Virus record (IMG/VR): IMGVR_UViG_3300038393_001982
Span: 1-52,040 of that record
DNA from: a virus
Taxonomy: Duplodnaviria > Caudoviricetes
Reading direction: 5' to 3' (one strand)
DNA: 52,040 nt
Part shown: piece after piece, positions 1-52,040 of the stretch
Numbering within the stretch: the stretch's first letter is position 1
How the letters are laid out: the number at the start of each line of letters is the position of its first letter
The notes under the pieces: model-generated
What the model was told of the DNA's origin: nothing
Seen by the model: the letters and a program-made list of their open reading frames with translations, nothing else
The model's database searches: none
Made by a program: the position numbers and the translations under genes

Positions 1-307
1 TTCCGAACGGCCGGCTCGTCGGCCTCGGTGACGACGCACGAGGTAGACCGCAGAATCGCCTTGCGCTGAAGAACCCAGAAGACCTGGAGCACGTCTGCGG
101 GCACTTCTTGGTCAGGCTCGTAGTCGTCGGGGTCGAAGCGCTGCCAGTCCCAGCGGAACACGAGGTTGAGGTCGGGGTCCTCGGCGCCCCAGTCCTGGTA
201 GAAGTCGGTCCAGGACTCGTAGGACGTGTGGAGTCCTTCACCGGCACGGGCGTAGTAGTTGCCCTGGGTGCAGTAGTACGGGTGGTCAATCTCCCAGAGG
301 TGGCGGG

Positions 308-430
308 TCACTGCGGGTCTCCTTCGGGTTGGTAGCGGCGCTTGGCGCCGTGGCAGAGGGCGATGGTGATGAGCGCGGGGCCGGCGGCGAGCAGGCCGCC
401 GGCCACGAGCAGCAGGAACGGGGTCGTCAC
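308..430 (-). CDS. Small membrane protein
   Basis: GTG start, MTTPFLLLVAGGLLAAGPALITIALC hydrophobic helix, GTGA overlaps with neighbours. Confidence 0.5.
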   Translation of the reverse strand: MTTPFLLLVAGGLLAAGPALITIALCHGAKRRYQPEGDPQ

Positions 431-561
431 CCGGCGGCCCGCAGGATGGCGTTGGCCAGGCTGACGGCGAGATCGGGGATCTCCATCTCGTCGATGCCGA
501 CCTCGTTCTCGATGGCCTCCAGGGCTGCGGTGAGGATCTCGGTCAGCTGCTCGTGGTCCAC
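427..561 (-). CDS. Hypothetical small acidic protein
   Basis: GGAGGAG RBS before GTG; VDHEQLTEILTAALEAIENEVGIDEMEIPDLAVSLANAILRAAG. Confidence 0.5.
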   Translation of the reverse strand: MDHEQLTEILTAALEAIENEVGIDEMEIPDLAVSLANAILRAAG

Positions 562-617
562 GGTGGTCTCCTCCGGGGTGGGGCCGCCGCCCGGGGGGGC
601 GGCGGCGGGACGGGTGG

Positions 618-800
618 TCAGCGGTGGCCGGCGGTCCAGCAGTCGGGGCAGATGTCCCGGCCACCGGGGCGCTGGTGCCAGCCGTCGGCCTTGCGGACCC
701 GGCGGACGTCCTTGACCGTCCGGGCCTCGGGGTGGTGGATCTCCGGGGCCTCGCAGTTGGGCCCGTCACAGTGGACGATCGGGATCATGTAGAAGCTCAC
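618..800 (-). CDS. Small Cys-containing (possible Zn-binding) protein
   Basis: CDGPNC...GWHQRPGGRDICPDC; coupled to the methyltransferase stop. Confidence 0.6.
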   Translation of the reverse strand: MSFYMIPIVHCDGPNCEAPEIHHPEARTVKDVRRVRKADGWHQRPGGRDICPDCWTAGHR

Positions 801-2419
801 GCGGCAGCCCCGGCACGCGCGGGCTGGAGGTCCTCGCCGGTGATGGACTCGACCAGGGCGCTCATCAGGACCTCGGCGGCCGGCGGGGTGACGGCGTTGC
901 CGTACTGGCGGACCTGCTCCCGCTTGTTGCCGAGCACCGTGTAGTCGCGGCCGAACGCCATCGCGGCGCCGATCTCGGTGGGGCTGAGCATCCGGAACAG
1001 GCACTCTTCGACGGCGAGTTCCGTCGTCACCAGGGCGTGGCGGTCGACGGTTGTCACGGTGGGGGCGGGCTGGCCGGTCGGGCGGGCGGTGCCGTTGCCG
1101 TAGTACGGGACGAGCAGGGCCTCGGTTTCGCGGGTGGTGCGGGCCCGGAACGGTTCGTCGGTCGGGCGGGCCTCTTCGTTCCAGGTGCCGCCGGCGGGGA
1201 CGAGCATGGGCGGGGCGACCAGGCCGTGGTGGTTGCCCGAGGCGCAGACGGTGGCAAGCGGGTCGGACGCGGGCCGGTGGTCGGAGCCGCCGCCGCGGAG
1301 CTCGGCGAGGAACGGCTCGAACCAGGCGAGGCCGGTCTCGTTGCGGGTCGTCATGGTCCGCAGCGGGTCGAGGGCGGACAGGGCGGCCTTCCCGTCGCGG
1401 CCTTCCACCGGCACCATCAACGGCTCGTACGCCAACGCCTTGGTCGCGGTGGTCGTCTGGGTCGTCAGCGGGCCGTCCAGCGGCCAGGTCCGGACGCCGG
1501 GCCGGCGCTCGAAGGTGTTGCCCGCAGCTTCCAGGCTGATCGGGCGGGCGTACTTGGCGAGGCCGGCGCGGATCCGGGCGAGGGTTTTCGCGGCGAGGGG
1601 CTTGGCGCGGTCGCCGATGCGCTGGCCGGGGGTGTCCCAGTCGATCGCGGCGGCGGCCGGGAGGGCCCACGGCTCGACGGGGGTCCAGCAGCCGGCGACG
1701 GGGCAGCGGTAGATGTACTGGGCGCGGTAGCGGCCCCATTCGCGGTCGGGGTTCTTCCACGACTGGACGGCGTGGACGCGGCCGTGCTCGGGGCAGAGAG
1801 CATCGGGGCGGGTCCACTTCTCGATCTGCGGGGCCCGGTTGCCCTTGCGCCAGTACACGACGTACATGCGGTCGCGGGACTGCGGGGCAAGGGGGGTGCC
1901 GAAGCGGGGTCGGGCGTGCATGGAGTTGAGGTAGACGAGGCGCAGTTCGTAGCCGAGGGCGCGCAGGGCCATGCACCAGGCGTCGAACAGGGCCCAGTTG
2001 CGGGCGTCGACGACGTTCTCGACGACGCCGCCGAGGACGGGCCGGCCGCGCAGGACCATGGCCTCCAGGTAGCGGGGGACGTCCCACATTGTCGCTCGGG
2101 AGCGGACGGCGGCTTCCTCGGGGAGGACCTCGCCGAACAGGTCGGGCTGCAGATCGTTGGCTCGCTTGACGCCCTTGGCGACAGAGTGGTTGGTGCACTC
2201 CGGCGAGGCCCAGAGGAGGTCGGTGCGGGGGTAGCGGCGGAAGTCGATCTGGGAGATGTCGGCGCAGTCGTGGCGGACCTCGGGGAAGTTCTCCTGGTGG
2301 GTGCGGACGGCGAGGTCCCAGTGGTTCGCGGCGGTGGCGACCTGGAGGCCGGGGATGTTGTGCATGCCCTGGCTGGATCCGCCGGCGCCGCAGAAGAAGT
2401 CGGTCACGGTCAGCGTCAT
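797..2419 (-). CDS. DNA (cytosine-5)-methyltransferase, orphan
   Basis: Motif I DFFCGAGG, catalytic WASPEC, ENV, QSRDRMY, motif X GNAV; RBS GGAGA before ATG at 2419. Confidence 0.93.
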   Translation of the reverse strand: MTLTVTDFFCGAGGSSQGMHNIPGLQVATAANHWDLAVRTHQENFPEVRHDCADISQIDFRRYPRTDLLWASPECTNHSVAKGVKRANDLQPDLFGEVLPEEAAVRSRATMWDVPRYLEAMVLRGRPVLGGVVENVVDARNWALFDAWCMALRALGYELRLVYLNSMHARPRFGTPLAPQSRDRMYVVYWRKGNRAPQIEKWTRPDALCPEHGRVHAVQSWKNPDREWGRYRAQYIYRCPVAGCWTPVEPWALPAAAAIDWDTPGQRIGDRAKPLAAKTLARIRAGLAKYARPISLEAAGNTFERRPGVRTWPLDGPLTTQTTTATKALAYEPLMVPVEGRDGKAALSALDPLRTMTTRNETGLAWFEPFLAELRGGGSDHRPASDPLATVCASGNHHGLVAPPMLVPAGGTWNEEARPTDEPFRARTTRETEALLVPYYGNGTARPTGQPAPTVTTVDRHALVTTELAVEECLFRMLSPTEIGAAMAFGRDYTVLGNKREQVRQYGNAVTPPAAEVLMSALVESITGEDLQPARAGAAA

Positions 2420-2582
2420 GTTGGTCTCCGTGGTGGGTGTGTGGCGCGCGCGGTTCGGGGTTGGACCGGTCCGGCGCGGGGGCTGTGGCGGGGGCTGTGG
2501 CGCCCGTTCTCGGTCTGGGTGGCCCCGTTGGTGCGGTTGGGGCTGTGGGGCCGTCAGGCGGGCTGCTGGGGGCCGTCCTGGG

Positions 2583-3344
2583 CTAGTAGCCGCCGTCCTG
2601 GGCGAGCGGGATACGGCGGGCAGCCGCGCGAAGGCCGGCGCGGTAGCGGTCGGGGGTGGCCGGGTCGTCGTGGAGCTCCATGAGGTCCTCGGCGATGGCG
2701 TTCCGGACTGCGGTGCGGTCGGCCGACAGCCGCTCAACCTCGGCGGTGAGGCGTTGAACCTCAGCCTCGGCACGGCGCCTGAAGTCGTGGGCGGTCGGCC
2801 GGTGGCGGCGTTGGACGGTGAGGGTGTACGAGTCCTCGGGGTGCTGGCCGTCCTGGAGGTCGAGGCTCACGGACTTCGGGAAGGTGGCCTCGGTGGTGAG
2901 GTAGTTCTCGGCGCCGGCGTCGTCGAGCATGGTGCGCATCGAGGCGACGAGGACGAGGAGCATCTCGCGGGCGGGCTCGATCTCCAGGCAGACCTGGCCG
3001 TCCTGGATGGTGAGGCCCTTGAGCATGGTCTGGTTGGCGATGCCTTCGGCGATCTCCGTGGTGAGCTCGTCGGCGTGGTCGGCGAGTTGCTGGTTTTCGG
3101 CCTCCAGTTCCCGGACCCGGGCGAGCAGGGCGGGCACGTCCTGCCGGGCGTTCGCCAGGAAGGCGCCGTTGGCGTCGCCGTAGTCCGGGAGGCTGACGGT
3201 GCACGTCTCGCCGATCCACGTGGACACAGCCGGGATGCCAGCGTGCTCACCCTGGTAGATCTCGTGGCCGTCGTTCCACCAGGGTCCGGGGGTGGCGGTG
3301 TCGCAGCGGGCCTGGATGGCGTCGAGGTCGAGGGGCTGGTCCAT
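2583..3344 (-). CDS. Hypothetical phage protein (Ead/Ea22-like N-terminus)
   Basis: LDAIQARCDTATPGPW...NGAFLANARQDVPALLARVRELE motif common in phage early genes. Confidence 0.65.
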   Translation of the reverse strand: MDQPLDLDAIQARCDTATPGPWWNDGHEIYQGEHAGIPAVSTWIGETCTVSLPDYGDANGAFLANARQDVPALLARVRELEAENQQLADHADELTTEIAEGIANQTMLKGLTIQDGQVCLEIEPAREMLLVLVASMRTMLDDAGAENYLTTEATFPKSVSLDLQDGQHPEDSYTLTVQRRHRPTAHDFRRRAEAEVQRLTAEVERLSADRTAVRNAIAEDLMELHDDPATPDRYRAGLRAAARRIPLAQDGGY

Positions 3345-3347
3345 GGT

Positions 3348-3545
3348 TCAGGCCTCCTGGGCGGCGTGGTAGGCGGCGATGTGGTCGGGGTGGAGGGGGC
3401 CGTCGAGGTACGGGCCGACGGCGGGGACGATCCCGGCCGGGTCCTGGCTGGCGTCGATGTCCTGGAGGGCCTGCTCGATGAGCCAGAGGCGGACGCGGGC
3501 GTCCTCAAGGGCGGTAGCGAGGGCGGCGGCCTGGGGCTGGCTCAT
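3348..3545 (-). CDS. Hypothetical protein
   Basis: MSQPQAAALATALEDARVRL; ATGA overlap with upstream gene. Confidence 0.55.
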   Translation of the reverse strand: MSQPQAAALATALEDARVRLWLIEQALQDIDASQDPAGIVPAVGPYLDGPLHPDHIAAYHAAQEA

Positions 3546-3985
3546 CGGGTGGTCTCCTCGGTGGCGGTCGGGCTGGCGTTGAGCGCGGCGATCGGCGGGC
3601 ACGGCCACAGCACGCCGTCCGGCAGCCACTCGGGCCCGTCGCCGTCCTCGTCCTCGCACTGCTCGCAGACCCGGCCGAGCGGTCGCCGCGAGCACACGTA
3701 GCCGTCCTCATCGTCGGGCTCGCTGTGCGCGGCCTCGTACTCGGCCGAGCCGTCGTCCGGGCAGCCGCAGGAGTCGGCCCGGGCATACACCTGAACGGGC
3801 TGGTGGCTGTAGCGGGTGATCAGGTCGGGATAGGTGGCCTCGATGTGCTGGTGGAACCGGTCGCGCATCTCGATGGCGGTCTCGTTGTTGTAGGTCAGCG
3901 GGTGCATCCACAGGGCGTGGAAGACGGCTCCCTCGGCGCGGAGTGCGCGGCGCTTCCACTGCTCGGCGGTCAGGGGCTGGGTCAT
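3542..3985 (-). CDS. Hypothetical protein with Cys cluster
   Basis: VCEQC...WPCP motif, RBS GAGGA. Confidence 0.65.
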   Translation of the reverse strand: MTQPLTAEQWKRRALRAEGAVFHALWMHPLTYNNETAIEMRDRFHQHIEATYPDLITRYSHQPVQVYARADSCGCPDDGSAEYEAAHSEPDDEDGYVCSRRPLGRVCEQCEDEDGDGPEWLPDGVLWPCPPIAALNASPTATEETTR

Positions 3986-3994
3986 GGCGGGTCC

Positions 3995-4411
3995 TCAGGC
4001 AGACGGGGCGGCGGCCGGCTGCACGGTGTAGGTGCCGTCGGGCTGGCGGGTGATGGTGTCGCCGATCAGGGCGACCGCGTGGGGCTGGCCCTGGTGGGCG
4101 CGGATGGTGATGCCGTCCTTCACGGCCCCGTCCTTGCTGGGCGCGTAGTGCGGCTTCGACGGGTCGATGACCTCGCACAGGTCGAGGCCGTTGTCGGCGG
4201 TGACGGTCCAGGTGGTCGGCTTGCTGGTGCAGGTGGGGCAGTAGGTCCAGCTGTCGACGCACAGCCAGCCGAGGGTGCGGGCGTGGTCGGTGATGAGCTG
4301 GAGTCGCTGGGTCTTGGTCGTGTCGTCGGTGACGACGAAGTCGGCGGCGAGCTGGGTGGGGCAGAGCTCGCAGGCGACGGCGAGTTGGGCGGGGTAGGTC
4401 TCGGGCTGCAT
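3995..4411 (-). CDS. Hypothetical Zn-finger-like protein
   Basis: MQPETYPAQLAVACELC...GWLC...YCPTC. Confidence 0.6.
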   Translation of the reverse strand: MQPETYPAQLAVACELCPTQLAADFVVTDDTTKTQRLQLITDHARTLGWLCVDSWTYCPTCTSKPTTWTVTADNGLDLCEVIDPSKPHYAPSKDGAVKDGITIRAHQGQPHAVALIGDTITRQPDGTYTVQPAAAPSA

Positions 4412-4484
4412 CGAGGGTCTCCTCAGGCGGCGGTGCGGGTGGTGTGGACGAGCCAGGTGTCGAGCCGGGTGGGGTGGCTGCCGT

Positions 4485-5117
4485 TCAGGCGGCGGGGCGT
4501 GCGGCGTAGGCGTCGCGGCGGCTGCTGTGGGTGTCCGTCTTGATCTCCTTGCCGCTGGGCCTCCTGCACGGCTTCCCGGGGGCTGCGCGGCACAGTTCGA
4601 GCGGGCAGGCGATGGCGAGTTCGGGGAAGCGGCCGGTTCGGCGGCCGATGCCGGCTGCGGCAAGTTCGTCGCGCAGGTGGGCGGGCATCTGGCCGATGCC
4701 GGTGAGGGTGTCGGCGATGGTGGGGTGCGGGCCGCCCTTGAGCTGGCGGTTGATCTCGGGTTCGATCCGGCCATCGGCGATGGCAGTGATCTGCTGGCGA
4801 CGGCGCTCAACGAACTCGGCGCCGGTCTCGCTCGGGATGGCCGGGTAGATGATGCTGTCGGCCGCCGGGATGCGTTCGCCGCGGATTTCCTTGCGGAGCT
4901 GCTTGACGTGGTGGGGCTGGATCCAGCGGGTGCCGTCGAGGTCGCCGTCCCGGGCGGGCTTGGCGTAGAAGCGGGCGACGGCGGCGAACGCGTCGGGGTC
5001 GGCGGGGATGTCCTTGAGGGCTTCGGCCCACGCGATGCTGGCGGCCTTGGACGGCTTGCGGTTGTCGAACGCGGCGGCGTGGGCGAGGAGCTTGGTCGCT
5101 TCAACGGCGTCCATCAC
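4485..5117 (-). CDS. Replication-associated protein (helicase loader/inhibitor-like N-terminus, C-terminal Zn finger)
   Basis: EATKLLAHAAAFDNRKPS...AWAEAL, CPLELC...C...H; directly downstream of the initiator. Confidence 0.6.
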   Translation of the reverse strand: MMDAVEATKLLAHAAAFDNRKPSKAASIAWAEALKDIPADPDAFAAVARFYAKPARDGDLDGTRWIQPHHVKQLRKEIRGERIPAADSIIYPAIPSETGAEFVERRRQQITAIADGRIEPEINRQLKGGPHPTIADTLTGIGQMPAHLRDELAAAGIGRRTGRFPELAIACPLELCRAAPGKPCRRPSGKEIKTDTHSSRRDAYAARPAA

Positions 5118-6046
5118 TGGCTCCCTTCGGCGAGGAGTTCCTGCATGAGGTCGTAGTGCTCAGCGATGCGGCTGTCGGTGCCAGGCAGGTGGTTGCCGCG
5201 GCCAGCCGGTGCGACAGCGGTACCGGGCTGCTGCTGGTTGCGGGTGGCCTGGAGGCGCATCTGGTCGTACTTGTCGCGAAGCTTGGGCATCGACAGGACG
5301 ACGCCGCGCCAGAACTCGGAGGCCTGCGACCACTCGATGGCGCCGAGGACCTGCTCGACGGTGCGGCCGTCCTTGTCGAGCAGCAGCCGGGCGGAGGTGC
5401 GCCACCGGTCGTTGATGGTGGGCCGCTTGCTGCCGTTGTTCTCGATGGCGTCGGCGAGGGCCCGGCAGACGCGTTCGACGTCTGCTCGTGGTGGCTCGTC
5501 GTGACCGGCCTTACGGCGCGCACGTGAAGAAGTACGTAGTACTTCTTCTACCTCTGTCTCTGTCTCTGTCTCTGCTTCGGTTTTGCTTCGCGTTTGCTTC
5601 AGCACTTGCTTCGCGTTTGCTTCACCGTTTGCTTCGGCCTGAGAAGCTGCCCGACGGGACTCGCCGGAGCGCTTTCCGCCTCGCTGACCTGCGGCGGAAC
5701 GCTTCTCGCGGAGCGCGGCGACCTCCGACGCGGACCGCTGGTGCTCCAGATAGTCGTGGACCACGTACACGTCAGGGCCTCCGACGGGGCATCGCGGGCA
5801 GTCGTGTTCGCCTTCGTGAAGCAAGCCAACGCGAAGCAGTGCCGAAGCACTTGCTTCAGGTTTGCTTCCGTCGGTCAACCGGGGGATCAGACGCTTCGGA
5901 ACCAGGCCGTCGGTCAGCTGACGCGACGAGTAGCAGAGCGCGCTGACGTACAGCCACGCGGCCTCCCCGCCCACCTCGACGATCTTCGGGTGGTCCGTCA
6001 GCCCATCGTGGACACGGACGTAAGTGCGCCGGTCCTTCTCGGCCAT
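5114..6046 (-). CDS. Phage replication initiator protein (lambda O-like organisation)
   Basis: HPK...AAWLYV...HDYLEHQ N-terminal domain, low-complexity linker carrying iterons, C-terminal FW...SMPKLRDKYDQM motif. Confidence 0.8.
   Translation of the reverse strand: MAEKDRRTYVRVHDGLTDHPKIVEVGGEAAWLYVSALCYSSRQLTDGLVPKRLIPRLTDGSKPEASASALLRVGLLHEGEHDCPRCPVGGPDVYVVHDYLEHQRSASEVAALREKRSAAGQRGGKRSGESRRAASQAEANGEANAKQVLKQTRSKTEAETETETEVEEVLRTSSRARRKAGHDEPPRADVERVCRALADAIENNGSKRPTINDRWRTSARLLLDKDGRTVEQVLGAIEWSQASEFWRGVVLSMPKLRDKYDQMRLQATRNQQQPGTAVAPAGRGNHLPGTDSRIAEHYDLMQELLAEGSQ
5526..5868. repeat. Putative replication origin: phased TGCTTC iterons and inverted repeat
   Basis: TGCTTC at 5573, 5584, 5595, 5607, 5618, 5630, 5852, 5863; inverted GAAGCA at 5818, 5833, 5844; GAAGAAGTAC-GTA-GTACTTCTTC at 5526-5548. 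Confidence 0.8.
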
Positions 6047-6085
6047 GTGCTGGTCTCCGGTCAGTTGGTGCGGTCGGGGTTGGTG

Positions 6086-6119
6086 GCCTGGGGCGGGGGA
6101 TGGACACCCCGCCCCAGGC
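6086..6119. terminator. GC-rich hairpin between the clamp-like gene and the initiator
   Basis: gcctggggcgggg...ccccgccccaggc inverted repeat. Confidence 0.5.
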
Positions 6120-6131
6120 AGATCAGGCGAG

Positions 6132-6959
6132 TCAGGCCTCGGCGCGGGTGAGCGGGCCGAACTCGGCGATCACCTTGCTGAGGAGCCACGGGTCGTCCTC
6201 GATGCCGACGAACTCCATCAGCGGCTCGCCGTTCACCCCGTCCTGGCCGGCGTACTGCCACGGGTCGCCGTGCCGGTCCGTCCAGGTCGCCGTCAGGTCG
6301 TAGCGCGCGCCCATGACCACGGCGTCGGTCCGCCGGAGCGGCGCCAGCCACTTCTCCACCACGCCATCTCGGCTTTTCTGCTCACTGTGGACCGGCATCA
6401 CGAAGCCGATGAACCCGCCACCCTCCTCGGCCAGCACCAGCGGCGACCGCGGGCCGTCCTGCCAGGAGTGGAGCATCGGGCCGATGCCCTTGAAACGGGC
6501 CAGGTAGGTGCTGTTGTACCCGGTGAACCCGGCGTCCTTCTCGGACTTCTGGAGGATGTCGCGGGCCAGCTTCCGCCAGTCGGGGAAGTGTCGGCGGTTC
6601 GACGTCTTGTCGGGCACTCGCATCGAGCCAGCCGCCGACTGCAGCACGATGACGGTGTCGTCGTTGACGACCTCGATGCCCAGCTCGACGACGGCGCCCG
6701 GGTTGAGGCGCTCCAGCCACGCCACGACGACCGGGACGTCATCGCGGCGGAGGTGAGCTGCCCACGGGCCGCTATCGACAGTCTCGACCCGGTTGATGGC
6801 GAAGGTGTACCGGTCGGTGGCGATCGTGAAGAGGTAGCTGCCGCTGGCCTCAATGCGGATGGCGTTGAGGGCGTCGAGCTCGGTGTCCCGGCTGACGTGC
6901 GGGCGGACACGGGTGAGGCTGGCCGCCAACTCGGCAGCGTGGATTGGGGTGGTGCTCAT
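6132..6959 (-). CDS. DNA polymerase III beta-clamp-like protein with short C-terminal extra domain
   Basis: LNAIRIE...ATDRYT, FPDWRKL, N..YL..F, GFVMPV resemble DnaN domains. Confidence 0.7.
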   Translation of the reverse strand: MSTTPIHAAELAASLTRVRPHVSRDTELDALNAIRIEASGSYLFTIATDRYTFAINRVETVDSGPWAAHLRRDDVPVVVAWLERLNPGAVVELGIEVVNDDTVIVLQSAAGSMRVPDKTSNRRHFPDWRKLARDILQKSEKDAGFTGYNSTYLARFKGIGPMLHSWQDGPRSPLVLAEEGGGFIGFVMPVHSEQKSRDGVVEKWLAPLRRTDAVVMGARYDLTATWTDRHGDPWQYAGQDGVNGEPLMEFVGIEDDPWLLSKVIAEFGPLTRAEA

Positions 6960-7129
6960 CGTTGGCACTCCTTCGGGTCGGGGGGTTCGGCGCGCCCGTT
7001 CTCGCGGGCGGGGGTGTGGTCGGGGCAGCGCCAACCGGTCCGGTAGAAGCGGGCGTCGCGCCCGCAGTAGCGGTCCTGGCCGTCCGGCTGGTCGGGCTGC
7101 GGGGCTAGCGGCTGCCGGCAGGCGCTCAC
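6956..7129 (-). CDS. Small Cys/His protein
   Basis: CGRDARFYRTGWRCPDHTPA...EPP; overlaps neighbours via GTGA/ATGA. Confidence 0.55.
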   Translation of the reverse strand: MSACRQPLAPQPDQPDGQDRYCGRDARFYRTGWRCPDHTPARENGRAEPPDPKECQR

Positions 7130-7311
7130 GGCGTCGGCCGGTCGAGGCCGAGGGCGGCCAGCAGCAGGGCCTCGTCGGCGTCGTCACGGGCTCGGGAGGC
7201 GATGTAGCGGCGGGCCCTCTCCTGGTCCACCTCGGGCACCTCGGCGGCTGTCAACGTCACCGAGTACGACTCCGCCCGGTCCGCCGGGTCTCGGTAGCGC
7301 TGGGCCGTCAT
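7126..7311 (-). CDS. Hypothetical protein
   Basis: ARRYIASRARDDADEALLLAALGL; coupled start/stop. Confidence 0.55.
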   Translation of the reverse strand: MTAQRYRDPADRAESYSVTLTAAEVPEVDQERARRYIASRARDDADEALLLAALGLDRPTP

Positions 7312-7757
7312 GCCGCCCACTCCCCGGCCCACTTCTGCACCGTCTTCGGCCCTACGCCCAACTGCCGGGCCACCTCGGTGATCGTGAAGCCCTGTCCCAG
7401 GTGCAGCTCGCGGGCGAGCTGCACCTGCTCGGAGCGCAGGACACGCTCGGCACCGAGCGTGGTCGGGCCCTCAACGTCGTAGCCAAGGCTGCGGATCGTC
7501 AGTCGGCCGTGAACCTTCGGCGGCGCCGGGCGGCCATGCTCGTCCCAGGTGATGAACCCGAGAGCGTCATCCACACGAGCGTTGGGGTCGACCATGGCGC
7601 CGAGAAGCACGACAAGGGCAATCAGCTCCTGTCGGTCGAGACGCTTCGTGTGGTGGTCGATGTCGTGACGGTCGCCGTCGCCGTTGACGACGCACGCGAT
7701 CCGCGCCGCGATTGGCAGCAGCCGCTCGACCAGGTCGCCGCCTTCCTCGGGAGTCAC
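7308..7757 (-). CDS. HTH DNA-binding protein
   Basis: C-terminal GFTITEVARQLGVGPKTVQKW. Confidence 0.7.
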   Translation of the reverse strand: MTPEEGGDLVERLLPIAARIACVVNGDGDRHDIDHHTKRLDRQELIALVVLLGAMVDPNARVDDALGFITWDEHGRPAPPKVHGRLTIRSLGYDVEGPTTLGAERVLRSEQVQLARELHLGQGFTITEVARQLGVGPKTVQKWAGEWAA

Positions 7758-8506
7758 GACGCCACCTCCTGCCGGGGGATGAGCGGCCAGTGCCCGTGCA
7801 CGCCGGAGGCGTCGCGGCCCCGGGTGGCGAGGTAGTCCCGCAGCCCGTCGGCCTGCTGTCGCGCCCACACCTGCTGCTGGGCGTGCAGCTCAGCCAGCGT
7901 CAGCCGGCCCACGGCCGGGTAGCGGGCGCCGATCTCCACCGCGACCCGGGCCGCCGCGAGAGCGTCCGCCGTCGCGTCGTGCGCCTCGGTGAGAGGCACC
8001 CCGTAGTGCAGGCACAGCGAGCCAAGGTTGCGCTTGCCGGGCCGGTACCGGTCGACGTGCCGATCCAGGACCAGCGGGTCGATCGCGAGCGGCTCGGCCC
8101 CGGCCTGCTCGGCCAGCGACGGCAGGCCGTGCCGGGCGAACTCCCGGTCCAACAGCGACAGGTCGTACGGCGCGTTCATCACCACTAGCGGCGTCCCCGC
8201 GGCGACATACTCGGCGAGCGCGATTCCGACGCCCTGGATGACCTTCGCGGCCGGCCAGCCCTTCGCCCGCGCCACCTCCGTCGTGATGCCGTGCACCCGG
8301 CTCGCAGCCTCCGGGATCTCGATCCCCGGGTCGGCCAGCCAGGACAGGCGCGTCGGCGCCCAACGGCCCTCGTCGTCCTCCGCCCATTTCCCGCGCTGGG
8401 CACGGAACCCCAGCACCGTCGCGGTCACGACCCGGTCGGACTCGACGTCCAAGCCAGACGTCTCCGTGTCGAACGCTGCCAGCGGCTCCTCGAACCAGAC
8501 GGTCAT
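7754..8506 (-). CDS. DEDDh 3'-5' exonuclease (DnaQ-like)
   Basis: FDTETSG, VHGIT, NAPYDL, AHDATADA. Confidence 0.9.
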   Translation of the reverse strand: MTVWFEEPLAAFDTETSGLDVESDRVVTATVLGFRAQRGKWAEDDEGRWAPTRLSWLADPGIEIPEAASRVHGITTEVARAKGWPAAKVIQGVGIALAEYVAAGTPLVVMNAPYDLSLLDREFARHGLPSLAEQAGAEPLAIDPLVLDRHVDRYRPGKRNLGSLCLHYGVPLTEAHDATADALAAARVAVEIGARYPAVGRLTLAELHAQQQVWARQQADGLRDYLATRGRDASGVHGHWPLIPRQEVAS

Positions 8507-8751
8507 GCCGTCACCCCCACCGTGCCGACGTAGCGGGCGTACACCAGGGCATCGCCCTCGCCACCGATTCGGACCTCGGCCTCGAACGTCCCGGCCGGCT
8601 GGTAGGAGATCAGGCGCCCGGTCTCGATCGAGCGGGCCGTCGTCTTCGCGGCGCCCTGCCACACGTAGTTGCTGACCAGACCCCACTCGCCCGGCAAAGA
8701 CCGCAGACCCTCGGCGATCGGCTCGTGACGGATGTGCTTGTGCCTGCTCAT
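8503..8751 (-). CDS. Hypothetical protein
   Basis: LPGEW...YQPAGTFEA...VYARYVG; coupled genes. Confidence 0.6.
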   Translation of the reverse strand: MSRHKHIRHEPIAEGLRSLPGEWGLVSNYVWQGAAKTTARSIETGRLISYQPAGTFEAEVRIGGEGDALVYARYVGTVGVTA

Positions 8752-9275
8752 TCAGCACCCCCGGCGGTCAGCTCGGGCAAGACCAGCGCGGTCAGCGCGC
8801 CGGACTGCCAGGCCTCTGCGACCGCGTCGCGGCCGGTCTTCTCCCACGTGGTGCGGGTGTACGAGGCGCGCGGCTGCATCCGGACTCCCGGCACGTCGTG
8901 GACCACACCGGTCTCCTGGTCCACCCACTGCGGCACGCCGGCCGCCGTGAGCTCCTTGAGCAGCGACTTGACGAACGCCTCGCGGACGCTGGTGACGAAC
9001 TCGCGCCGGATCTGGTCCGGCCGGTTCTCCCGCACCCACGCCAGGAACGCCGCCTCGTCGACCACCTCGGCGGCCCGCGACCCCGGGACCAGGACCACCT
9101 TCGCGACGACCGTCCCGTCCGGCAGCGTCGCCTCGATCCGGGTCGTGCCGGTCTCCTCCCGGGCGGCCTTCATACCGGCGGCCTGGTCCGCCTTCGCGGT
9201 CTTCAGCTCCTCGCCGATGGCGTCGTACAGGGCCTGCAGCACAGCGGCCCGGCCCGCGGTCTCCTTGAGATTCAC
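8748..9275 (-). CDS. Hypothetical protein (possible Mu Gam/Gp157-like)
   Basis: VVDEAAFLAWV...TGVVHDVPGV; adjacent to recombinase. Confidence 0.6.
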   Translation of the reverse strand: MNLKETAGRAAVLQALYDAIGEELKTAKADQAAGMKAAREETGTTRIEATLPDGTVVAKVVLVPGSRAAEVVDEAAFLAWVRENRPDQIRREFVTSVREAFVKSLLKELTAAGVPQWVDQETGVVHDVPGVRMQPRASYTRTTWEKTGRDAVAEAWQSGALTALVLPELTAGGAE

Positions 9276-10282
9276 GCGGCACCCGCCAGGAGCTTCGTCA
9301 TCTCTCCGAGCTGCTCGACCGTCGCGTCCGCGATCGGCACGCCGAACGACTGCTGGAAGTCCCGCTCGATGGTCTCGGCGACCCCGGCCGCGAGCGCGGC
9401 TCCGCGCAGGGCGTCGACCGCCGCCGTCCGCTCGTCGTCCTCGACGATCTCGGCGTCCACCGGCTCCGCCGCAGCGGCCAACTGGCCGCCCCGGGCGATC
9501 AGGTACTCCCGAAGCGTCATGCCGCCGAGCGGCGTCTGCACCGGTACCTCCAGCAGCCCGGCGTTCCCCGCTGCCTGCCAGATCTGCCGCACCACACTGG
9601 CATCCGTGGTGTGCGCGGCATCCTCCGCAGCCTGCTGCGACTCGGGGCCCAGGTCCAGGACCGTCACGGTCTCGCTCGGCACCGCCCGCAGCGGCTGCAC
9701 CGGGGCGTCCACCGGGTTGCCGTCCTGGTCGACGTACGCGCCCAACTCCTCGGGCGTGTAGTGCAGACCGAACAGCACGTCTTCACAGGCGTCCCGCGCG
9801 ACCTCGGTAATGGCGCGCGCCTTGAGCATCGCGGCCGGGTACTTCTCCCACGCGGTCGGCTTCCCGTTCCGGTCCCGCGCCCACGGCTTGCCGTTCTTGA
9901 TCTGGCACAGGCCAGCCTGCTCGGCCCGCTCCAGGTCCCACGTGCACTCGTACGTCCATTCCGGGTCGTCGGCCCGAATGATCTGCGCGGTTGCCGTACG
10001 GCCGTCGCCCTTCACCCGCAGCTTGTGGCCGGCCTGCCGGACCAGAGCGCCGATCAGGCCTGAACTGGCGGAGGGCTTGCCCTCGATGACGTGGATGCCG
10101 GTCAGGGCGGCGAGGGGGGTGATGCCCAGGGTGCGGCCGTACTCCATGGCATACAGCACGTTGGCGGGGCGACCAGCGAAGCCCTTGGGCAGCATGTCGG
10201 CCTGGGCGAGGTGTTCGGCGTACCGGACCATGTCCGGCAGGTTGGTGGCGACCGGCGTCGCCCGCACGATGTCAGTGCTCAA
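9272..10282 (-). CDS. RecT-like ssDNA annealing protein
   Basis: PANVLYAMEYGRTLGI..IHVIEGKP...WEKYPAAMLKARA..ARDACEDVLFG.YTPEEL; TTG start after GGAGA. Confidence 0.8.
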   Translation of the reverse strand: MSTDIVRATPVATNLPDMVRYAEHLAQADMLPKGFAGRPANVLYAMEYGRTLGITPLAALTGIHVIEGKPSASSGLIGALVRQAGHKLRVKGDGRTATAQIIRADDPEWTYECTWDLERAEQAGLCQIKNGKPWARDRNGKPTAWEKYPAAMLKARAITEVARDACEDVLFGLHYTPEELGAYVDQDGNPVDAPVQPLRAVPSETVTVLDLGPESQQAAEDAAHTTDASVVRQIWQAAGNAGLLEVPVQTPLGGMTLREYLIARGGQLAAAAEPVDAEIVEDDERTAAVDALRGAALAAGVAETIERDFQQSFGVPIADATVEQLGEMTKLLAGAA

Positions 10283-10333
10283 CGTTTTCTCCGTCTGGAG
10301 TGGCCGGGGCACGCGGGCCCCGGCCGGGGTTGA

Positions 10334-10465
10334 TCAGTTCTTGGGGTTCGGGAGACGGCAGATCAGCCAGCCCGAGCCGTCCGGGCGGACCAGCTCCAGG
10401 GCCGGGAACGGCCAGGTGATGCGGCGGACCCGCAGACCGGCGAGGCTGCGGAGACGGCGGGTCAC
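10334..10465 (-). CDS. Hypothetical small protein
   Basis: GTG after AGGAGG; TRRLRSLAGLRVRRITWPFPALELV. Confidence 0.45.
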   Translation of the reverse strand: MTRRLRSLAGLRVRRITWPFPALELVRPDGSGWLICRLPNPKN

Positions 10466-10629
10466 CGGTCGTCCTCCTGCCGCAGCGACACGTGCCGGAT
10501 CTGCTCCGGCGTCACCTCGAACGCAGGCGCCGACTTCACCCGGCGACGCGCCCGCACGTCCGACCACCAGCCAGCCGCCAACAGGGCGCCGATCAGCGCG
10601 GCGGCCGTGTACCAGAGCGCGGCCATCAC
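10462..10629 (-). CDS. Small membrane protein
   Basis: ALWYTAAALIGALLAAGWW hydrophobic helix, GGAGG RBS. Confidence 0.55.
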   Translation of the reverse strand: MMAALWYTAAALIGALLAAGWWSDVRARRRVKSAPAFEVTPEQIRHVSLRQEDDR

Positions 10630-11069
10630 GCCACCTCCGGCCGCTGCTGCGGGATGCGCGGGCCGGCCGCGACCAGCAGCCGCTCCGCCAACTCCCGGGC
10701 ATCCGCCGAGGCGAGCTGCATCGTGGCGCCACCCAGGCGCTCCAGCAGCCCCTCGACCAGGGCGTCCCGCTCCGGGCCGTCCGCCGCGTACAGGTCGGCC
10801 AGCTCCAGGCCCACGCCCTCCGGGTCCTCCGCCGCCTCCGCCGCGAGGGCGACCAGCAGCGCCGACACCAGAGGCGTCACGTCCAGCTCCACACCCACCG
10901 GCCGGCGCCGCACCCACACCGGGAACGCCCCGCTGATCCGGGACGCGGCCTGCGCGAGCATGCCCTCCCCGTCCAGCAGCGCGACCACCGTGCGGGCCAG
11001 CGGCGCCCCGTACGTGGCGGCCAGCCTGCGAACCGCCCGGCGTGCGACCGGGTTCTCGAAGTCGCTCAT
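10626..11069 (-). CDS. Hypothetical protein
   Basis: MSDFENPVARRAV..., GGAGGA RBS. Confidence 0.6.
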   Translation of the reverse strand: MSDFENPVARRAVRRLAATYGAPLARTVVALLDGEGMLAQAASRISGAFPVWVRRRPVGVELDVTPLVSALLVALAAEAAEDPEGVGLELADLYAADGPERDALVEGLLERLGGATMQLASADARELAERLLVAAGPRIPQQRPEVA

Positions 11070-11233
11070 CGGGTCCTCCCCTTCAGGTTGTTGTGGTGGC
11101 GGGCCGCCCTCAGCCGGCGGCGGTGGGCCCGGCGGCGGACCTCGTCCGGGTGCACCCACGCACGGACCGCGACCCCGGCCAGAGGCCCGGCGACCAGCAG
11201 CGTCAGCACCGGTGTCACCTCGGCCCCGGTCAC
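11066..11233 (-). CDS. Small membrane protein
   Basis: VLTLLVAGPLAGVAVRAW followed by a basic tail. Confidence 0.5.
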   Translation of the reverse strand: MTGAEVTPVLTLLVAGPLAGVAVRAWVHPDEVRRRAHRRRLRAARHHNNLKGRTR

Positions 11234-11565
11234 CGGGCACCGTCCGTCGTGTTCGGGTTGTGCTGGTGGAAGGGCCGGCCGCAGCCACACGGGCACAGGA
11301 ACCCCGCGTCGCCCCGCAGTACCGCGACCACCCACTCCGCCCCGGCCTGCACCGACTCGACGTGCTGGGCCACGGTCCCGACCACGACGTCCGCCGTGCC
11401 GTCCGCGTGCTCCGTCACCACACCCGCCCGCAGGTCCGTGGGCGTGAGCAGGGACCAGTACCGGCCGCTCCCGCTCAGGCCCGGCGACACCCACAGCTCC
11501 TCACCGTCCACGGTGATCTCCGCGACACCCGTGACCTGCGACAGGTCCATGCACTCGGCCATCAC
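11230..11565 (-). CDS. Hypothetical protein
   Basis: GGAGG RBS, coupled start/stop, C-terminal CPCGC. Confidence 0.55.
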   Translation of the reverse strand: MMAECMDLSQVTGVAEITVDGEELWVSPGLSGSGRYWSLLTPTDLRAGVVTEHADGTADVVVGTVAQHVESVQAGAEWVVAVLRGDAGFLCPCGCGRPFHQHNPNTTDGAR

Positions 11566-12002
11566 GCCGCCCTCCCCAGCCGGGCGGCCGCGGCCGCCTC
11601 ACGGTCCTCGATCGCCCACATACGGGCCGTCCACGGGCACATGTCCCGCACCAACGCCGTCCGCGGCAGCCGCTCGAACTCCCCGGACACCGCCGTCAGC
11701 TCCACCCGCACACCCGGCAGATCGACCAGGGCCGGCAGCCGCACAAACCACGCCAGGCCGCCCTCCTCCCGCGAAGCCGTAGCCCCCGACGCCCCGCCAA
11801 CCGCCTCGTACCAAGCCGACAGGCCAGCCACGCTGGCCACCTGCAGCCGGACCACCGAACCGTCCGGCGCCACGTCCACGTCCAGCACCTCGCCGCCCGA
11901 GACCCGGGCCACCAGGCCGGCGGACGCCGCCCGAACCGCGTCCACGTCAGCCACGTCCGACGGCAGCCACCGCAGCACCGACACATCCACCAGCGCGCTC
12001 AC
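11562..12002 (-). CDS. Hypothetical protein
   Basis: Coupled GTGA start; open frame. Confidence 0.55.
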   Translation of the reverse strand: MSALVDVSVLRWLPSDVADVDAVRAASAGLVARVSGGEVLDVDVAPDGSVVRLQVASVAGLSAWYEAVGGASGATASREEGGLAWFVRLPALVDLPGVRVELTAVSGEFERLPRTALVRDMCPWTARMWAIEDREAAAAARLGRAA

Positions 12003-12337
12003 CGGGCACCGCCCATCCAGCGGCCACGCATCTCCGCACGGAACGCCTCCGCGTGAGCCCGCCGCTCGAACGTTCGCGACAATTGCTTGCCGTCCTCGCG
12101 CCAGCGCACCGCCCACTTCCCCGACGCCGTCTTCGACACCGACGCCGACGGCGCCTTCGGCTCGACCTTCGCCCTCAGCCGCTCGACCTCGTCCTCCGAC
12201 GCGGCCAACGCCTCGTCCAGCACGTCGATCTCGTCCAGCAGCTCGACGATCACCCGGGCCTCCAGGCCCTCCGCGTTCACGTACGAGCGGCGGAGCTCCA
12301 GCAGCCGCTCCTCACTCACCGGCCCCCGCGCGTTCAC
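11999..12337 (-). CDS. Coiled-coil protein with integrase-arm/AP2-like DNA-binding C-terminus
   Basis: GKWAVRWREDGKQLSRTFERRAHAEAF. Confidence 0.6.
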   Translation of the reverse strand: MNARGPVSEERLLELRRSYVNAEGLEARVIVELLDEIDVLDEALAASEDEVERLRAKVEPKAPSASVSKTASGKWAVRWREDGKQLSRTFERRAHAEAFRAEMRGRWMGGAR

Positions 12338-13206
12338 GCAGCACCGCCCGCGATGCTCAGCTGGGCCGGGGCCTGCGGGTACTGAGCCGCGTAGTACCGC
12401 GACCACGTCTCCTCGAAGACCGGCAGGGCCGCGTACGTCCACGCGACCGTCTCGCGCACCGACCCGCGAGCCGTCTCCTCCGTCCGCGTCCCCGGACGCT
12501 CACCGTGCTCCGCCTCGTACAGGGAAGCCGCACGCCGGCCGAACCACGACTGCACGCTGAGGATGTCGGCCTTCTTCAGACCCTTCGAGCGCAGGAAGTC
12601 CGGCACGTACAGCGGCCGGTCCGCGGGATCGACCTCCGGCTCCTCGCCAAGCGCCCGCGCCGCCACGTGCCGGGCCTTCAGCTCCAGCCACTTCGGGTCG
12701 ACGATCCCGCCGGCTGCCGCCAGCACCCGCATCTGCAACGCGGCCAGCTCCGCCCGGTCCACCGCATCGGTGCGGGCCGCAGTCGACGCCGACTCCTCGA
12801 CGTTCAGCAGGTACTCACGCACCCGGTGCGCGACCTCGCTACCCGTCAGCAACTGGCCCACGTTCAGGACCGTCCGCCGCGTGAACAGGGCGACGGCGCG
12901 CGCCTTCGGGTCCACCGCGTTTGTGAGGTCCCTGGAGGACCCAACAAACTCGCGGAGCTCAGCGCCGCGCAGGACGCTGTACCCGTTCTCCGTGAGCTCG
13001 GCCCGGTGGTCCTTCACCAGGGACTTGATCGTCTCGACGCCGACCTCGTAGAAGCCGGCCACCAGCTCCGTCGTCGCGTGCACGCCGTCCGGGAGCAACG
13101 ACAGCGCCTTCACCTTCGTGAGGACGTCCGTCCGCTCAACCGTCGCCGCGCGCATCGTGCGGGACTCGGTCAACACCTGCTCGGTGTTCTCTGCCAAGAT
13201 GGACAC
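12334..13206 (-). CDS. Antirepressor-like DNA-binding protein
   Basis: ATTELVAGFYEV...IKSLV..HRAEL..NGY...LFTRRTVLNVGQLL..SEVA..VR.YLL; position after xis/cro; GAGAGG RBS. Confidence 0.55.
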   Translation of the reverse strand: MSILAENTEQVLTESRTMRAATVERTDVLTKVKALSLLPDGVHATTELVAGFYEVGVETIKSLVKDHRAELTENGYSVLRGAELREFVGSSRDLTNAVDPKARAVALFTRRTVLNVGQLLTGSEVAHRVREYLLNVEESASTAARTDAVDRAELAALQMRVLAAAGGIVDPKWLELKARHVAARALGEEPEVDPADRPLYVPDFLRSKGLKKADILSVQSWFGRRAASLYEAEHGERPGTRTEETARGSVRETVAWTYAALPVFEETWSRYYAAQYPQAPAQLSIAGGAA

Positions 13207-13300
13207 AGTCCACCTCTCTTTCGTGTGCTTCGTGGTTGGTGGGCGAGGGCCTTCGTCCGGCGGCATCCGGGTGGGGGCCCGACCCATGTCGGGGGGTTGC

Positions 13301-13561
13301 TCAGGCGGCGGCGCGGCGGCGGCCGCGGGTGGCCGGGTCGACCTCGCCGGCCTGCTGGATCTGCCAGACGTGGTCGAGGCGGAAGCGGATCTTCCCGGCG
13401 ACCTTGAGGCACGGGACGCGCTTGCGGTACGCGGCGTCCTTGAGCGTGCCGATGGTGTGCGGCAGGAGCCCCAGGGCGATGACTTCCTCCGGCGAGTAGA
13501 GCCGGAGCCGGTCCGTGGCGGTAAGCCAGTCCGGCAGCTCGTTTGCGACCTTCTTGGTCAC
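13301..13561 (-). CDS. Excisionase-like HTH protein
   Basis: YSPEEV...TLKDAAYRKRVPCLKVAGKIRFRLDH (Xis/HTH_17-like). Confidence 0.7.
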   Translation of the reverse strand: MTKKVANELPDWLTATDRLRLYSPEEVIALGLLPHTIGTLKDAAYRKRVPCLKVAGKIRFRLDHVWQIQQAGEVDPATRGRRRAAA

Positions 13562-13764
13562 GGCTGTTCCTCTCGGTTGATGGCGGCGACAGGCACGTTG
13601 AGCGCGGCCGCGATTTCCCGGAGGGTCGACTCGCTCGCCCCCTGGAGCCCCCGTTCGACCTTCGAGAGAAAGCCCCGGTCTCTGCCCACGCGGGCTGAAA
13701 GCGTGCGGAGGCTCACTCCGTGTGCCTGCCGGATGCTGCGGATCGCAGTGCCGTTCGGTGTCAC
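13558..13764 (-). CDS. Cro-like XRE HTH regulator
   Basis: IRSIRQAHGVSLRTLSARVG...LSKVERG; divergent from the repressor. Confidence 0.85.
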   Translation of the reverse strand: MTPNGTAIRSIRQAHGVSLRTLSARVGRDRGFLSKVERGLQGASESTLREIAAALNVPVAAINREEQP

Positions 13765-13978
13765 GTGAGAATCACACCACAAGAAGGCTCACTGAGCAAG
13801 CATTCAGGCTCACTTGGACTACAGGTTCTAGAGCTTACTCAGAGCGCCGTCAGTGGCATCCGATGCCCATTCCGGCTCGCGGGGGCAACCCTTGCGCCCC
13901 TTCAGTGAGCCTTAGCCACAGCTCAAAAGGGCTTGATATGTGTGCACGGGTTGCCTCAAGGTGAGGCATGATGTGCTC
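13765..13978. promoter_or_regulatory. Immunity switch region with operator-like repeats
   Basis: AAGGCTCACTGA (13784) and its reverse complement (13902), AGGCTCACT (13806), TGCCTCA-AGG-TGAGGCA (13952-13968). Confidence 0.7.
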
Positions 13979-14521
13979 ATGGAGCAGGACTGGGGACGGC
14001 TCGGCAGGGCCGTCATGGAGGCACGCAAGACCGCGGGGCTGTCTCAGATTGAGCTGGCCAACGCGGCGGGCCTCAGTCGTAGTGCAGTGCAGAGCATCGA
14101 GCGCGGACGCGAGTTCAGCGCGCCCCAGCTATCGCACCGGAGCGTCGCCCAGGTCCTCGGGTGGGCACCTGACTCCATCGCCCTGGTGCTCGCCGGCGGC
14201 GAACCAATCCGAAGCGCACCGTCCGCCGTGGCCCACCAGCCGACCGTCAACGTGGCAACGTCGCCGGAGGCTGAATCCGTCGACGACCTCCTCGACGACC
14301 TCACGGAGCGCGTGCGCATGGCACTCCTCGGGGGAACCGTCGCCGATGCCGACGCAATCGGCCTGGGCGACGAACCGGACGGCGGCGAGGTAGTCCTGAT
14401 CTGGAAGCGCGGCGAGAGGCCCGACGCCACACCGGAACAGCTCCGCGCCGACCTCAAGAAGTGGGCCCGCCTTCAGCGCGTGGCCCGCGAGATCCTGGCC
14501 GACGACGACCCGTCAGCCTGA
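13979..14521 (+). CDS. CI-like immunity repressor (XRE HTH)
   Basis: RLGRAVMEARKTAGLSQIELANAAGLSRSAVQSIERG...LGWAPDSI. Confidence 0.85.
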   Translation: MEQDWGRLGRAVMEARKTAGLSQIELANAAGLSRSAVQSIERGREFSAPQLSHRSVAQVLGWAPDSIALVLAGGEPIRSAPSAVAHQPTVNVATSPEAESVDDLLDDLTERVRMALLGGTVADADAIGLGDEPDGGEVVLIWKRGERPDATPEQLRADLKKWARLQRVAREILADDDPSA

Positions 14522-14637
14522 TTAGTCGACAATCACCACGACACGCCCACAAGCCCAAGCGCATATGCCAAAGGTGTGCAAAGATTCCGCTTACCTGGGA
14601 GGGGTCGTCACCCAACAGGTAAGGGGGAGGCCGCCCC

Positions 14638-14823
14638 ATGCGGTTCCAGCGTGTACCGGACATCCCCCACGGCGAACTCGCCATAGTTGTCAGGAAGCCC
14701 GGGCGCGCACCGGTAGTCCTGCTGAACGGCCAGCGCCTCAATGAGGACGCAGCCGCTCGGCTCGGGCGCCGGATCTGCTCAGACCCGGACCTCCTGAAGG
14801 CGATCGGCGAGGACGGCGTGTAG
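14638..14823 (+). CDS. Hypothetical small protein
   Basis: Strong GGGGGAGG RBS before ATG. Confidence 0.6.
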   Translation: MRFQRVPDIPHGELAIVVRKPGRAPVVLLNGQRLNEDAAARLGRRICSDPDLLKAIGEDGV

Positions 14824-14884
14824 CACCTTGGCAAGGCGGGGCCTGTGGGATAGCAGGCCCCGCCTGCCCAACACGGAGGTGCAC

Positions 14885-16156
14885 ATGGCCTACGCCGAGA
14901 AGGTGTTCAAGGTCCGCAACGGCAAGAAGACCAAGCAATACACCTGGCGCGCCCGCTTCAAACTGCCGGACGGCAGCACAGGATCAGAGCCCGGGTTCCC
15001 CACAGAGCGCACCGCCAAGGAGTACGGCGAGGAGCAGGAAGCCCTGGTACGCGCCGGCCGGTGGGTCGACCCGAGCCTCGCGCAAACCCCGTTCGGCCAG
15101 TGGGCCCGCGAGTGGATGGCCACAAAGGCGCCCCGCGGCCGCACCAACACCACGCGATGGGACCGGCTCGACACCCACATCCTCCCGCGATGGGAGCACG
15201 TGCCGCTGAACAAGGTCAACTGGTTCGAGGCGGAGGCCTGGGCGAACTCGGTTGGCGAGACACACGACGACACGACAGCCAGCCACTCGCTGACGCTGAT
15301 GTCCCAGATCATGACCGGTGCGGTAGACGCTGGGAAGATCACGGTGAACCCGTTGTTCGGTCGGCGCCGCAGTCGCACCGCGGCCATCAAAGCGAAGAAT
15401 CAGGCGAAGCAGGCGAAGAAGGCGGCCGCCCCGGCAACGCCTGAACTGGTGCTCCAACTTGCCCGTCGCGTTGGCCCACTTGACGGCATGCACATCCTCA
15501 CGACCGCCTTCCTCGGCCCGCGTTGGGGAGAGGGTGCGGCCCTCACCCGTGACAGCCGTGGCAGGCGGACGGAGCCGTGGGGGAACGGGCACTTCACCTG
15601 TCCCACGTTGCAGATCCGGCAGGAGGTTGCCGAGTACCAGACCCGGACCCCGGATGGGAAGAAGGGTCCGATGCACTTCGACCTGGAGCCGGTCAAGAAC
15701 GACGGCTCGCTGCGAGACATCGACGTTCCCCCCTTCCTCGACGCGCTACTCGACGAACATGAGAAGCGTCTGCCGTCCCACCGCAACACGCTCTTCTGTA
15801 CGCGGAAGGGCGTCTGGTGGCGGAACTCCAACTTCGGCCGGCAGGTGATGAGGCCTGGCGCGGACGGCCGCAAGGCGCTGGAGGCGTCGAAGGGGCATGC
15901 ACCGCGAGAGGCTTGGGAGCCTCTGCTGCCTGGGCTTACGATGGACTTGCTGCGGCACTTCCACGACACTCTGCAAGCGCAGATTGGAGTGAAGGACCCG
16001 CTGGCGCACGAGCAGGCGGGCCACGTTCGGTCCGGCATCAAGGCCGTGTACCAGCACCCGACGCCGGAGATGCGGAAGGAACGACTCGACGGCCTGCAAG
16101 CCGTCTTCGAGCGGGCGATGAAGAATCTGGGGTGGGAGAGAGTCTGGGAGAGTTGA
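14885..16156 (+). CDS. int: Tyrosine integrase
   Basis: Arm-binding N-terminus (WRARFK...GF.T), GPRWGE, VKN, LRH, AGH, catalytic Y in AVYQH; adjacent to attP. Confidence 0.93.
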   Translation: MAYAEKVFKVRNGKKTKQYTWRARFKLPDGSTGSEPGFPTERTAKEYGEEQEALVRAGRWVDPSLAQTPFGQWAREWMATKAPRGRTNTTRWDRLDTHILPRWEHVPLNKVNWFEAEAWANSVGETHDDTTASHSLTLMSQIMTGAVDAGKITVNPLFGRRRSRTAAIKAKNQAKQAKKAAAPATPELVLQLARRVGPLDGMHILTTAFLGPRWGEGAALTRDSRGRRTEPWGNGHFTCPTLQIRQEVAEYQTRTPDGKKGPMHFDLEPVKNDGSLRDIDVPPFLDALLDEHEKRLPSHRNTLFCTRKGVWWRNSNFGRQVMRPGADGRKALEASKGHAPREAWEPLLPGLTMDLLRHFHDTLQAQIGVKDPLAHEQAGHVRSGIKAVYQHPTPEMRKERLDGLQAVFERAMKNLGWERVWES

Positions 16157-16223
16157 TCTCCGAAATTCCCCCTAAATGATCTCCATCGGATGCATTGCAG
16201 CAGGTGAGGACGCCTCAAAACTA

Positions 16224-16271
16224 TGCTCTTACAAAGCAGATGTCGGCGGTTCGAAACCGTCCGCGCCCACC
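16224..16271 (+). other. attP core: 3' half of tRNA-Val(TAC)
   Basis: tgct-CTTACAA-agcag atgtc ggcgg-TTCGAAA-ccgtc cgcgccc acc: anticodon arm, T arm and acceptor 3' strand; no 5' half present. Confidence 0.88.
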
Positions 16272-16293
16272 CGTTGAACAGGCAGAACTGAGG

Positions 16294-16335
16294 CTGCGGC
16301 CCAGGTCAGGGCAGATGTCCCGGCCTGGGCCGCAG
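16294..16335 (+). terminator. Hairpin after attP core (replacement tRNA terminator)
   Basis: ctgcggcccagg...cctgggccgcag. Confidence 0.6.
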
Positions 16336-16462
16336 TTGCATATGTAGTCTGCCTGTAGGGCATCTGAGTCTGTCTGATGTCTCGCTCGGGGGAGTCCGCC
16401 CCTAAATTCCTCCCAAACGATCATGACGTTCGTGCAGGTCAGGATGGTGGGGCGACGTGGAT

Positions 16463-16495
16463 GCGCCCCCGGCCGGATGGGACGGCCGGGGGCGC
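16463..16495. terminator. 13-bp-stem hairpin
   Basis: gcgcccccggccg-gatggga-cggccgggggcgc. Confidence 0.55.
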
Positions 16496-16774
16496 TCACG
16501 CCGAGGCGGGGAGGGGTCGTCGTGGGCCACCTCGGCGCGATCATGGGCCCCCGGGCATAGGACTCCCGCGAGGCGTATAGGGATGTAGGCGTACGGTCGG
16601 CCGATGTATTCGAACATCTGTGCACTTGATCGTTTAAGCGGTTCAGTTTTGTACTAACAGCTTCTGATGTGCCGCTGACCTGCGCAAGATCTTGGGCGCC
16701 CAAGCATTCGAACGCTTCCCTACGGTTTGGTTACGGCCACCGTCGGCCGCAGTGAACGACGTACAGGGACGTGC

Positions 16775-17395
16775 ATGCCTCGGGTCGCGCCGCCATACCA
16801 GCGCGTCGCCGCGGAGATCCGCCGCAGGATCGCCAGTGGCGAATGGCCGCCCGGCTACCAGCTCCCCTCCCGGGCGAAGCTCGCCGCCGAACTCGGCGAG
16901 ACCGACGCGGCCGTGCGACTCGCGATGACGCTCTTACGGCGCCGCGGAGAACTCGAAGGGACCCAGCGGACCCGCCTGTTCGTGGCGCATCCTCCTGCTG
17001 TGCGCACCCTCCTCGACCCGGACCGGGACTGGCCGTACGCCACTGGTGACGGAGCCATCGGAACCTGCCGTGCCGACGCCGACCTTGCCGCCCGCCTCCG
17101 AGTCTCAACCGGGACCCAGCTTCGGTGGCGACGCGACGAGTGCCTCGATCCGGACTCCCGGCCCAGCCACCTCGTCACCACCTGGTGGACAGGGGAGCGG
17201 GCCCGAGCCTGGCACCGGTGCAGCGCAGAAGCCCAGCTTCACCAGCTCACAGCCGCAGAAGGGGACCAGCTCGGCCTGCCTCACGGCGTGCCGGCCTGGC
17301 TGATCCAGCGGACCCGGTACGGCAGTACCGGCCGGCCGGTCGAGACCGCCGACATGGTGCTTCCCGCCGACCGGTGGCGGGTCCGCCTGCGGTAG
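16775..17395 (+). CDS. GntR-family regulator (wHTH plus UTRA-like C-terminus; KorSA/KorA-like)
   Basis: PPYQRVAAEIRRRIASGEWPPGYQLPS..., C-terminal LGL..GVPAWLIQRTRY...GRPVETADMVLPADR. Confidence 0.85.
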   Translation: MPRVAPPYQRVAAEIRRRIASGEWPPGYQLPSRAKLAAELGETDAAVRLAMTLLRRRGELEGTQRTRLFVAHPPAVRTLLDPDRDWPYATGDGAIGTCRADADLAARLRVSTGTQLRWRRDECLDPDSRPSHLVTTWWTGERARAWHRCSAEAQLHQLTAAEGDQLGLPHGVPAWLIQRTRYGSTGRPVETADMVLPADRWRVRLR

Positions 17396-17433
17396 CCCTG
17401 GCCGACCGCACCGCCGTACGGCCGGCCAGGGAG

Positions 17434-17613
17434 TCAGATGTAGGCCCGCCGGCTCTTGGGCCGGGGCTTCCTGGGGCAGTCGTCGTGCTCGACCAGTTCA
17501 CGCCGCTCGTCCACGGTGACGAGGTGCCGGCCGCGGACGTACGCGCGGCAGCGCGGGCAGGTCCCCATCGTCGTGTACTCCGCCCGGGCGGGCGTCCCAC
17601 CGGCGGCGTTCAC
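17434..17613 (-). CDS. Small Cys/His protein
   Basis: TCPRCRAYV...VEHDDCP; coupled GTGA. Confidence 0.5.
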   Translation of the reverse strand: MNAAGGTPARAEYTTMGTCPRCRAYVRGRHLVTVDERRELVEHDDCPRKPRPKSRRAYI

Positions 17614-18116
17614 AGCGCACCCCCGGCAGCCAGGCCGCGGGTCGCCGCGTAGCTGGCGAGGGTGACCTGCCGGGCTACCCAGGCGGCGGCGCCCTCGAAG
17701 ATGCCGAATCGCAGCGTCACCAGCGATCCGTCCTCGTCTACCTCGCGGACCAGGTCGCCGGTCTCGGTGTCCCGCACCGCCCACAGACCCGGGCAGCGGC
17801 CGGTCGCGGGCAGTTGCACCGGCACGTACCGGTCCCGGACACGCCCCTGCGGGGAACGGGCCCCGGGCAGGGACACGCGCATCACGACCCGGGCATCGTG
17901 CCGCAGGTCGAGTGTCCAGTCCGCGGCGCCCTCGGCGGCCAGCGTGGCCAGGACTTCGGGGGTGTCCCCGCAGAGCTGGCGCCGCATCGCCTCGTGCTGC
18001 TGCTCGCACAGGTCCAGCTCGACCACCTGCCGCCACAGCCGCCGCAGTGCGTCATCCGTCGGCAGAGTGACCGGGCCGAGGCGGCCAGCCACCTCGATCG
18101 TGAGGTTAGTACTCAT
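17610..18116 (-). CDS. Hypothetical protein
   Basis: GAGGAG RBS; WAVRDTETG motif. Confidence 0.65.
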   Translation of the reverse strand: MSTNLTIEVAGRLGPVTLPTDDALRRLWRQVVELDLCEQQHEAMRRQLCGDTPEVLATLAAEGAADWTLDLRHDARVVMRVSLPGARSPQGRVRDRYVPVQLPATGRCPGLWAVRDTETGDLVREVDEDGSLVTLRFGIFEGAAAWVARQVTLASYAATRGLAAGGAL

Positions 18117-18152
18117 CGGCTCCTCTTCCTTCAGCGCCGTCCGCAGCCCACG

Positions 18153-18341
18153 TCACGACTTGCTCCCCGGCTGGCAGCCGCCAGCGCAGGCGACGACGGC
18201 CCAGCCAAGCGCGGCGTGCTCGGGGCCGGTTGGCATCGAGTAGTGGCCAGACGGCTCCAAGTCGGTGTCCTCGCGGCCGCAGTTGATGCACGCGCGCTCA
18301 TGGAGCTGGGCGCGCGTCGGCGGCTCGGCTTCACTCACCAT
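18153..18341 (-). CDS. Small Zn-binding protein
   Basis: AQLHERACINCG...GH...WAVVAC; first gene divergent from the XRE-TPR gene. Confidence 0.6.
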   Translation of the reverse strand: MVSEAEPPTRAQLHERACINCGREDTDLEPSGHYSMPTGPEHAALGWAVVACAGGCQPGSKS

Positions 18342-18426
18342 GCCCCTACCGTCAGTAGGCTTATGACGCCGGTCGGCGACATGGGTAATCGTCGTCGCTC
18401 AAGCGGACGTCCTGAAGGCCTTGCAT

Positions 18427-18495
18427 AGGACTCTTCGAGGACTCCTAGAGGACTTCCCGTTCAGTCATATGCCTGGGCAGTCCCCTAAGGGTCCT
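18427..18495. promoter_or_regulatory. Helically phased operator array
   Basis: AGGACT at 18427, 18438, 18449; inverted AGTCCC at 18479 and GGTCCT at 18490. Confidence 0.7.
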
Positions 18496-18542
18496 ACTCC
18501 GCCGTAGAGTTGGAGCCACCATTGGCCCCTGCGGAGGACACC

Positions 18543-19811
18543 GTGCCCAACACCGCGCTGAAGGCGGCCCGCCAGGCCGCCGGCTACACCAGTCAGCAGG
18601 CGCTCGCCGACGCCCTCCACAAGGCCGGCCGCCAGCTCGCCATGGGTGACATCGTCGTCAGCCTCCGGCAGATCCGCCGCTGGGAGTCTGACACCCCGCC
18701 ATGGCCGAACGAGGACTACCAGCGACTCCTGACGCACGTGCTGCACCAGCCCATCGAGGACCTCGGTTTTCGCGCGCCCTGGGCTCAGGGCGATGTCCGG
18801 ACTGTCCAGCCGGTACCAGCCTCGGCGCCCCCGCCAGCCGCTCCTACCGTGCTGCGCGGCCCGCTTCCCCGGCCGGCCAACCGCAGCGGCTCCCAGCCCG
18901 GCACCGTTGGCGCCGACTACGCCATAGTGACTGAGGCTCACCGCCGCCTCTACCTGTCCGTAGCCCCTGCCGCCCTCCACCGGGCCGTCGCCGAGCACGC
19001 CGCCCTCGGCACCGCTCTGTTGGGCGAGACGTCCGGCGTGGCCCGCCGCATCCTCGCCTCCGCCCTCGCCGAGACGACCCTGCTGCTGGGCCGCATCGAG
19101 TTCTTCGACCTCCGGCAGCCCGATGCCGCGGACGCCACTTTCGTCCGCGCGCTCCAGGCCGCAGGCGAGGCGGACGACAGCCTGCTTGGCGCCGCCATCC
19201 TCGCCCACAACGCATTTGTCCCGGGGTGGTCCGGCCGCCTCGATGCCGCGCGCGAGCGCATGCAGGCGGCCCGCACCTACGCCCGCCGCGCACCCGCGAG
19301 TGCCGAGGTCCTCGCCTGGCTCGATGCCGTCGAGGCCGAGTGCCTCACCCGGTGCGGTGACCACCGCGGGGCCCTGGCTCTGCTGCGGCGTGCCGAGGAC
19401 GTGCTCGCGGCCGGCGGAGACATCGCCAGCCCCGACTGGTTCACCTGGTTCTCGCCCGTGCGGCTCCACGCATTCCGCGGCAACACGGAGCTGGTGGCGG
19501 GCCTGATCCCGCAGGCCCGAACCACCCTGGCGCAGACGCTTGTCGAGCTACCCGAGACCGACGGCAAGCAGCGCGTTGTTGTGCTCGGCGACCTAGCCGC
19601 CGTCGAGGCCGCGGCCCAGCACCCGGACGAGGCCTGCGCACTGCTGGAGCAGGCCCTCGACCAGCTCACCGTCACTTGGTACGAGACCGGCATGGAGCGC
19701 GTCCGCGATGCCCGCCGGGCCCTCACCCCCTGGCAGGAGACGGCGGCCGTCCGGCGCGTGGACGACCGCCTCTACTCCTGGTCGGCGACCCTCAACTCGC
19801 TCCAGCGTTGA
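18543..19811 (+). CDS. XRE-family HTH regulator with TPR-like helical sensor domain
   Basis: LKAARQAAGYTSQQALADAL...RQIRRWES..P.WP; Ala/Leu-rich helical repeats; GGAGGA RBS. Confidence 0.85.
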   Translation: MPNTALKAARQAAGYTSQQALADALHKAGRQLAMGDIVVSLRQIRRWESDTPPWPNEDYQRLLTHVLHQPIEDLGFRAPWAQGDVRTVQPVPASAPPPAAPTVLRGPLPRPANRSGSQPGTVGADYAIVTEAHRRLYLSVAPAALHRAVAEHAALGTALLGETSGVARRILASALAETTLLLGRIEFFDLRQPDAADATFVRALQAAGEADDSLLGAAILAHNAFVPGWSGRLDAARERMQAARTYARRAPASAEVLAWLDAVEAECLTRCGDHRGALALLRRAEDVLAAGGDIASPDWFTWFSPVRLHAFRGNTELVAGLIPQARTTLAQTLVELPETDGKQRVVVLGDLAAVEAAAQHPDEACALLEQALDQLTVTWYETGMERVRDARRALTPWQETAAVRRVDDRLYSWSATLNSLQR

Positions 19812-20454
19812 TCTTCGCGATCAGCTCCGGCAGCTCCGCCAGCGAGTCGATCCGGAACGTCGCCTGGTCGGCGGCCGGGTCGTGCTGCTGAATCCAGCCC
19901 CACGGGCCGCGCCGGATCAGGGCCGTCTGCATCCCCGCCCGCGCGGCGGGGAGCACGTCGTTGTCGAGCCGGTCGCCGACGTACAGGATCTCGCCCGGCT
20001 CGGCCGGCGTCACCTCGGCGACCCGCTCGAAGAACAGCGGGTCCGGCTTCGATGCGCCCCAGTCGTCCGAGGTGCCAATCAGGTCGACGTCGGCGGTGAA
20101 CAGCTCGCGGAGGATGCCGCCCGCGCGGACCGTCTGGTTCCCGGCAATGGCCAGCCACAGGCCATCCGCCCGGAGCTGCGCGAACGCCGGCCGGACGTCC
20201 GGGTACAGGTCCTCCTCGCCGAAGTGCTCCGGCCTGCCGGCCGCGGCCCGCTTCTCCCGCTCCTCGTACAGGTCGAACCCAGGCCGGAACACCTGGAACG
20301 TCTCCCGGTAGTCCCGGCCCTGCGCGATCACCGCGCCGAACTGGGCCACGAAAGTGTGCCGCGGCACACCCAGCCAGTCCGCCCACGTGCCGTACTCCCG
20401 GGTCTCATCCACCAGGCACTCGCCGACGTCGAAAACCACTGCCCTGATCGTCAT
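19792..20454 (-). CDS. HAD-superfamily hydrolase
   Basis: FDVGECLVDE (motif I), AGN, KPDP..F, YVGDRLDND. Confidence 0.9.
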   Translation of the reverse strand: MTIRAVVFDVGECLVDETREYGTWADWLGVPRHTFVAQFGAVIAQGRDYRETFQVFRPGFDLYEEREKRAAAGRPEHFGEEDLYPDVRPAFAQLRADGLWLAIAGNQTVRAGGILRELFTADVDLIGTSDDWGASKPDPLFFERVAEVTPAEPGEILYVGDRLDNDVLPAARAGMQTALIRRGPWGWIQQHDPAADQATFRIDSLAELPELIAKINAGAS

Positions 20455-20512
20455 CCCCGCAGCCTAGCGGCGGGGAGGACGTCCTGTCGGTGGCGTCTCG
20501 TACGATGGCGCC

Positions 20513-20779
20513 ATGCCCAAGCCTCTGCCGTTGCCCGATGATCTGCTGCCCCTGCACACTGCGGTGGTGCTGGCGGACCGCGGCATGACCGAGGCGCGGG
20601 AGGCCGGCGGGGACGTGGACGCCGCGCGCGAGCAGTACGTCCAGGCCGCCCTCGCTCTGCGCGCCCACCCGATCTGGGAGCAGGCCCGCACCGCCGCGGA
20701 GCCCTGCTACGCGCAGACCTGGCAGGCCAGCCTCGACGCGGCCAAGGCCGCGCTCGACGAGGAGCCGGCCGCGGCCTGA
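20513..20779 (+). CDS. Hypothetical helical protein
   Basis: Open frame followed by a terminator hairpin. Confidence 0.6.
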   Translation: MPKPLPLPDDLLPLHTAVVLADRGMTEAREAGGDVDAAREQYVQAALALRAHPIWEQARTAAEPCYAQTWQASLDAAKAALDEEPAAA

Positions 20780-20797
20780 GCCCAGACACGACGAAGC

Positions 20798-20825
20798 GCC
20801 CCGCCCTCCCGAAGGAGAGCGGGGC
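20798..20825 (+). terminator. Intrinsic terminator
   Basis: gccccgccctcc-cgaa-ggagagcggggc. Confidence 0.65.
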
Positions 20826-20866
20826 ATTGTGCTGTGGGGGTTCATCACCCTTGCGAGTGAAGCCTC

Positions 20867-20895
20867 TTGCACTTTGAAGCACAGTGCTTCATAGT
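20867..20895 (+). promoter_or_regulatory. Housekeeping-type promoter with a palindromic operator between -35 and -10
   Basis: TTGCAC-17nt-CATAGT; TGAAGCAC-A-GTGCTTCA at 20875-20891. Confidence 0.7.
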
Positions 20896-20922
20896 TGGGG
20901 GTGTCGAGAGAGGGAGGCCCCG

Positions 20923-21438
20923 ATGACAGCCATCACCACCACCAACGCCGCCGTCCAAGCGGGGGTCACGGTCGACACCATCCGCACCTGGTGCCGCACC
21001 GGCGCCGTCGCCGCCACCAAGACCGCCGGCCGCTGGATCATCGACGCCGCCTCCCTCGCCTACCGCATCAAGCTCCCCACCCTCCTTCGCAAGCGCCGCC
21101 CCGTCGCCTTCACCACCGAGAACCTGGTCGCGATCGGCGGCAACCGCTGGCAGCGCAACGGCCACGACCGCGTCTACCTCAACGACTGGGCCGAGCTGGC
21201 CGGCCTCGACGTCTCGTACTACAAGTCCGGCAACATCAACGGCGCCGCCTGGCAGGGCGAGGGCATCTCCAACTCCCAGGCCCGCCTCATCCTCGGCAGC
21301 ATCTCCAAGGTCTGGTTCGACGCCGCCGACGGCAAGCTCCACCGCCGCTACGGCTACAGCGAGTCCCGCGTTGCCAGCCGCAACGAGATCTGGGACGCCG
21401 TCGTCGCCGGCATCCGCACCGCCATCGCCGCCCTCTAA
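20923..21438 (+). CDS. MerR/Xis-like HTH fused to an unknown domain
   Basis: TTTNAAVQAGVTVDTIRTWCRTGAVAATKTAGRWIID; GGGAGG RBS. Confidence 0.75.
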   Translation: MTAITTTNAAVQAGVTVDTIRTWCRTGAVAATKTAGRWIIDAASLAYRIKLPTLLRKRRPVAFTTENLVAIGGNRWQRNGHDRVYLNDWAELAGLDVSYYKSGNINGAAWQGEGISNSQARLILGSISKVWFDAADGKLHRRYGYSESRVASRNEIWDAVVAGIRTAIAAL

Positions 21439-21457
21439 CCAGGAAGGAACCCACCTG

Positions 21458-21979
21458 ATGAGCACCACGCACTTCACCGCCTGGGTCACCAGCGCACCCG
21501 ACTGCCTCGACGGCGACAACTGCGACGTCACCGTCCTCCCCGACGAAGCGAACACCTACTACGACGGCGACGAGGAGACCGTCAGCTGGGAGTCCACCGG
21601 CACCGACGTCTTCCAGGCCGCCACCAGCGTCGACGCCCGCGACGGCGACATCGACCAAGCCATCCGTGAGGCCAAGGAACTGCTGGAGAACGCCGGCTGG
21701 CGCGTCACCGGCACCTGGGCGGCCGTCGACACGGGCTACGTTGCCGAGGTCGAACGCTGGGACCCTGACGAGACGTGGACCCTTCAGCAGGCCACCGACT
21801 ACATGGGCGCCGCCACGACGAAGGTCGCCGCACAGGCCCTGCGCCGCCTCGGCGTCGAGGCCGTCGGCCGGGCCCCCGGCCGTGGCGGCCAGTCCATCTA
21901 CACCACCGCCGAGGTCATGTACGCCCGCGCCACCCGTCCCGGCCAAGGCGCCCGCACCGACCTCAAGGACGCCGAGTGA
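21458..21979 (+). CDS. Acidic domain fused to a C-terminal HTH-like domain
   Basis: WTLQQATDYMG...ALRRLGV...RPGQGARTDL. Confidence 0.7.
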   Translation: MSTTHFTAWVTSAPDCLDGDNCDVTVLPDEANTYYDGDEETVSWESTGTDVFQAATSVDARDGDIDQAIREAKELLENAGWRVTGTWAAVDTGYVAEVERWDPDETWTLQQATDYMGAATTKVAAQALRRLGVEAVGRAPGRGGQSIYTTAEVMYARATRPGQGARTDLKDAE

Positions 21980-22725
21980 CCGACGCCGAGCAGGCCCCGG
22001 CACCGTCCTGCCGGGGCCTGCGGTCCTGCGGTACACCGTCAGGCTGGCGCACCGGATGCCGGGCAGGCGCCTGCCGCACCGCCCACAACCAGGACACACG
22101 CGACTACCGGCGCGCCAAGGCATCCCCTCCACCAGAGCAGGTCGAAGCCCTGGCTGCCGGCCTCGCGCGCGGCGCGGACGTTTCAGCAGCCGCCCGCAGT
22201 GCCGGGATCAACCCCCAGACCGCTCGCACCCTCGCGAAGTCCGACCCGCGCGTCACGGCAGTCCTGGCCGACCAGCCCGCTACCAAAGCCGAACGCCAGA
22301 CCCGCTACCTGCAGGCCATTCTGACCCCGGGGACCAGCGTCACACAGGCGGCCGAGGAAGCCGACGTCAGCCGCGCAGCACTCCGGAGCTGGCGCAGGGA
22401 CGCGACGTTCGCCGCCGCGGAACAGGCGCTGCTCACCTGGCGTACGTCCGCAACGCCGGGACGCGCTACCCGCCACCGCCGGACCGTCACCCCCGAACAG
22501 ATCGAAGCGTTCTTCGACGCCCTGGCCTCCGACCCGACCCTGGCCCTCACCCGCGCGGCCCGCATGGCAGGCATCGACCTCGGCGCCATCCATTACCGGG
22601 CCGACCGGGACCCGGATACCGCCGCGCGCCTTCAGGCTCTCAGACCAGGCAGCAAGCGCCCCATCCTCAGCAGCCCGACCCGGGACCTGCCCGAGATCCG
22701 TACCGACCTCAAGGACGAGGCATGA
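21976..22725 (+). CDS. Multi-HTH protein with N-terminal Cys motif
   Basis: CGTPSGWRTGCRAGAC; three HTH-like repeats (VSAAARSAGI, VTQAAEEADV, LTRAARMAGI). Confidence 0.65.
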   Translation: MTDAEQAPAPSCRGLRSCGTPSGWRTGCRAGACRTAHNQDTRDYRRAKASPPPEQVEALAAGLARGADVSAAARSAGINPQTARTLAKSDPRVTAVLADQPATKAERQTRYLQAILTPGTSVTQAAEEADVSRAALRSWRRDATFAAAEQALLTWRTSATPGRATRHRRTVTPEQIEAFFDALASDPTLALTRAARMAGIDLGAIHYRADRDPDTAARLQALRPGSKRPILSSPTRDLPEIRTDLKDEA

Positions 22726-23588
22726 GGCCGTCCAACCTCCCCAAGGTCCGCGACCAGGTGCTGCGGCATCTCGACAACCCCTCGGCGCCCGTGCGCGCCC
22801 ACACCGGGCAGCACAACCAGGACGGCCTCGACACCCACGCCTCCTACCTCCGAGCCGCCGAACTGTACTGGGCCGCACCCGACATGGCAGCCCTGGCCAT
22901 GTCCGCCGGCGTCCAACTCGCCGCAGCCAGCTGGACCGCCCAGGACCGGCCCGCACCCCACGGGCTGATGGTCTTTGACGGAGGCATCGGCAACATCGAC
23001 TACAACGGCGTGCCCGTCCCCGTCGAAGCCCTCACCTGGGGCCCCGGCCACCACGGATGCGACATCGGCCTCTGGCTCACCCGCACAACGCTGGCCGAAC
23101 GAATCTCCAGGTTCGCCGTCCTCGAAACAGACGAGGTGCCGCCCCTGATCCCACTGGCCTCCCACGTCCTCCCCGCCACCACCGAGCCGGTCCCCTTCGC
23201 CAGCCTGCCCGGCAACGCACCCGCGCCGGTAGTCGCAGCACTCGCCGCCGCCTGGCTCCTCATGAACCAGCCGACCCTCGTCGAGCGCACCACCGAACCC
23301 GCGGACAAGGCCACAACACGCGCCTACAAGCGACGCCAACAACCCACCCCGGGTGTCACCCTCATCGACCTGCGCCGCGCCTACGCCCCCGACAACCGCG
23401 AGGAGACCGGCACCGACCCAGCCGGCCGCCACTACCGGCACCGCTGGGTCGTCCAAGGGCACTGGCGGGACCAACCGCACGGCCCCGAACGCTCCCTGCG
23501 GCGGCGGCAGTGGATTCCCGCCCACATCAAGGGGCCCGACGGGGCTCCGATGCTGGCAACAGAGCGCGTGAACGTCTGGCGCCGATGA
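22722..23588 (+). CDS. Conserved MGE protein with GHWR motif (possibly AcrVA2-like)
   Basis: HRWVVQGHWRDQPHGP...RQWIPAHIKGP. Confidence 0.65.
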   Translation: MRPSNLPKVRDQVLRHLDNPSAPVRAHTGQHNQDGLDTHASYLRAAELYWAAPDMAALAMSAGVQLAAASWTAQDRPAPHGLMVFDGGIGNIDYNGVPVPVEALTWGPGHHGCDIGLWLTRTTLAERISRFAVLETDEVPPLIPLASHVLPATTEPVPFASLPGNAPAPVVAALAAAWLLMNQPTLVERTTEPADKATTRAYKRRQQPTPGVTLIDLRRAYAPDNREETGTDPAGRHYRHRWVVQGHWRDQPHGPERSLRRRQWIPAHIKGPDGAPMLATERVNVWRR

Positions 23589-23597
23589 AGACGAGGA

Positions 23598-23629
23598 CGC
23601 CCCCGCCGGCACGTGGCCGAGCGGGGGCG
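23598..23629. terminator. Bidirectional hairpin between convergent genes
   Basis: cgccccccgc...gcgggggcg. Confidence 0.55.
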
Positions 23630-23636
23630 CGGTGGT

Positions 23637-23903
23637 TCAGCGGGAGACGAGCGGGACGACAGCGACGCCGAGCGCGGCCAGGCCGGTCAGTGCGCCGATC
23701 GTCGGCAGCGGCCAGCGGTTGGCCTCCAGCCGGCGGAGTCGGGCTTCGTGGTCGCCGAGTCTGGAGTCGACGTCCCGATCGGCGGCGCCCAGCGCATCCA
23801 GCTTGGCCTCCAGCCGGATCAGGCCATCGCCCACCCGCCGAACCTCCTCGTACATCTGAGCAGCAGTGATGACGATCCCCGCGTCCGGGGCCGGGCTGGT
23901 CAC
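23637..23903 (-). CDS. Lysis-cassette membrane protein (coiled coil plus C-terminal TM helix)
   Basis: DHEARLRRLEANRWPLPTIGALTGLAALGVAVV. Confidence 0.7.
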   Translation of the reverse strand: MTSPAPDAGIVITAAQMYEEVRRVGDGLIRLEAKLDALGAADRDVDSRLGDHEARLRRLEANRWPLPTIGALTGLAALGVAVVPLVSR

Positions 23904-24124
23904 TCTCGAACCTTCGGCAGTATGGCGGCGGTCGTCGGGTCCCCGACGAACGTGCCGATCGCGCCCTTCAGCACGGTCAGCCCGGCCGGGAGCGCGGCCA
24001 CCGCGGCCGCCCTCAGCGCGCTGATCGAGGTGAGGTCGAACCCGTCGGCCAGCAGCAGGCCGAGGAACGCGACCGCGTAGGTGGCGACCGTGCGCTCGGT
24101 GAGGTCGAGCCAGAACTTCCGCAT
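23900..24124 (-). CDS. Holin (r1t-like)
   Basis: FWLDLTERTVATY, two TM helices, follows the endolysin. Confidence 0.75.
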   Translation of the reverse strand: MRKFWLDLTERTVATYAVAFLGLLLADGFDLTSISALRAAAVAALPAGLTVLKGAIGTFVGDPTTAAILPKVRE

Positions 24125-24126
24125 GG

Positions 24127-25662
24127 TCAGGACTCCTTCGTGGAGGTGGTGAGGTGAACGGTGATACCGGCGATGGCCTGCTCGATACGGGCGACCAGGG
24201 CGTCGGTATCCACCGGGCCGCCAGCGGCGAGCTGCTGGGCCAACGCGGTAATCGCCGCGGACTGGGCGGCCAGCTGGGTCGAGAGCGCGGCGATCTGGGT
24301 GTCTGCCTGCTTGGCGCCGTTCAGCACCTCGCCGACCGTCGGCCGGTAGCCGCTGGCCAGGACGGCGTAGTCCGGCATCGGCGCGTCCAGCAGCAGCCGC
24401 GGCAGATCCGTCCGGAGCGCGGCGAGTAGATCGTCCGCACTCTTCGCTCCGTTCAGCAGCTCCGCCACCATCGGCACGTAGCCGTCCGGCAGGGCCGCCA
24501 ACGGCACCCGGGCGGCGAGCAGTTCGTCAGGGGTCATGTCGTCCTCCTCGGGACGCGGGGCCCCGGCCTGGACCCACGCGTACAGCGGGCCGCCGGGGCA
24601 GTCGGTTTGGTAGCCGTCGCGGTGGCCGCGGATCTCGGGACCGGCCGGACCGCGCCGCTGGCAGTGCTCGATCGCGTCGCGCAGGCCGTTCAACTGCTCG
24701 GGCGTGGGCTCGGTCGACCCGGAGGACCCGAGCAGCGCGCACACCGCGTAGTGGGCCTCGTTCAGCCCGGTGTCGCCGTTGGCGGAGTTGCGGCGGGCCA
24801 AGCCGCGGCCCTCGAAGACGAAGCCGTGCTCGCACACCACGAAGCTGTAGCCGATGTCGGACCAGCCGTTGCCGTCCATGTGGCTGGCCTGGATCTTGCG
24901 TACGTAGGCTGGGCACGTTGAGTGGTCCCCGAAGGCGTACGGCTCCCCGAGGTAGTGGATTTTCACCCCGGCGCGGGGACCGGCGTACGGGGTCGAGCCG
25001 CCCGGTTCCCGCCACGGCCGGGCGCCCCATTCCTCGCGGGTGACGAGTCGCAGCCCGGCCCACTCGGCAGGGCCCTTGGGGGGCTGGGCAGCCGCCGGGG
25101 CGGTCGATCCCGCCCACGCCCGCAGATCGTCGAGCGACCCCGCATAGACGTTGGTGTCGACCGGGCTGTCCGCGTACTGATGGAACCGCCACGAAGCCTG
25201 GACCCGGGGCGAGCCGGCTGGGACGCCGTAGTCGGCGATCCACAGGAACGATCCGGCGTTATCGTCGGTGCGGTGCCACCAGTCCGTGTTGGTGTACAAC
25301 CCAACCCGGTTGTTTGGGTAGCGGGCCTTCACTGCGGCCAGCCAGGCGTTTTTCGCCGCCGTCGCCTGCGCGTCGGACACCGGCTGGCCATACGGCTCGA
25401 AATCGAGCACCAGCAGCTCGCCAGCCGGGACGTCGCCGACCACACGGCAGAAGTGGTCGACCTCGGCGGCGACCGGGTTCTCGGCGTGCAGGAAGTGGTA
25501 GTGGCCGAGCGGGATGCCGCGGCGCCGGGCCTCCGCCACTTTGGCCGCATACCCGGACTGCTCAGTGCGGGCGCCCTCGGACGCCTTCACGAACACGAAC
25601 TCGGCGTCGGTCGGTATGCCTGGCTGGTAGTCCGACAGGTCGTAGCCGCGGGCGCTGGCCAT
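24127..25662 (-). CDS. Endolysin: GH25 muramidase plus Amidase_2/PGRP plus C-terminal domain
   Basis: DLSDYQ...KASEG...YHF...LDFE...WIADY...HQY; REEWGA...IHY...GWSDIGY...EGRG...GHRD...CPG. Confidence 0.9.
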   Translation of the reverse strand: MASARGYDLSDYQPGIPTDAEFVFVKASEGARTEQSGYAAKVAEARRRGIPLGHYHFLHAENPVAAEVDHFCRVVGDVPAGELLVLDFEPYGQPVSDAQATAAKNAWLAAVKARYPNNRVGLYTNTDWWHRTDDNAGSFLWIADYGVPAGSPRVQASWRFHQYADSPVDTNVYAGSLDDLRAWAGSTAPAAAQPPKGPAEWAGLRLVTREEWGARPWREPGGSTPYAGPRAGVKIHYLGEPYAFGDHSTCPAYVRKIQASHMDGNGWSDIGYSFVVCEHGFVFEGRGLARRNSANGDTGLNEAHYAVCALLGSSGSTEPTPEQLNGLRDAIEHCQRRGPAGPEIRGHRDGYQTDCPGGPLYAWVQAGAPRPEEDDMTPDELLAARVPLAALPDGYVPMVAELLNGAKSADDLLAALRTDLPRLLLDAPMPDYAVLASGYRPTVGEVLNGAKQADTQIAALSTQLAAQSAAITALAQQLAAGGPVDTDALVARIEQAIAGITVHLTTSTKES

Positions 25663-25714
25663 CAGGCCTCCAGGGATGCGAGAGCCCCCGGCCGAACGGC
25701 GCGGGGGCGGGTGG

Positions 25715-26059
25715 TCAGGGTGTGGGCGGGGCCGCGGGGCGAAGGCTGGCGAGCCAGTCGAGGCGCTGGACCGCGAGCGCGGCGCATTGCTCCACCGCGG
25801 CCTGCACCGCCGCAGGCGAGGGCTGCCACGGACTGCCCGGCTGGTAGGCGTACACCGTGGCCGTGGCCAGAGTGACCGCGGCGGCCCCGTCCGGGCTGAT
25901 CACCAGGATCTGCGCGTCCACGGTCGGGGTGTCCCGGCGCCCGGGCTGGGCATCCCGGATCATCACGTCCACAGAGAACCCCCGCTCGATGACGGGGGCC
26001 AGGGCACGGCCGGCGTAGTCGACGGCGATGCCCCACGGGTGGGCAGGGTCAGGGGTCAC
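25715..26059 (-). CDS. Hypothetical protein at the end of the tail module
   Basis: GGAAGG RBS, open frame. Confidence 0.55.
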   Translation of the reverse strand: MTPDPAHPWGIAVDYAGRALAPVIERGFSVDVMIRDAQPGRRDTPTVDAQILVISPDGAAAVTLATATVYAYQPGSPWQPSPAAVQAAVEQCAALAVQRLDWLASLRPAAPPTP

Positions 26060-26073
26060 AACGGGGCCTTCCG

Positions 26074-26802
26074 TTAGTTGGAGCCGTACATGCCGCCGTT
26101 CCACGAGGTGCACGTCCCGGTGCCGGCCGTGCGCTGGACCTGGATCATCAGGTAGACCCACGTCCCGAACGCCCCGCCGTGGTCGGCGGGCGTGAGCGTG
26201 AAATTTCCGAAGGTCTCACCGCCGGTGGCGGTGATCGTCGATCCGAGCTGGGTGATCGCGCCGGCCACGTTCTTGACCAGCCGGGCCTGGGCAGTCGTCC
26301 CGCCCGGCGCGAACACGGAGAAATTCGTCGTCAGGTTCGGGTGCTGAACGTGCCACCAACCGACGTGTGTGTGCCGCCACGTGGCGTCCGTGAAATCCAC
26401 GCCCGGCTGCATCGGCACCGGCAGGTAGGGCCGGCCGAGACCGCCATTCACCACGTCGTCCGACACGACCACGTTGCCGTTCTTGTCGCGTACGGCGACG
26501 GTCTGGGTCATCGGGCCGGTGCCGCTGTTGGCGATGCTCACCGCCAGCGAGCCGTCCTGCCGGTAGGCCAGCAGGCCGCGCTGCGGGCTGCCGTCGGGGT
26601 TCAGCGGGCTGATGCCGCCGACGTAGAACATCGGGTCGCCGTCGACGTCGTTGACCTTGAACGTACCGCCCTGGCCAACGACGACGTCGCCGGCCAGGAC
26701 CTGGTTCATCGCGGGCCGGATCTGGCTGCGGCCGGTCAGATCCCGCACCTGCTGTTCGAGGTCCCGGATCCGATCCAGGATGTCGTACGGAACCTGCGGC
26801 AT
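26074..26802 (-). CDS. Minor tail protein
   Basis: PYDILDRIRDLEQQVRDL N-terminal coiled coil, beta-rich body. Confidence 0.75.
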   Translation of the reverse strand: MPQVPYDILDRIRDLEQQVRDLTGRSQIRPAMNQVLAGDVVVGQGGTFKVNDVDGDPMFYVGGISPLNPDGSPQRGLLAYRQDGSLAVSIANSGTGPMTQTVAVRDKNGNVVVSDDVVNGGLGRPYLPVPMQPGVDFTDATWRHTHVGWWHVQHPNLTTNFSVFAPGGTTAQARLVKNVAGAITQLGSTITATGGETFGNFTLTPADHGGAFGTWVYLMIQVQRTAGTGTCTSWNGGMYGSN

Positions 26803-27899
26803 CAGGCCACCTCCAGGTAGAGATCGGCGGTCTCCGGCCGGCCGCGCTCCTCCGGCTGGAGCCGCCAGCCGACGAGCCGGTACCGGGCAATCAGCGTCTC
26901 CGGGTGCCAGACGTCCCGGATACGAAGCCGGATCATGCTGCCGAGCGGCGGCAGCCCGTCGTCACCAGGCCGGATCGTCACCTGCGGAATCACGACCGGC
27001 CGCACCTGCCGGGCGAGATCCGCCGCGGCGTTCTGGTCGAGGACGGACTGGCTGGTGACGCTGGAGTAGTCCGAGGAGCCGTCGAGCCGGGGCCAGCCGA
27101 GCGCGTAGTCCGCAGGAGTGGTTAGCGGCGCCGACATCAGCGGGTACGAGGCTGCGGCCAGGTTGGAGTTGATGCTGGCGCCGCGGGAGATCCACGCGTT
27201 GGCCTGCACCGACGCGTCACGGCTGGACTTGTAGCTGAGGATCTGGCCGGGCATGCTCAGCACGACGTCTGAGCTGCCCACCGTGATGGTCGGGTAGCCG
27301 AGCTGCAACACCCGGTGCCGGGCCCCGGTGCCGTCGCGGTAGGCGTTGATCCGCCACTCGAAGCCGCCCTGAGTGGCCGCCAGTTCGTCGATCCGCCGTC
27401 CGACGTACGCCAGGTCGTACGACAGGTACGTGCGGTCGCGCAGCACCCCGGACACCGGGCTGGTGGGCACCTCGACGCCGATGTGCCCGCCCGATTTGCC
27501 CTGCGCGTAGGTGATCAGGTCGCGGGCGATGTCCAGCTGGTCCTCACCGGTGGCAACGAGGCTGTCGACGATCTGCCGGTGATCCCGGAAGTACGACTCC
27601 GCGCCGGCCGCCTGGATCTGTACAGACGCGGACCCGCGGTCGCTGGAGACCTGTACGTCCGTCCACTGGATGCCCGACCACACCACGGCCGCGCCGCGGG
27701 TGAGCCACAGCGCGGTACGGCCCGGGATCAGCGCGTCCTGCACTCGGCGGGCCATCGCCGCGTCCGGCACCGGAATGGTGCCGGAGAGCGTGCCGGTCTT
27801 GCCGATGTAGTCGTCGCAGCTCACCTGCGTGATCGGCAGGCGGTCCATGAGGGTGTCCGACCGCAGGTCGCACACCAGCAGCTCGTACGGGGGGGCCAC
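26802..27899 (-). CDS. Minor tail/baseplate hub protein
   Basis: YELLVCDLRSD...VVWSG...DQLDIARDL...GFEW...GWPRLD; position in the tail module. Confidence 0.75.
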   Translation of the reverse strand: MAPPYELLVCDLRSDTLMDRLPITQVSCDDYIGKTGTLSGTIPVPDAAMARRVQDALIPGRTALWLTRGAAVVWSGIQWTDVQVSSDRGSASVQIQAAGAESYFRDHRQIVDSLVATGEDQLDIARDLITYAQGKSGGHIGVEVPTSPVSGVLRDRTYLSYDLAYVGRRIDELAATQGGFEWRINAYRDGTGARHRVLQLGYPTITVGSSDVVLSMPGQILSYKSSRDASVQANAWISRGASINSNLAAASYPLMSAPLTTPADYALGWPRLDGSSDYSSVTSQSVLDQNAAADLARQVRPVVIPQVTIRPGDDGLPPLGSMIRLRIRDVWHPETLIARYRLVGWRLQPEERGRPETADLYLEVA

Positions 27900-27911
27900 G
27901 ACACCATCCCC

Positions 27912-29084
27912 TCAGCCGAGCAGCGGCGTCGCGCGGATCGACCGGTAGGACCACTGGCCGGTGCCGCCGGTGACCCGGTGCATCAGCGTGATTGTCAGCG
28001 TCTCGCCCGGGTTCGCCGAGGGCTGGTAGGTGGGGATGGTGCCGGTCGCGGCGGTGGCCCCGGCCGAGGTGAAGTTGGCGGTGACGGTGGCCTTGGTGTC
28101 GGTCGGTGAGCGGAGCGTGCCCGAGACGCTCCCGACCACCTGCACGTCTGAGTAGGACTGGGCCGTCCCGTTGTTGTAGTGGTTGACGTACACGTCGATC
28201 GCGACGCGGCCCGAGGGCGGGACGACGATCGTCGCTGCGAGGGTGGACACCGCGGTGTACGAGGTGCTGGTCGTGGTCCGGCTGGTGAGGTCCTCGACGT
28301 ACGCGCTGGCCATGCTGGTCGCCTTGTAGCTGACCGCGGTCATGCTGTCGTCGGTCCGCAGCACGTTCGCGCTGTCGCGGTACAGGTTGACGTCGGTGCC
28401 GATGACGAGCTGGCCGGACGTGCCGAGGTAGAGCCGGGACTCCCAGGCGCTGCCGGTGTAGCGCTCCAGGATGCCGGAGGCGCCGCCGCCGTCGCGGTAC
28501 TGCCCGGCATACGCGCCGGCCACCGAGCTGCCGCCGGGGTTGATACCGCCGGCCGCGACCGTGTACTGGCGCCGGTCGGTCAGCGCGGTGCCCCAGTTGA
28601 TGGGCGAGCCCGCAGAGGCGCCGGCCGGGACGGCGATGTCCCAGAGCTTGAGGTAGGCGGTGCCGGTCGCGGGCGCGGTCGGGGCCGTCGGGGACGCGGC
28701 CGCGGTGCCCTGGGTGTAGACGATCGCCGCGAGGGTCTGGCCGGAGGTGTCGTACAGCTGGTCATACGCCACCAGGAAGACGCTGTCGACGCGCGGCAGC
28801 GAGGCGTGGCCGTTGGCGACGGTGAACGACTCGGCGGCCGTCACCGCGATCGGGTAGGCGCCCTGCGCGGACGTGCCCTGGACGACGGCCCGGCCCACCG
28901 CGATGGTGCCGGTCATGCCGGTGCCGGTCAGGTTGAGGCCGGTGCCGCCGGGCATGACGCCGCTGCGGGTGGTCATCGCATCGACCGGGGTCATCGTGCC
29001 GATCGGCACGAGGCGGGTGTCCTGCCGGGTCTGCCCGGGATTCTGCGCGGGGTTGTTGTAGTGCCAGGCGGAGCGCACGGTCAT
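27912..29084 (-). CDS. Minor tail/receptor-binding protein
   Basis: QGAYP...LPRVD...LWDIAVPAG...TDRRQY, Thr/Ser-rich C-terminus. Confidence 0.75.
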   Translation of the reverse strand: MTVRSAWHYNNPAQNPGQTRQDTRLVPIGTMTPVDAMTTRSGVMPGGTGLNLTGTGMTGTIAVGRAVVQGTSAQGAYPIAVTAAESFTVANGHASLPRVDSVFLVAYDQLYDTSGQTLAAIVYTQGTAAASPTAPTAPATGTAYLKLWDIAVPAGASAGSPINWGTALTDRRQYTVAAGGINPGGSSVAGAYAGQYRDGGGASGILERYTGSAWESRLYLGTSGQLVIGTDVNLYRDSANVLRTDDSMTAVSYKATSMASAYVEDLTSRTTTSTSYTAVSTLAATIVVPPSGRVAIDVYVNHYNNGTAQSYSDVQVVGSVSGTLRSPTDTKATVTANFTSAGATAATGTIPTYQPSANPGETLTITLMHRVTGGTGQWSYRSIRATPLLG

Positions 29085-29100
29085 GGGGTGGTCCTCCTGG

Positions 29101-30021
29101 TCACCAGTAGGCGGAGCGCCAGCGCACGGTGCAGCTGGCGGCGGGGTCGACGGAGCCGGGGGCAGCGCGGAACGACAGCGTCGTGGTCGAGGCCGGCGGC
29201 AGCGTGAACGCCCCCTCGGGGGCGGAGCGGAGGCTGGCCGTGCCGATGCGGGACTGGCCGCCCAGGGTGACCGTGCCCGCCCACGTGTCCACGATCAGCA
29301 CGTCCGACGCGGCGAGGGTGATCTGGTACTCCAGCACCAGGCCGGTGCCGGACATCGTGAGCGCCGGCGAGTCCACCGGCCCGCGGAACTCGATCACCGG
29401 ATGCACCGGGGCATCACCGGAGTTGACGGCGAGGATGTCCCCGGTCGACCCGGGCGTCCCCCAGGACAGACCCGCCTCGGGCGAGCCCCACACCAGGCCG
29501 GACTCCGGACTGCCCCACACCAGGCCGGACTCCGGCGCGGGCAGGGCAGTGGTGCCGACCCGCTCCGTCACCTCGTACCGACGCGGGTCGGTGCACACGA
29601 CCTGTAGGGACGCGCCCTTGATCAGCCCGTTGCGCGTTGCGACGCTCGGCGGGACCAGACGCCGCACCACCCGTCCCCAGGCAACGAGGGGCATGTCGTC
29701 GAGCTGGACCACCAGCGGCAGCTCGGCGTCGCTGTCGGTCGGGGTCTGCGCGGCAAGGGCCCGGGTTGCCGCGGACGCCTGGCCCGGTTCGCACCGCCCG
29801 ATCAGGTTGATCGTCACGGTGCGGACCTGACTGAGGAGCCGGCCCGGACTGCCTCCGTGCTGCTGGCCGCGGAGCACTGTGCCGGAGTCGACCGGCGTGG
29901 TTTCCTCCCAGCCCTGGATGGGCTCGTCGGCGGCCATGCTCCACCCCGAGCCGGGTCCGAGCAGCATGCTGCCGTATTGCAGGTGCCCGGGCTGGGAGCC
30001 GAGCCAGGTGACTGACGGCAC
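29101..30021 (-). CDS. Distal tail protein (Dit-like)
   Basis: Immediately after tape measure; DPRRY, NSGDAPVHP...GP, WRSAYW. Confidence 0.8.
   Translation of the reverse strand: MPSVTWLGSQPGHLQYGSMLLGPGSGWSMAADEPIQGWEETTPVDSGTVLRGQQHGGSPGRLLSQVRTVTINLIGRCEPGQASAATRALAAQTPTDSDAELPLVVQLDDMPLVAWGRVVRRLVPPSVATRNGLIKGASLQVVCTDPRRYEVTERVGTTALPAPESGLVWGSPESGLVWGSPEAGLSWGTPGSTGDILAVNSGDAPVHPVIEFRGPVDSPALTMSGTGLVLEYQITLAASDVLIVDTWAGTVTLGGQSRIGTASLRSAPEGAFTLPPASTTTLSFRAAPGSVDPAASCTVRWRSAYW
29486..29535. repeat. 27-bp-period tandem repeat in Dit (ESGLVWGSP x2 plus a degenerate third copy)
   Basis: ccccacaccaggccggactccgg at 29486 and 29513. Confidence 0.8.
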
Positions 30022-30025
30022 GTGC

Positions 30026-32857
30026 TCACCCCCTGCCCTTGGACAGCCACAGCAGTTCCTCGGCGGTGGCCGCGGCTGACCCGCTGTCGGACTCGTAGTA
30101 GTTCTGGATGTGGAACCCGCCGCCGGACCCGCCCCAGCCGCCGCCAGCGGGCGCGGAAGCGGCGCCGGCCAGCACCGGGACCGGGGGCGGCTGGACGAGG
30201 GAGCGCATGGTGGCGTCGAGCGCCGGGGAGCCCTGCTCGATGCCCTCGACGATGCCGGCGGGGATCCACCGGCCGATCTGATCGCGCATGACCCGCGAGG
30301 GGCTGTGGATGCCGAGTGCCGAGGCGATCGGTCCGGGGATCATGTCCTTCGCGAACGAGGTCAGCCGGTCCTTCAGCCAGCCGCCCATTGAGGTGACGCC
30401 GCTCATCAGGCCGGTGATCAGGTCGCGGCCTTTGCTGACGAGGAGCCCGCCGAGGTTGCCGAGGGCGTCGCCGATCATGCCCGGGACGCCCTTGATCCAC
30501 GCGACCAGCTCGCCGAACTTCTGCACGGCCGTCGACTTGATGCTGTCCCAGTGGCTGATCAGCAGGCCGATCGGGGTGAAGTTCAGGAACGCGTTGTAGA
30601 TCCAGCCCGGGATCTGCTTGACGAAGTCGAGGACGGCGTTCCAGCCGGCAACGGCGCCGTCCTTGATCGACTGCCAGTGCTTGATCAGCAAGCCGACCAG
30701 GGTGAAGTTCATGAACAGGTCGACGAGCCAGCCGGCGATCTGCTTGATCCAGTTCCAGATCCAGTTCCACGCCGTGACGGTGGCGTCCTTAATCGTGTCC
30801 CAGTTCGCGATGATGAGCGCTACCAGGGCGATCACGGCGGCGGTGATCCAGCCGACCGGGCCCATCGCCAGCACCCAGGCAGCCGCCATCTGCGCGGCAC
30901 GGATCATGGACTGGACGCCCATCAGAACCCATCCCGCCACGACCTCCGCCGCGGCGGCGGCCTGCAGTGCCATGCCCCACACGGCGCGGGCACCGGTGGC
31001 GACCCATGCGGCGACCTGCTGGGCGCCGGACGCGACGGCGGACGCCCCGGAGGCGATCCAGCCGGCGACGGTCTGGTAGCTGGCGGCCACTGACAATGCG
31101 GCGTTGGTGACGGCGGACCCGCCCGAGGCCACCCACGCGGCAACCTGCCGAGCAGCGGACACGGTGGCGGCTATCCCCGCCTGGGCGTAGCCGACCGCCG
31201 TGGTGATCAGGACCGGCAGCAGCAGCGTGCCGATCACCCCCGCGACCACGGCGACTGCGGTGCGGTTGTCGTTCAGCCAGCGGGTGGTGTCGATCACCGC
31301 CGGGATCAAGGTGTCGACCAGGAAGCCGGCGACGGCGCCGATGGCGGGGACCAGGGTCTCGCCCAGCCAGACCGCCAGCACGCCCGCGGCCGGGGCCACG
31401 TCGTCTCGAAGGACCCGGCCCGCGGTCTGCGCGGCCGGCATCAGGTCGTCGCGGACGAACCGGCCTGCCGCGGCGGCGGCCGGTCCGAGGTGGTCCGCGA
31501 GCCAGGTAGCCCCGGTGCTGACCGCGGGGACGAGGTCAGAGGCGACGCCCCGCGCGAAGTCGGTGACGGCGGGCAGGGCGTCGTTGCGTGCCCACTGCGC
31601 CGCCTGGCCCAGTGCGGGGCCGAACCGGTCGGCGAGGGCGCCGCCGGCGCGCTCCAGCAGGGGCAGCATGGTGCCGCCGACGACCTGGGTGAGTCCCTGC
31701 TCGATGCCGCGCTGGAACTGCTCGATGCGGGTGGAGGCGTTGTCGCGCAGGGAGTCGCCCATGCGTCCGGCGGCGCCGCCGACCTCGCCGAGCGCGGCCG
31801 TGGCCGACGACGGGTCGAGGCTGTAGAGAGCTTTCTGGACGTCTTCCGACTTCGTGCCGAACAGGGTGAGCGCGACGCTCTGGCGCTCGACCGGGTCCTT
31901 CATCGCGCGGAGCCGGTCGAGGAGGGTGTCCAGGCCCTGGGCGGCGGCCGGCCCGCCCTGAACGAACGCCTTCTGCATGGCCGAGCCGGACAGGCCGATC
32001 TTGGCGAACGCCTCATTCACGGCGTCGCCGCCACCCTGCGTGATGAGCGTCAGTTCCTTGAGGCTGTCCGCCACCACGTCCGTGTCGCGGGCGCCGGCGG
32101 CCATGCCTTGGGCGAGCAGGCCAGTGGCCTGCGTGGCCGACAGGCCCAGCTGCCGGAAGATCGTGCTGTACTCGTTGAAGGTGTCGCCGAGGTCGTCCGC
32201 TCGCGGGCCCATGACCTGGAGGCCGCGGGTCATGACGTCAATGGCCTCGGCGCCGTCCTTCGCCAGCCCGGTCTTGATCATCTGCCCGGCGGCGTTCGCG
32301 GCCTGGCCGAGGTCGAGTTCGAAGGTGTCGGCGAGGTCGTGGACCCTGGTCGCGATCTGCTCGATCTGAGCGGTCGTCGCGCCGGGCGGCACCAGGCCGG
32401 AAGACATCGTCGCCCGCACCGCCGCGGCCGCCGACTCAACGTCCTCGGTGACCGCGCCCGCGTACAGCTTCCCCGCGATCTGGCCGTACTGGCGGGCCAG
32501 TTCGGGGGTCGCGCCGAGCTGGGCGCCGAGCTTCCCGGCGACCTGCTCCTGCTCCATCGCACCGGTGACGCCCTTGACCAGGGCCGCGCCAGCCGCGAGT
32601 CCGGCCGCGCCCGCGGCCAGGGCCACGCCCTTGAGGGCGGTTCCGATGCGGCTGCTGGCCTTCTCGACGCCCTGCTCGGCCTCGGTGGCAAGTCCCTCGC
32701 CCAGGGCCTCGCCACCGGCCTCGCCCGCCTGGCCAGCCTCCCGCTCGACGTCGTCGGCTAGGTCCTGCATGCCCCGGCCGACGCGCTGAAGCCCGGACTC
32801 AAAGCGGCCGGTGTCGAGGTCTGCGAACCCGGTGAGCTCTCCGACGGTCAGCGCCAA
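30026..32857 (-). CDS. Tape measure protein
   Basis: 943 aa, Ala/Gly-rich, periodic W/F repeats, LGIHSPSRV motif. Confidence 0.93.
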   Translation of the reverse strand: MALTVGELTGFADLDTGRFESGLQRVGRGMQDLADDVEREAGQAGEAGGEALGEGLATEAEQGVEKASSRIGTALKGVALAAGAAGLAAGAALVKGVTGAMEQEQVAGKLGAQLGATPELARQYGQIAGKLYAGAVTEDVESAAAAVRATMSSGLVPPGATTAQIEQIATRVHDLADTFELDLGQAANAAGQMIKTGLAKDGAEAIDVMTRGLQVMGPRADDLGDTFNEYSTIFRQLGLSATQATGLLAQGMAAGARDTDVVADSLKELTLITQGGGDAVNEAFAKIGLSGSAMQKAFVQGGPAAAQGLDTLLDRLRAMKDPVERQSVALTLFGTKSEDVQKALYSLDPSSATAALGEVGGAAGRMGDSLRDNASTRIEQFQRGIEQGLTQVVGGTMLPLLERAGGALADRFGPALGQAAQWARNDALPAVTDFARGVASDLVPAVSTGATWLADHLGPAAAAAGRFVRDDLMPAAQTAGRVLRDDVAPAAGVLAVWLGETLVPAIGAVAGFLVDTLIPAVIDTTRWLNDNRTAVAVVAGVIGTLLLPVLITTAVGYAQAGIAATVSAARQVAAWVASGGSAVTNAALSVAASYQTVAGWIASGASAVASGAQQVAAWVATGARAVWGMALQAAAAAEVVAGWVLMGVQSMIRAAQMAAAWVLAMGPVGWITAAVIALVALIIANWDTIKDATVTAWNWIWNWIKQIAGWLVDLFMNFTLVGLLIKHWQSIKDGAVAGWNAVLDFVKQIPGWIYNAFLNFTPIGLLISHWDSIKSTAVQKFGELVAWIKGVPGMIGDALGNLGGLLVSKGRDLITGLMSGVTSMGGWLKDRLTSFAKDMIPGPIASALGIHSPSRVMRDQIGRWIPAGIVEGIEQGSPALDATMRSLVQPPPVPVLAGAASAPAGGGWGGSGGGFHIQNYYESDSGSAAATAEELLWLSKGRG

Positions 32858-32881
32858 GACGGCACCTCCCCTCAGAGCAGG

Positions 32882-33570
32882 TCACCCGGTGTTCTCAGGG
32901 GGTGCGAAGTGCCGTTGCAGGCGGCCCTTGGTGGAGAGCAGGCCGAGGATGCGGACCTTGAGCCAGCGCCAGGACCGCCGCTCCAACAGGCCGGGTTCGC
33001 CGATGTCGATGCCGTAGACCTGGTGGAGGTCGGCCTCGATGAGAGGCCATTGCTCCAGGAGCGTTTCCCAGGTCAGGCTTTCGCGGCCCGGGACGTTGCC
33101 TTGCGGGTGCTCGTACCACTCGTAGAGCCCCGTCGCGGGGTCGACGTCGCCGCAGCCGTACCCGAGGACCGGGTGCCAGCGCGACGGGTCGCCCGGTTCG
33201 GGGCCGCGCGGTTTGGGTCGCCGCCGGACGCCCAGTAGCGCTCTGCGGTGTCGAGATCTGCGGTGATCCAGAACACCACCGTCATGGCCACGTGCTTGAA
33301 GCGCGGCCAGGACAGATCGGCGAGCAGCTGGTCGTAGGTGCCGCCGAGAGCCGCTCGGTAGAGGTCGAGTTCCTGGTCGTCGTCGAGGACCTCGGTGTTC
33401 TTGACCTCGCCGCCGGCGGCGAGCCGGGTGGCGAGGGACATGATCCGCTCGATACGCAGACCGTCCTCCGCTGGCGGCCCCTCGATCCGGTACACCTCGC
33501 CGTTGGGGCCCGCGGGGAGTTCGATGGCGTCGTCGAGGACCGCGTCGAGCGCGGCGAACGTGCGGGCCAT
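32882..33570 (-). CDS. Tail assembly chaperone, long form via -1 frameshift
   Basis: Slippery C CCA AAC (+ strand 33211-33217); the -1 frame is open to TGA at 32882 and encodes WPLIEADLHQVYGID...SWRWLKVRILGLL. Confidence 0.8.
33073..33570 (-). CDS. Tail assembly chaperone, short form
   Basis: Between tail tube and tape measure; ends with PNRATRRA basic tail. Confidence 0.85.
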   Translation of the reverse strand: MARTFAALDAVLDDAIELPAGPNGEVYRIEGPPAEDGLRIERIMSLATRLAAGGEVKNTEVLDDDQELDLYRAALGGTYDQLLADLSWPRFKHVAMTVVFWITADLDTAERYWASGGDPNRAAPNRATRRAGTRSSGTAAATSTPRRGSTSGTSTRKATSRAAKA

Positions 33571-34034
33571 CAGGCGAGCGGGTTCGTGATCGGGGTCAGC
33601 GCGCCGTCGCCGGTGAGCGTGACCTTGACGGTGTCGAGGTCGGTGTAGGCGCCGCCCTGCGGTTCCCACGTCACCAGGGCCTTGCCCTGGTACGCCTCCG
33701 GCAGGCCGTTGCGGTCCATGTACCGGATGCCGAGCTTGGAGGCGGAGCCGGTGGCGAACGCGGCGAGCCGGAGCTGCTCGTGGGTGGGGTGGTAGACCTT
33801 GGCGACGTCGTCGATCTTGCGGCTGATCGTCAGCTCGATGCTCCACTCCTGGCCGGTCTTCGTGTTGCCCTTCCAGCCGCCGGAGTCGTAGGTCGAGTCC
33901 TCCTCGATGTTCGGCGGCATCTTCGGCGTGAACTCGGAGACGGCGATGACCTGCTGCCAGTCCGGGACGGCGTCGGTTCCGGCGTTGAGCTCCAGCCGCC
34001 AGCGGCGGGCGAGCGCGGTCGTGTCGACGGACAC
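33570..34034 (-). CDS. Major tail (tube) protein
   Basis: ALARRWRLELN...EDSTYDSGGW...VTLTGDG...ITNP. Confidence 0.85.
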   Translation of the reverse strand: MSVDTTALARRWRLELNAGTDAVPDWQQVIAVSEFTPKMPPNIEEDSTYDSGGWKGNTKTGQEWSIELTISRKIDDVAKVYHPTHEQLRLAAFATGSASKLGIRYMDRNGLPEAYQGKALVTWEPQGGAYTDLDTVKVTLTGDGALTPITNPLA

Positions 34035-34042
34035 GGGTCCTC

Positions 34043-34492
34043 CTAGGGGTCGAGGTTCGCGCCCGCCGGGCGCGAGACGTTGAGGTAGTAGTTCGCGGTC
34101 AGCTCCATGCGGTCCCGGCTGTCCGCGCCGATCCACGCCTGGCTGTTGCGCCAGATCAGCGGGCAGAGGATGCCGCCGAGCGTCGCGTGAGCACGGTTGT
34201 GGAGGACGTTGAAGACGGCGTCGGCGAGGTCGGTGACCGCTCGCGGGTCGCGGCCGGCGCGCATGCGGATCTGCACCCCGATGACGCCCTCGGTGGTGGG
34301 GCCGTCGGTGACGGGGTACGGGGTCAGGCAGATCGCCCGGTCCGGCTCGGGCGGCATCATCGCCACCGTGATCCCGGTCTCGGTGGCGGTGTAGACACCG
34401 GCCGGCCGCCATATGCCGAGGCCGGCGGCGGTGAGCATCTCGGCCAGGCCCTCGACGAGGAGCGTGGGCACGGACGGCGTGGGGCCGGTCAC
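34043..34492 (-). CDS. Tail terminator (minor capsid 3-like)
   Basis: PPEPDRAICLTPY...VQIRMR...D...R.ELTANY. Confidence 0.75.
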   Translation of the reverse strand: MTGPTPSVPTLLVEGLAEMLTAAGLGIWRPAGVYTATETGITVAMMPPEPDRAICLTPYPVTDGPTTEGVIGVQIRMRAGRDPRAVTDLADAVFNVLHNRAHATLGGILCPLIWRNSQAWIGADSRDRMELTANYYLNVSRPAGANLDP

Positions 34493-34842
34493 GAGCGCAG
34501 CCCCCGCCGGATCCGGGCCGCCACCAGCTCCCACACAGTGCCCGACTCCGAGTTGAGGGGCTGCTCCAGGTACTTGGCCTGTCGGCCGGGCGCGTGCCGG
34601 AGCGTCATGTCCTCGTGCTGTCTGACCGCGTAAGGCGTGTCGTAGGAGACGGCGCCCCTCAGCGCGGACGGGTCGACGCTGGCAGTACCGGACTGCTGCA
34701 ACGGGCTCTCATCGAGTGGCACCAGCTGTACGGACACGCCGAGGACATGCTCCATGCCGTCGAGCAGGCCCTGGGCGGCGGCCTCCCGGAACTCGTTCTG
34801 CACCTGGTCCAGGCGCAGTGTGAGGCGCACGCGTCCGGCCAC
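34489..34842 (-). CDS. Neck protein (HK97 gp10/minor capsid 2-like)
   Basis: VPLDESPL..S...VSYDTPYAVRQHE...AKYLE. Confidence 0.8.
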   Translation of the reverse strand: MAGRVRLTLRLDQVQNEFREAAAQGLLDGMEHVLGVSVQLVPLDESPLQQSGTASVDPSALRGAVSYDTPYAVRQHEDMTLRHAPGRQAKYLEQPLNSESGTVWELVAARIRRGLRS

Positions 34843-34851
34843 GGTTACCCC

Positions 34852-35172
34852 CTACTCCAGCTGGATCTCCAGGTGGGACGGCACCGGTAGGGTGCCGCCG
34901 TCCCTGCGCAGAGCCTGGATGACGACGGTGGTCCGGCCCGTCGGCAACACCACGCGGGACAGGGGCGGTGCGACGGTGTCCAGGGCTGCGTAGGCGGTGC
35001 CGCTGCTGGTGGTCTGGTCGCCGGCCGCCGACCGGACGGTGCGGGTCTGCTCGTCGACAAAGCAGCGCACCGCCGTGGGCGGGCCGTAGACGTGGCCGTA
35101 GGCGCCGGTGCCCTCGTACGGCTCGATGGTGATCGTGTGCTGAAGCAGCCAGCCCGGCAGCCCGCCGCTCAC
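34852..35172 (-). CDS. Head-to-tail stopper
   Basis: HTITIEPYEGTGAYG..YGP...CFVD...HLEIQL. Confidence 0.75.
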   Translation of the reverse strand: MSGGLPGWLLQHTITIEPYEGTGAYGHVYGPPTAVRCFVDEQTRTVRSAAGDQTTSSGTAYAALDTVAPPLSRVVLPTGRTTVVIQALRRDGGTLPVPSHLEIQLE

Positions 35173-35597
35173 GGCGCCCACGCCGAGCCGATCAGCAGCC
35201 GGTCCGGGGTCAGGGCCGGGTCCCGCAGGGCGTCCCATGCCTGGGGGGCGATCTGCCGGGCCGCCGAGTCGGAGCCATCCGGCGAGCCCGTGCTGCCCGA
35301 GCCGCGGCCCAGGGACACCGACCCGATCGAGACGTTGCCCCAGCCGGCCCCGGCCGCCCCCGTCGAGTCCCCGACCTTGCCCCACCACACGACCTGCGCG
35401 CACACCGCCGCGGTGAAGGCCGCCGCCACCAGCGGATCGGACGGCATGCCGTCGTCGGAGGTGGCGTAGACGGCGAGCCGCAGCACTTCGGCGTCGAGCA
35501 TGCGCGAGGCGCCGGCCAGGAGCTGTTCGGCGTCGTCGGGTGCGGGCTGGCCGGTGTAGGCGGCGAGCTGTGCCGGGGTGGCGTACACGCGGGTCAC
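35169..35597 (-). CDS. Head-to-tail adaptor
   Basis: YATPAQL...LL..AS..LD...AVCAQV..W...SIGSVSL. Confidence 0.8.
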   Translation of the reverse strand: MTRVYATPAQLAAYTGQPAPDDAEQLLAGASRMLDAEVLRLAVYATSDDGMPSDPLVAAAFTAAVCAQVVWWGKVGDSTGAAGAGWGNVSIGSVSLGRGSGSTGSPDGSDSAARQIAPQAWDALRDPALTPDRLLIGSAWAP

Positions 35598-35613
35598 GGC
35601 CGCCTCCCCTCGG

Positions 35614-35958
35614 TCACACGGGGTCGATCAGGCCGGCGGTCACGCTCGTGCCGGACGACCAGTCCACGTAGACCTTGCCGTTCGAGGCCTGCCGGGCTAC
35701 GGCGGCCTCCTGGATAACGGCGGTGGCGCCGGCGGCGATGGTGACGGCGCGGTCCGGGACGGCGAGGCCGTCCACCGTGGTCGCCGACTTCACGGTTGCG
35801 GTGATGCCGGCGCCGCCGCCGTTGCGGACCACGAGGAGCTGATCGCCCTTGTAGGTCCACTGGTTGCCGTTGGCGGCGTCCACCGCGGTGAGGGTGAGCG
35901 AGGCGATCGGCGTGGCCGCGTTGATGGCCTGTGCGGCGGGAAGGTCAGTCCTGGCCAC
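35614..35958 (-). CDS. Small virion-associated protein
   Basis: Beta-rich, GNQW...LLVVRNG; located in the head module. Confidence 0.65.
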   Translation of the reverse strand: MARTDLPAAQAINAATPIASLTLTAVDAANGNQWTYKGDQLLVVRNGGGAGITATVKSATTVDGLAVPDRAVTIAAGATAVIQEAAVARQASNGKVYVDWSSGTSVTAGLIDPV

Positions 35959-36217
35959 TGTCGGCCCCCTTCGGGGTGGAGGGCTTGGCGCGCTCGGGCT
36001 TGGCCGGCGGCTCGGGGTCGGACTGCGGGGCGGGCGGCGGCGGGATCACCGGCAGGACGCCGGGCCGCAGGACACCGCCGAGCGGCGGAGCGGGGGCGTC
36101 CTCGTCCCGGACAGCCGGGTCGATCGGGTGCCACACGTCCAGGCGCTCCAGCCGGGCGTTCGGCTGGTCGGAGCGGGCGATCTGCCCGGTGTTCTGGTTC
36201 CAGTACGCGTACGTCAC
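35945..36217 (-). CDS. Hypothetical protein with Pro-rich tail
   Basis: YAYWNQNTGQI...NARLERLDVW. Confidence 0.55.
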   Translation of the reverse strand: MTYAYWNQNTGQIARSDQPNARLERLDVWHPIDPAVRDEDAPAPPLGGVLRPGVLPVIPPPPAPQSDPEPPAKPERAKPSTPKGADSGQD

Positions 36218-36597
36218 GCCGGAACCGCCGTCCGGAAGTCCACCTGCACAAGGATGTCGGTGGGCGAGCCGGCCGGGGCGGCGAGGACGACCGCGATCGC
36301 GGCGCCCGCCGCGCAGGTGGCGTTCTGCACGGTCGTCGACCCGGCCCAGGCGTCGGTGCTGGTGGCCATCGGTGCGGCGAGGACGTCGGCGGCGCCGTTC
36401 TTGACCTGCACGGTGCCGCCGGTGCCGCCGGCCCGGAACGCCCGGACGGCGATGATCGCGGCGTCGGCGGGGACCTTCACGAGCTGGTAGGTGCCCGCGG
36501 TGCCTGAGGCGACGTGCACGCTCTTGGAGTAGGTGCGGGCGGCGGCCAGGCTGACCTCGCCCATCTTGCCGTCGACGTTGTGGACCTTGTAGCCCAT
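36214..36597 (-). CDS. Putative capsid decoration protein
   Basis: Directly after the capsid gene, Ala/Gly/Thr beta-rich, GGAAGGAAGG RBS. Confidence 0.6.
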   Translation of the reverse strand: MGYKVHNVDGKMGEVSLAAARTYSKSVHVASGTAGTYQLVKVPADAAIIAVRAFRAGGTGGTVQVKNGAADVLAAPMATSTDAWAGSTTVQNATCAAGAAIAVVLAAPAGSPTDILVQVDFRTAVPA

Positions 36598-36655
36598 GGG
36601 GGCCTTCCTTCCTGGAAGAGGGCGGCCCGCCCGCGCGCACGGGCGGGCGCGGGGG

Positions 36656-37603
36656 TTACGGGGTGTCGGCGCCCTTGATCAGGACGGCGCGGTTCGGGTC
36701 GAGGGTCTTCGTGCCGTACAGGCAGTCGACGGAGACGACCATCTGCTTCTTGTCCATGTCGTAGTCGCGGATGACACGGAGCGCGAACCCCTTGTAGTTC
36801 ATGATCGCGGCGTCGATGGCGCCCTGCGGGAGCTCCAGCGGCCGGAACGCGAGGGCGAACGCGGTGCGGTGGAAGGCGACGTTCTCCTCGGTGGTCGGCT
36901 GGCCGCTGGCCGGGGCGCCGGGCTGGCCGACGTGCTGCGTCCAGTACGGGTCAAACCCGGAGACGCGGCCGCCGAGGGAGGCCTCCAGCAGGCCCTCGGT
37001 GGAGCCTCGCTTCTCGGACGAGCGCCACACCTTCTCGGCGGTCCACCGGGCCTTGGTGGTCGGGCCGGTGACGATCCGCCGCTCGGTGGTGGGGACCTTC
37101 GCGAGGTCGAGGACGGAGCCGGCCTGGATCAGGACGCGGCTGTCGGAGTACGGGTAGTCCCCGTTGTAGCCGGTGTAGTCCTCGCCGGCGGCGTTCGGGG
37201 TGGCGTGGCCGACCTCGGCGGTGATGTCGTTGCGCAGGGCCAGAAGGTCGATGTCGATCTTCTGGGCGATGGCCTCCATTGCCGGGGTGAGGAGTTGGGC
37301 GTCGAAGTCCGTGATCTTGAGGGACATGTCCTCGGACGTGACGGCGAAGGAGACGTCGGCGAAGTGGTTGAGCGTCATGTTGACCGAGGTCTCGGTCGCG
37401 TCCTGCACCGTGATGCCCGAGGTCCGCGAGTACTCGTTCGCGGTGAACACCGCCGGCTTGCGGATGGTGATCGCGTCGCCCACCTTGCGGGCGAACTCCG
37501 GCTCGTAGTCGCGGTGCACGAGCGACGCCATGACGGTCGACTCGTAGAGGTTGGCGAGAGCCTGCTGCGCGATGACCTGCGCGGTCAGGAACGTGTTGGC
37601 CAT
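36656..37603 (-). CDS. Major capsid protein (P22 coat-like)
   Basis: MANTFLT...GDAITIRKP...AFHRTAFAL..RPL...SVDCLYG.K. Confidence 0.9.
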   Translation of the reverse strand: MANTFLTAQVIAQQALANLYESTVMASLVHRDYEPEFARKVGDAITIRKPAVFTANEYSRTSGITVQDATETSVNMTLNHFADVSFAVTSEDMSLKITDFDAQLLTPAMEAIAQKIDIDLLALRNDITAEVGHATPNAAGEDYTGYNGDYPYSDSRVLIQAGSVLDLAKVPTTERRIVTGPTTKARWTAEKVWRSSEKRGSTEGLLEASLGGRVSGFDPYWTQHVGQPGAPASGQPTTEENVAFHRTAFALAFRPLELPQGAIDAAIMNYKGFALRVIRDYDMDKKQMVVSVDCLYGTKTLDPNRAVLIKGADTP

Positions 37604-37617
37604 GGTGTCTGTTCTCC

Positions 37618-38394
37618 TTACCCGGCTCGGCGCTTGCGGCGCGCTTCGCGGATGTCGTCGATGGTCTGGGGGCCGCCGTCGGGCTTGTCGCCCGTAGAGC
37701 CGTTGAAGTCCGTGCTGCCGCTGTCGCTCTTGGCGGGGGTGGCGGCGAGCTTCGGGTTGTCGGTGACGGCCGCCTTGATGGCCTCGCCGACCTTCTTGGC
37801 GAAGGCGCTGTCGGCAGGGTCGAGCTTGCCGAGCTGGGCCATGAACGCCCGGGAGTCGGTAAGCGCGCCCGGGTCGGCCCCGTGTGCCGCGGCGCCCTTG
37901 AAGACGGCCAGCTCGATGGCGGTCTCGCGGTGCGCGGCGGTCGCCCGCTCGATCTCCGCGGTGAGCTTGGCCGGGTCCGGCGGTGGCGCCTTCTCGTCCT
38001 TGATCAGACCGAGGGCCTTGCCGAGGTCCTGCACCAGGGCGTTCCGCGCCTCCTGGGCCGCGGTCTCCTTGGCGGTCGTGCGCTCCTTGCCGACCTCCTT
38101 GCGGGTGTCGGCCAGTTCCTTGGTGAGCCGGGCGATCTCCGCCGCCTGGTCACCGCCTGCTCCGCTCTTCGCCGGCGGCTTCGGCTTCGGGGACTCGCCG
38201 TCGCTGTCCGTACCACCGCTCTCGGTCCCGCTGTCGCCGTCGTTGGCGCCGCTGTCAGTGGTGTCACCGGCGGTGCCGTCGCCGCTGGATCCGGAGTCGC
38301 CGCCGTCCCCTCCGTCGGCATAGAAGACCGGGGAGAAAGGGGCGCGGCGGTAGGGGTGGGCCCAGCCGGTTCGGGGCATGGTGGAGCGTCGCAT
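37618..38394 (-). CDS. Scaffolding protein
   Basis: Acidic low-complexity N-terminus, coiled coil, DSRAF..., NPKL; upstream of the capsid gene. Confidence 0.8.
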   Translation of the reverse strand: MRRSTMPRTGWAHPYRRAPFSPVFYADGGDGGDSGSSGDGTAGDTTDSGANDGDSGTESGGTDSDGESPKPKPPAKSGAGGDQAAEIARLTKELADTRKEVGKERTTAKETAAQEARNALVQDLGKALGLIKDEKAPPPDPAKLTAEIERATAAHRETAIELAVFKGAAAHGADPGALTDSRAFMAQLGKLDPADSAFAKKVGEAIKAAVTDNPKLAATPAKSDSGSTDFNGSTGDKPDGGPQTIDDIREARRKRRAG

Positions 38395-38498
38395 CGTGCC
38401 CTCCTGGGGCGCGTCGGGGCCGACCCCTGGCCGGCCTGGGGCGGCCCGCGCCTGGCGGGCCAGCGGTTCACCCGGCCGCACCCGGCGGCCGGAAGTCT

Positions 38499-39614
38499 TC
38501 AGCGGGCGGAGGAGAGCTGTTCGCGGTGGCTCTTGCGGGGCAGCCCGTCGCTCTCGGCGAGCAGGTCCCGCACCCGGCCTTGGTACTCGCGGACCTTGGC
38601 GTTCGCCGCCTTGCGCTGGTCGTCGTCCATGGCCGCGGCCGCTCGGCGCTTCCAGCTGCGGATCTGCCGTTCCAGGTACCGCTGCTGTTGGGTCTGCTCG
38701 TAGGTCGCCCGGTCCTCCTGAACGGGCGGGCGCCGGGTGATCCCGGGCAGGTACGCGCTGACCCGGTGCCGGCAGTTGGGGTGTTGCAGGCCGGCCGCGC
38801 GTGCGTCCGCCAGCGACCCGGCAATGTGCACGGTGACGGTCTGCCCGTCATCGGTGGCGTGCTGGAGCTGGACGTCGCGGGCACCCGATCCCCCGATGGA
38901 GAGGACCTTGCGTTCCCAGGGGCGGCAGAGCGGGCACTCCTCCGGGCTGTCCGAGACGACCACCAGGTTGATGCCGGCGGCCTCCAGCCGGTCCGTGTGG
39001 GCCTGCACCGCCGCCTTGCCGACCGCGGACCGGGTGGCCATCTCCGCGTAGGAGGTCATGTCCCAGGCCCGACCTGCTTTGTCGACGAATCCGGTTACGC
39101 CCTTCGTCGCGAAGCGGGCGAGGGCCCGGGCCGCGGCCTGGCGGCGGGTCTCGGCTCCCACGAGCACGGACACGGACGCCTCAGCCACGGTCTGCCGGTA
39201 CACGTCGAGGCCGACCCGTAGGACCCGCTGGTACACCGGGCCCGTGTCGGCAACGACGGCCGCGGCGAGTCGGTCGATGACTGCCGCGCCGGGCAGTGCC
39301 TCGGCCGCTGCCGCGGTTTGCCCGATCGGGAGCGCGCCGAGTTCGGCAACTGCGGCCTGCTGACCGCGCTCGTACGCCTGGGCGATGGCTTCGCGCAGGG
39401 CGCCGTCGGTATCGGTCTGGAGTCCGGCGAGGAGCTCGCGCAGTCCCTGCTGAAGGTCACCAACCGCGGCGAGCTTCCGCTCCACCCACCACGGGGCGTC
39501 GATGTCCGCGGCCAGCGCGGCGCGGAGGCGCTCCAGCAGTGCAAGTTCGGCCTGCTCGTACAGGGCGCCGACCGCGTGCGCGAGATCCTCGGCCATGTCC
39601 GGGGAGACCGGCAC
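38499..39614 (-). CDS. Phage minor capsid/head morphogenesis protein
   Basis: YAEMATR...CPLCRPWE...HPNCRH...QRYLERQIR.WK. Confidence 0.85.
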   Translation of the reverse strand: MPVSPDMAEDLAHAVGALYEQAELALLERLRAALAADIDAPWWVERKLAAVGDLQQGLRELLAGLQTDTDGALREAIAQAYERGQQAAVAELGALPIGQTAAAAEALPGAAVIDRLAAAVVADTGPVYQRVLRVGLDVYRQTVAEASVSVLVGAETRRQAAARALARFATKGVTGFVDKAGRAWDMTSYAEMATRSAVGKAAVQAHTDRLEAAGINLVVVSDSPEECPLCRPWERKVLSIGGSGARDVQLQHATDDGQTVTVHIAGSLADARAAGLQHPNCRHRVSAYLPGITRRPPVQEDRATYEQTQQQRYLERQIRSWKRRAAAAMDDDQRKAANAKVREYQGRVRDLLAESDGLPRKSHREQLSSAR

Positions 39615-39624
39615 CGTCCACCTC

Positions 39625-41145
39625 CTAGGAGACGAGGCCGGTCTGCATCGGGTCGGGCACGGCCTGGCCGGTCTCGGCGTGGATCGCCGCGACCTCAGCG
39701 CTGACGCGCTTGTCGTCCCATTCCGGGTGCATGATCCGGACCTTGGTCTCGGTTGATGCGGCCCCAGCGCGGTTCAGTACCTCGACAGTGTTCGCCAGGG
39801 ACAGGGCGTCCTCCTGGACGCCGTCCTGGAACTCGACCTGCGGGCGCTGGCGCCAGTCCGCGCCGGAGCGGTAGATGTCGGCGTCCATGGCGAGCAGCGC
39901 CTGGATTGCGTCGGCGAGTCCCGGCCGCCACGCAAGGATCTTGTTCCCGCGGGTGGTCATGGACCGCTGCCCCTTGGCCGTGACCTCGGTGGCGGTGATT
40001 GCGACCTCGCCCTCACCGCCGAACGTCTGCTCGCTGTAGCCGGCCGAGGAGACGATCCGCTTCACCAGCTCGGCGCAGGTGTCCTTGTGCTCGGCCACCC
40101 TGATATCGAACTGGATCAACGTCAGCGGGGACTCGCCGGGCTTGGTGAGCATGTCGAGCCCGGAATAGACCTCCTGCTCGGCGGACCAGATGGGCCCGCG
40201 GCCGACGCCGGCGGACTGCAACATGGCGTTTGGGACGGCGACGCGGGCCTTGGCGAGCCGCAGGTCGCGCATCCACGAGGCGTGTGTCTGGTCGAGGTCG
40301 TCCATCAGGTTCTCGACGCCGTCGAGGTCGGAGCGGCCCAGGTTGGACAGCAACGGCAGAGACCGCCATCGGCGGGTCGGCTGGTTGGGAATGTAGGCGA
40401 CGCCAAGCCGCGGGTAGCCGGTGAGGATCTGCCCCTGGTCGTCGACCCGGGTGGCGAGCGCCGCCGTCTCGTCCAGGTCTTCCAGCGGCACCGGCCGGCC
40501 GAGCTTGTCCTTGGTGCCCTGGTAGAGGCCGTGCAGGATGCGGCCGGGTTCATGCCGTTCCAGGTGTCGCCAGACCTGCCCGTCCTCCTCCTCGACGACC
40601 CGCCAGAACGTGACCGCAGACAGGCGCCCCCAGGTGAATTCGGGGATGGCCCGGTCGGCGTGGACGGTGTCCAGCCAAGGTTCGTCGGCGAGCGTGGTGT
40701 CGGCGACGGGCCGCAGGTACACCCCACCGTGGGCGGCGTCCAGCTCGGCGGCACGGAGGAGGGTGGCGTGGAAGCGGTCACCGCAGACCGCGTCAAGGCG
40801 GGCTTGCGTCTTCTCGGAGTCGACGACGGTGATCCTGGGCGGCTCGGAGAAGAGCAGGTTCGCCGAGGCGGAGCAGATGTCCCCGGCGATGGGGATGTGG
40901 GTGTGGGAGCGGAGCTCACCGGGCGCGGGCGGGGTGCCCCACCACCAGCGGGAGATCCGGCCGACGAGCCCGCCCCGGTACTGGCTGGTTTTCGGGTCGG
41001 GCATGCCGAACTGGCTGCCGCCTCCGTAGAGAGCGGTGAGCTTGTCCGGGTCGCCGCCCCACCAGGTGTCCCACGCGTCGATCGCCTGGAGTGCCGGCCG
41101 CAGGGGCTTTGGCGGCCAGGGGATGCTGTGGTCGGGCAGTGGCAC
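39625..41145 (-). CDS. Portal protein
   Basis: SANLLFSEPP...LERHEPG...YIPN...IRV.EH...TATEV; after terminase. Confidence 0.9.
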   Translation of the reverse strand: MPLPDHSIPWPPKPLRPALQAIDAWDTWWGGDPDKLTALYGGGSQFGMPDPKTSQYRGGLVGRISRWWWGTPPAPGELRSHTHIPIAGDICSASANLLFSEPPRITVVDSEKTQARLDAVCGDRFHATLLRAAELDAAHGGVYLRPVADTTLADEPWLDTVHADRAIPEFTWGRLSAVTFWRVVEEEDGQVWRHLERHEPGRILHGLYQGTKDKLGRPVPLEDLDETAALATRVDDQGQILTGYPRLGVAYIPNQPTRRWRSLPLLSNLGRSDLDGVENLMDDLDQTHASWMRDLRLAKARVAVPNAMLQSAGVGRGPIWSAEQEVYSGLDMLTKPGESPLTLIQFDIRVAEHKDTCAELVKRIVSSAGYSEQTFGGEGEVAITATEVTAKGQRSMTTRGNKILAWRPGLADAIQALLAMDADIYRSGADWRQRPQVEFQDGVQEDALSLANTVEVLNRAGAASTETKVRIMHPEWDDKRVSAEVAAIHAETGQAVPDPMQTGLVS

Positions 41146-41165
41146 CTCATCACCGCCTTCCCGGG

Positions 41166-42455
41166 TTAGGCCGCCATGTCGAGGGCGGTGATGAGGTGGG
41201 GGCGCCAGAGCGCTTCGGTGGTGACCACGGCGTACCGGCCGCCGTCGAGGGAGTGGTCGGCGACCTTGATCGGCTTGTCCTTGCCGTCCTCGGTGGCTTT
41301 CGGGTCCCAGGAGTAGCCGGGTGCCTCACGGATGAAGCCCTCGCACCGGTCGCTGACCAGCAGTTGGCCCTCGGCAAGGAGGGTGGCCAGCAGGGTGATG
41401 CCGCGGGAGACGTCGTTGTCGGCTTCCTGCGCGGTCAGCCCGTCGTGGTGGAGCTGGGTGCGGAAGCTGGCAGCGGCCGGGTCAACGACCACCCACTCCG
41501 GAAGCTGGGAGGCGGTCTGGGGGGCGTGGGCGGTGGTGTGCAGCCAGTCGCGCATGCTCGCCGACAGCTGGCCGTCGGTGAGCCGGTTCTGGGAGTGCTG
41601 GGGGTCGTGACGCCACTCGTCCATGAGGTACAGGCGGCGGTCGGCGCCGAGGCCGAGGAGCAGGCCGGTGCTGGGGTTGGTGGTGCCGTAGTCGACGCCG
41701 AGGGCGAGGACGCGCTGCATGGCCGGCATCTGGTGCCATGGGATGACGTGCCGGTCGGGGTCCCACATGTCGAAGATCGCGCCCTCGGCGGCGACCCACT
41801 CGCCGAGGATGAACCGCCGGTACCACAGGCCGGTGTAGGTGCGGCGGTACCGTTCCTTGACGGACTCGGCGAGGGCCGGGTTGTCGTCGAGCTGGAAGTG
41901 CCAGACCCGCCAGTCCGTCAGCTGCCCGAGCCGGTCGAGGAACCGGCGCCGGACCCAGTGCGCGGGGCTGTCCGGGTTGGTGGTGCAGAAGATCTGCGAG
42001 CCCTCGACCGAGCAGCGGCCGAGGAGCTGCTGGAAGAAGTCCTCCGAGATGACGGTCAACTCGTCGACGTACGCGCCCGCGCAGGTCAGACCGCGCAAGA
42101 CCTTCTCGGCTTTGGCGTCGGAGGCGCCGAGGACGTGGATCGTCCGGCCGAGGATGGTCGCTGTGGACGCGCCGTTGGTGTACCGGGTCAGCCGGGCGAG
42201 GGGCCCCATGATGTCGGGGTCCATGAGCGGCCCGAAGACGTTCCGGTTCAGCGAGTCGCGGGTGCGGCCGACGACCACCAGCTCGCCGCCGCGGGGCGCC
42301 GTGGCAACGTAGATCAGCCAGCGCAGCAGGGAGACGATCGTCTTGCCGCTGCGGATGCTGCCCTCGGCGAGGTTGACGAACGCGGTGCTGTTGACGACGT
42401 AGTCGAGCTGCTTGCGGCCGAGGCCGAAGCGGCCGGCGAGGTCATGGAGCATCAC
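41166..42455 (-). CDS. terL: Terminase large subunit (PBSX-like)
   Basis: EGSIRSGKT Walker A, YVDE Walker B, TTNP, GVDYG, DH..DGGRY. Confidence 0.95.
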   Translation of the reverse strand: MMLHDLAGRFGLGRKQLDYVVNSTAFVNLAEGSIRSGKTIVSLLRWLIYVATAPRGGELVVVGRTRDSLNRNVFGPLMDPDIMGPLARLTRYTNGASTATILGRTIHVLGASDAKAEKVLRGLTCAGAYVDELTVISEDFFQQLLGRCSVEGSQIFCTTNPDSPAHWVRRRFLDRLGQLTDWRVWHFQLDDNPALAESVKERYRRTYTGLWYRRFILGEWVAAEGAIFDMWDPDRHVIPWHQMPAMQRVLALGVDYGTTNPSTGLLLGLGADRRLYLMDEWRHDPQHSQNRLTDGQLSASMRDWLHTTAHAPQTASQLPEWVVVDPAAASFRTQLHHDGLTAQEADNDVSRGITLLATLLAEGQLLVSDRCEGFIREAPGYSWDPKATEDGKDKPIKVADHSLDGGRYAVVTTEALWRPHLITALDMAA

Positions 42456-42990
42456 CCGCCCCCTCGTCTGAGGCCGCCTCCTGCTGCTCGTTCCATACGG
42501 CGGTGAGTCCGGTCATCAGCTTGCCGAGCATGCTGCGGGCGTTGTCGATGCCGTTCTCCTCGGCGGGCGGGCACAGCTTGAGGGATCGGTCGATGGCCAT
42601 GCCGGCGGTCGCCATCAGGTTCTTCTTGTCGGCGGCCGGGGCTTCGTCGAGGGTTCGTTCCTCGAACGTGTTGTCCTTGCCGCCGAACGCGTAGACGATG
42701 GTCGGCTGCCACATGCGCGCGCGGAGGTTCTCGGCGTCGGTCAGGAGCTGCTCGGCGAGCGCCAGGCGACGGGAAGCGAGGTCCTGTCGGCGGGTCTCGG
42801 TGGCTTCGGCGAGTTGCGGCCCGCGGTTGAAGCTGAGGCCGAGCTCGGCGGCGAGGCCGGACACCCGGCGGGCGGAGAGCCCGGTGGCCCGCATGATGTC
42901 GTTTCGGCCGAGGCCCTGGGCGTGGAGCCGGGTGATCTCGGCGCGGTCCTCATCGGCGGCGAGGCGGCGATCGGCGGGCGGCACGGTCAC
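42442..42990 (-). CDS. Terminase small subunit (HTH)
   Basis: ITRLHAQGLGRNDIMRATGLS HTH; immediately upstream of terL. Confidence 0.8.
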   Translation of the reverse strand: MTVPPADRRLAADEDRAEITRLHAQGLGRNDIMRATGLSARRVSGLAAELGLSFNRGPQLAEATETRRQDLASRRLALAEQLLTDAENLRARMWQPTIVYAFGGKDNTFEERTLDEAPAADKKNLMATAGMAIDRSLKLCPPAEENGIDNARSMLGKLMTGLTAVWNEQQEAASDEGAGDAP

Positions 42991-42997
42991 CCCCAGG

Positions 42998-43171
42998 TCA
43001 GAGCTGCTTCGTGCCGGGGTCGTTCTCGGGGAACTCGTAGCCTTCGCCGGCGATGCCGCGGGGGTCGTCGGGGGTGCATTCGACCCAGCGTCGGGTGTCG
43101 AGGGCCCAGAAGTAGCAGCCGCCACCGCGCGGGAGCGGCGGGCGGTAGTTGGGGTCTTCGGGGGTGCTCAA
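42998..43171 (-). CDS. Hypothetical small protein
   Basis: GGAGGA RBS, TTG start, STPEDPNYRPPLPRGGGCYFW... Confidence 0.5.
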   Translation of the reverse strand: MSTPEDPNYRPPLPRGGGCYFWALDTRRWVECTPDDPRGIAGEGYEFPENDPGTKQL

Positions 43172-43188
43172 CTGGTCCTCCGGGATGG

Positions 43189-43464
43189 TCAGGCGGCGGC
43201 TTGTCCGACGCGCCAGCTTGGGTGTCGGCCGCCGCGGGCGGGCCGGTCGGCGCCGTGCTGCCAGGTGTGCAGTTCGGCGCGGGCGGCGGTGGGCAGGTGG
43301 TAGAGGTGTGGGCCGCCGGGGATGGGCAGCGCTTCGATCAGGCCCTCGAATACCCAGCGCTTGATCGTGGACTCGGAGACACCGAAGGTGGCGGCGGTGC
43401 TGGCACGGTCGGCGATGTCCTGCGGGCTGATCTGATCGAGCGCAGGGTTCGGGTAGACGGCCAC
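43189..43464 (-). CDS. HTH DNA-binding protein
   Basis: TAATFGVSESTIKRWVFEGLI; GGGAGG RBS. Confidence 0.75.
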   Translation of the reverse strand: MAVYPNPALDQISPQDIADRASTAATFGVSESTIKRWVFEGLIEALPIPGGPHLYHLPTAARAELHTWQHGADRPARGGRHPSWRVGQAAA

Positions 43465-43486
43465 GGTGGCACCTCCCCGGGCAGCA

Positions 43487-43521
43487 CGAAGGCCCCGCGC
43501 GGTTTCGCTGCGGGGCCTTCG
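43487..43521. terminator. Hairpin upstream of the late operon
   Basis: cgaaggccccgc...gcggggccttcg. Confidence 0.55.
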
Positions 43522-43651
43522 GGGCGTTTCTGGGCAGGGACTACCTGCTGCAAGCGAGGTTACGACGGGCGGCGATCACTGCGCAAGCGGCTACCTCGCG
43601 AGGCCTCGGCCGGGCAGTGCGGACGGGCGGGGGGCTGAAGGCTCCGCGGGC

Positions 43652-44161
43652 TCACAGGCCGCGCTGTGCGGCGGCGATCGTCTCGGCGACGGCGAGGACG
43701 GCCAGGAGCTGGGCCTGGCCGGGTTCGGTCTCCAGGTAGCCCGTGGCCATCAGTTCGGCGAGCCGCGCGGCCTGGCCGACGGCCACGGTCAGAGCGTCGT
43801 GGGGCTCATGGGCTCCGAGGAACCTGGCGCTCCCCTCGGCGAGCCAGGCATGTGCGGCGCGCAGGGTGGCAGCGATGTCACCGCCGTGGTCCTCAAGGCG
43901 CTGCGTGCTCATCGATCCGAGCCACTCGTCGAAGTGCGACTCGACCACGGCGGGGTAGGGCCGGTGGTCGATCAGGGTGCCGCACGGGACCAGGAACCGG
44001 TCCACGTCGCCGGGCTTGCCCTTCCATCCTGACAGCCAGCCACGGGCCCGGTCGCACACGCCGAGCCGGTACTCCAGGGGGCGGCCGGCCTTGAGGCTGT
44101 GGCGTTCGATGACGTGGGTGGCGGGGGCGGTGCAGGTGGTGAGCTGTCGGAGGACGGGCAT
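43652..44161 (-). CDS. Hypothetical protein
   Basis: Open frame, N-terminal C..PATH...C motif. Confidence 0.6.
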   Translation of the reverse strand: MPVLRQLTTCTAPATHVIERHSLKAGRPLEYRLGVCDRARGWLSGWKGKPGDVDRFLVPCGTLIDHRPYPAVVESHFDEWLGSMSTQRLEDHGGDIAATLRAAHAWLAEGSARFLGAHEPHDALTVAVGQAARLAELMATGYLETEPGQAQLLAVLAVAETIAAAQRGL

Positions 44162-44254
44162 GCGGTTCCCCTTGGTGTGGTGGGCGTTCGGATGGTCGCA
44201 TGGAGCGGCCCGCCCCGTCAGTCGAAGGGGCGGGCCGGGTGTTGGTGGTGGTGT

Positions 44255-44401
44255 TCAGCTGTGCGGGTTGGTGGTGGGCTGCGGGTCCGGCGCGGGGGTG
44301 AGCCAGACGCTGATGCCGGCGCCTCGCTCCTCGACGCGCGGCTCGGGCAGGGCGGGCTGGGGCTGCGGGTCGGGCTGGGCGGTGCCGTTAGCGAGGGCCA
44401 T
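44255..44401 (-). CDS. Small Pro-rich protein
   Basis: GGGAGA RBS; MALANGTAQPDPQPQP... Confidence 0.4.
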   Translation of the reverse strand: MALANGTAQPDPQPQPALPEPRVEERGAGISVWLTPAPDPQPTTNPHS

Positions 44402-44488
44402 GATGGTGGTCTCCCTACTCTGTGATGGGTGGTGGAGGGCCCGGGGCGGCCGGCTTGCTGGCAGGCGGTGCGGTCGCCCCGGGGCGTG

Positions 44489-44656
44489 CTACTTGGTGCA
44501 GGTGCGGGCGTGCTCGCGGGCCCGCTCGTCGGCGATGTCCCTGGTCGACTCGGCGTCGCCGGTGTTGCAGTCGCACCACCAGTGGTGGAGTTCGATCCCG
44601 CCGTAGTGGGTCACGTCCCGAATCCCGACGGTCTTGCCGGTGGCGGTGTAGTACAT
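44489..44656 (-). CDS. Small Cys/His protein
   Basis: GAGGAG RBS; WWCDC...AREHARTC. Confidence 0.6.
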   Translation of the reverse strand: MYYTATGKTVGIRDVTHYGGIELHHWWCDCNTGDAESTRDIADERAREHARTCTK

Positions 44657-44689
44657 GGCGTCTCCTCGTGGGTGGGTGGTTGGTGCCGG

Positions 44690-44896
44690 TCAGGCGGGGA
44701 GCAGGTCGTACAGACGGGTGATCTCGTCGCGAACCTTGTCGAGCTGGGTGGCGAGCTGGCGGCGCCGGTCGGGGTCGGTGGCGTCGGCGCAGGCGATCTG
44801 GAGTTCGGTGATTCGGCCCGCGGCGGCGGCGAGCTGCTGGTCGATGGTCATGGTGGTCTCCGGGTGGGTGTGGCTGGCGGGCCAGCGGTCGGTCAT
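44690..44896 (-). CDS. Small coiled-coil protein
   Basis: GAGAGG RBS; IDQQLAAAAGRITELQ...LDKVRDEI. Confidence 0.55.
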   Translation of the reverse strand: MTDRWPASHTHPETTMTIDQQLAAAAGRITELQIACADATDPDRRRQLATQLDKVRDEITRLYDLLPA

Positions 44897-44922
44897 GGCG
44901 GGTGTCCTCTCGTGTCGGTGGA

Positions 44923-45927
44923 TCATGCGGCGGTGGTGTGGCTGACGATGATCGTCCGGGCGGGGTTGTCGGGGTCGGTGCGCATGACGAACCCCTCTCG
45001 GGTGGACCACTCTCCGGTGTTGTTGGCGTTGGTGTTGGCGCTCTGACCTGCGCCAACGTTGGCAACAACGCGGGGGGCGGGGGCGCTCTCGGCCGGGGAG
45101 GGGAGTGCGGGCACGTCCTGGTGGTGGACGCCGGGCCCGTTGCCGTCCGGCGTACGGACCCCTGCGCGGACCGGGATGCGGGCCTCTGCGAGGAGGGTCC
45201 GGACAGCCTTGGTGGAGGGCTCCCAGCCGGGGTGGGAGGCGGCCAGATCGGCGGCCAGCCGGGTGAGCAGAACGGAGGTCTCGTCGGCCGCCAGAGAGGC
45301 CGTCAGCCGGTGGGCCTCGGCGGGGGTCGGAACGGCGGCCTCGGGCTCCTCCTGGTCGACCTCGTCGGCGTCGTCCGCGGGGGCGTCGCCGGTCTCCTTG
45401 GCGGGGGCCTGCTTGGTGCTCTCCGGGGTGGTGGTGTTGCCGAGAATCAGGGCGGCGATCACCCACAGGGTGAGGCCGCTGCTGATGGCGACTCCGGCGT
45501 AGTGCCGGACCACGGGAACGCCGGCCAGCAGGGTCGCGGAGACGACGGCGCATCCGGCGGCGACCAGGGCAGGATGGGTGGGCCGCTCGCCGAGGTCCTC
45601 CAGAGCCTTGGCGCGCTGCTCGGGGTCCTTGATCTGCTTCGCCTTGGCGCGCCGCTCCTTCCACGCCGCGAGCGTGTCGGCGTGCTCGGTCTTGGCGTCG
45701 ACGTGGCGGGTCCTGATCGGGGCGAGCATGCGGCGGTTGCCCTGGCGGAGCGCGGCGAGCGAGAGGCCGCCGAGGTAGGGGTGGACGGGCCGCTCCCCCT
45801 TGAGGGCTTCGAGCGCGGTGGCGCGCTCCTTGGGGTCCTTGATCTGGCGGGCCTTGGTGCGGCACTCGTTCCACGCGGCCAGGGCTTCGGCGTGCAGGGT
45901 GAGGGCGTCGGAGAGGGGGTTGGTCAT
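44923..45927 (-). CDS. Membrane protein with duplicated N-terminal module and putative C-terminal wHTH
   Basis: Two ~39-aa repeats, two TM helices, VLLTRLAADL...VRTLLAEARIPVRAGVR. Confidence 0.7.
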   Translation of the reverse strand: MTNPLSDALTLHAEALAAWNECRTKARQIKDPKERATALEALKGERPVHPYLGGLSLAALRQGNRRMLAPIRTRHVDAKTEHADTLAAWKERRAKAKQIKDPEQRAKALEDLGERPTHPALVAAGCAVVSATLLAGVPVVRHYAGVAISSGLTLWVIAALILGNTTTPESTKQAPAKETGDAPADDADEVDQEEPEAAVPTPAEAHRLTASLAADETSVLLTRLAADLAASHPGWEPSTKAVRTLLAEARIPVRAGVRTPDGNGPGVHHQDVPALPSPAESAPAPRVVANVGAGQSANTNANNTGEWSTREGFVMRTDPDNPARTIIVSHTTAA

Positions 45928-45928
45928 C

Positions 45929-46339
45929 TCAGGCTCCGATCAGGCCGTGGAGGAACGAGCCGACCACGGTGAACGGCAGGGCGAGGATCGAGCCGGAGGC
46001 GAGGCAGGCGGCGGGGAGGGTACCGCCGACGATCACGTCTTTCCACACGCGGGGCTTGGTGCCGAACAGGATGATCACGAGGATGGCGGCGGTGGCTCCG
46101 GCGCCCGCGTTGAACTGCTGGTTCATGGCGGCGGTGAGCGAGTCGCCCACGACCTTCGGCGCCTCGAAGGCTTGGCCGGCGCCCTGGGCGAACAGGCCGA
46201 ACAGGAGCATCCACCAGGCGGTGTGGTGGTCCTTGTGCTGCTCGGCGAGGGTGCCCTTGCCCCGGTGCCCGACGAGCAGCCACACCATGATTACGAGGCA
46301 CACGCCGGTGGCGGTGAACGGTCCGAGCAAGGAGGTCAT
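45929..46339 (-). CDS. Integral membrane protein (about 4 TM)
   Basis: Highly hydrophobic 136 aa; GGAG RBS. Confidence 0.75.
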   Translation of the reverse strand: MTSLLGPFTATGVCLVIMVWLLVGHRGKGTLAEQHKDHHTAWWMLLFGLFAQGAGQAFEAPKVVGDSLTAAMNQQFNAGAGATAAILVIILFGTKPRVWKDVIVGGTLPAACLASGSILALPFTVVGSFLHGLIGA

Positions 46340-46351
46340 GGTGACTCCAGG

Positions 46352-47359
46352 TCAGTAGATGTGGAGGGCGGAGAGGAGGGGGGTGATGCCGGTGGCGACG
46401 GCGATGCCGGAGGCGACCGGGATCCGGGCGAGGAGCAGGAAGAAGAGGGGGCGGGCGCCGCGGACCTCGCTCACGCGCAGGCGGCCCCGGTCCCGCAGGT
46501 GGGTGTCGAGTCCCCAGCCGAAGGTGGCGAGGATCAGGCCGACGAACGGGCCGCCGGGCGTGATGATCTGCACGAGCCCGGTGGCGTAGCCGCCGACCGC
46601 AGAGATCGCGGTGAGCACGCACCAGCGCCGGAACCGGCGGACGCGGTCAGAGGTGCCGGCGGCGCGGGCCGCGCGGCGGCGCTGGCGCCGGGCCCGGGTC
46701 GCAGCCTCCCGCTTGTCGGCGAGCCGTTGCTGGCGGTGCCGCCGGGCCCGCTGCTCCGGGGTCTCCCCGGCCGCGGCCAGCTCGGCGTCCTCCCGGGCGC
46801 GGCGCCGCTGCTTGTCGATCTCCCGCTCGGTCTCCAGGCGGGCGGCCCGCTCCTCGGGTGTCTCGCTGATCCGGGACGCGAGCAGGTCGACCATGCCGAC
46901 CAGGTCGTCTCGGCGGTGGCCGGGGTTGAGGGCGTCCTCGACGCGGTGGCGCTCGGCGCGCTGTGCGGTGCTCTCCCCCGCTGCGGCGAACGCGGCGTCA
47001 CGCTCGGCGCGCTGAGCGGCTATCAGGGTCTCGTGCTCGACCTGTTCGCGGGCCGATCGCTGGGCCTCGGTCTCGGTGAGGAGCTGGCCAATCTGCGAGG
47101 CGATCGCCGTGGCCTGCTCGGCGAAGATCTCGCGAGCCGGGGCCCAGAACGCCTGAGCGGCCTCCTCAATCGAGGGCGGTCCGGCGGGCCCGACCGGGAT
47201 CGGGGTGTGGACGGTCGGGTCCGGCTGGCCCGGGGTGCGGGGGCCGTCCTTGCGCCACCACTCGGCGGGCTCGGCGTCGGGGACGTGCCCGGTCTTGGGC
47301 TTGACCGTGGCCGGCCCGGCGGTGGGCGGGTAGGTCGGTGGGGGCGGGATGGTGGTCAC
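46352..47359 (-). CDS. Coiled-coil membrane protein
   Basis: Pro-rich N-terminus, repeated ET(P)EQRA/E helices, 2-3 C-terminal TM helices. Confidence 0.7.
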   Translation of the reverse strand: MTTIPPPPTYPPTAGPATVKPKTGHVPDAEPAEWWRKDGPRTPGQPDPTVHTPIPVGPAGPPSIEEAAQAFWAPAREIFAEQATAIASQIGQLLTETEAQRSAREQVEHETLIAAQRAERDAAFAAAGESTAQRAERHRVEDALNPGHRRDDLVGMVDLLASRISETPEERAARLETEREIDKQRRRAREDAELAAAGETPEQRARRHRQQRLADKREAATRARRQRRRAARAAGTSDRVRRFRRWCVLTAISAVGGYATGLVQIITPGGPFVGLILATFGWGLDTHLRDRGRLRVSEVRGARPLFFLLLARIPVASGIAVATGITPLLSALHIY

Positions 47360-47520
47360 CGCTCCCCCTTCCGGGGGCCGCGGCGGTCGCCGGGGTGGAG
47401 CCGGTCGGCGGTGCCGGCGTCGATCTTGCGGATCTCGCGTTCGCGGCGGGCCCGCTCGCGCGGGGTACGGCCGGTCGGGCTGGGGGTGGTCTGTCCGGTG
47501 AGCTTGGACCAGAGGCCCAT
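47356..47520 (-). CDS. Small basic protein
   Basis: MGLWSKLTG...RERARRERE; coupled to neighbours. Confidence 0.55.
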   Translation of the reverse strand: MGLWSKLTGQTTPSPTGRTPRERARREREIRKIDAGTADRLHPGDRRGPRKGER

Positions 47521-47522
47521 GG

Positions 47523-47675
47523 CTATCTCCAGGTGATGACGAGGATGAGGCAGGTGGCCCAGAGGGCGGTGGTGCCGGCGAGGCGGAGTGCTTGGCGGAC
47601 CGGGTGGTCGGCGGCGCGGTACAGGCCGGCGTAAGCGAGGGCGGCGGGGACCGCCCACCACAGGACGGCGGCCAT
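47523..47675 (-). CDS. Small 2-TM protein (not in the ORF track)
   Basis: MAAVLWWAVPAALAYAGLY...LAGTTALWATCLILVITWR. Confidence 0.6.
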   Translation of the reverse strand: MAAVLWWAVPAALAYAGLYRAADHPVRQALRLAGTTALWATCLILVITWR

Positions 47676-47678
47676 GGG

Positions 47679-48740
47679 CTAGTCGCCGACGATGGCGCGG
47701 CGTACCTCGGTCGCCTCGCGACGGGAGAGCCCCAACTGGAGCTGCAAGGTGCCGATGGTGACGGGCCGGCCGGAGCGCCCTTTGAGGGCCTCGCGGTTGA
47801 GGCGTCGGGCGGCGGCCAGTAGCTGGGGCCTGGTCATGGTGGCGGGGTCCGGGGTTACCACCGAGGTGACCACTTCGCGTGCCAGCCGCTTGGCAGGCAC
47901 GGTGGTCATCTCGCGGTCACCGTGGTGGTCATGCAGGTGGTCATCCTGCGGCGTCGAGGTGACCAGCCCGGCTGCCACCAACTGGGCGGTGAGCTGGTCG
48001 TCTGTGGCGTCGGGCATGATGCGGCGTGCCTCGGCGAGAGCGGTGTCGTAGTCGCCGTGGGTCGGCTCAGCGGCGGGCAGCTCGTAGGCGGCGTACATGT
48101 CCGCGGTGGCGCCCTCGACTCGGGCGAGCTCGCGCTGGACGGCGGCGGTCGCGAGGCGGGCGTGCGCGGCGGAGAACTGGGCTTCGACCCACTGCTGTGA
48201 GCGGTCGTCGAGTTCAACGCTGAAGCTGTGGAGTGCCATGGTCCACAGGCCCTTGGCGAGGGCGGAGACGAGGGCGCCGATGATGCCGACGGCGACGCCG
48301 GCGGCGATGGAGTCGTGGCCGACTCGGAGGATGCCGTGCGTGCAGACGGCGGCCATGGCGATCACGAGGGCGATGTAGCCAGCGCGGCGCGGGAGCGTGG
48401 CCCTGCGGCGGTCGTAGCGGCTCAGCCACTCCAGGGCCATGCAGGAGACCCAGCCGAGGTCGAAGACGGTGGCGGCGCCGTAGGCGATGGCGGGGTGGAC
48501 GGCCTCTGCGAGGAGGTCGCCGATGCTGGCGGTGGACCAGGCGATCGCGCCCGTGACGGTGAGGGCGGTTGCTCCGGTGACGGCGCCGCGGACGAGGCGG
48601 TCCCAGTCGCGGGGCGGAACGGGGACGGCGGTGGCGTACCGCTCGGTGACCATCTGGGTGATGCCGTTGATGGTGTGCGGGATCTCCCGCTCCTGCTGTA
48701 CCAGCCGGGTGCGGCGGAAGGTACCGTTCTGGTGGGCCAT
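47679..48740 (-). CDS. spdB: SpdB-like plasmid spread protein (4 TM, coiled coil, C-terminal wHTH)
   Basis: PHT..G...VPVPPRDWDR...WSTASIG.LL...AY..A..FD..W..CM..EWL.RYD...AHG...VS.LAKG.W...LDDRSQQWV matches my recollection of pIJ101 SpdB. Confidence 0.75.
   Translation of the reverse strand: MAHQNGTFRRTRLVQQEREIPHTINGITQMVTERYATAVPVPPRDWDRLVRGAVTGATALTVTGAIAWSTASIGDLLAEAVHPAIAYGAATVFDLGWVSCMALEWLSRYDRRRATLPRRAGYIALVIAMAAVCTHGILRVGHDSIAAGVAVGIIGALVSALAKGLWTMALHSFSVELDDRSQQWVEAQFSAAHARLATAAVQRELARVEGATADMYAAYELPAAEPTHGDYDTALAEARRIMPDATDDQLTAQLVAAGLVTSTPQDDHLHDHHGDREMTTVPAKRLAREVVTSVVTPDPATMTRPQLLAAARRLNREALKGRSGRPVTIGTLQLQLGLSRREATEVRRAIVGD
47855..47944. repeat. Phased GGTGGTCA(T) repeats inside spdB
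   Basis: Direct copies at 47901, 47912 (imperfect), 47924, 47936; inverted copies at 47855, 47867. Confidence 0.7.
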
Positions 48741-48818
48741 GGGAGTTGCGTCTCCGGTGGTCAAGGGCCTGGGCTGGGGCTGCGATCCCCACGCCTGGGC
48801 CCGTTTTATTGGGGGCGG

Positions 48819-48995
48819 TCAGAGGTGCTGGTCGATGAGGTAGCGGAGGACGGCGGAGCGGCTGGTGCCGTCGGCGGTGGCCTGTTGGAGTTTGGTGAGC
48901 TGGGGTCCGTAGAGGGTGATGCCGCCGATGACCTTCTTGGTCTGGGGCGGGGCGGGCATGCCGGGCTGGGCCGGCTTCTCGTCGGCGGTGTGCAT
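48819..48995 (-). CDS. Ribbon-helix-helix protein
   Basis: IGGITLYGPQLTKLQQATADGTSRSAVLRYLIDQHL. Confidence 0.7.
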   Translation of the reverse strand: MHTADEKPAQPGMPAPPQTKKVIGGITLYGPQLTKLQQATADGTSRSAVLRYLIDQHL

Positions 48996-49092
48996 ATGCA
49001 CAAGGTAGCCGATGTGCATATGCACAGCAAGCCCTTCGTGCATATGCATGTCGATTGGCTGAACTGCACAGGTGGTCGACGTATGCATATGC
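48991..49092. promoter_or_regulatory. TGCATATGCA palindrome array
   Basis: Copies at 48991, 49015, 49039 (24-bp period) and 49084 (9/10 match). Confidence 0.85.
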
Positions 49093-49110
49093 GCGCCCTA
49101 CCCTGGCGCC

Positions 49111-49311
49111 ATGGTCAGTCGCGCGAAGGATAGTCACACCACGAACAGAGTCGTCCGCATCGGCGATGACGACTGGGAGGACCTCGGCACCCGGGCCGGC
49201 ACGCGCAACCGGGCGCAGGTCATCCGGGACCTGGTCGCCTGGTACCTCCGCCGACCGGGGGCGAAGCTGCCGGAGCGCCCGCCGGCAAGGACGGAGCCGG
49301 CGGGCGACTGA
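49111..49311 (+). CDS. Ribbon-helix-helix protein (probably leaderless)
   Basis: TNRVVRIGDDDWEDL...RAQVIRDLVAWYL; TACCCT 6 nt before ATG. Confidence 0.75.
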   Translation: MVSRAKDSHTTNRVVRIGDDDWEDLGTRAGTRNRAQVIRDLVAWYLRRPGAKLPERPPARTEPAGD

Positions 49312-49314
49312 CGG

Positions 49315-49950
49315 TCAGGCTGCGGCGAGTTCGCTGAGGGTCTGTTCGACGCGGTCGGCGTACTCGTCGGTGGTGAGGACGGCGCGACAGTCGGGGGCGG
49401 AGCATTCGCGCATCCCGTCGGGGCGGACCGTGACGGTCATGAGGTGGCAGCGGGGGCAGACGTGCCGGCGGGCGGGTCCGGTCTGGAGGGGCCCGCCGCA
49501 TGCTCGGTTGAGGTGGCTGTGCAGACGGCCGATCTCGTCGGCGAGGTCCCGGGCGTACGCGCGGCTGGCGGCGAAGTCGAGGTGCAGCAGCAGGGTCTTC
49601 ACCGCGCGGGAGACGGTCACCTCTCGGTCGTGGCCGGCCGGACGGACCCAGGCCGACCAGTCGTTGGCGCGCTGCCGGTCGTCGATGACGGCGCGGGCCC
49701 ACTCCGCAAGGAGGTCGAGGCCGGGGGTGTCGTCCTGGTCGCCGTGTTCGTCGTGGACGGCGGGCGCGGTGGGGCCGATCAGGGAGAGCACGTCGACGCG
49801 GCACGGGAGGGGTGCGGTGCGGGTGGCGCCGGAGACGCGGGCTCCGCGGCGGCCGGAGCCGGGCAGCAGGGCGAGGTGCGTGAGGGTGATGAGCTCGGGG
49901 AGCTGCTGGAGCTGGGTGCGGAGGCGGTCGAGGTGCGGGGCGGGGAGCAT
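49315..49950 (-). CDS. Zn-finger protein at the end of the early operon (possible late-gene regulator)
   Basis: APLPCRVDVL...CPRC...CSAPDC. Confidence 0.65.
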   Translation of the reverse strand: MLPAPHLDRLRTQLQQLPELITLTHLALLPGSGRRGARVSGATRTAPLPCRVDVLSLIGPTAPAVHDEHGDQDDTPGLDLLAEWARAVIDDRQRANDWSAWVRPAGHDREVTVSRAVKTLLLHLDFAASRAYARDLADEIGRLHSHLNRACGGPLQTGPARRHVCPRCHLMTVTVRPDGMRECSAPDCRAVLTTDEYADRVEQTLSELAAA

Positions 49951-50049
49951 GTCCGGTCTCCTGTGCGGTGCTGGGCGGTATGGTGATCGGACTGTGTGGG
50001 GCGCCCTGGCCGTGGTGGGTTCGGGGGCGCCCCTTCGTCGTGTCGGGGG

Positions 50050-50250
50050 TCAGCCTCGGCCGTGCAGGGACCAACGGATCTGGTCGGCGGCAGCCTGATC
50101 GGCCCGGGTCTGGGCGGTCAGCTCGGCGACCTGCTCCCAGGTGGCAGTGGTCTGGGCGTTCAACCGGGCGGTGCGGCGGCCAGAGATGATGACGTAGATG
50201 AGGGCCCCGGTGGAGAAGGCGAGCGAACCAAGGGCGAGTGCGAGGTGCAT
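50050..50250 (-). CDS. Small membrane protein
   Basis: N-terminal TM helix, GAGGAG RBS. Confidence 0.55.
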   Translation of the reverse strand: MHLALALGSLAFSTGALIYVIISGRRTARLNAQTTATWEQVAELTAQTRADQAAADQIRWSLHGRG

Positions 50251-50260
50251 GGTGGTCTCC

Positions 50261-50389
50261 TCAGGGCTGGTAGTCGGTGATGTCGGGGATCACGTCGACG
50301 ACGGGGCGGGGTGGCGGGTCGAGGGGCCAGTCCTCGCTGTCGTCGGTGAACAGGAGGGCCGGGTCCCACTCGTCGTCAGGGCCGGTCAT
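50261..50389 (-). CDS. Small acidic protein
   Basis: MTGPDDEWDPALLF...; ATGA coupling. Confidence 0.45.
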   Translation of the reverse strand: MTGPDDEWDPALLFTDDSEDWPLDPPPRPVVDVIPDITDYQP

Positions 50390-50841
50390 GGCTGGGCTTC
50401 GGGGGTCGGGCAGCAGCTGGCGCAGGGGGTGGTTGAAGCGAGGGCTTCGCGGATCTCCATCCGGAGTGCCGCGGCGGTGTTGGACGCACATCCCTGATAG
50501 CGATGGAGCACCGTCTCGGCGGCGGCGATGCGGGCCTCGGCCTGCTCAGCGCGGGCGGTCGTCTCGCAGGAGCCGAGGTCGACTGGCCAGCCGTCCGTAA
50601 GCCATGCGGGGGCGACGCCGTGGTCGGTCCAGCCGCAGTGGCGCTGGCCGATCTCGTAGCCGTGCCGGGCCCACATGCGGGCTTCGTCGCGCTGTTCGGT
50701 GAGCTGGGCGACCAGGCGCCGGAGCTGGCCGAGTTCGTTCTCGGCGGCGCGCCGGTCGGCCTCGGCCTTCGTGGCGCGGATGGTGGCCTCGTCCCGCATC
50801 CGGGTGAGTTGCTGCTGGTAGGTCTCCTGTTCGGGGATCAC
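50386..50841 (-). CDS. Coiled-coil hypothetical protein
   Basis: EARMWARHGYEIGQRHCGWTDHGVAPAWL. Confidence 0.6.
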   Translation of the reverse strand: MIPEQETYQQQLTRMRDEATIRATKAEADRRAAENELGQLRRLVAQLTEQRDEARMWARHGYEIGQRHCGWTDHGVAPAWLTDGWPVDLGSCETTARAEQAEARIAAAETVLHRYQGCASNTAAALRMEIREALASTTPCASCCPTPEAQP

Positions 50842-51170
50842 GCGGCTCTCCTTTGGCGTCGGGCGGTGGCTCTGCGGGCGGCGCTCTTGAGGCGCATGGC
50901 TTCACGGCAGTCGTCGCAGGCGGGTTCGTGCTGGCGTTGGTGGCGGCGGTAGCCGGCGATGGTGCCGCAGCCGATACGGGTGAGGAGTCGGCGGCGGTGG
51001 CCTATGTCGACTGCGTTCGCGGCGTTGGTGGCGCCGATCTTGGTGTAGATCCGTGCAAGGTGGGTTTTGACGGTGTCCTCGGTGAGGTAGAGCTGGCGGC
51101 CAATCTCGGCGTGGGTGCGGCCTGCTGCGATGAGCTGGAGGATCTGGCGCTGCCGGTCGGTGAGGGTCAC
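50838..51170 (-). CDS. LuxR-type HTH fused to a Cys/His motif
   Basis: LTDRQRQILQLIAAGRTHAEIGRQLYLTEDTVKTHL; CGTIAGYRRH...ACDDC. Confidence 0.8.
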   Translation of the reverse strand: MTLTDRQRQILQLIAAGRTHAEIGRQLYLTEDTVKTHLARIYTKIGATNAANAVDIGHRRRLLTRIGCGTIAGYRRHQRQHEPACDDCREAMRLKSAARRATARRQRRAA

Positions 51171-51355
51171 TGGTGCTCCTTCAGTTGCCATTCGAGGACG
51201 GCGATCTGGTCGGCGACGTAGGTGTCGGTGATGGGCGGGGGCACGTAGGGCCGGGGCCCGGGGCGGGGCTGCTGGACGCGGGAGCCGAGGATGACGGCGG
51301 TCCACAGCAGGGCGAGGAGGAGGGCGGGCGCGGCTCCGACGAGGGCGGTCGTCAC
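51167..51355 (-). CDS. Small membrane protein
   Basis: ALLLALLWTAVIL TM helix. Confidence 0.5.
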   Translation of the reverse strand: MTTALVGAAPALLLALLWTAVILGSRVQQPRPGPRPYVPPPITDTYVADQIAVLEWQLKEHQ

Positions 51356-51732
51356 TGCGCAGCCTGCAAGTTGATCGGCTCCCAGATCGCCGTGATCGTC
51401 CGAGCGCGCTCGTTCAGCCATTTCCGAACGGCCGGCTCGTCGGCCTCGGTGACGACGCACGAGGTAGACCGCAGAATCGCCTTGCGCTGAAGAACCCAGA
51501 AGACCTGGAGCACGTCTGCGGGCACTTCTTGGTCAGGCTCGTAGTCGTCGGGGTCGAAGCGCTGCCAGTCCCAGCGGAACACGAGGTTGAGGTCGGGGTC
51601 CTCGGCGCCCCAGTCCTGGTAGAAGTCGGTCCAGGACTCGTAGGACGTGTGGAGTCCTTCACCGGCACGGGCGTAGTAGTTGCCCTGGGTGCAGTAGTAC
51701 GGGTGGTCAATCTCCCAGAGGTGGCGGGTCAC
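51352..51732 (-). CDS. Hypothetical protein (5' part also at 1-311)
   Basis: HLWEIDHPYYC..GNY...DLNLVFRWDW...QRK. Confidence 0.7.
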   Translation of the reverse strand: MTRHLWEIDHPYYCTQGNYYARAGEGLHTSYESWTDFYQDWGAEDPDLNLVFRWDWQRFDPDDYEPDQEVPADVLQVFWVLQRKAILRSTSCVVTEADEPAVRKWLNERARTITAIWEPINLQAAQ

Positions 51733-52040
51733 TGCGGGTCTCCTTCGGGTTGGTAGCGGCGCTTGGCGCCGTGGCAGAGGGCGATGGTGATGAGCGCGGG
51801 GCCGGCGGCGAGCAGGCCGCCGGCCACGAGCAGCAGGAACGGGGTCGTCACCCGGCGGCCCGCAGGATGGCGTTGGCCAGGCTGACGGCGAGATCGGGGA
51901 TCTCCATCTCGTCGATGCCGACCTCGTTCTCGATGGCCTCCAGGGCTGCGGTGAGGATCTCGGTCAGCTGCTCGTGGTCCACGGTGGTCTCCTCCGGGGT
52001 GGGGCCGCCGCCCGGGGGGGCGGCGGCGGGACGGGTGGTC
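51422..52040 (+). repeat. Terminal direct repeat, copy 2 (circular overlap)
   Basis: Same 619-bp sequence as 1-619. Confidence 0.97.

Follow-up and report, generated by a model that had tools for sequence, protein, structure and literature searches.

A temperate siphophage genome was found to carry, at the junction between its early and packaging genes, a translationally coupled set of membrane-protein genes that is conserved among temperate siphophages of the Streptomycetaceae. Profile comparison points to a real, remote homology between one of its products, a 353-aa protein, and SpdB of plasmid pIJ101 across the four-transmembrane (4-TM) domain. From the features described below, we infer that the set may form an Spd-like DNA-handling membrane complex, a reading that we favor, at a rough probability of 35%, over a membrane tether or an exclusion system.

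The window, that is, the whole stretch of 52,040 nucleotides that was analyzed, represents a complete 51.4-kb temperate siphophage with a 619-bp terminal repeat (CheckV completeness of 100%), the host of which is probably a Kitasatospora. The record encodes an integrase, RecT, RusA, TerL, a portal, a major head protein, a tape measure and an endolysin. Positions 43652-49311, at the early/late boundary, hold a tightly packed minus-strand gene set of high GC3, which runs in the same direction as the late genes. Between 48740 and 44690, gaps and overlaps range from -4 to +12 nt, and below 44690 the spacing is wider (33-187 nt); no terminator-like site was detected in 42900-50100. The initial annotation had described a coupled minus-strand operon ahead of the terminase genes, and all the genes described were present on that strand. 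The features are as follows.

49072..49311, plus strand: RHH (Arc-like) repressor gene (phrog_6506 'Arc-like repressor', E 6e-5)
48990..49094, no strand: four palindromic operator-like sites between the two RHH genes (repeats and palindromes)
48819..49088, minus strand: small RHH-like gene, first of the minus-strand set (ORF)
47679..48740, minus strand: SpdB-like membrane protein, 353 aa (phrog_35187, E 2.7e-68; hhalign; AF2; Foldseek)
47523..47675, minus strand: 50-aa hydrophobic peptide with two hydrophobic stretches (ORF)
47356..47520, minus strand: 54-aa basic peptide with 15 K+R (ORF)
46352..47359, minus strand: 335-aa protein with a Pro-rich N-terminus, an Arg/Glu/Ala-rich helical middle and C-terminal TM segments
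45929..46339, minus strand: 136-aa protein with about four TM segments (ORF)
44923..45927, minus strand: 334-aa 2-TM protein with a winged-helix-like domain (phrog_34550, E 7.6e-14; AF2)
44690..44926, minus strand: 78-aa soluble helical protein, its start overlapping the preceding stop by 4 nt
44489..44656, minus strand: 55-aa Cys/His-rich protein (3 Cys, 4 His)
44255..44401, minus strand: 48-aa protein (ORF)
43652..44161, minus strand: 169-aa protein with 3 Cys and 8 His (ORF)
43189..43464, minus strand: HTH gene between the cassette and the terminase genes (context)
42442..43125, minus strand: gene in the small-terminase position (context, 41166..43464 block)
within 41166..43464, minus strand: 57-aa ORF (context)
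41166..42455, minus strand: TerL (context, 41166..43464 block)

The terminase block gave PHROG matches to phrog_2 ('terminase large subunit', E 5e-48) and phrog_5536 (E 1e-56).

The 353-aa protein, whose ATG at 48740 agrees with its homologues, had initially been annotated as an SpdB-like 4-TM protein, and comparison with pIJ101 SpdB bore this out. hhalign, run with 266 sequences of the family against a set of 120 SpdB homologues, gave a probability of 95.4% (E 1.7e-8, score 65.2) over 135 columns spanning all four TM helices, and 31/31 controls fell far below this score (24.6 for the reversed profile, at most 17.4 for 20/20 column shuffles and at most 27 for 10/10 block shuffles). When a small six-frame set was searched with the family HMM, the best non-family match was pIJ101 SpdB (E 0.0015); pairwise BLASTP between the two proteins was marginal (E 0.009), and HMMER by itself gave no link from the family to SpdB. 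Precomputed Pfam 38.1 annotations place SpdB_N (PF27080), among the matches listed, on 9/120 members of the SpdB-like family, including a relative 73% identical to the window protein, and on 120/120 pIJ101 SpdB homologues. The 353-aa protein therewith has an N-terminal 4-TM domain of the SpdB_N type.

The AF2 model of this protein (pLDDT 84.3; four long helices) starts with an N-terminal beta-hairpin and four TM helices; a long helix and a small helical domain come next, and a disordered linker then joins them to a C-terminal 3-helix bundle, which is HTH-like. Kinship of this predicted bundle to HTH_SpdB_C found no sequence support, hhalign of the C-terminal parts giving a probability of 0.1%. 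A Foldseek search of BFVD with the model retrieved phiC31 Gp25 (E 7.9e-4), as well as DUF2637-type fold relatives from phages of Mycobacterium, Gordonia, Rhodococcus and Thermus (E 0.0018-0.079), and a DUF2637 cluster was a language-model neighbor (0.89). DUF2637 (PF10935) had no match in the protein at E≤0.1, nor across the six frames of the window even at E≤10. The hosts of these fold relatives point to a function independent of hyphae.

By sequence, the SpdB-like family comprises 337 representatives (clusters at 50% identity) at E≤1e-3, with a sharp edge. In all, 133 related loci were fetched (67 viral and 66 genomic) from Streptomycetaceae phages and prophages. Coupled genes for membrane proteins almost always come after the SpdB-like gene: the next gene lies within 15 nt in 102/118 loci, and predicted TM proteins account for 338/440 genes in the four positions downstream and 49/440 upstream. 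terS, TerL and portal genes often follow, with a same-strand TerL-like match 2.7-8.7 kb downstream in 32/67 viral and 31/66 genomic loci. The prophage synteny envisaged in the initial annotation was indeed recovered upstream of the terminase in many prophages, the order SpdB-like gene, TM genes, terminase recurring in dozens of them at 40-60% identity; in SF3 and TurkishDelight, the gene stands without downstream TM genes or a nearby terminase. Since this arrangement is common in Streptomycetaceae phages and prophages, it is not a plasmid operon caught by one phage, and the earlier designation as a 'plasmid-type Spd operon' did not hold: only the SpdB-like protein resembles a plasmid Spd protein. 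The cassette is widespread and conserved in temperate Streptomycetaceae phages, with plasmid ancestry visible in that protein only.

A TraB-like ATPase rarely adjoins a gene of the family. At locus L013, which looks like an AICE, the SpdB-like gene follows UTRA/GntR and NUDIX genes and precedes one for an FtsK_SpoIIIE protein of 753 aa (26.3 bits), and on plasmids pADI95-16c and pFSYMDG01 the SpdB-like gene lies upstream of large P-loop ATPases. All named sources are filamentous actinomycetes (Streptomyces, Kitasatospora, Peterkaempfera and a Protofrankia plasmid), and an even sample of the class yielded matches in 6/401 genomes, all of 7.6-10 Mb. The chromosome of the tractable strain Streptomyces venezuelae ATCC 10712 carries a related locus (L109) in a prophage.

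The remaining genes are conserved to different extents. The gene directly after the SpdB-like gene encodes a TM peptide no longer than 70 aa, like the 50-aa peptide here, in 42/118 related loci; the 54-aa basic peptide has tblastn relatives at the same position in L006, L007 and L077. Relatives of the 335-aa protein occupy the same position in 5/67 viral and 2/66 genomic loci, and its match to TIGR04222 was weak and sub-threshold (20.2 bits, cut-off 43). By size and TM count, a protein of 90-210 aa with at least three TM segments, such as the 136-aa protein, is found among the next four genes in 93/110 related loci; the 136-aa protein itself has no similarity to the 4-TM neighbor in plasmid pADI95-16c. 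The 334-aa protein combines a duplicated N-terminal helical motif, two TM segments, an acidic linker and a winged-helix-like domain, with a conserved beta element at its C-terminus. The earlier suggestion of a putative wHTH in this TM protein is upheld by the AF2 model, in which residues 202-267 adopt the H-b-H-H-b-b winged-helix topology (pLDDT 95-98), and its top short PDB matches were winged-helix domains, none at E≤0.001. It is a second cassette protein, with a winged-helix-like domain on a 2-TM anchor. Its 65 homologues come nearly all from Kitasatospora; it lies downstream of the SpdB-like gene in 12/67 viral and 13/66 genomic loci, and tblastn against 72,556 plasmid and 50,697 phage records was negative. 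The 78-aa protein has one tblastn relative, in L077. The loosely spaced 55-, 48- and 169-aa genes (43652..44656) had no tblastn relatives in the 133 loci and probably lie outside the conserved cassette.

The two divergent RHH genes of the initial annotation fared differently. The plus-strand gene has the Arc-like PHROG match, and 6 loci carry relatives of it, 76-82% identical, at the corresponding divergent place. Its true start is likely the ATG at 49111 (66 aa), because a start at 49072 would fall within the operator array. The minus-strand gene, likely starting at the ATG at 48959 (46 aa), had no Pfam, PHROG or PDB sequence match and is assigned to the RHH class, provisionally, from the strand-helix-helix pattern of its last 40 residues. 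Between them, operator-like sites (GTGCATATGCAC and variants) start at 48990, 49014, 49038 and 49083. The operator motif has four matches in the whole window, all in this array (shuffles average 1.01, and 3/100 reach four). Exact copies of TGCATATGCA occur two to three times per divergent region in 6/6 related loci with both RHH genes and are absent elsewhere within those loci. The four TGCATATGCA-type sites may therefore be regarded as a conserved candidate operator array of an Arc/Mnt-type switch, which belongs to a sub-group of 6/133 loci plus the window.

The absence of an FtsK/TraB ATPase ORF, noted initially from the reading frames, withstood the profile check: no hidden TraB was revealed by PF01580, which had no match at E≤0.01 in the six frames of the window, and tblastn with four TraB-like proteins gave a best E of 0.085. 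The SpdB-like gene is here not encoded with a TraB translocase on a conjugative plasmid or AICE, the replicon being a phage. Six-frame translation held three Walker A patterns, of which that of TerL (42339-42362) alone lies in a called gene and one of the others is broken by a stop codon. The thought of the terminase as a motor starts from this sole called-gene Walker A and from the fact that, in many relatives, TerL is encoded shortly after the cassette. Similarly, in a PF01580 survey covering 50 of the 67 viral loci, 46/50 phage records carrying an SpdB-like gene had no match. Three host genomes with related prophages hold 5-10 FtsK_SpoIIIE matches each.

Under the Spd-like reading, the RHH switch would open in lytic growth or upon induction, and the cassette proteins would assemble in the cytoplasmic membrane. 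The complex would bind double-stranded phage DNA, as pSVH1 SpdB2 does, keep it at the cross-walls of hyphae and allow its passage into adjacent compartments. With no motor gene of its own, the phage would have to use one of FtsK, SffA or TraB type supplied by the host or by a resident element. Speaking for this reading are the SpdB homology, the build shared with SpdB and phiC31 Gp25, the filamentous hosts, the conserved cassette and operator-like array, the co-direction with late genes, the FtsK_SpoIIIE genes in host genomes and the use of the same family in conjugation-type settings (L013, pADI95-16c, pFSYMDG01). Speaking against it are the lack of TraB here and of PF01580 in most of the phage records searched, the fold relatives in phages of Mycobacterium, Gordonia, Rhodococcus and Thermus, the fact that, among some ten cassette genes, a single one is related to a plasmid Spd protein, a C-terminal domain that is not HTH_SpdB_C by sequence and the missing HMMER link to SpdB. 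A stronger version, in which the cassette would move naked phage dsDNA through cross-walls without virions, one infection or induction colonizing or lysogenizing the whole mycelium, driven by a host or AICE motor of FtsK/TraB type or, more boldly, by the phage terminase, seems to us distinctly unlikely. The spreading idea is not new, since Thoma et al. 2015 (PMC4447253) already put it forward for phiC31 and VWB; no experimental test of it was found in the literature.

The cassette could instead anchor replicating or concatemeric DNA to the membrane for replication or hand-over to the terminase, with no passage between compartments. Phage phi29 membrane protein p16.7 offers a parallel, no motor is needed, two membrane-anchored proteins have predicted DNA-binding-type domains, the cassette lies directly upstream of terS-TerL, and fold relatives occur in phages of non-filamentous hosts. 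However, it is not obvious why a tether would need as many as four or five separate membrane proteins, the gene occurs in SF3 and TurkishDelight with neither downstream TM genes nor a terminase nearby, and the sequence family is limited to filamentous hosts and common to AICE- or plasmid-type transfer modules. We place this explanation on the unlikely side. Prophage membrane proteins often exclude other elements, and the initial annotation had already raised exclusion; the cassette might block superinfecting phage DNA, or plasmid and AICE entry and spread, by occupying or poisoning the Spd/TraB route, an interference that homology to a plasmid spread component would permit. We consider this rather unlikely, as PADLOC found no family at E≤0.01 in 10 cassette or neighboring proteins, and the cassette is kept as several coupled genes that run with the lytic late genes, well away from the integrase and regulators at 14-23 kb, behind an operator-rich switch and not a stand-alone lysogenic promoter.

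That the SpdB-like protein is a holin-like pore or envelope remodeler, as the pore-forming activity of SpdB2 (PMC4447253) and the many small TM proteins of the cassette could suggest, is very unlikely. DNA-binding-type domains are unexpected in holins, and the cassette does not adjoin an endolysin gene: the phage has its own lysis cassette about 20 kb away (endolysin 24127-25662, followed by a 2-TM protein of 74 aa and one of 88 aa with a C-terminal anchor). An AICE or plasmid that had inserted into one phage genome and is now decaying, functionless for the phage, would fit the occurrence of the family in an AICE-like module and small plasmids, but this reading is close to refuted by the conserved gene order in dozens of prophages. 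GC content and skew are the same as elsewhere in the genome, every frame is intact and coupled, and no rep, integrase or TraB remnants are adjacent; the insertion reading was rejected on the uniform GC and the recurring arrangement.

Little is understood of how phages deal with Streptomyces-like hosts, whose hyphae are divided into compartments and contain multiple genomes, and a phage-borne relative of plasmid spread machinery is an obvious candidate for virion-free movement of phage DNA. New here are the sharply bounded 337-cluster family within a conserved multi-gene membrane cassette, the conserved RHH/operator-like switch of a sub-group and the occurrence in prophages of tractable strains. 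Should tethering or exclusion be true, a role would be given to one of the commonest unknown actinophage gene sets.

Among known systems, SpdB2 of pSVH1 is described by Thoma et al. 2015 (PMC4447253) as oligomeric, pore-forming and binding dsDNA and peptidoglycan, and as required for pock formation and for spreading within the mycelium; in E. coli it let T7 lysozyme reach the cell wall, and plasmid spreading requires TraB together with Spd proteins. The phage protein resembles SpdB/SpdB2 in its 4-TM N-terminal domain, homologous at profile level, followed by a helix/linker and a small C-terminal helical domain, in its coupled operon with other small hydrophobic proteins and in its filamentous actinomycete hosts. 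It differs by an extra, highly conserved N-terminal beta-hairpin (residues 11-40), by a C-terminal domain not recognizable as HTH_SpdB_C, by the lack of a TraB partner gene and by its encoder, a virion-forming phage. phiC31 Gp25, in our reading the phage protein that Thoma et al. 2015 mean by 'SpdB2 homologue' (they cite refs 34 and 35, on phiC31 and VWB), is likewise phage-encoded and has 4 TM segments, an acidic linker and an HTH-like C-terminus, and its gene lies late in the early region, ahead of packaging genes. It has no significant sequence match to the SpdB-like family (HMM E 0.0068, C-terminal part only), and phiC31, unlike the window phage, lacks a run of downstream TM genes, gp26-28 having no predicted TM. 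DUF2637 (PF10935) proteins are neighbors at the level of fold, including those of Gordonia phage Jace and Mycobacterium phages MrMagoo and Pharaoh, whereas their hosts, unlike those of the SpdB-like family, include non-filamentous genera. In phage P22 immI (mnt / arc-ant), divergent small RHH repressor genes flank an operator region and one heads the controlled operon. The window likewise has two divergent small RHH or RHH-like genes around candidate operators, one heading the cassette, but the genes downstream encode membrane proteins and not an antirepressor, and only one of the two proteins has a family match. In its array, the switch also resembles kil/kor-type tight control.

The window comprises an entire virus record bounded by direct terminal repeats, at a CheckV completeness of 100%. 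An exact 619-bp direct terminal repeat was found (1-619 = 51422-52040), giving a unique genome of 51,421 bp since these ends are identical; the ORFs of 308-561 are duplicated within it at 51729-51982. The GC content stays between 0.64 and 0.75 along the full length, the minus strand carries nearly all genes, and the sequencing runs listed for the record are soil and rhizosphere metagenome DNA only. The PHROG matches listed here, which include an integrase, head and tail proteins and an endolysin, identify a temperate, virion-forming siphophage.

14828-16156, tyrosine-type integrase (PHROG match)
24127-25662, endolysin (PHROG match)
41166-42455, TerL (PHROG match)
44923-45927, minus strand, 334-aa cassette protein
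45929-46339, minus strand, 136-aa cassette protein with about four transmembrane (TM) helices
47679-48740, minus strand, 353-aa SpdB-like cassette protein
Elsewhere in the window, RecT and a RusA-like resolvase, a DNA methyltransferase, and the portal, major head and tape measure proteins (PHROG matches)

Along the direction of transcription, early and DNA-metabolism genes (13.5 kb to 0, then 51.4 to 49.3 kb) are followed by the cassette region, terS-TerL, and the head, tail and lysis genes. Two cassette proteins have their nearest relatives mostly in Kitasatospora, and the nearest prophage found, L077, lies in a Kitasatospora genome at 72% identity; judged by these sequences, Kitasatospora is the likely host genus. 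Several other loci were recorded. A 91-aa helix-turn-helix (HTH) protein immediately upstream of the terminase genes (43189-43464) gave weak BldC-family, MerR-like and excisionase matches and has a 72% identical copy at the equivalent position in L077. The 110-aa early protein at 50838-51170, with PHROG matches to both sigma-factor region-4/LuxR-type and WhiB-like proteins, may be a fused small regulator. By gene calls, two stretches are gene-free, 5505-6131 (627 nt) and 16157-17287 (1131 nt); the latter follows the integrase gene and could contain attP.

Every gene that the initial annotation had listed for the cassette region (43652-49311) was present. Between 48740 and 44690 the spacing from one gene to the next is -4 to +12 nt. 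Below 44690 come three small genes with wider gaps; none of them has a relative in the 133 related loci, and we leave them out of the conserved unit. Searches of the cassette proteins against Pfam, NCBIfam and PADLOC gave nothing above threshold, megablast of 43000-49400 against phages gave no match, and the proteins other than the SpdB-like and 334-aa ones are without family assignment.

The 353-aa protein had been proposed to resemble SpdB, the spread protein of the Streptomyces plasmid pIJ101. Direct evidence for this kinship is weak: the protein has no match in the local Pfam, BLASTP against pIJ101 SpdB gave an E-value of 0.009 (30% identity over 92 residues), and hhalign of small profiles (32 family against 24 SpdB sequences) reached a probability of only 5%. 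The family recovered by an exhaustive HMMER profile search has a sharp boundary, with 337 representatives at E≤1e-3 and 312 of these at E≤1e-10, so that HMMER alone falls short of SpdB. tblastn of pIJ101 SpdB found no match in phages and 12 plasmid records, which, being all close pIJ101-type, are unsuited to building a diverse SpdB set.

Three other lines of evidence connect the two. The precomputed Pfam 38.1 annotations place PF27080 (SpdB_N in the Atlas) on 9 of the 120 family members listed, one of them 73% identical to the window protein, and both PF27080 and PF27079 (HTH_SpdB_C) on all 120 pIJ101 SpdB homologues listed. Broad-profile hhalign (family profile, 266 sequences; SpdB profile, 120 homologues) gave a probability of 95.4% (E 1.7e-8, score 65.2, 135 columns), matching residues 58-199 of the window protein, that is, the four TM helices and the next helix, to SpdB 12-146. 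The link emerged only with the 266-sequence profile, and the controls scored far lower (24.6 for the reversed template, at most 17.4 in 20/20 column shuffles and at most 27 in 10/10 block shuffles). Finally, HMM searches covered the six-frame ORFs of the window together with those of six fetched loci: outside its own family, the family HMM matched pIJ101 SpdB best (E 0.0015), and the SpdB HMM, self-matches aside, had its best match in the family member of plasmid pFSYMDG01 (E 0.035). On these grounds of sequence comparison, the N-terminal membrane domain of the 353-aa protein is assigned as a distant SpdB_N homologue. The proposed kinship holds for the N-terminal four-TM domain; in the C-terminal part, HTH_SpdB_C was not recognisable. 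Most family members carry the NCBI name 'protein transporter Sec31', which our results do not support and which looks like a misnomer. In some members (P0081, P0095, P0097, P0099 and P0117), the SpdB-like four-TM domain is joined to a GIY-YIG-type nuclease region (T5orf172/MUG113), as confirmed for P0099.

The AF2 model of the SpdB-like protein (mean pLDDT 84.3) comprises a very confident beta-hairpin (11-40), four TM helices (46-173), a long helix (179-219), a small helical domain, a disordered linker (264-291) and a three-helix C-terminal bundle (304-351). Foldseek returned no PDB match at E≤0.001. Among predicted viral structures, phiC31 Gp25 took second place (E 7.9e-4); like the SpdB-like protein, it combines TM helices, an acidic linker and a C-terminal HTH-like end. 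The next matches (E 0.0018-0.079) came from phages of Gordonia, Mycobacterium and Rhodococcus, as proteins labelled DUF2637 or 'membrane', and from a Thermus phage. A complex prediction for four copies of residues 1-225 scored 0.26 against a mark of 0.42, which carries no weight for or against oligomerisation. The 334-aa protein (mean pLDDT 78.3) was modelled with a duplicated N-terminal helical motif, two TM helices, an acidic linker and, at residues 202-267, a winged-helix topology (pLDDT 95-98). Its short Foldseek matches in the PDB, none at E≤0.001, are almost all winged-helix domains, and a winged helix is likely from the model. Two cassette proteins have predicted DNA-binding-type domains on membrane anchors. 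The 334-aa protein has 65 homologues, none with a name, and no tblastn match in the phage and plasmid collections; its motif of about 40 residues, LxAWxExRxKAxQIKDPxxRAxALExLxGERPxHP, occurs twice (residues ~11-50 and 80-118) before the TM helices. The 136-aa protein was compared with the DUF3307 neighbour on plasmid pADI95-16c and with the 170-aa protein at the same position in another locus, L107. Neither showed pairwise similarity to it, and by sequence the three appear to be positional analogues only.

At the head of the cassette, four copies of the palindrome GTGCATATGCAC lie between the two small divergent candidate ribbon-helix-helix (RHH) genes, two exact, one with 1 mismatch and one with 2, at spacings of 24, 24 and 45 bp and with no other matches in the window. 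All six related loci with both RHH genes carry 2-3 exact copies of TGCATATGCA at this position, and the remainder of their 13-21 kb has none. The long annotated starts of both genes would overlap these putative operators; starts at 49111 and 48959 seem more plausible. The layout is reminiscent of P22 mnt/arc and of kil/kor control in Streptomyces plasmids. The two RHH candidates had no meaningful match in PDB sequence searches, and neither a sigma-70-like promoter nor an intrinsic terminator emerged from a scan of 42900-50100, of a kind that covers Streptomyces promoters poorly.

The absence of an FtsK/TraB ATPase ORF, reported initially for the whole genome, was borne out: a six-frame search with PF01580 gave 0 matches at E≤0.01, and tblastn with four TraB-like queries (pIJ101 Tra, a 753-aa protein from locus L013 and two plasmid ATPases) reached at best E 0.085. 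Of three six-frame Walker A matches in the window, only that of TerL falls in a called gene. The cassette encodes no motor, and a putative dedicated repressor/operator switch stands at its head.

The family was surveyed in 133 loci, 67 from IMG/VR and 66 from species-representative genomes (Streptomyces, Kitasatospora and Peterkaempfera), which are not fully independent because at least five prophages occur in both sets (e.g., L014 = L082 and L017 = L084). The synteny upstream of the terminase recurs: with the window TerL as sole query (E≤1e-4), a same-strand TerL-like match lay 2.7-8.7 kb downstream in 32/67 viral and 31/66 genomic loci. With TM segments called by a crude custom hydropathy window and genes by a GC3 heuristic, the four downstream positions of the 110 loci with at least 3 kb on each side had a predicted TM in 338/440 genes (253 with two or more), versus 49/440 (2 with two or more) at the four upstream positions; this contrast is the robust part of the counts. 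A 90-210 aa protein with at least three TMs was found in 93 of these loci. Where at least 3 kb was available downstream (118 loci), the gene directly after the SpdB-like gene encodes a TM protein in 106 and lies within 15 nt in 102 (median -1). The window thus carries a conserved, coupled membrane-protein cassette at the early/late junction with one SpdB_N homologue.

PF01580 was searched in 50 of the 67 viral records: 46 lacked any match at E≤0.01, and 2, one of them L013, exceeded the cut-off; in prophages, the SpdB-like gene normally occurs without a translocase. Elsewhere it has such neighbours. L013 has the order UTRA/GntR regulator, NUDIX gene, SpdB-like gene, three genes and the 753-aa FtsK_SpoIIIE protein, which by sequence marks it as AICE-like and agrees with the AICE pattern in the review by te Poele et al. 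2008 (PMC2440964). Directly after its TraB-like gene, at L013:16544-17623, are a Pycsar-effector-like TM protein (PycTM, E 4e-11) and an Mrr-type restriction endonuclease. In L052, the SpdB-like gene is followed downstream by a gene for a relative of the large ATPase of pADI95-16c. Two small plasmids each have a family member with a large P-loop ATPase, weakly matching FtsK or T4SS, downstream of it. In an even sample of the class (401 genomes), the family occurs in 6, all of 7.6-10 Mb. From the locus survey, the family is therefore found both in conjugative elements, rarely in this sample, and in prophages, commonly.

We infer that the cassette products form a DNA-binding membrane complex made in lytic development. 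Because of the SpdB homology, the confinement of the family to filamentous hosts and the TraB-like neighbours elsewhere, we favour, tentatively and with a probability of about 0.35, an Spd-like function at the cross-walls, driven by a borrowed motor. Three host genomes with related prophages have 5-10 FtsK-family matches each, and borrowing from such proteins is possible, which in itself proves nothing. Against this role stand the fold relatives in phages of non-filamentous hosts and the requirement of plasmid spreading for TraB, as given by Thoma et al. 2015 (PMC4447253). A membrane tether serving replication or packaging is a rather unlikely alternative. Exclusion, for which no PADLOC model matches the cassette proteins, is slightly more doubtful, and a lysis or envelope function is improbable in a phage with a separate lysis cassette. 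That the region is a decayed AICE insert is very improbable, as the conserved synteny speaks against it.

In the literature within our coverage, which excludes subscription journals, we found neither an experimental test of phage-DNA spreading nor any account of the RHH/operator switch or of the conserved cassette downstream. The idea itself is already in print in Thoma et al. 2015, whose references 34 and 35 are the genome papers of phages phiC31 and VWB, and the present work is accordingly a fuller description of a kind already known and not a new kind of system.

Follow-up and report, generated by a model that had tools for sequence, protein, structure and literature searches.

A repeat cluster in the linker-coding DNA of a phage membrane protein gene as a putative binding site for the protein's own C-terminal helix-turn-helix domain

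Introduction

In the phage record IMGVR_UViG_3300038393_001982, a gene for a 353-residue membrane protein carries an array of short repeats just ahead of the part that codes for its C-terminal domain. The locus raises the question of whether the array acts as a site on the DNA, and which protein would read it. A sequence-only reading had named the protein SpdB, had taken its C-terminus for a winged helix-turn-helix (HTH) of the FtsK-gamma kind, and had suggested that this domain reads the array as TraB reads a plasmid clt locus and may so tether phage DNA to the membrane or septum. Here, we analyzed the complete 52,040-bp actinophage record (the window) together with homologous loci.

A DNA site placed inside the gene of its own binding protein has a precedent in Streptomyces. 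SpdA2 of plasmid pIJ101 binds the sps palindromes inside spdA2, which in the protein give SRDD/E repeats, and no longer bound them after synonymous recoding; the site is found two to three times in its own gene, and site and gene always occur together (Thoma et al. 2014, PMC4170104).

Results

The gene and the predicted architecture of its product

The features of the locus are listed in Table 1. The start codon is the ATG at 48740, as a 100 %-identical database entry (P0001) has 353 residues and the N-terminus MAHQNGT; the alternative TTG at 48764 in the ORF list would add eight residues. The GC3 of the gene is 0.90. The protein matches phrog_35187 at 2.7e-68 over residues 18-257, a family to which NCBI gives the name 'protein transporter Sec31', and its homologues comprise 320 representatives at E <= 0.001.

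Table 1. Coordinates of the features of the locus in the window.
Feature	Position	Strand	Basis
Membrane protein gene with C-terminal HTH, 353 aa	47679..48740	-	ORF list; ATG at 48740
Conserved N-terminal part, residues about 18-257	47970..48689	-	phrog_35187 match, AF2
Further opposite-orientation site	47955..47969	.	CGAGGTGACCAGCCC, copy of the CGAGGTGACCAC site at 47862 (direct repeat D2)
Disordered linker, residues 262-289	47874..47957	-	AF2 pLDDT below 50
Direct array, four sites, core TGACC(A/G)C as read on the - strand	47901..47944	.	Sequence, motif scan
Two opposite-orientation sites	47855..47874	.	TTACCACC, GAGG, TGACCACT on the + strand; inverted pairs I1, I2, I7
C-terminal three-helix HTH	47691..47831	-	AF2, conservation, charge

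In the AF2 model, the N-terminal part has a beta-hairpin (residues 11-40), four long helices within residues 45-173 and a further long helix at 179-219. The four helices (45-78, 83-106, 111-139 and 142-173) are predicted to span the membrane, and hydrophobic stretches of the protein lie at residues 119-170. Because the N-terminus and the loop 105-121 are rich in Lys and Arg, the positive-inside rule would place both the N- and the C-terminus in the cytoplasm. The predicted layout, polytopic with four transmembrane helices and a cytoplasmic C-terminal domain, is that of an SpdB-type protein.

The linker that follows differs in length and sequence between homologues. It leads to a domain of three helices, at residues 304-320, 329-336 and 340-350 of the full model (pLDDT 83-91). 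When folded alone as a 60-residue construct, the domain was again predicted as three helices (construct residues 11-27, 36-43 and 47-58) with a pLDDT of 85.4. Residues 301-353 contain 11 Lys or Arg versus 4 Asp or Glu. As modelled, the domain is a tri-helical HTH, in which helices 2 and 3 of the bundle are joined by a short turn and the recognition helix, probably SRREATEVRRAI, is basic.

Relation to FtsK-gamma, TraB and SpdB

Of the proposed FtsK-gamma-like winged HTH, the HTH survived as a confident prediction, while the wing and the relation to FtsK-gamma did not. In the model, helix 3 ends at residue 350 of 353, three residues from the end of the protein, and the domain contains no strand; the beta-hairpin wing is therefore absent. 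A hmmscan search of the last 73 residues against Pfam-A at E <= 10 returned no family, a search in which the HMMER filters may drop very weak matches. The HTH profile found no FtsK, SpoIIIE or TraB chain among PDB sequences at E <= 10. Foldseek of the HTH against PDB gave no match at E <= 0.001, the best being sigma region 4 at E = 0.38; the 46 matches listed (ranks 1-50) were generic HTH domains (sigma region 4, LexA, PefI), with no FtsK-gamma among them. The FtsK motor domain (PF01580) was not found in the complete record, nor was FtsK or TraB found in four related virus records. On the basis of the missing wing, the missing Pfam match, the lack of a significant Foldseek or PDB match and the lack of an FtsK motor, the reading as an FtsK-gamma winged HTH was not supported. 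With no significant structural neighbour to go by, the putative DNA binding of the domain is argued from the type of its fold and from its charge, a point against the model proposed below.

The name SpdB was not supported either. Neither DUF2637 (PF10935) nor any other Pfam family was found at E <= 0.01 or at E <= 10, and hhalign of the membrane domain of 25 family members against five DUF2637 proteins gave a probability of 7 %. As a positive control, the proteins of loci L096 and L127 do match PF10935. Nor does the gene belong to a tra/spd cluster with a neighbouring traB, as the phage has no TraB, and we refer to the family as phrog_35187. Two small plasmids do carry homologues of the membrane domain, in the vicinity of large P-loop proteins, but the FtsK match there (E 0.0013) is below the cut-off.

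The repeat array

The repeats lie where the sequence-only reading had put them, with the period of 11-12 bp that it gave. GGTGGTCA occurs exactly on the + strand at 47901, 47924 and 47936, and as single copies at 47351 and 48756; the imperfect unit at 47912-47919, CGCGGTCA, matches it at 6 of 8 positions. Read in order on the + strand, the direct array is GGTGGTCAT, CGCGGTCAC, GGTGGTCAT and GGTGGTCAT, with start-to-start distances of 11, 12 and 12 nt. The two inverted copies, TTACCACC (47855) and TGACCACT (47867), are imperfect (7/8 each) and code for E-V-V-T-S-V-V-T. In the relatives L046, L047, L049, L090 and L091, a near-palindrome, CGAGGTGACCACCTCG, lies at the matching place. A copy beyond those listed before, GGTGACCAG, was found at about 47958. 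In total, the cluster has four direct and three inverted sites (seven or eight) across about 115 bp.

The placement of the array in linker-coding DNA just before the C-terminal domain was also borne out: it encodes residues 266-295 (QDDHLHDHHGDREMTTV...EVVTSVVT), upstream of the HTH helices. The direct sites code for DDH, HDH and GDR (frame xxT-GAC-CNC) and for MTT (frame ATG-ACC-ACC), and the T of the TGACC core comes from the rare codons GAT, CAT and GGT.

The cluster is the densest of its kind in the window. Exact GGTGGTCA occurs 12 times versus 2.29 +/- 1.55 expected, and none of 100 shuffles reached 12; 11 of the 12 copies are on the + strand, the antisense of most genes. For each of TGACCAC, TGACC[AG]C and GGT[GC]ACC, the densest 120-bp window of the 52 kb falls at 47820-47980. 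Counted per 150 bp, TGACC[AG]C reaches 4-5 at the array and at most 2 anywhere else. In this phage, in G405 (complete) and in G403, 150-bp windows with at least three sites are found only 100-300 bp upstream of the HTH core. Thus, the array is a cluster of short direct and inverted repeats that is unique on the element, as a clt-type locus is.

The two single copies look incidental. At 47351, the copy falls on the first codons of the next ORF, GTG-ACC-ACC, which code for M-T-T. The copy at 48756, 16 nt upstream of the ATG, is present in the window and in L097 and absent from L046, L090 and L091, three loci that are closely related to one another. We dropped both copies as candidate operators, the upstream one being unconserved. 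A reading of the region as an RNA element or terminator was also without support: a search of Rfam at E <= 1 over 47300-48900 returned nothing, and 47300-49400 yielded neither a promoter-like nor a terminator-like site.

Selection on the array at the DNA level

Repeats within a coding sequence may have no function at the DNA level. The array could have come from short peptide repeats (DDH/HDH, VVTS) in a low-complexity linker, from slippage that duplicated 12 nt at a time, and from recent recombination that carried linker plus HTH from gene to gene. Indeed, the protein alignment shows D-D-H, D-R, M-T-T and V-V-T-S to be conserved, a period of 12 nt is four codons long and would be produced by tandem duplication, and the module has clearly moved among N-terminal domains of different kinds. 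The peptide origin was also what would have undone the sequence-only reading by its own account, and here it failed. When amino acids were fixed and codons redrawn from local usage (synonymous resampling), TGACC[AG]C exceeded the expectation in 9 of 9 loci, with P from below 0.0002 to 0.025. In the 17 loci with an SRR[E/D]A recognition helix (group A), 63 sites were observed versus 16.8 expected, and in the pooled resampling TGACCAC had a z of 12.6. Both the single loci and the pooled set thus reject an origin from the peptide alone.

Codon choice points the same way. A T-ending codon precedes GAC-C[AG]N in 26 of 34 cases in the linkers of this family, whereas the rest of these ORFs gives 4 of 45 and other genes of the window 3 of 24. 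This T is supplied by five rare codons (GAT, CAT, AAT, GGT and TCT, with CTT in L096), and it persists between clades whose proteins share only 46-48 % identity. Synonymous sites elsewhere in the module, such as the HTH codons compared between the window and L046, differ freely. Linker Val-Val is coded GTG GTC in 28 of 36 pairs versus 10 of 26 outside the linkers. A general pause at rare codons was rejected, since T-ending codons are not enriched overall (45/952) and 29 of these 45 precede GAC.

The extended motif appears with similar flanks in three coding contexts (D-H, xTG-ACC-ACC and, on the opposite strand, V-V-T), and spacings of 12 nt make up 38 of the 96 intervals between sites. One motif in three frames and on both strands is unlike a peptide repeat. 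Because the core occurs in three coding contexts and both orientations, draws on rare T-ending codons and exceeds the resampling expectation in all nine loci, amino-acid repeats alone are insufficient to explain it. The results support that the repeat cluster is conserved at the nucleotide level beyond what the peptide requires, and we consider it improbable that the array lacks a function in the DNA. V-V-T beside the HTH and the D-H dipeptides are conserved as peptide too and could serve the protein, which counts against a reading at the DNA level.

Association of the array with the HTH module

The array follows the HTH rather than the membrane domain. In 76 homologues, the membrane domain is followed by a different C-terminus, and their tails contain 0.5 sites per kb; the four homologues with the same membrane domain and this HTH contain 8.5 sites per kb. 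L096, in which the same HTH is joined to a DUF2637 membrane domain, has 6 sites versus 1.8 expected; eight more group-A loci, taken irrespective of their N-terminal parts, are in the same site table. By these matches, the HTH module sits on at least two unrelated membrane domains, one of the phrog_35187 type and one of DUF2637.

Co-variation of the repeats with the HTH, which the sequence-only reading had named as a check, was seen when recognition helices were compared. The six loci with the helix SRRRA (group B) have no excess of TGACC[AG]C (3 versus 2.5 expected), and are enriched in GGGTAC (15 versus 2.2) and CGACC[AG]C (23 versus 12.9). Since groups A and B are essentially two related clades, this co-variation is worth about one evolutionary event. 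An exception within group A is L100, with no TGACC[AG]C versus 0.7 expected. All counts leave out nine of the 24 searched genome loci, which did not match the strict HTH-core peptide pattern (L106, L108, L111-L116 and L123), and the weak matches L117-L122 are outside the analyzed set.

As judged from these loci, the array is a repeated intragenic site that is seen as a peptide repeat and goes with its gene, which is the sps type of arrangement with putative binding. Beyond these loci, tblastn against phages matched only SF3 and TurkishDelight, in the membrane domain and at unannotated places; against plasmids it gave three weak matches, and a metagenome scan with the HTH alignment found two loci only.

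Other readers and other roles of the array

A real cis site may be read by another protein. The candidates are a TraB/FtsK translocase of a co-resident plasmid or AICE, for which the array would be a true clt that mobilises the phage or prophage, the 211-residue phrog_1568 protein at 49315-49950, and the host response regulator PhoP. Known clt loci are clusters of 7-9-bp direct repeats bound by TraB or TraA, among them the DC1 repeat TGACACC of pWTY27 in four copies (PMC3583192). The small plasmids L127 and L128 have a DUF2637 gene, which in L127 adjoins an FtsK/SpoIIIE gene, and by eye GGGACACC/GGTGTCCC repeats can be seen in the linker-coding DNA of that gene in L127/L128. In addition, plasmids and AICE-like loci with this module or a similar one can have a TraB-like gene as a near neighbour, which may be the reader there: in G026, the HTH gene of L103 is separated by about 1 kb from an FtsK-like ORF, and G406 matches FtsK weakly. 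However, the array co-occurs with the HTH module and not with TraB, no FtsK domain being present in the phage or the four related virus records; the motif shifts together with the recognition helix; and homologues with other C-termini lack the array although they meet the same host and plasmids. As for PhoP, the + strand units GGTCA(T/C)(C/G) are one base from GTTCACC, the core of the Streptomyces PHO box with its direct 11-nt units (PMC4415409), but the period of the array is 12 nt rather than 11 nt, and its second position is G rather than T. We therefore regard another reader as unlikely.

Alternatively, the HTH may bind the array with the protein acting mainly as a membrane-bound autoregulator rather than as a tether of the genome. 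Bound within its own gene, it would stop or time the read-through that runs from the early region to the membrane-protein and packaging genes further downstream. The minus-strand gene indeed lies between regulatory or early genes at 50386-51732 (sigma/WhiB-like PHROG matches) and the terminase, portal and capsid genes at 38499-42455. The absence of terminator-like and promoter-like sites around it fits such control, and the near-palindrome adjoining the HTH-coding part resembles an operator. On the other hand, an operator would need fewer than the seven or eight sites that are spread in both orientations over about 115 bp, and the copy ahead of the start codon is unconserved. That the module is joined to polytopic membrane domains of at least two unrelated kinds suggests that the membrane anchor is the common requirement. 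Regulation as the main role appears rather improbable.

Discussion

With a probability of roughly 0.45, we propose that the C-terminal HTH binds the TGACC(A/G)C cluster in its own gene and so tethers the phage genome at the cytoplasmic membrane. In this model, the membrane domain would be fixed in the bilayer, and the HTH, hanging on a disordered linker of roughly 40 residues, would most likely read from the cytoplasm the site cluster in the linker-coding DNA of the same gene. Because the membrane domain would sit in the bilayer and the HTH on a flexible linker, several copies of the protein could hold the array, and with it one place of the genome, at the membrane, forming a self-contained cassette of tether and site that would do without a translocase motor. 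The tether may serve to position or segregate phage DNA in hyphae, during replication or as prophage, or help it to spread between compartments; a further candidate is autoregulation, in which the occupied array would act as a roadblock inside the gene before the late genes are reached.

It is a reasonable inference that the C-terminus of the protein reads the array as a cis site of the clt or sps kind, because an HTH is predicted, the cluster is conserved at the nucleotide level, it travels with the HTH module, and the phage has no TraB or FtsK. By analogy, the closest precedents would be SpdA2/sps and TraB/clt. SpdA2 is a DNA-binding protein of a Streptomyces mobile element and has its site repeated in its own coding region as a peptide repeat, as the phage protein would; the sps sequence CGTCACGTGACG shares GTGAC/GTCAC half-sites with GGTGACC/GGTCACC of the phage array. 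In contrast, sps is a 12-bp palindrome, whereas the phage array consists of 7-8-mers with a 12-nt period in both orientations. SpdA proteins are set apart by architecture: they are small and soluble (117-163 residues), bind DNA through their N-terminal region and have a zinc-finger match, unlike a 353-residue membrane protein with a C-terminal HTH, and SpdA is known from plasmids, not phages (PMC4170104). TraB of pSVH1 and pWTY27 resembles the arrangement proposed for the phage protein in its membrane anchor and in the C-terminal HTH-type domain with which it reads a cluster of 7-9 bp direct repeats; these are placed within the coding DNA of the transfer region or next to it (PMC4447253 and PMC3583192). 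TraB, however, is described there as an FtsK/SpoIIIE ATPase with a winged HTH, and the phage protein has no ATPase, no wing and no similarity to FtsK-gamma.

Two phage systems each show a part of the proposed arrangement. Lambda O binds iterons in the linker-coding middle of its own gene (ori-lambda), although lambda O is soluble. The membrane-anchored p16.7 of phi29 holds replicating phage DNA at the membrane through a C-terminal helical domain, without sequence specificity.

SpdB2 of pSVH1, which we take to be a DUF2637 protein, offers another comparison. The same C-terminal HTH module is found on DUF2637 proteins, and in plasmid p7 a DUF2637 gene occupies the spdB position, after a traB-like gene; the phage membrane domain differs in being of the phrog_35187 type, with no detectable relation to DUF2637. 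SpdB2 was reported to have an N-terminal coiled coil and to bind dsDNA non-specifically (PMC4447253), and we count this non-specific binding against a model with a specific site. The same authors noted SpdB2 homologues on actinophages and suggested that they might help phage DNA to spread.

More broadly, it is possible, though doubtful, that phages, plasmids and integrative elements of actinomycetes share a portable cassette, in which this HTH and its cognate array of linker codons, carried on at least two unrelated membrane domains, anchor DNA at the hyphal membrane without a TraB motor, as a membrane-bound centromere or a spread determinant. If so, the cassette would explain the 'SpdB-like' genes in phages, and the peptide conservation of the linker would largely be a shadow of selection on the DNA. 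We found no published description of the array in the open-access literature searched.

The locus also shows that what looks like a peptide motif in a disordered linker can have its origin in a site on the DNA, which bears on the annotation of such genes, here as 'protein transporter Sec31'. It provides a cheap and concrete test system, a 60-residue domain and roughly 115 bp of DNA, for which the recoding control has been validated with SpdA2/sps. The positioning and movement of phage or plasmid DNA in the compartmented hyphae of Streptomyces are poorly understood, and the role of SpdB-like genes in actinophages has so far been only guessed (PMC4447253); a membrane protein that reads a site in its own gene may be one way in which such DNA is held in place.

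Gene context and domain structure of the 353-aa protein

The 52,040-bp window is a complete virus record with direct terminal repeats and a G+C content of 71%. The start of the gene that contains the repeat array was assigned to an ATG inside the listed ORF (table below), because P0001, a collection entry with 100% identity, has 353 aa and the N-terminus MAHQNGT. Downstream of this gene and ahead of the packaging genes is a row of predicted membrane or coiled-coil proteins (44923-47675, minus strand), with no Pfam match for those scanned. The Arc-like ORF and the 211-aa protein (49072-49950), which lie immediately upstream of the operon of the 353-aa gene, may form a regulatory switch region. 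Rfam (47300-48900) and promoter and terminator scans (47300-49400) were empty.

Table. Features in the window (nucleotide positions) and in the 353-aa protein (residues)
Feature	Position	Strand	Source or remark
Terminase, portal, minor-capsid genes	38499-42455	minus	
Downstream ORF, 334 aa	44923-45927	minus	phrog_34550
Downstream ORF, 136 aa	45929-46339	minus	
Downstream ORF, 335 aa	46352-47359	minus	
Downstream small basic conserved ORF	ends at 47356	minus	N-terminus MGLWSKLTG
Downstream ORF, 50 aa	47523-47675	minus	
ORF with array and HTH	47679-48764	minus	ORF list; real start ATG 48740, giving 353 aa
RecT-like, RusA-like, methyltransferase genes	further along	minus	
Arc-like repressor ORF	49072-49311	plus	phrog_6506, 6e-05
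211-aa protein	49315-49950	minus	phrog_1467/phrog_1568 ("DNA binding protein") match; adjoins Arc-like ORF
N-terminal beta-hairpin			AlphaFold2
Four long helices	residues 45-173		AlphaFold2
Long helix	residues 179-219		AlphaFold2
Linker	residues 262-289		AlphaFold2, pLDDT below 50
Three C-terminal helices	residues 304-320, 329-336, 340-350		AlphaFold2, pLDDT 83-91

No family was found for the 353-aa protein in a Pfam set without PF27080, a family carried by some of the NCBI homologues, which are named "protein transporter Sec31". In PHROGs, residues 18-257 matched phrog_35187 (function unknown) at 2.7e-68. There were 320 representative homologues at E ≤ 0.001, and in most homologues listed the matched stretch stops well short of the query C-terminus. 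The AlphaFold2 model built from 19 full-length relatives had a mean pLDDT of 68.5, and the last 60 residues modelled alone (9 sequences) reached 85.4. The helix-turn-helix (HTH) part has 11 K/R versus 4 D/E. Since the N-terminus and the 105-121 loop are both basic, the positive-inside rule suggests that both ends of the protein are cytoplasmic.

The sequence-only reading described the protein as SpdB with an FtsK-gamma-like winged HTH. A C-terminal domain of DNA-binding type is indeed modelled as an HTH, but none of the tests run showed a likeness to FtsK-gamma. Because the chain stops three residues past helix 3, the domain has no wing. The last 73 aa matched no Pfam family at E ≤ 10, and a profile of the HTH domain retrieved no FtsK, SpoIIIE or TraB chain from the PDB. 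The Foldseek comparison proposed in that reading returned nothing at E ≤ 0.001 for the HTH, and the best matches (E 0.38-1.1) were generic HTH such as sigma region 4, LexA and PefI. The SpdB identity is likewise not supported, as the membrane domain has no Pfam match to DUF2637 and a profile-profile probability of 7% against DUF2637 proteins.

The C-terminal module is nevertheless common to the DUF2637 proteins P0267-P0269, P0271 and that of locus L096, and on the 7-kb plasmid p7 an FtsK/SpoIIIE gene is followed by a DUF2637 gene, which is the classic tra-spd arrangement. It is thus possible that the 353-aa protein works like an Spd protein. The module was also found on P0272-P0274, which have no Pfam domain on record, on the MUG113/GIY-YIG-type P0270, and in 26 of 401 sampled Streptomycetaceae genomes. 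A T5orf172/MUG113 (GIY-YIG-like) domain follows the membrane domain in P0081, P0095, P0097, P0099, P0117 and P0270, the last of which combines it with the HTH module.

Repeat array and codon choice in the linker

The repeat positions of the sequence-only reading were confirmed. Exact GGTGGTCA occurs at 47901, 47924 and 47936, with an imperfect copy at 47912 (6/8 match), inverted copies at 47855 and 47867 (7/8 each) and single exact copies at 47351 and 48756; an additional inverted copy lies near 47958. The window has 12 exact copies versus 2.29 expected (at least 12 in 0 of 100 shuffles), and 47820-47980 is the densest place genome-wide for three motif definitions. At least three sites per 150 bp were found only just upstream of the HTH core, in the window as in genomes G405 (complete) and G403. 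The remaining exact copies are scattered singles at 281, 613, 25710, 28968, 39952 and 51702 on the plus strand and 19358 on the minus strand. The plus strand carries 11 of the 12, which would fit (M/V)-T-T and D-H coding by the minus strand, the strand of most genes.

In coding orientation, the direct copies are spelled GAT-GAC-CAC, CAT-GAC-CAC, GGT-GAC-CGC and ATG-ACC-ACC. A single motif thereby occupies two reading frames, and its first T comes from rare codons. The inverted copies are spelled GTG-GTC-ACC and GTG-GTA-ACC. T-ending codons make up 4.4% of codons in the window genes (GAT, 8% of Asp codons; CAT, 5% of His codons). The pattern recurs in six loci with only 46-48% protein identity (L046, L047, L049, L088, L090 and L091), where the codon before GAC is GAT, CAT, AAT, GGT or TCT, and in L096, whose membrane domain is of another type, as GTG-ACC-ACC, CTT-GAC-CAC and GTG-GTC-ACC.

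When codons were redrawn with the amino acids held fixed, all 9 of the loci tested held more TGACC[AG]C than expected (P between <0.0002 and 0.025). In a pooled set of 17 loci, TGACCA occurred 64 times versus 17.0 expected, TGACCAC 48 versus 10.6, GGTGACC 60 versus 20.1 and CGAGGTG 45 versus 7.2. In the linkers of the family, 26 of 34 GAC-C[AG]N strings follow a T-ending codon; the figures are 4 of 45 outside linkers and 3 of 24 for the other genes of the window. Such codons are not enriched overall (45/952), but GAC follows 29 of the 45. Val-Val is written GTG GTC in 28 of 36 linker pairs versus 10 of 26 outside. Sites aligned by motif orientation have like flanks on both strands, C..CGAG(G/A)TGACC(A/G)(C/G)C. 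Taken together, the resampling excess, the rare T codons before GAC, the GTG GTC preference and the shared flanks argue that peptide repeats do not suffice and that synonymous positions are conserved, so that a mere by-product of the peptide repeats is quite unlikely. The commonest site spacing, 12 nucleotides (38 of 96 intervals), is a further sign of a DNA-level motif, and in five relatives the HTH-adjacent copy is a near-palindrome, CGAGGTGACCACCTCG.

Association of the array with the HTH

Tails of 80 distinct membrane-domain homologues were compared: those of the 76 with other C-termini had 0.5 TGACC[AG]C per kb, and those of the four with the HTH had 8.5 per kb. Most of the 76 carry another small domain at the C-terminus (...DAVRTA..SGI.DPDAVLRYVRKVADANAK..TV.RYLR). 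Its consensus in L004-L089 (e.g. L004, L014, L021) is ...GPMT(I/V)xDAVRTAxxSGIxDPDAVLRYVRKVADANAKxxTVxRYLR, preceded by a Pro/Asp-rich linker with PDxxPD repeats.

The motif also co-varies with the recognition helix, a check that the sequence-only reading had proposed, but the co-variation corresponds to roughly a single evolutionary event separating two clades. Of 80 GACC[AG]C sites in 17 loci with an SRR(E/D)A helix, 63 are preceded by T, and of 28 sites in six SRRRA loci, 23 are preceded by C. The six SRRRA loci show no excess of TGACC[AG]C (3 versus 2.5 expected) and have 15 GGGTAC versus 2.2 and 23 CGACC[AG]C versus 12.9; one SRR(E/D)A locus, L100, has zero sites. Counts were restricted to a strict peptide pattern of the HTH core, which left out 9 of 24 loci (L106, L108, L111-L116, L123), and L117-L122 were also outside the analysis. 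The SRRRA subfamily (L103, L105, L107, L110, L125 and L126; genomes G026, G071, G077 and G056) has long linkers with abundant DDH/DDQ/VVAPVV peptides and GGGTAC motifs. The HTH gene of G026 has a 640-aa FtsK-like ORF roughly 1 kb away, which suggests an AICE or plasmid context.

Possible function and known systems

The sequence-only interpretation is partly supported, in that the protein has an HTH and the cis array is conserved; binding is a prediction. The analysis showed the architecture, the conservation and genomic uniqueness of the sites and their association with the HTH, whereas both binder and purpose are inferred. As the most economical reading we tentatively propose, with a probability of about 0.45, that the predicted cytoplasmic HTH of the membrane protein recognizes the array within the gene that encodes it. 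The membrane anchor would hold the HTH through the flexible linker, the HTH would engage the array, and several protein copies would pin the phage genome to the membrane at this point. Neither FtsK nor TraB was found in this complete phage or in four related virus records, so no motor is apparent, and a "spreading" role, if there is one, would have to rely on functions of the host. It is unlikely that the array is read by a different protein, whether a TraB from a co-resident element, a further phage protein or the PhoP of the host; the reported PhoP core, GTTCACC in 11-nt units, is one base and one nucleotide of period away (PMC4415409). That HTH binding to the array serves instead as an autoregulatory roadblock appears rather improbable.

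The closest precedent for the proposed binding of the HTH to its own gene is SpdA2/sps. SpdA2, a Streptomyces plasmid protein, is reported to bind 12-bp palindromes (CGTCACGTGACG) within spdA2 that are visible as SRDD/E peptide repeats; binding is lost on synonymous recoding, and the described effect on segregational stability is mild (PMC4170104). The likeness to TraB/clt would be that of a membrane protein reading short repeats, such as the four TGACACC copies reported as the pWTY27 DC1 repeat (PMC3583192). SpdB2 is described as a four-TM oligomer with non-specific dsDNA binding (PMC4447253). The combination of a candidate site-specific HTH, carried by a membrane-anchored protein whose own linker codons contain the site, in phages that lack TraB, would be new, and we found no description of such an arrangement in the open-access literature searched.

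Two small Streptomyces plasmids have DUF2637 genes (L127, 5773-6558, directly after an FtsK/SpoIIIE gene; L128, 1349-2290) whose proteins have another type of C-terminal HTH, weakly matching HTH_23. By eye, their linker-coding DNA has several GGGACACC/GGTGTCCC copies, which resemble the clt repeat of pWTY27. These copies may represent the clt of the plasmids or another instance of the cassette principle. In Protofrankia plasmid pFSYMDG01 (L002, 1747-2715), a membrane-domain homologue has yet another C-terminal helical domain and, by eye, repeated GACGTCC/GGGACGTC strings in its linker-coding DNA.

The array and its HTH merit interest because a simple test is available and its outcome is relevant to the handling of actinophage DNA within hyphae.
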